A stretch of 23,664 nt of DNA, taken from positions 1 through 23,664 of the forward strand of contig NIVC01005174.1 of the NCBI GenBank assembly GCA_002269645.1, given 5' to 3'. Source of the stretch: Macrostomum lignano (taxonomy: Eukaryota). The notes under the pieces were generated by a model. The model worked only from the letters and a program-made list of their open reading frames with translations, was not told where the DNA came from and made no database searches. The position numbers and the translations under genes are program-made. Below are positions 1 to 23,664 of this stretch, piece after piece. Positions within the stretch are counted from its first letter, which is position 1, and each line of letters begins with the position of its first letter.

Positions 1-352
1 CCCCCATCTAACCATCACGATAGCTTTTTTCTGCAATCGCCCGAGAGACCAACTAACGACGAGATTGTAAGTGTGAGAGAATGTGCGGCGTTACCACAAG
101 GTCTATGGCTCTACCAGGGACCTCTACAATTTATTATCATAGATGGATAAACAAATATCCAGGAATTCGCGGTTGTCCATGGCCCAGACTAAGATAGCTT
201 TTAGCTTTGTACATCCGTTTGCTAGCATAGCACGACTAAAGCCATTTAATTTTTGTCAATCTAAGTGAGACAAAGGGTAAAAAAGATATTTGTAAAAAAG
301 CTATCTATCTATCTTAGTATACTATGTTAGTGTTTCAACTTCAATGCTTGGC

Positions 353-1239
353 TATAATATAGTTCTTTGCAAGCGTTTGATACTACGAGCAAGCAATTTA
401 ATAATCTGTGTGGAAATCCAGCGCTAAAAGATTGATTCCTCAGTACTCTATGGTCCAAAGCATAGGCTTTGGAGCCAGCAATTTAATAATCTGTGGAAAT
501 CCAGCGCAAAAAATATGGATTTCTCAGTACTCTATGGCCCAAGCCACGGCTTTGGAGCAAGCAATTTAATAATCCGAGCACTCAATTAGTCATTTCTAGT
601 GTCACGAGTGTCTCTTTAGCTACAGATAGACGCACGCATTCCAAAATCGTAGAAGAAGAGGAAGCAAGATAGGGAGAACTTTGTCACCGCAGTTGAGACC
701 TGCTTTTGCTAATTTTCTGCCCAACAGTTTCGATTTCGTTTGCTCAGTTGTGCTCTGTTTTCTTTCTCAAAAACTGTTTGTGCTTTATTTGCTTCGCTTC
801 GCTGTGTGCGGCAATAGGGAAAGCGCGACCGCTACTTTTCGACACTTGTGCGAAAAGCCGACATGGTTTACTTAAATTTTGAGTTCAGTAGCTTAGGGAC
901 ATAGACGCTATTTTTTGAGAATATGATAGAACTTTTCATGAATTAAGTAAAAAGCTACTTAATCAAACTAAGAATGATGCATGCACCGCAGAGACTACTG
1001 ACGAAATTGAGTTCAGTAGTTGATTTTCGCGCTGTCGCGAGTTGCAAAATTTTTCACATTTGCTTCTTTGCTACATAAGCGATTAATGAGTGGCCCATTA
1101 TGTATAAATGATCTTTGCTCCAAAGTCTATGGTTTGGACCATAGAGTACTGAGGAATCTATCTTTAGCACAGGGTTTCCCCACAGATTATTAAATTGCTT
1201 GCTCGTAATATCCAATGGCTTGCAGAAAGCTATATTATA
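353..1239. mobile_element. Degenerate inverted-repeat element (arms ~353-475 and ~1117-1239), probable non-autonomous DNA transposon remnant
   Basis: The reverse complement of 1117-1239 aligns by eye to 353-475 (e.g. acgagcaagcaatttaataatctgtg and ttcctcagtactctatggtccaaa are shared). No transposase ORF or clear TSD seen. Confidence 0.65.
388..574 (+). repeat. Tandem duplication, ~84-bp unit, ~2.2 copies
   Basis: agc(a/c)agcaatttaataatc recurs at 388, 473 and 556. The intervening ggaaatccagcgc and ctcagtactctatgg blocks are repeated. Confidence 0.85.
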
Positions 1240-1464
1240 CCACTTTACCTTCAATTTTGAACAAAGTCGAATTTCGATTCAAACGATATGAGGACAAAAG
1301 CTACATGCAACCGATACGATGCAACCACATATAGCACTGGATTGTCTCAATCGAAGGTCTTGTAAGCTTGAATTGGATTCGACTTTGATAGGATAATTTC
1401 ACAACTTAATATGGCATATAATAAAAGCCACACCCTAACAGTTTACCAGAGCCACTGGTTGAAG

Positions 1465-2499
1465 ATGAAGAAGCCGGATGAAGCCTATCTTGTGCTGCTG
1501 CTGCTGCCGCTGATGCCAGTTTTGCTGCTCGGAGCCGTCACGGATCCAGCCGTTAACAAGACGCTCAAATTCCATCAATCTCCCGCCTGCCCTCCGGCCT
1601 CAGTCGTCACCTCAATGAAGCTCCAGGGAGTGAAGGCGCGGCAGACTTGCGCGGTGGAGTGCTCGCTGAGGTCCAACTGCGCCGTGTACAACTTTGTCAG
1701 CTCGTCCAGCGAGTGCCAGATGGGCAGCACGGCTGATCTGATTGGCAGCTGGACACCCAACGAAAGTTCGCCCTGCACCAGCCAGCTGAACCCGCGCCTG
1801 CCGGGAATTCTCACCTTCCGAGCCAACTTGTTGGCCTTTCTGGACTTTCGCGTCGGCCAGGACAACCTGATTGGCGGCACTCAGTTCAAGGTGTCCCAGT
1901 CCTCGCCGGGAGTTGTCTACAGTTCAAGCCAGGGTGCCGTGTTCCCGACTCTAGATTCCACTGGCGCCTCCAACTACATCGAGCTGGACAAGCAAGGCAG
2001 CGAGACCATCGCCAACCTACTCGGACGTAACAAGATCTTCACCGTGTACGCTCGGATCAGCCGGCAGGCAGGGACAACACCGCAGTCAGTTTACACTCTG
2101 ACCGACTGCAATACCTACGCTGAAAAGCGAGGCGGTCTGTCCGTTGAGAGCAGTCGAGCTGTCGTGTACAACAGCCTCACCTCTCCGGACGAAGTCAAGG
2201 CCAAACAGAGCGCACAGACATTCACCAGTACGTATGGCGAAACCAGCATTGACACTTCAATTGGAGCCGTGTTCAAAACTAACGAGTTCACCAGCGCCTT
2301 TGTCAACGGAGTTGCGAGCGAAGTCGAAGCGTTGACTGTTAGCAGCGTGCCAACTTTCAAGGGCGCCCCAGAGTGCATCCGCCTGGGCTTCAGTCCCGAA
2401 GCTAACAAGGGGCTGGTTGGCCGCTACATCTGCTTCGCCATCGTGAAAGCCGAGCTTACAGCCGCGGAGTTCTCTGAGCTCGATGCTCTCTGTGGCTGA
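1465..2499 (+). CDS. Secreted protein, 344 aa: signal peptide, PAN/apple domain, ConA-like (LamG-type) domain; single coding exon
   Basis: Long GC3-rich ORF. Hydrophobic N-terminus (LVLLLLPLMPVLLLGA) follows the ATG at 1465. PAN-type Cys pattern CAVECSLRSNCAVYNF...C. The C-terminal half has LamG/ConA-like hallmarks (FTVYARI, AFVNGV, RLG, FAIVKAELTAAE). Stop is TGA. Confidence 0.8.
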   Translation: MKKPDEAYLVLLLLPLMPVLLLGAVTDPAVNKTLKFHQSPACPPASVVTSMKLQGVKARQTCAVECSLRSNCAVYNFVSSSSECQMGSTADLIGSWTPNESSPCTSQLNPRLPGILTFRANLLAFLDFRVGQDNLIGGTQFKVSQSSPGVVYSSSQGAVFPTLDSTGASNYIELDKQGSETIANLLGRNKIFTVYARISRQAGTTPQSVYTLTDCNTYAEKRGGLSVESSRAVVYNSLTSPDEVKAKQSAQTFTSTYGETSIDTSIGAVFKTNEFTSAFVNGVASEVEALTVSSVPTFKGAPECIRLGFSPEANKGLVGRYICFAIVKAELTAAEFSELDALCG

Positions 2500-2536
2500 G
2501 CAGCTTGATTGAGACTTAGTTGATGGACTGACGTTT

Positions 2537-2690
2537 GGGTTTGGTGGCTGAGTATCATGAGGCTTTGGTGGCTGAGTATCATATGGGTTTGGTGGCTGAG
2601 TATCATATGGGTTTGGTGGCTGAGATCATATGGGTTTGGTGGCTGAGATCATATGGGTTTGGTGGCTGAGATCATATGGGTTTGGTGGCT
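2537..2690 (+). repeat. Minisatellite, 23-24-bp unit (gggtttggtggctgag(t)atcatat), ~6.5 copies
   Basis: Directly visible tandem repeat starting ~40 bp after the stop codon. Confidence 0.95.
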
Positions 2691-3417
2691 GCTCATGTAT
2701 GTCTTGCATGGCTTGCATTGCATGTCTTGCTCATGTACGTGGTTCTGTTATTGAAGTTCAACTGGTGAAGCTCTGATATTAACAAATATTTTACCGTCAA
2801 TAGAAGTTCTAAAAATATTTTCAGCTTTCTTCTAAAGCAATTTTCATTTTATGTCACACGTATTTTTAAAAACCTGTCCCTACGAATTCTTTACCTTAAT
2901 AGAACAGGATATTTTATTATTCAAAAATTTTCTCACCTTGTTACTTTCTCGCATTGTCTAAAAAGGCCGAAATGTTGCAAGTTCATAAGATTTTTAATCA
3001 TAATCCAGCTTATGATTTAATAACATGTTTTGTAATAGTTGTGTTAATAACTATTAGTTTATTAACTTAGCATATAGCACCCTGTTTCGCGAGCGTGTTC
3101 GCACAAGATCTTTAGTTTTTTTGCGTTTCTCTATCTATCTATTCTGGCATATCTAAAATTATTTGATTAATTTCATAATATTAACTGTGCTATATGCTTC
3201 GCACAATTTGAAGAGTTGCTTAAACAAATTAAATAAGACAGTGTCATAAATTTTCCCTAGATTGTGTGCAGTCTGCTTTAAACTTTGACCACTTAAAATA
3301 TAGCTTTTTATAATTGCATCGGTAGCTATTCAATGAGTTGAGCTACATGCATATGCAAGGACTACTAGACGAAGTGTTCCTAGTGGTCCTTGTGCATATG
3401 ATGCAGATAATCACAGA

Positions 3418-3688
3418 TAATTGATTACACCTGCCCCAGTGGGCCAGATGTGCAACCGACAGCTCAGCCGCAGCTTTTCGCGGCACATCTGAAGGCTCGT
3501 ACGGTCGCCACACACCCTCAATTGCCCCAGCTAATTCTGGCACCCATTTTACAGCTGGGTGAACTGAAGCAATGCAGGTTGAGTTAGGAGTCTTGCTCAA
3601 GGACACAAATTGATCCGAGTGGGTCGAGAATCGAACCCCAGACCTTTCAGTCGTGAGTCCAACGCTCTAACCACTAGGCTACAACCCC
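3418..3688 (-). mobile_element. tRNA-derived SINE with CORE-like central domain, copy 1 (small internal deletion)
   Basis: Minus strand starts GGGGTTGTAGCCTAGTGG (A box) ... GGTTCGATTC (B box), then tgtgtccttgagcaag...cagttcacccagctgtaaaatggg, which resembles the MIR/CORE consensus. Homologous copies at 14723 and 17757. Confidence 0.85.
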
Positions 3689-4419
3689 TAGTCTAGGCTA
3701 CATGTACTCGTATTGGGCATTATGATTTATTTCATGTACCTGCGCAAATGGGACTTCAAGATGTTTACGACAAATGCTAGGGAAAAGTTAAAAAGTACAT
3801 GCATGCACAATTCTACACATAAAGTACAAACCTTAAATACGCTTGATGCACTGACGTAATCATCCTCACACATGTAGAATAGGCTACTGCACACCATGCA
3901 GGATTCCGGCCAGCAACTATATACAATAAGCAATTCCATAAGAAAGCATATGTAAATATTGTAGATGCAAGGCATCGTGCATAATACGTACTGGATACCT
4001 ATACCCACCTATACATGTACGTATAGTATTGCATATTTTGCTACTTAATGTATATAGCTATAATAGCATGACAAAATGCTTCTTTCGACATGTATACCTC
4101 AATCGAGTAACAATCTTTAGTTTTTTATTTCGGCTTCAGATAAGATCTACAGTTGAGATTGAGCACTCTGGTGTATTCTGCATCCAGCTCGTGTCTGATT
4201 GCATTCAACCAAAAATCGCAAGCCCACACGGCGGTTTGCGGCAAAAGGGTGTTTGTTTTTCACTACTCGAGCCCTGCACAGAAATGCAGGGGCCAATGTG
4301 TGTGCCAATTAGAAGCAACCGAGGACGCGACTTGAGTATCGACGTACTAGTGTACACTGTAAATAGTCTGACAATAATGTTGTAGTTCTCCCCGAACATA
4401 ACTAGAAGCATAGAGGCGG

Positions 4420-5170
4420 CTCAGCGTGCTTGGCTACGCCGACGATCTCGCTCTACTGCTGTCTAACTTTGACCGTCGAGGGCGCCCGCGCCAGCTGGAG
4501 AGTTGTGGCGAGTGTCGGTCTGGTGATGGTCAACAACACACAGAAGAGTCATCGATCGTGCTCGTGCTGGACGACTTTGATCGAGGCTGCAATTTTCTGC
4601 CGAGGCGCTGACGGACAGGTGACTAAGCTTCCGTGCTGTCAGCAGTTCGTCTACCTCGGCGGTCAGGTGCCGAAGTGCGCGAGGACCTGAGACGTCGCCG
4701 TGGACAACTTGCCTGGGCTGCCTTCCGCTCCGTTTTTCTTAGCGGTGATCGAGACTGTCCTGTTGTATAACGCCGAGACCTGGACGCTGACAGATTCGCT
4801 CGAACAGCGGGTCGACGACGCCGCCTTCAAGATCGGCTATACGAGCGAGTCACCAATAATGCGGCACTCTATCATCGTACCACCCGCGAACTGTCGCGCC
4901 GTCGGCGACTCCAGCTGGCAGGCCATTTTGTACTGCCCGCAACCGTTGCAGGAGGTGCTGAGCTGCAGACGCTGCAGGCACTACTGCACCCTACCAAAGC
5001 AGGCCATTAGCCGGAATACTTCAGCATGGAATAATGGAATAGGACTTCGGCTGGGGCAGGGCCCGCCCGCACCCTCCAGGGCAGGCTTTTCGTCGACTGC
5101 CTGCTGGCTGATTATGGCGCCCCGGACACTGCCGGCGATGCGGCCTACGTTCGCGCCCAGGCCTTAAAAC
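4420..5170 (+). mobile_element. 5'-truncated, frameshifted non-LTR retrotransposon (RTE-like) reverse transcriptase and C-terminal fragment
   Basis: Motifs spread over different frames: LGYADDLAL (RT catalytic YADD), GLVMVN, FVYLGG, LAWAAF, AVIETVLLYNAETWTL, RRRRLQLAGH. Several frameshifts and an internal deletion. Confidence 0.85.
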
Positions 5171-5940
5171 GCATCCCGTGACGTTGTCTGTTTGACTGAC
5201 TATAACAACGTATTTTGTTGTGCTGTTGTATAGAGTTCCTGTTATAACGGCTTTAATGGCCTATATCAGGAGTCAGGCCTGGAGTATAATTTCCAAAGCG
5301 CGATACACACGGAAATCTAGAAAAGAAAGTTTTGCAATTTTTTAAGGAAACCTAACCTATGGTACTAACAAGAAATCGCAAAAAATGTTTCTATTTTATA
5401 AAAGTTCTTTGTAGATTTATTCATCTGATTTAAGTATCAATTTTGCATATTGTTAGCATACTAGCATAAAGGAAAATTCGACACTAACATCGTTTGTCCT
5501 TACTATTTGTTATAACCCCTTTTACAAGCGTACTGGCCTATTTTAAATCATATTATTTATGAATAACGTGACTGCGCTGCGAATTGCGCGCTTATGAACC
5601 TCTGCCCACCGAACTTTGTGAACTGTTTTGTTACGTGGCTATCATATGGTTATCGTTTAAATAGAAGAGAACTTTTTGTCTGTTTTTCCTGTTTCTTCAG
5701 TCCATTTTATCGTTTTACTTGTATCGAAATTGTCGGAAGACTGCACTGTACTCAGAGCTAGAACAGTTTGGTTCATGAATATTTTCTTTTATTAATTTAG
5801 CCTACTTTCTAAAAATTAGAAAACTTGCTCAAAGTAACTCGCAATCACTAAAAAAACTTTAAAATTTCCAAAACAGTTATTGTTTCTTGGAACGCCAGCT
5901 GCAATCTCATCCTAAAGTGCAAACTGTCATTTGTCATGAA

Positions 5941-6090
5941 ATGCCACCTAATCCCCTAAAGAACAAGCAATCCACTACAGAAATGAAACAGTCATCAACA
6001 AAACTTGATGAGATTGATAATGGATATCATGGAGAAAGCCTTCCTTGCCAAGTATCATCTGTTGCAGATTCATCTATGCCACATGTTAAT
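5941..6090 (+). CDS. Candidate first coding exon of the MFSD2-like gene (speculative)
   Basis: ATG at 5941, 50 open codons, then aat|gtaagc (phase-0 donor) compatible with the phase-0 acceptor at 8765. It is AT-richer than the other exons and has no recognisable homology. Confidence 0.3.
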
Positions 6091-6450
6091 GTAAGCTGAA
6101 TAAGCATAATATTGCTTAGATATATATTAGGCCTACTTATACAGATGTTTGTATGTTGTTAAATATTTTTATAGGCCTATTCAATAAGCAATTGCAGAAA
6201 ATGCAGTTTGAATTAAAGTATAATTTTTGTCTATCCTGTAATTTATTATTATTAGGCTGGGTCTATATTATTTATTTGCACTAGGCCTAAATATAACTAA
6301 ACTATGAATTTAAGATATAGGCCCCTAGTATATATTTTGGGGATAAAGATATCATACCATATAATATATTGGCTATATAACAAAGTGGCCATAGCATAGG
6401 ACTGGAATATCCACATGACAAAATGGCCATATATAACATAAATAAAAAAG

Positions 6451-7619
6451 CAAATCTGAGGGTTATCCCAGAAATAATGGGAAAAACCAGTATAGAGGCT
6501 GACTGTGATTTTTGAATTTGATGCAACATGTGTCATAAATAGAAAAAAATCCAACAGTCATTTTGCTTTTTAAATGGGATAAAAATATCAATTTATTCAA
6601 GTTTTGTCTACAAATAAAACAAGGGATAAGGGGTAGAGTTACACCCTGGTTGCAGATTGTGCAGTGGTATATCCTGGAACAAGAACCCTAGCTCATCTAA
6701 ATGTATACCAATATACACCAAAAACAAAAAATTCCCTAAAATATACACCAAAAATTTCTTCTAAAAAGGTCATTCAGTTTTTATAAGTAGAATTTTCTAA
6801 GAAAGGCTTTCATACAAAGTCTTTTAAAATGAAATGAAATAATATAAAATTTCATTTAAAATAAAAATAAATAAAATGAATATTTTCATTTTAAACAAAT
6901 CTAAATTATACTTACAGAAATAATGATGCAAAATTGACACTCTTAGCAATAATTTATACTAATTTTATTTATTGTTTATTTCAAAGAAGCAAAAAGTTTA
7001 TCACTGACTTTCTAGACTATACCAATTTTCCTTTACTTTATGTAAAAACATTAATTTTATTTATTTTATGCATTGTATACACCGGTTGTATACACCAAGG
7101 ACTTAGGGTTGTTGTTTTGTATGCCGGAAAGTTCCAGCATATATGCATGCCATCTACAACCTAGAGTTACATCAAGTCGAGGGGTCTGCAAAGTTGGTCA
7201 CACAACATTGCCATTGCCTTTGACTGATGACTTTTCAACAAAGTCATCCCTCAGCCTATAGCTTGGAGCTATTCTGCTTCTGCTTCTGCTTTTTTCAAGG
7301 GCTTATGTGCTCTTTTTTGTTTCTTTTTAGCTTTTTTGTTTGCTTTTGTTTTTGAATCAATGGTTCTGATTAAACATTGAAAGTTTAGTCTATGGCCAGC
7401 ATAGTAGTCTTGAATTGGTATAACTTTACCCCCTACCCCTTGTTATATTTATAGGCATAACTTTTGAATTAATTGATATTTTTACCCCATTTAAATATTA
7501 AAAAGCAAACAGCCATTGGATTCTTTTTTACTTATGACACAAATTGCATCAAATTCAAATATCACAGTCAGCCTCTGTATTAGTTTTTCCCACTATTTTG
7601 GGATAACCCTCATATTTTG
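6451..7619. mobile_element. Degenerate foldback / inverted-repeat element (arms ~6451-6642 and ~7419-7619, spacer ~775 bp)
   Basis: The arms are reverse complements with scattered mismatches (e.g. gagggttatccc...gaggctgactgtgat...gaatttgatgcaa vs ttgcatcaaattc...atcacagtcagcctc...gggataaccctc). The ORF-track peptides at 6297(-) and 7516(+) are correspondingly similar. Confidence 0.7.
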
Positions 7620-8765
7620 GCAAAAAATTATCTTTAGAATATGCTATCAGTTTAAAAATTATTTTAATAGAAGTGTTTTTTATATGCATTTCTGTTTTAT
7701 TTTATTTTTGTTCTTTGTCCTTGCATTTGCTTTCAGTTTTTTATTTGGATTTCTAAATATACTTAACTGCATTTTCTTCCATTTGCAACTTTATAGCTTG
7801 GATTTAGTACTTTGTGATAAATTTATTGGAATGCTGACCATTTTATCTAAAGCTAGCCATTTTAATGAACAATTTATTGAGATTGATCAAGATTAATCCA
7901 GCTTTGGCAAAGAGGGAAAGGTTTTTTGTTATAGAAAATAGTCAAAATAAAAGTACAAACTTTAAAAAGACATGCTTTTTATGCTATAGCAATTTTATTA
8001 TTTGATTAGTGAAATATTGTTTAATTAAATGCCATTTTGTTATGGCTGAATTTCAAAGTACAATTTAAAATTGGATCTGACCACACTGTTATCCCTAATC
8101 TATTGATTGCACTTTGCAAGTACACTATAGTTTAGAACACTATATATACATGTCATGCATAAAAATATTTAGTGTATGTCTTGTACCAAAATATTGAACA
8201 TATATACCAAAAGCTAAAAAATCACTTTGTATGCCAACATGTATGCCAAATTTCCTGATTGTACCCTAGAAATTTCCAAAGTACATGCCTTCTTCCTGAC
8301 TATGGCATGTACATGCAGTAATAGCTACTAGCTAAGTCGTGAGTTTTTTTAATTTACAAACTGCAGATATGTGCAAGGCAGTCAATGAATAATTTTTTAA
8401 GAAGCTACAATCACCAAATGGGTATATTTGCAATTATATGTTATAAGTAGCCTATTTTTTGCCTAACCGGTCACTTTTAACATCTATGTAAACAAAAAAT
8501 TCACTTTTTCCAAATCATCTTTTGCCAAAAATTCCTTTGCCAAAATTGGCCACACCCTTGGTCATTCTGGTCATAACATGATTTGTGATCTGAGGGCATG
8601 ATAAATGCAAAATGTAAATGTAAAAGGTATAAATGTAAAAACCTGAAGCACTGATTCATCAAACTGAGAAATTCCTCTCAATGTGGAATTTCGCCTTAAT
8701 GACCAATGATTTAATGCTGTATTGTTGACAACAAGGCTGTATAAACCTTGAACTACCCCTGGCAG

Positions 8766-9221
8766 ACTTTGGATCCCCTGATCTGCTCGGACCAGTCGGT
8801 CATCTCACCAGACGATGCTGCAGTCGCAGACGCCAGCAGTGATGGCGGCAGCGGGCCGGCCCTGAGCACCGGCCGCCGGGTTCTCTATGGCCTGGCTGCT
8901 CCGCCATCTGCCATGTGCGGCAACATCTTGGGCTTCCTAATGTCCGTCTACCTGCTGGAGGTGGCCAAGCTGACCCCTGGCCTGGTGCTCACCATAACAT
9001 TCACCGGCCGGTTCTGGGACGCCGTCTCCGATCCCATTGTCGGCTATCTGGTGTCCCGGACTCGAACTCGATTCGGGAAATGCCGGCCCTGGGTGTTGGG
9101 CTCGGCGCCGTTCTGCGGCCTGGCCTTTTTCCTGTTCTTTAACACTCCCTCCTGGCAGTCGCTGTATGCGAGATTCGCCTACTATTTTATCGTGTACCTA
9201 GGATTCTGCACCTTCTTGACG
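8766..9221 (+). CDS. MFSD2: MFSD2-family (MFS glycoside-pentoside-hexuronide type) transporter, coding exon
   Basis: GRFWDAVSDPIVGYLVSRTRTRFGKCRPWVLGS matches the MFSD2A GRAWDAITDP...TRWGRLMPW region. Donor acg|gtgagt at 9221/9222 (phase 0). Probable acceptor ctggcag at 8765. An in-frame TAA at 8742 means the ATG lies in an upstream exon. Confidence 0.9.
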
Positions 9222-9258
9222 GTGAGTGGTTAACTTTTGACCAGCTCTAGAACCCTCG

Positions 9259-10418
9259 GTTGCTGGGCCAGCCTCTCAGATCCTCCGTTGCTGGCCAGCC
9301 TCCCACATCCTCAGTTGCTGGCCAGCCTCCCACATCCTCAGTTGCTGGGCCAGCCTCCCAGATCCCCAGTTGCTGGGCCAGCCTCCCAGATCCTCATTAC
9401 TGGGCCAGCCTCCCAGATCCTCAGTTGCTAAACCAGCCTCCCAGATCCTCAGTTGCTGGACCAGCCTTCCAAATCCTCAGTTGCTAAACCAGCCTCCCAG
9501 ATCCTCAGTTGCTAAACCAGCCTCCCAGATCCTCAGTTGCTGGGCCAGCCTCCCAGATCCTCAGTTGCTAAACCAGCCTCCCAGATCCTCAGTTGCTGGG
9601 CCAGCCTCCCAGATCCTCAGTTGCTGGGCCAGCCTCTCAGATCCTCCGTTGCTGGCGAGCTTCCCAGATCCTCAGTTGCTGGGCCAGCCTTCCAGATCCT
9701 CAGTTGCTGAACCAGCCTCCCAGATCCCCAGTTGCTGGGCCAGCCTCCCAGATCCTCAGTTGCTGGGCCAGCCTCTCAGATCCTCCGTTGCTGGCCAGCT
9801 TCCCAGATCCTCAGTTGCTGGGTCAGCCTCTCAGATCCTCCGTTGCTGGGTCAGCCTCCTAGATCTTCAGTTGCTGTGCCAGCCTCCCAGATCCTCATTA
9901 CTGGGCCAGCCTCCCAGATCCCCAGTTGCTGGGCCAGCCTCCCAGATCCTCAGTTGCTGGGCCAGCCTCCCAGATCCCCAGTTGCTGGGCCAGCCTCCCA
10001 GATCCTCATTACTGGGCCAGCCTCCCAGATCCCCAGTTGCTGGGCCAGCCTCCCAGATCCTCAGTTGCTGGGCCAGCCTCCCAGATCCCCAGTTGCTGGG
10101 CCAGCCTCCCAGATCCTCAGTTACTGGGCCAGCCTCTCAGATCCTCCGTTGCTGGCCAGCTTCCCAGATCCTCAGTTGCTGGGTCAGCTTCCCACATCCT
10201 CAGTTGCTGGGCCAGCCTCCCAGATCCCCAGTTGCTGGGCCAGCCTCCCAGATCCTCATTACTGGGCCAGCCTCCCAGATCCTCAGTTGCTAAACCAGCC
10301 TCCCAGATCCTCAGTTGCTGGACCAGCCTTCCAGATCCTCAGTTGCTAAACCAGCCTCCCAGATCCTCAGTTGCTAAACAAGCCTCCCAGATCCTCAGTT
10401 GCTGAACCAGCCTCCCAG
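9259..10418 (+). repeat. 28-bp minisatellite array 1 (gctgggccagcctcccagatcctcagtt), ~42 units, filling an MFSD2 intron
   Basis: Directly visible tandem array inside the 9222-10494 intron. Confidence 0.97.
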
Positions 10419-10494
10419 CTTCTGAGGCTTATAACTAAGCTTGTGCCTCTAAGCTACGCAACTCATCCCATTCTATCACGGTATTCGCTGGCAG

Positions 10495-10573
10495 ATGTAC
10501 CACATCCCCTACACGTCGATGACCATGCTGATATCGAACAGGCCAGCTGACAGGGACGCTGCTACAACTCTGC
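10495..10573 (+). CDS. MFSD2: MFSD2-like coding exon (79 nt)
   Basis: cag|ATGTAC... encodes MYHIPYTSMTMLISNRPADRDAATTL, matching MFSD2A FHVPYSALTMFIS...ERDSATAY. Donor c|gtaagt at 10573/10574 (phase 1). Confidence 0.92.
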
Positions 10574-11364
10574 GTAAGTTGGGGTGCCAATTAAATTTTT
10601 TAATTTCATATAAAAAGTTTCAAGGCGCAGTCTCTGCTTTGAATTGTTTCAATTCTCACACAAAAACACAGATTAGTCACTCATGTCGTGCATTTAGCTA
10701 GCCTCCTTTTTTGTTGTTTTGCCTAGTTAGTAACTAACTAAATATATGCATTGTATGCAAGAGTTTTATTAATGAAAATCTCTTATCTGCGCAGTTTTAT
10801 AAAAGAAACTGCGTAGCATATTCTATTATTTCATTCATACTCATAAAATTTTTAGTTTGTACTTTCATTTCTCTCATTCTCAGGCTTCCAAGTTTCCTCA
10901 CTCAATTTTGCTTAACAACCGCCACTCTCTGCTCCCTGCGTACGCTCTCCTCCTCGTCCTTAGCATCCTGTACTGGCATCCTCCCTCTCACTCCACTCCC
11001 CCTGTCTCTGTCTTCTCAAGTGCAAACCAGTCTCCCCATCATCTGGGTTCGCGCGTACCTTACCCTGACGGTTTGCCCTGTCTGCCTACTGTAGTGCCAG
11101 TGCGGCCACACCCTTCAACTGCCTCATCTGGTCCCATACTTATTTGCCTCCCGCCTCTCTAATCCCGCTGGGGTTCTCCCACGCAGCTTGTCTTCTGCCG
11201 GCTGTAGCGATTAAACCCATCTTATTCTCTATTCTGGGAGGTGAAAACGGTCACACCCGATTTAAGCGCCATTTAAAAAAAAAATTACTATTGAGCCTGC
11301 TCACTGTGCTATGTAATATGCTATGCAATATGCTTGGCGCTTGCTCTTCTCAGATTATACTCTT

Positions 11365-11369
11365 GTCTA

Positions 11370-11432
<63 letters not shown>

Positions 11433-11435
11433 TAT

Positions 11436-11466
<31 letters not shown>

Positions 11467-11559
11467 GTTAGTGTCTGTCTGTCTGTCTGTCTTAGTGTCT
11501 GTCTGTCTGTCTTATTGTCTGTCTGTCTGTCTGTCTGTCTTAGTGTCTGTCTGTCTTAT

Positions 11560-11616
<57 letters not shown>

Positions 11617-11619
11617 TAT

Positions 11620-11650
<31 letters not shown>

Positions 11651-11717
11651 GTTAGTGTCTGTCTTATTGTCTGTCTGTCTGTCTTATTGTCTGTCTGTTT
11701 GTCTGTTTGTCTGTCTA

Positions 11718-11812
<95 letters not shown>

Positions 11813-11815
11813 TAT

Positions 11816-11860
<45 letters not shown>

Positions 11861-11903
11861 TAGTGTCTGTCTGTCTGTCTTATTGTCTGTCTGTCTGTCT
11901 TAT

Positions 11904-11952
<49 letters not shown>

Positions 11953-11999
11953 TAGTGTCTGTCTGTTTGTCTGTCTGTCTTATTGTCTGTCTGTCTTAT

Positions 12000-12040
<41 letters not shown>

Positions 12041-12126
12041 TAGTGTCTGTCTGTCTGTCTGTCTGTCTGTCCTAGTGTCTGTCTTAGTGTCTGTCTGTCT
12101 GTCTGTCCTAGTGTCTGTCTGTATCT
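11365..12126 (+). repeat. Compound (GTCT)n microsatellite, ~760 bp, intronic
   Basis: GTCT runs interrupted by TATT, TAGT, GTTT and GTGT tetramers. Confidence 0.98.
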
Positions 12127-12594
12127 GCCACTGTATTTCTTCCTCTCTTCGCCTCTTCTCCAACAGTATTGAGTTGGCCGCTCACTGCTTGCTTGTTCGA
12201 TTTGCTGTATTGATCGGGCCTGGCAAAGTTGTTGGTTTAACTTTCTCAGCTCTATAAATAGAAATGGAAAGTGTAAGCCGCACATCTTCAGCTGTTGATT
12301 ACAGCTGGATTTTCTCTCACGTGACTCGCCTTGGTACTTAGGGAAACTTGTTTTTCCCTAGCCAATAGTTCGCAGCTGCTTAGCAATCAGAGGGTCAGAA
12401 ACATGTTATGTTCACTAGCTCCGTGCACACTTTACTTGGCGTGTCATTCTATACGTTTTCTAAACTACTGTATATGGACTGAAGGAAGATAACCGCCGCC
12501 TTTTCCTACTAAAAGTAACGTTATAAAGTTTATGGTTTTTTAATTGCAATGAAAGCTTAATACAAGCTCAATATCTTTGTAATAATTGTATGTT

Positions 12595-12708
12595 CCAGAC
12601 TATTCCAGACTATTCCCAAGGATGCTTAGAGACTATTCCCAAGGCTAATCAGAGACTATTCCCAAAGCTACTCAGAGACTATTCCCAAGGCTACTCAGAG
12701 ACTATTCC
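12595..12708 (+). repeat. 23-bp minisatellite (cagagactattcccaaggctact), ~4-5 copies, intronic
   Basis: Directly visible; ends ~65 bp before the exon acceptor at 12774. Confidence 0.9.
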
Positions 12709-12774
12709 CTCAAGTTACCTAGCCTATATGGTTCAATGACTAACCAAACTGTTCCTTCTGCCTCTCACAATCAG

Positions 12775-13894
12775 GCATGATATTCGAGATGCTGGGCACC
12801 CTGTGCGGAGTGATGACCTTCACCTTCATCACCCAGCACGGGCAGGACAGCTGCCAATTAGCATCCATCGGCAACCTTAGCCTGGCAGCCGGAGACCCCG
12901 AGCCGTCGCCAGTCCCAGCCGACGGCTCACCAGAGGTGGCGCGCTACCGGCTTGGCGGTACAATCATCGCCTCAGTTGTGTGCGCCTGCGGCTTAGTTGG
13001 CTTCGTCGGCACCAGGGAGGTCCCGGCCGCCGCCGTAGAATCTCCGTCCGTGACGTTGACATCGCCGCCTATTGAGCGTCACCGTCAGCAGACTGTTGCC
13101 GCCTGCTGCTACGGCATGCTGTCGGCATTCAAGCGCTGCCTGCGTCACCGATCCTACCGTCAGCTGATGCTGACCTTCATGCTGAGCTCGCTGGCCATAC
13201 AGACTGTGCAGAACAGCCTGGCACTGTACACTATCTACAGTTTGCAGATGAAGCCGCATCTGAAGTTCGCCATCGCCATAGTCATGTCCATGGCTATTCT
13301 GGCCACCCCGCTGGTGTTCTTAGCTATCAAGCGTGTGGGCAAGAAGCGCGTATTCTATGTTGGCCTGTTTCTCATCCTGCCCGTGTGCTTGTCCGCCACG
13401 TTCTGCCCGGCCGACGACCGGTTTGTACGCTCTATTACGTTACCATGCTGGTTGCCGGCTGCTTTGTCAGCGTGAATATGCTGCTGCCGTGGGTTATGCT
13501 GCCAGACGTTATCGACGATTACACAGCCGCCACTGGCCGGTCTAGCGATCAGGACTCCGCCACGTTCTACAGTCTGTACGTGTTCTTCAATAAATTCGCT
13601 GTGGGCATCAGCACCGCCTGTCTGCAGCTGGCCCTGCACCTCACCGGCTATCGGCAGTCTGAGGCCTGCTCGCAGTCTGCCGCCGTTGCCATGGCATTGC
13701 GCTGCATTATTGGGCCGCTACCGATGCTGCTAGTAGCGGCCGCGTTTCTGGCTCTGTTCCGGTATCCCATCACGCCTGAGTACAGAGCTCAACTGGACAG
13801 GCGGTTGGCCGAGGCTCGCTTGAACGGGGCCGCCTGCGGCACTGAGATGAGTCAGCAGACTAGCAAGCTGGATGGCGATGCCAAGGATGCTTGA
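12775..13894 (+). CDS. MFSD2: MFSD2-like last coding exon, with one apparent 1-bp deficit near 13428
   Basis: tcag|GC completes the phase-1 codon to give R-MIFEMLGT (MFSD2A RMTVEVLGT). Later motifs are LLPWVMLPDVIDD, FYSLYVFFNKFAVG and LALHLTGY. The exon is 1120 nt and needs one more base for the two ORF-track frames to join. Confidence 0.9.
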
Positions 13895-14240
13895 CTGCTT
13901 CTGTATCTCTCCTGTCACCTATTCCTTCTTGAGCTCTCGATGAAAACGGTTCCTAGGGCCAAGGAGCGTCCCAGATTCGTTTCAGGTTACACAGGTAAAA
14001 ATAGGAAGTGTCTGTGAGTCGCCTAAGAGTCTATTTGAGGCGTTTTATTGTCTGCGACTCTGAGGCCGTAGAGTCGTGTCTGGGGCGTGCAATAGTCGCT
14101 GTGGAACTCTATTTAGCCTGCTTGACTCTCAGGCCAAGCGCCAACTTGTAGCTCTCTGTCCTATCTGTCTCTGTTGTCATGGTCTTGTCAATACTTTGCC
14201 TAAAAATCAACAAGTTTGGAATCACGTCTTTCATTTGATA

Positions 14241-14246
14241 AATAAA
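14241..14246 (+). promoter_or_regulatory. Candidate polyadenylation signal of the MFSD2-like gene
   Basis: AATAAA ~350 nt downstream of the stop, followed by GT-rich sequence. The motif is common in AT-rich DNA. Confidence 0.35.
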
Positions 14247-14722
14247 ACGTTTGTATTGGGATCGTGGACCCTGCGGTTTAGGCTACTGGTTTATTATACA
14301 ATGCTCTTTAGTTATAAAGAATCAATCCCATGAATCCCATAAAACCCCAAACTACGAGTACTTCACTATAATTCACAAAACTGACATTTCCGCGACTGGA
14401 AACTACTGTTAGTAGTGTAAAAAACAACTTCCATCCCGTTCCTAAATTATGCCCTACTACAATATGTTAATTTAGAAAGAAGTGCTGTTTAACGATTTAC
14501 GTTAATCGTACTTGCGTGGCATGATGCTTTGAAAAGACTTGTAGATAGTTCGGCCAAGAGTTGAGATTTTGATAGACAAAAAATCAATTAATTTACTTCG
14601 ATAATTCACAAAGCGAATAAATTTACAATCCGACTGGCGCTTTGAAGAATTTTTTCATGAATTTAAACCATATGCAGAACAAGCACTTGAAGTAAAATTA
14701 ATAGATTTTTGCTTCATCAATA

Positions 14723-14975
14723 CGACAGCTCAGCCGCAGCTATTGCGCGGCGCATCTGAAGGCTGCGTACGGCGGTTCAGTCCAAGGACTGGGGGTCGCC
14801 ACACACCCTCAATTACCCCAGCTAATGCTGGCACCCATTTTACAGCTGGGTGAACTGAAGCAATGCAGAGTTAAGTGTCTTGCTCAAGGACACAAATTGG
14901 TCCGAGTGGGTCGAGAATCGAACCCCCGACCTTTCAGTCGCGAGCCTGACGCTGTAACCACTATACTACAAGCCC
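14723..14975 (-). mobile_element. CORE-like tRNA-SINE, copy 2 (head intact, tail end missing)
   Basis: Same head and core as 3418-3688 (GGGCTTGTAGTATAGTGG ... GGTTCGATTC ... tgtgtccttgagcaagacacttaac). Confidence 0.88.
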
Positions 14976-15919
14976 TTGTACTTATACAATAAATTAACAT
15001 CAACAAAAGTTTGCAAGTCAAATCAAAAATGGAATTTTCCAAACCTGTCGGATTTTATGCTTGCATCACTAAGTTTTTGAACACCACTCGTGTCTGGTAA
15101 AATAAAATTCTCAAATTTGTTCTGCTATTTCGCACAGCAGGTGCCAATAGTCTACACAGAGACTTGCGCATTGTACTACTAGCAGTAGGCATTGAGTGGC
15201 GGTAGCTAGCATGCTATCGCTATGCATTTATGACAAACATGCTTAGTTACTGGAGATGTTTAGCTGTCTACTTAAGTTTTATATGATCAAATGCAATGCA
15301 ATTTACTGCTTAATTGGCTGCTCATAAGACTAGTTTCTTCAATCATTCGAAATGTTTGTCCACGTGTTGCGAGATTTTAGGCAGGATTGGTTTTTTGTCA
15401 TTTTTATAAATTAATTGTCAAATTTTCTGCAACTAGTTATATAAAATCCTGTTGTCTTTTTTCTTCTACAGTTCACTGAAGCTCCACTGAAGCAACGACC
15501 CTTAAACATTTTTCTAGCTATTCCCAATTTAACAATTTCAGCTCAAAACGGCAACTGCCCCCCTTTTTGTAGATTGGCATTTTTCCTTGTTTTAATCTTT
15601 TAGTTACTTATAAACACGAAATTCCTTTGTAAACCGAAACACCTGCCCAGTCTTTGTCTGTCTGGCAGGTTGCTACATATTATGCTAACTGATTAGATGT
15701 TCACTTTCTACTCTTAACTGTACACTAGCCAAGCTCGAATGCAATGTTATGAAATATATTTACAAAGCACAGCTAAAAATCTAATTGTTTTCTTTTTTGT
15801 TTCACATTGAAGCCGAATCTTCAGCCATTTGTTTCGGTCCTGTGTTCGTAGCTTGGCAATCCTTTGTTTTGGGGTATATTGCAGCTCATTGAAATTTCAT
15901 CTTCAATGTTCTGCATTTG

Positions 15920-16191
15920 AGATCTGGTGGCCCAGCAACTGAGGATCTGGGAGCCTGGTCCAGCAACTGAGGATCTGGGAGTGTGGCCTAGCAACTGAGG
16001 ATCTAGGAGTGTGGCCTACAACTGAGGATCTGGGAGGCTGGCCAGCAACTGAGGATCTGGGAGGCTGGCCCAGCAACTGAGGATCTGGGAGGCTGGCCCA
16101 GCAACTGAGGATCTGTGAGTGTGGCCCAGCAACTGAGGATCTGGGAAGCTGGCCCAGCAACAGAGGATCTGGGAGTGTGGCCCAGCAACTG
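15920..16191 (-). repeat. 28-bp minisatellite array 2 (same family as array 1, opposite orientation), ~9-10 units
   Basis: Units gaggatctgggaggctggcccagcaact and the variant ...gggagtgtggccc... Confidence 0.97.
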
Positions 16192-16625
16192 CCCGTCGGT
16201 AAATAATTGTCTCTCAAGGTGTCAAATGGCACATGAGAAACCGATAGAAATGAATGGAAAAAAAACTCGATTACTCGTAGTAACAAAAATGGGCATTGCA
16301 CAGTTGGAAGAATAGTAGATTTTGCCAGAAAAATTATTTCCTGCAGGGAAAAAAATCAGATTTTTGAGAGAATTGTTTGCACAATGATTGCATTCTACAC
16401 TATTGCTACTTGTGAAAAATTAGGTAGGCTGAATGGCACTTAACATTTTTTGCAAGTTATTTCTGGCTTGTCCGTTCCAGACGATAGATATCTCTTAGCA
16501 GAGCATGTCACTTCTGTTCTCCTGTCAGACTAGTATATCTTTGCGTACATGAAGCCATCTCACATCGAGAGTCTCGATTCGCCACCATGCATAGCTTACC
16601 ATAGCCGTCAGGAACAGATATACTA

Positions 16626-16848
16626 CACCTTTTCACGTTCAATTTTGAACAAAGTCCAGTTCTAAAAAAACTAGCGGAAATTCAATTCAGACAATTCCGA
16701 CTGGGGACAATTTTGTCTATGGCTAAACCTCGCTTCCGTAGCAGAATGTTTTGAACTGGGTTTGTTGCCCCAGTCTGAATTGTCTGAATTGAATTTCCGC
16801 TAGTTTTTTTAGAACTGGACTTTGTTCAAAATTGAACGTGAAAAGGTG
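16626..16848. mobile_element. MITE, 223 bp, ~81-bp terminal inverted repeats, TA target-site duplication (Tc1/mariner-type)
   Basis: 16626-16706 is the reverse complement of 16768-16848 with one mismatch. TA lies at 16624-16625 and 16849-16850. No ORF. Confidence 0.92.
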
Positions 16849-17756
16849 TAATGGGTGGCGCGCCATAGGTAACTATAAACCTCGACATGGACCACAGATT
16901 CTATAAACACAGAATCTGTGACATAGACTAAACTTTAAATTTGTAGTTACTTAAGCGCCACCGGGTATGTATGTGGCTATAGATTAAAACATGGGCAAGC
17001 CGGTAGAAATTAGTGAGGTTGAGGCAGGGTTAGCACTGCATGCTGAGGCGTGAGGCCGGAGCAAGCGACAGAAGCCTCTGCAGAAATTTCACTGCGGGTC
17101 CTGTAGAGAGCGGCTTTTCCTGCATGAGAAGTGGAGGCTCCAACGATTGTTCCTGATGACTACAGACAGGCAGCTGCAGCTTTTAGATCAATAAGTTGTC
17201 AACCAAGTTCTTGGCAGTAGCTTCAGCCGTAAGAACTGCGCGGCTGACAATGGTAATAATCTGCTTCAGTCTGCTCCTGAGTTGCTGCTGCAGTCGCTCA
17301 CACTAATGAGGCAGGCACAAGAGGAGATACGCAGTGAGGATAGGTAGGGGAATGAGAATCTGGCTGGTTGTTCGTGTTGTGAAGTAAATAGAGACTTTAT
17401 TCAAGTAGCTGTGTGAGAGTCTAGTGTAGTTCCCCCTCAGGAATATCAGTAACATTTTGCACGGCCAGTTCTTACTCGTGAGTTCGCGCCGGGTTGAAGT
17501 CGCACTTTTACACTTTTTCTTCGACTGCGATTGCATCATTGATGCAAAAGTCAATGGAGAATTGCTCAAAGCGACAGAATGTTAGTTTTGTTTTTTGTTT
17601 TGACCTGCATGTAATTCTTTGTTTTCTTCCGCTGCATTGACTGTTACAAGAGCTCCATGAAATGCTTTGGCTTTTTTCATTAATATGCTGCCCGTCTAAT
17701 AATGAAAAGAATGCTCATAAATTTAACTCGTTCTACTGAGAAATTTCACAACAGCT

Positions 17757-17985
17757 AATAATTAAATAATAATACTTGATTACACCTGCCCTAATATGCA
17801 GATGTGCAACCGACAGCTCAGCCGCAGCTATTGCGCGGTGCATCTGAAGGCTGCGTACGGCTGTTCAGTCCAAGGACTGGGGGGTCGCCACACACACCCT
17901 CAATTACCCCAGCTAATGCTGGCACCCATTTTACAGCTGGGTGAACTGAGGCAATGCACAGGTAAGTGTCTTGCTCAAGGTCACA
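17757..17985 (-). mobile_element. CORE-like SINE, copy 3 (tRNA head absent, (TAT)-type tail present)
   Basis: Core and 3' part match copies 1 and 2. Similarity stops at tgtgaccttgagcaag. The 9-mer acaacagct occurs at 17748-17756 and 18010-18018. Confidence 0.88.
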
Positions 17986-18331
17986 GGTTGGATTCCCTAT
18001 TCCACTGGAACAACAGCTGCGAAGGCTGTGTATTTTTTTTATTAGAGGCAGGGGGGTTGTGTGCACCCTGGCGCACTTTAAGCGACATAGGCACACAACC
18101 GGCGAGAGGCATTGCTGCCCATTCCGCCGACTCCCCTGAGCAGGCATACAAGCGCGCGGATACGTACGCAGGCACACACTCACACAGGAGTGTACAGCGG
18201 CCCTAACTTTATATTATCGTTAGGCATGTACACTTCACTGTGCCTTGGGGGGTTGGCTCTCAAGGCCGTTAATTGCACGAGCAGAGCCAAGCCGAGATTC
18301 CAATTCAGCCCCAAATTATGTGACAGCACTT

Positions 18332-18387
18332 GGAATCGAGTCTGGGTCGCTGGGACACCAGAGCCTGCGCTAGACCGCTGGGCTGTG
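18332..18387 (-). mobile_element. Degenerate tRNA-like (SINE head) fragment of a different family
   Basis: Minus strand CAGCCCAGCGGTCTAGCGC (A-box-like) ... GACTCGATTCC (B-box-like). No good cloverleaf. Confidence 0.35.
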
Positions 18388-19274
18388 TAAGTGAAGTTTA
18401 AGTCTCAACTCAGTGTCGCGGTAGTCTTGTATTCGACTCGTCAAATGAGTAGCGTATAGCAGATCGTCAGCCGAGATAGAGCTACACTAATAAAGGAGGA
18501 ATGCACGCGGAATTTACCTAAATGGACACAGCAACCTGGGGTGAGAGGATAGTGAAGTGCTTGACTGGTGAGAGGACTCTAAATCCAACCTTAACTCTGA
18601 TCTGCACGCGGTAGGATGTTGAGTATTGAGTGTTGAGACTAAATGCAGACAGGGGGGGGGTAAAAAAACAAAACAATGACTTTCATGCAAAAGAGAGAAG
18701 CAGGGCAAAGTCAAGACAGAAAAACCAGCCTGTAGACCAGAATTAAAATACAGTAGCTACTGGGGAGACTGAGCAAGAAGCATTTGAGCTGCAGACCTCA
18801 CTGCATGACACGCACAACGCAGCAGTATTACTTAACGTAAAAAGGAAGTCGCAACTGGTCTCGTAAATAATATGCATCTTTACCACAAATTAGAAAATCA
18901 CAACAACGAGTTCATCTGGCATATTTTACGAGCGTAATTACCAGATTGCTTTACATAATACAGAACAATAGCCATCATCAGTGAGAATAATTTTCGCGGC
19001 CCCTGCAGTCAAGCTAATGAAGTAATAAAGGAGAACAATACGAGTACATTAGTGTAATCATAGTCAATACACGAGTGCAAATTCAAATAAAAAAGCGTCA
19101 TAGTTGGAGATACCGCAGTACAAAAGTTGCGAGCTAGAACAAACGAATCAAATATATCAAAATAAAAAAGTAACAGGTCGCCATCTTACCTAACCCTACC
19201 TGATATCCACGTCTGCTTGAAAGTTTTCGATGTTTTGAAACTTTCAGAAGGGAACTGAATCACTGAGAGCTCAC

Positions 19275-19845
19275 CAATCAGCTGGAAGAAGCGAATCTCG
19301 CAGATGGTCAGGATCAGTCCAGTCAGGGTCTGAATCCGCAGCACTCTGCCGCTAAGGCCGCAGCTCACATTGAAGACGGACTCGGAAGCATTGGTGAAGT
19401 AGCTGGCGCACTGAACTTCGTCCATCAGCAGCTGGAAGAAGCGAATCTCGCAGATGGTCAGGATCAGTCCAGTCAGGGTCTGAATCCGCAGCACTCTGCC
19501 GCTAAGGCCGCAGCTCACATTGAAGACGGACTCGGAAGCATTGGTGAAGTAGCTGGCGCACTGAACTTCGTCCATCAGCAGCTGGAAGTTCGCCAGCCTC
19601 TCCGGGCAGCAGTCGGCTCGATTCCACAGGGTGACCAAGTCGACTCGAACTGAGGAGTTGAACTCGGCCTGCCACCAGGCTGCCGTGTCTGAGGCACCTG
19701 TAGCTGAGCAGCTGAGGGAGCCCCAGTCCTGCGCTGTGCTGCCATCGATGGCCTTGTCGCAGGTGGCGTATGTCGAATATTCGAGCTGTGCTGGCAGGAG
19801 TCTGGCCACAGTGGCTGCACAACTGGCTGCGCCGTCAGCTGCGGC
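19275..19845 (-). CDS. F-type lectin (FTP / F5-8 type C) domain exon, with an apparent 1-bp deficit near 19782 and an internal 50-aa duplication
   Basis: Motifs AIDG, WWQAEF, VTLWNRADCCPERL and LTICEI. Acceptor tttctcaattgcag| at 19846 and donor g|gtgagc at 19274. The phase-2 junction with the signal exon puts the start of this exon in the PQLTAQPVVQPLWPDSCQHSS frame. Confidence 0.85.
19279..19588. repeat. Perfect 150-bp tandem duplication (19279-19428, 19429-19578) with 10-bp junction microhomology CAGCTGGAAG
   Basis: The two copies read identical by eye. CAGCTGGAAG occurs at 19279, 19429 and 19579. Confidence 0.95.
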
Positions 19846-19902
19846 CTGCAATTGAGAAATGCTAGTGGGGCTGGCTCTCTCCGACTTCCAGGTTTACACT
19901 CT

Positions 19903-19970
19903 GCATTAGACACCTCGGCAGCGCCTTGGCTCGAAACCAGAAATTACAGGTTCGAATCCGCGCCGTTTGA
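19903..19970 (+). other. tRNA-like fragment (pseudo-tRNA or SINE head), antisense within lectin intron 1
   Basis: GGTTCGAATCC B box at ~19949-19959, preceded by an anticodon-like hairpin TTGG-CTCGAAA-CCAG. The A box and acceptor stem are poor. Confidence 0.4.
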
Positions 19971-20266
19971 CGCAAAGAACTGCGTTGACAAAGGCAAACG
20001 AATATTTGAGACACAAACACAGAGTATGTACATGCACGATGCAAAAGTGTGTGCTTGTGCACGAGGGAATTGTGTTCTCAAGGGCAGCCGAACTAAAAAT
20101 TCTTAAACAACCGGCAGCTGTCTGACTGTCACCAGGGGCTTCAAATCTGTTCCATTTATGTGAATGGAACACAGGAAAAACGCCCAAAACAAACCTACTA
20201 ATGCAGATTTTACATAGCTACAACCCAGCAAGCAGTTGGCACAGCCCGCACACGTTTGGCACTCAC

Positions 20267-20307
20267 CAAACAGCTGGTAATATTAAAGCTATCAATGTAA
20301 ACTTCAT
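20267..20307 (-). CDS. Signal-peptide exon of the F-type lectin gene
   Basis: ATG at 20307, MKFTLIALILPAV, then tg|gtgagt (canonical phase-2 donor). Splicing to 19845 gives MKFTLIALILPAVWPQLTA-QPVV, a plausible signal peptide. Too short for the ORF track. Confidence 0.8.
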
Positions 20308-20657
20308 GTGATTTGAAATTATCTATGCAAGCTTAAAAATCTAAAATTCAATCTCTCGGCAAATCCATCATCACAGCGAGCAGTGCAGTGAATAAATAAT
20401 ATTCTCTAAATTCAGAAAACCAGCCACTTCCAGCTCAGCTTTCTTCGAGGGTGCTGATTGGTCCGGGCCATCAAGGTTCCGGAAAGTCAGGGTAAAAAGC
20501 TTGTAGTTTGAATTTTGCTTTGCTAGCTCGTACTAATCAGTAGCAGTAGAAGACTTTGGAGAAACAATTAAAAAAATTGATTTGTTATTCTGCGTCAGGA
20601 TGCTCCCCAAGAGCTCATGTATTTTTAACCAAAATTAGGCCATCAAATAAATTGTAA

Positions 20658-21685
20658 GAGGATCTGTGAGTGTGGCCCAGCAACTGAGGATCTGGGAAGC
20701 TGGCCCAGCAACAGAGGATCTGGGAGTGTGGCCCAGCAACTGAGGATCTGGGAGGCTGGCCCAGCAACTGAGGATCTGGGAGTGTGGCCCAGCAACTGAG
20801 GATCTGGGAGGCTGGTCCAGCAACTGAGGATCTGGGAGTGTGGCCCAGCAACTGAGGATCTGGGAGGCTGGCCCAGCAACTGAGGATCTGGGAGTGTGGC
20901 CCAGCAACAGAGGATCTGGGAGTGTGGCCCAGCAACTGAGGATCTGGGAGGCTGGCCCAGCAACTGAGGATCTGGGAGTGTGGCCCAGCAACTGAGGATC
21001 TGGGAGGCTGGCAGCAACTGAGGATCTGGGAGTGTGGCCCAGCAACTGAGGATCTGGGAGGCTGGCCCAGCAACTGAGGATCTGGGAGTGTGGCCCAGCA
21101 ACTGAGGATCTGGGAGGCTGGCCCAGCAACTGAGGATCTGGGAGTGTGGCCAGCAACTGAGGATCTGGGAGTGTGGCCCACAACTGGGAGGATCTAGGAG
21201 TGTGGCCTACAACTGAGGATCTGGGAGTGTGGCCTACAACTGAGGATCTGGGAGGCTGGCCCAGCAACTGAGGATCTGGGAGGCTGGCCCAGCAACTGAG
21301 GATCTGGGAGGCTGGCCCAGCAACTGAGGATCTGGGAGGCTGGCCCAGCAACTGAGGATCTGGGAGGCTGGCCCAGCAACTGAGGATCTGCGAGGCTGTT
21401 TCAGCAACTGAGGATCTGGGAGGCTGGCCCAGCAACTGAGGATCTGGGAGGCTGGCCCAGCAACTAAGGATCTGGGAGGCTGGTCCAGCAACTGAGGATC
21501 TGGGAGGCCGGCCCAGCAACTGAGGATCTGGGAGGCTCGCCCAGCAACTGAGGATCTGGGAGGCTGGCCCAGAAACTGAGGATCTGAAAGGCTGGCCCAG
21601 CAACTGAGGATCTGGGAGGCTCGCCCAGCAACTGAGGATCTGGGAGGCTGGCCCAACAACTGGGGATCTGGGAGGGCGGCCCAGC
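20658..21685 (-). repeat. 28-bp minisatellite array 3, ~37 units
   Basis: Same family and orientation as array 2. Confidence 0.97.
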
Positions 21686-22231
21686 TGCTTAAAATTTCTT
21701 TTTGCGAAGTTTTGAAATTAGTTTGGAGGTAATCACAGTAATTAAGTATCAATTTTTAGCAAGGCAAATTGCAAAACGTTTTTACAATAGGTATATTATT
21801 TGAGTGCATTATTAATAAGCAAGACACGCAAGCGGGAGAGTTAAGTTACAATGCAATCGATACAGTCGCAAGCCGGGATAAAAGACAGGGCCAATATTGA
21901 ATACGTAGCTCTTACGTATATGTGATTTAATTATAATTTAAAATAGGCTGAGAAATTGATACGTTTCTCAGTAATACGAGAAAAAAATTAATATTGGCCT
22001 AGCTGGCAATCTGCAGATTAATACAGTGCGCCAAAGTATTTTATTTACAGTCTAAAGGGTAGTTTGTTATGACTGCTAGACCATGAAGTGTTATTACACA
22101 GCAGGGGTGCAAAAATTGCAAGAATTACTCTCTCCTGCATGCTGTTTAACACAACGCTTCAATATCTACGGGAGATATCATAATGAATATTTCCGATGCA
22201 TTAAACTACGCATAAGAAATTGCCGCATGGT

Positions 22232-22550
22232 CGGAGACTCGAACTGGGGTCTGGGAATCTAGGAGGTCGGAGAATCGAACTCGGGACCTCGGAGGTCTGA
22301 GACTTGAATTGGGGATTTGAGAGGTCTGAGACTCGAACTCGGGACCTCAGAGGTCGGAGACTTGAACTGGGGTATGAGAATGAGAGGTCTGAGACTCGAA
22401 CTCGGAACCTCGGAGGCTTGAGACTTGAACTGGGAATATGAGAGGTTCCAAATGAGACTCGAACTCGGGACCTCAGAGGTTTGAAACTCGAACTCGGGAC
22501 CTCAGAGGTTTGAAACTCGAACTGGGGACCATAAATTCGGAGACTCAAAG
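22232..22550 (-). repeat. ~29-bp minisatellite with alternating A/B unit types, ~10 units, carrying GTTCRAnnC motifs
   Basis: Type A gagactcgaactcgggacctcagaggtct alternates with type B gagacttgaactgggg...gagaggtct. Confidence 0.85.
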
Positions 22551-22722
22551 TGAGGATCTGGGTGTTTAGAGTTCGGCGGCTTCAAGTCAGAGAATCCGAC
22601 CATTGTGACATGAAAAAGGCCCAAATGAAACGAATAACAATTAACCATTTAGTCAGCACATTACAAGCCTGCGAATTCAGCAGCTGGTAGGTAGAATTCC
22701 TACTACCAAATCTCAAAGCGAT

Positions 22723-23239
22723 TCACTGCCATGGCAGGCTTTCCACAGGCGACTGGAACACAAAGTCCGGCGGAACAGCGACTTGGCATGCGAGCGCATG
22801 ATCTTGTAGGCTCCAGCGATCGTGACCTCGGCTACTCCGGCAATGTCGCCGATCTCCTTCTTCTCTTTCTTGGTGTCGGAGGCCTGGCAGGCCATGTAGA
22901 TGGCTGCGGCGGCCACTGAGATGGGGCTCTTGCCAGCCACTTCGTCAATTTGCATGGCCTTCTCGGCGATGTGCGTGGCGGCCTTCTGGATGGCGATGTT
23001 GAGCTCCAGGTTGGAGCAGAATCGGGACATGAAGTCCGTAGTTGAGATGCCCTTCAAGTTGGTGTCCAGGGCTTTGGTGATCTTTCGGAAGGCCTTGCCA
23101 ATGTCGCGGCGGTTCGAATGGCTCACCGAGCAGACCTCCTTGAGGGTGCGCGGCACAGCCTCCTGGCGCAGGCCATGTACAGGCAGGCGCTGGCAATTGT
23201 CTCGTTGGCGCGGCCGCGGCACTGCTTCGAGTCGTACAC
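22723..23239 (-). CDS. GTF2B: General transcription factor IIB, last exon (173 codons once two 1-bp deficits at ~23168 and ~22772 are restored); upstream exons outside the window
   Basis: [36 protein letters not shown]...DFMSRFCSNL...GKSPISVAAAAIYMACQAS...EIGDIAGVAEVTI...LF-PPDFVFQSPVESLPWQ* matches the TFIIB cyclin repeats. Acceptor cccgcag| at 23240. 517 nt + 2 = 519 = 173 codons. Confidence 0.95.
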
Positions 23240-23242
23240 CTG

Positions 23243-23664
23243 CGGGTGGAAGGGCGATTCCTCAGTGGGTGGAAGGGCGATTCCCCAGTGGGAGGAAGGG
23301 CGATTCTCCAGTGGGAGGAAGGGCGATTCTCCAGTGGGTGGAAGGGCGATTCCCCAGTGGGTGGAAGGGCGATTCCACAGTGTGGAAGGGCGATTCTCCA
23401 GTGGGTGGAAGGGCGATTCTCCAGTGGGTGGAAGGGCGATTCTCCAGTGGGTGGAAGGGCGATTCTCCAGTGGGGGAAGGGCGATTCTTCAGTGGGAGGA
23501 AGGGCGATTCTCCAGTGGGTGGAAGGGCGATTCTCCAGTGGGGGGAAGGGCGATTCTTCAGTGGGAGGAAGGGCGATTCTCCAATGGTTGTAAGGGCGAT
23601 TCTCCAGTGGGAGGAAGGGCAATTCTCCAGTGGTTGTAAGGGCGATTCTCCAGTGGGAGGAAGG
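23243..23664 (+). repeat. 23-bp G-rich minisatellite (gggcgattctccagtgggtggaa), at least 18 units, in the TFIIB intron; runs off the window
   Basis: Directly visible tandem array. Confidence 0.97.

Follow-up and report, generated by a model that had tools for sequence, protein, structure and literature searches.

Inside a 28-bp minisatellite of the flatworm Macrostomum lignano stands a segment of non-satellite DNA, here termed U, that carries a copy of an F-type lectin gene and is bounded on both sides by the same 85 bp of repeat, an arrangement that looks like a one-off target-duplicating insertion and not like a satellite system that moves lectin genes. The window analysed was the whole of the 23,664-bp contig NIVC01005174.1 (assembly Mlig_3_7), and the features on which the argument turns are collected in Table 1. 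The reading that we favour, with somewhat better than even confidence, is a single insertion into a pre-existing array, the three-unit target duplication arising in the repair of the break.

Table 1 Features of the window, with positions counted from the first base of the contig
Feature	Position	Strand	Remarks
Array 1, 28-bp minisatellite	9254-10418	-	Inverted orientation; own unit variants, no GTG-type units
Array 2, about 10 units	15920-16191	+	Outer (left) edge degenerate; inner edge abrupt, cut within a unit
Left block copy	16107-16191	+	GA, then units GTG′, AGC′ and GTG (the last without its final A); 3 units + 1 bp
Segment U, 4,466 bp of non-satellite DNA	16192-20657		No element termini, no mobility-domain ORF
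MITE-like palindromic element in U	16612-16852		Both arms match 1225-1268
Short interspersed repeat, family A	17772-17985	+	Other copies at 14723-14894 and 3417-3607, and in loci L001, L003 and L005
Interspersed repeat, family B	18031-18387		Copies 95-96% identical in loci L004 and L006
F-type lectin domain exon	19186-19845	-	Acceptor at 19845, stop codon 19186-19188
Perfect in-frame 150-bp tandem duplication	19279-19588	-	50 aa, C-terminal half of the domain; 10-bp microhomology CTTCCAGCTG at its bounds
Reading-frame change zone	19774-19793	-	Domain start DSCQHSS and CDKAIDGS... in different frames
Putative signal-peptide exon (MKFTLIALILPAV...)	20267-20307	-	Followed by a GTGAGT splice donor
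Upstream (promoter-side) region	20360-20486	-	Homologous to the linker between the tandem lectin copies in P0126
Array 3, about 37 units	20658-21685	+	Alternating GTG/GGC (56-bp) zone, then a GGC run, then a degenerate outer edge
Right block copy	20658-20742	+	First units of array 3

All three arrays are minisatellites, repeating head to tail with a 28-bp period and variant units (89-91% matches), and they comprise 41.9, 9.5 and 36.9 copies, respectively. Array 1 takes up most of intron 2 (9222-10494) of an MFS_2 transporter gene. GTG-type units and a CCTAC unit variant are common to arrays 2 and 3 and missing from array 1, and arrays 2 and 3 also share, as the first-pass annotation had pointed out, a rare 27-nt unit, GGATCTAGGAGTGTGGCCTACAACTGA, which occurs at positions 15999 and 21190 only. 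Arrays 2 and 3 become degenerate towards their outer edges, like natural array ends, whereas their inner edges are abrupt, with a mid-unit cut through near-consensus units.

The same annotation had described two identical 85-bp blocks at these inner edges, each adjoining the non-satellite interval, and this holds to the base: the copies agree at 85 of 85 positions and the identity does not continue by even one base pair on either side, non-satellite DNA starting at 16192 directly after the left copy (CCCGTCGG...) and ending at 20657 directly before the right one (...AATTGTAA). Three substitutions had been singled out as diagnostic of the blocks, and their combination is indeed private to the two copies, with two of the three recurring singly elsewhere: GATCTGTGAG is found in the block copies only, CAACAGAGG once more, at 20905, and GGGAAGCTGG twice more in array 1, on the opposite strand (9795 and 10156). 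Among the 84 units of the three arrays, GGATCTGTGAGTGTGGCCCAGCAACTGA and GGATCTGGGAAGCTGGCCCAGCAACAGA are exclusive to the block copies, and the next-best 85-mers, all of them within array 3, carry at least 3 mismatches. Since longer exact repeats also occur within single arrays (102 bp in array 3, at 20714/21020, and 144 bp in array 1, at 9328/10190), conversion is able to make multi-unit identity, and 85 bp of identity is by itself unexceptional for this minisatellite; the placement of both copies exactly at the two inner edges is beyond chance.

The duplicate measures 3 x 28 + 1 bp, so that both breaks fall at the same position of the unit, CAACT^G^A. When U and one block copy are removed, what is left is a single in-register array as scored by TRF (43.3 copies, 91% matches, score 1927), in which the block forms the first three units of the alternating GTG/GGC zone; its own pattern, GTG-AGC-GTG, continues the 56-bp alternation of array 3, and the pattern runs unbroken across the junction. 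Predicted folding at the junctions yielded nothing above shuffled controls. The proposal that one array had been split is supported in its geometry, by the restored 43-unit in-register array and the shared variants; the mechanism suggested for it gains no such support, nor does the general claim that the satellite serves as a handle.

U might instead be ancestral, standing between two old arrays whose inner 85 bp were homogenised later by gene conversion or unequal exchange. Multi-unit exact repeats such as those of 102 and 144 bp do arise inside the arrays, and the 27-nt unit shared by the two flanks records a past duplication or exchange in the array lineage. A conversion tract would, however, have had to stop on the very last base of array 2 and start on the very first base of array 3, at inner edges that have none of the degenerate units of natural array ends; moreover, the block keeps the phase of array 3's alternating zone, which would leave array 2 with an orphan fragment of that zone at its end. 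We consider this history quite improbable and infer that U was inserted.

The insert has none of the hallmarks of a transposon. Its first and last 300 bp show no similarity to each other in either orientation; terminal inverted repeats, LTRs, a poly(A) tail and Helitron-type 5'-TC...CTRR-3' hairpin ends are all absent from U; and its ORFs contain no transposase, reverse transcriptase or integrase, or any other mobility domain in Pfam. Only sub-parts of U, namely the MITE and the family A and B repeats, recur in the other loci examined. Two MITEs that locus L001 has and the window lacks carry terminal inverted repeats, and their target duplications are short, 8-10 bp as against 85 bp at U; we know of no transposon whose target duplications come anywhere near this length. 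A mobile element or enzyme of an unrecognised kind, for example a retroelement endonuclease specific for the repeat, could conceivably nick every unit, and a unit-phased staggered cut could then have taken in U; this would account for two breaks at CAACT^G^A, three units apart, and a LINE reverse-transcriptase remnant and Gypsy elements lie nearby. It is nevertheless very unlikely in our estimation, given that U keeps an intron, has neither poly(A) tail nor element termini and is the one example on which the idea rests.

Under the insertion reading, one minisatellite array of some 43 28-bp units would have suffered a break, into which 4.47 kb of DNA from elsewhere, with its F-type-lectin gene copy, its MITE and its two short interspersed repeats, would have been joined, and repair would have duplicated three target units (84-85 bp), leaving one copy on each side of the insert. 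Two repair routes can be envisaged: the strand breaks may have been staggered by three units and the overhangs filled in, or a broken end may first have gained three units by copying a misaligned sister template (synthesis-dependent strand annealing, SDSA, or template switching), the foreign DNA being captured afterwards. For length change in minisatellites, the accepted model is break-induced SDSA on a sister chromatid that is out of register (PMC2599865). The identity of the blocks and their exact abutment on U find a direct explanation here, because the insertion event itself would have made the duplication, and the satellite would be a passive target and not a vehicle. Nor does landing in an array call for special targeting, since tandem repeats account for 20% of the window and for 2-34% of nine other M. 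lignano loci, which makes it likely that an array is hit at random; for the genome as a whole, the figure is 15% (genome paper, PMC5730564).

A duplicate of whole units has a chance of about 1 in 10 under random staggering, which hints at a register-dependent step that the insertion model does not fully specify. Neither an empty site nor a donor locus was seen in the sequences compared, which also weighs against the insertion reading. One could go further and suppose that the 28-bp minisatellite is a preferred landing site, at which unit-phased breaks (CAACT^GA) take up free DNA, perhaps in the form of gene-carrying circles, and the target is duplicated by whole units in the process; we regard this as a long shot.

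The first-pass annotation had also suggested that the satellite acts as a recombination handle for lectin genes, and had named as a check whether lectin paralogues elsewhere are bounded by the 28-mer. In 211 kb, made up of eight loci around F-type-lectin genes or fragments and one other locus (L001), a search for the 28-mer gave 0 matches, even with 3 mismatches allowed in 20 bases. The closest paralogues (P0126, 74-76% identical) are arranged in direct tandem, and the linker between these copies holds no satellite-derived sequence. The handle idea gains no support from these loci, and as several repeat-bounded family members were not found among them, a repeat-bounded gene duplication system is not supported by the sequences compared.

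The same results bear on a further scenario, in which an extrachromosomal circle (eccDNA) holding U and satellite units was integrated by Campbell-type homologous recombination, or U was copied by gap repair from a satellite-flanked donor. In its favour, a single crossover would produce direct repeats on both sides of the insert, as observed; the length of the repeat corresponds to whole units and 1 bp more; and documented cases of genes relocated via circular DNA exist in other organisms (PMC7188851; PMC7450558). Yet a circle would have to hold the exact 85 bp with two private unit variants, and hence derive from this very site, and recombination between non-identical arrays yields hybrid, not identical, flanks. 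Campbell-type integration and exchange between dispersed arrays, as first suggested, would yield a pair of identical, sharp-edged copies only from an incoming molecule that already had exactly the 85 bp with their private variants, and so presuppose the structure to be explained. With the 28-mer missing from all 211 kb and the closest paralogues joined by a satellite-free linker, we think this scenario unlikely.

M. lignano has a family of F-type lectin genes, and the interval between the blocks does contain, as had been claimed, a lectin upstream region, signal-peptide exon and domain exon; all lie on the minus strand, so that the 5' side of the gene faces array 3 and its 3' side array 2. The domain matches Pfam PF22633 (E = 3.2e-10; 40.9 bits, cut-off 27.8) and the PDB entries 3cqo (FBP32, 5.5e-14), 2j1r (3.4e-08) and 1k12 (eel agglutinin, 2e-06), and the representative library contains 3,805 relatives. 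It resembles FBP32 and eel agglutinin in this domain match and in the NRxDCCxERL motif, retained as NRADCCPERL in the alignment to FBP32. It differs from them in its fucose-binding triad (His ... Arg-x-Asp-x4-Arg/Lys), in which the His of FBP32 CTHT aligns with Ala (CSAT), and the gene as assembled has a break in its reading frame and a 50-residue internal duplication. Paralogue P0126 reads through the frame-change region in a single frame. With the GTGAGT donor, the predicted product ends after 103 residues, which leaves no intact ORF from the signal peptide through the domain, and the protein search results include no annotated protein for this gene; as assembled, the copy is probably defective.

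The fine-scale accuracy of the sequence is uncertain, because the window is a small Canu/Pilon contig, 23.6 kb long, and two of its genes have broken reading frames. Its sequence recurs, with 99.1-99.6% identity, within a contig of 148 kb; the second copy of the locus lies on the near-identical contig NIVC01002407.1, the examined part of which (L001) ends about 10 kb before the insertion site of U. Could the insert, or the identity of the blocks, be a product of mis-joining or of Pilon polishing with multi-mapped reads? The redundancy with the 148-kb contig and the two broken genes would fit such an origin, as would the nature of the assembly (PacBio CLR reads, Canu 1.4 and Pilon, with 180 Mb of redundant blocks). 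A chimeric join, however, makes no loop in which the insert both starts after and ends before the block, consensus errors reduce the identity of copies and do not create three shared substitutions, and an insert of 4.5 kb is shorter than typical long reads, so that spanning is to be expected. An artefact thus seems to us improbable.

By itself, the locus is one structural variant with a probably defective gene copy, and it does not demonstrate satellite-driven gene mobilisation. If the insertion reading is right, it would be a clean natural case in which one repair of a minisatellite break had two outcomes, the gain of whole units by the array and the capture of several kb of genic DNA, and it would tie the instability of minisatellites to the dispersed duplication of genes in a flatworm that is rich in repeats and became polyploid recently. 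Were the minisatellite a preferred landing site, genes such as lectins could be relocated independently of transposons in a genome of which 15% is tandem repeat.

Among known systems, transposons leave direct target duplications of 2-10 bp accompanied by element termini; U is likewise flanked by a direct target duplication, but one of 85 bp and without termini. Insertional (dispersed) duplications via extrachromosomal circular DNA, known from cattle KIT, yeast and human (PMC7188851, PMC7450558), also place a few kb of genic DNA at a new site, yet their diagnostic signature is circular permutation with respect to the donor and they do not rely on satellite homology. The sea urchin Sp185/333 immune gene clusters, with segmental duplications bounded by tandem repeats, share with the locus a small secreted-protein gene with the same simple repeat on both sides, and a similar size, their duplicated units measuring 4.2-4.6 kb, and the repeats there have been proposed to promote duplication and deletion (PMC5103432). 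In Sp185/333, however, there are many copies and every one in a cluster is repeat-bounded, whereas here a single lectin copy is bounded and eight other lectin-family loci are without the repeat. SDSA with misaligned sister chromatids has been described for the human minisatellites MS32, CEB1 and MSY1 and modelled in yeast (Paques, Leung and Haber 1998, cited in PMC2599865). As in that process, the break would lie within a tandem array, whole units would be gained and the copied units would keep their internal variants, but in M. lignano 4.47 kb of unrelated DNA with a gene in it interrupts the three-unit gain, and such capture falls outside the standard SDSA model. In mutants of human minisatellites, Jeffreys et al. 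(1994) reportedly described a duplication flanking the repeats that had been inserted.

Two of the three 28-bp minisatellite arrays of this contig, arrays 2 and 3, face each other across a 4,466-bp segment (U, 16192-20657) and carry the same 85-bp block at their inner edges. The first-pass annotation had reported that identical blocks bound this interval, that their combination of variants is private and that the two arrays share a rare unit, and each of these observations was confirmed. The block copies (16107-16191 and 20658-20742) match over all 85 bp, with zero further bases matching at either side; the left copy is the terminus of array 2, with unique DNA directly after it, and the right copy is the beginning of array 3, with unique DNA directly before it. 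When the three arrays are split into their 84 units, two of the three block units are found only in the two block copies, and the nearest other 85-mers, all inside array 3, have at least 3 differences. The rare unit, of 27 nt, is present at 15999 and 21190.

Exact internal repeats occur in array 1 (144 bp, 9328-9471 and 10190-10333) and in array 3 (102 bp, 20714-20815 and 21020-21121), so several units at a time have recently been duplicated inside these arrays. Since such repeats exist, an 85-bp identity alone is not unusual, and the significant feature is the exact placement of both block copies at the two inner edges.

With U and one block copy taken out, the flanks join into one in-register array (43.3 units, 91% matches), in which the block (units GTG*, AGC* and GTG) forms the opening three units of a ~21-unit zone whose alternation of GTG-type and GGC-type unit variants continues unbroken over the junction. 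On their outer sides arrays 2 and 3 are degenerate, like natural array ends, and their inner ends are clean cuts through near-consensus units. GTG-type and CCTAC variants are common to arrays 2 and 3 and absent from array 1, which is inverted, lies within an intron of an MFS transporter gene and has flanks unlike those of the other two. No sequence is shared between the flanks of array 1 and those on the outer sides of arrays 2 and 3, so there is no sign of the satellite travelling inside a common element. This anatomy is consistent with a single array interrupted by an insertion, and not with two dispersed arrays recombining later. A satellite 25-mer had no match in a metagenome scan, and the block and both junctions, folded as single strands, gave nothing above shuffled controls.

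Coordinates of the arrays, genes and repeats in the window
Feature	Coordinates	Strand	Remarks
ORF, 362 codons	1411-2499		100% match to a Macrostomum lignano protein; annotated version 344 aa
MFS product, annotated, 461 aa	5941-6090, 8766-9221, 10495-10573, 12775-13475		reconstructed from exons
Minisatellite array 1	9254-10418	minus	28-bp units
Minisatellite array 2	15920-16191	plus	28-bp units
MITE-like palindrome	16612-16852		inside U
Interspersed repeat	17772-17985		inside U; recurs in other M. lignano loci
Interspersed repeat (family B)	18031-18387		inside U; recurs in other M. lignano loci
F-type lectin gene		minus	inside U
Lectin domain exon	19845-19186	minus	
Lectin signal exon (putative)	20307-20267	minus	
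Minisatellite array 3	20658-21685	plus	28-bp units
TFIIB cyclin-repeat exon	22713-23222	minus	at most 64% identical to any database protein

U meets the arrays at CAACTG|CCCGTC on its left and TTGTAA|GAGGAT on its right. Its termini are without terminal inverted repeats, LTRs or a poly(A) tail, and a Pfam scan of its ORFs of at least 60 aa recovered the lectin domain only and no mobility domain. A retrocopy was rejected on account of the retained intron and the missing poly(A) tail, and a Helitron on account of the wrong termini. The idea that the 85 bp are the terminal repeats of an LTR- or TRIM-like element was rejected because the repeat runs on into the flanking arrays, and that of a tandem duplication (block plus U) with a later exact deletion because it requires two coincident breakpoints. 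In the window as a whole there were no Rfam or tRNA matches.

The split array with its duplicate blocks is a genuine and tidy feature; the preferred reading is that genic DNA was inserted once into a minisatellite, duplicating three units of the target. A duplication made by the insertion event itself explains the identity of the copies, their private variants and their exact abutment to U. Were a circle integrated by homologous recombination, or a gap repaired from a donor flanked by the satellite, the flanks would come out identical only with the site's own 85 bp already present on the incoming DNA. For the one-off insertion, the likeliest route is repair of an array break with capture of foreign DNA: a break would arise inside a single minisatellite array, U would be captured during its repair, and the three-unit duplicate could stem either from strand breaks with a three-unit stagger and subsequent fill-in, or from one end having been extended on an out-of-register sister chromatid and then joined. 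Because the duplicate measures 3 x 28 + 1 bp, both breaks fall at CAACT^G^A; were the stagger random, a duplicate so near to whole units would be expected roughly 1 time in 10. The accepted model for how minisatellites gain whole units is out-of-register synthesis-dependent strand annealing (PMC2599865).

The further proposal of the first-pass annotation, that the satellite moves lectin genes, found no support in the loci analysed. F-type-lectin genes form a family in M. lignano, and the 28-mer, allowing 3 mismatches in 20 bases, was absent from 211 kb comprising eight loci at F-type-lectin genes or fragments together with L001, part of a second copy of the present locus. The closest paralogues, 74-76% identical and known solely from the read-through protein model P0126, are arranged in direct tandem. 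In P0126 the linker between the two copies shows homology with the promoter side of U's lectin gene (20486-20360), which places the two as directly repeated neighbours at a different locus, and the linker is devoid of satellite-derived sequence. Both P0126 and P0001 are ML2 gene models and read-through chimeras, fusing a PP2C phosphatase, a nuclear-receptor ligand-binding domain and two tandem F-type-lectin copies. Tandem repeats cover 20% of the window and 2-34% of the nine other loci (the eight lectin loci and L001), so that a random insertion would land in an array about one time in five. At another locus (NIVC01004621.1, 14267-22500), DNA just downstream of the F-type-lectin gene P0281 is duplicated in tandem almost perfectly, with a 4,800-bp period; the duplication has exact stretches of up to 1,187 bp and includes copies of repeat family B.

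Mlig_3_7 is a Canu 1.4 assembly of PacBio CLR reads with Pilon polishing. Of the genome, 15% consists of simple and tandem repeats, and the assembly includes 180 Mb of redundant blocks sharing 95% identity or more (PMC5730564). The 148-kb contig NIVC01002407.1 bears the second copy of the locus; its part L001 is 99.1-99.6% identical to positions 1-5557 of the window and stops about 10 kb short of the site that U occupies here, whose estimated place on that contig is 128-140 kb, after a Gypsy insertion. L001 carries two MITE insertions missing from the window, one of 864 bp (12540-13403; terminal inverted repeat CAGTGTTGGGCA, 8-bp target duplication) and one of 1,028 bp (14829-15856; terminal inverted repeats, ~10-bp target duplication), and a Gypsy element after the point matching window position 5557; the two locus copies therefore differ mainly by transposon insertions. 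Within the window, ORFs at 4430-5167 encode the LINE-type reverse-transcriptase tail motif LLYNAETWTL and have no Pfam match at the thresholds used. No M. lignano protein is among the named matches of the TFIIB exon, and the contig ends inside a 23-bp tandem array (23244-23664).

As the first-pass annotation had it, the interval holds a lectin gene, with its promoter side in U. Its domain matches Pfam PF22633 and the solved F-type lectins FBP32 and eel agglutinin, with the histidine of the fucose-binding triad substituted; no annotated protein for the gene is among the database protein matches. In the assembled sequence the gene has two defects, a frame change and a perfect in-frame 150-bp tandem duplication (19279-19588) within the domain exon. 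The duplication copies 50 residues (FQLLMDEV...ICEIRF), the C-terminal half of the domain, and is edged by the 10-bp microhomology CTTCCAGCTG, which suggests either that short direct repeats slipped against each other or that the assembly is at fault. If the strong GTGAGT donor is used, the lectin product ends after 103 residues. The contig has a second frame break, at 13385-13475 in the MFS_2 gene (5941-13894), whose annotated product stops at 13475 while the MFS_2 profile extends in another frame to 13894; consensus errors, or the decay of a redundant copy, could account for both breaks. In the lectin gene the frame changes within 19774-19793, leaving the conserved domain start DSCQHSS out of frame with the remaining domain, whereas the paralogue P0126 has a single continuous frame.
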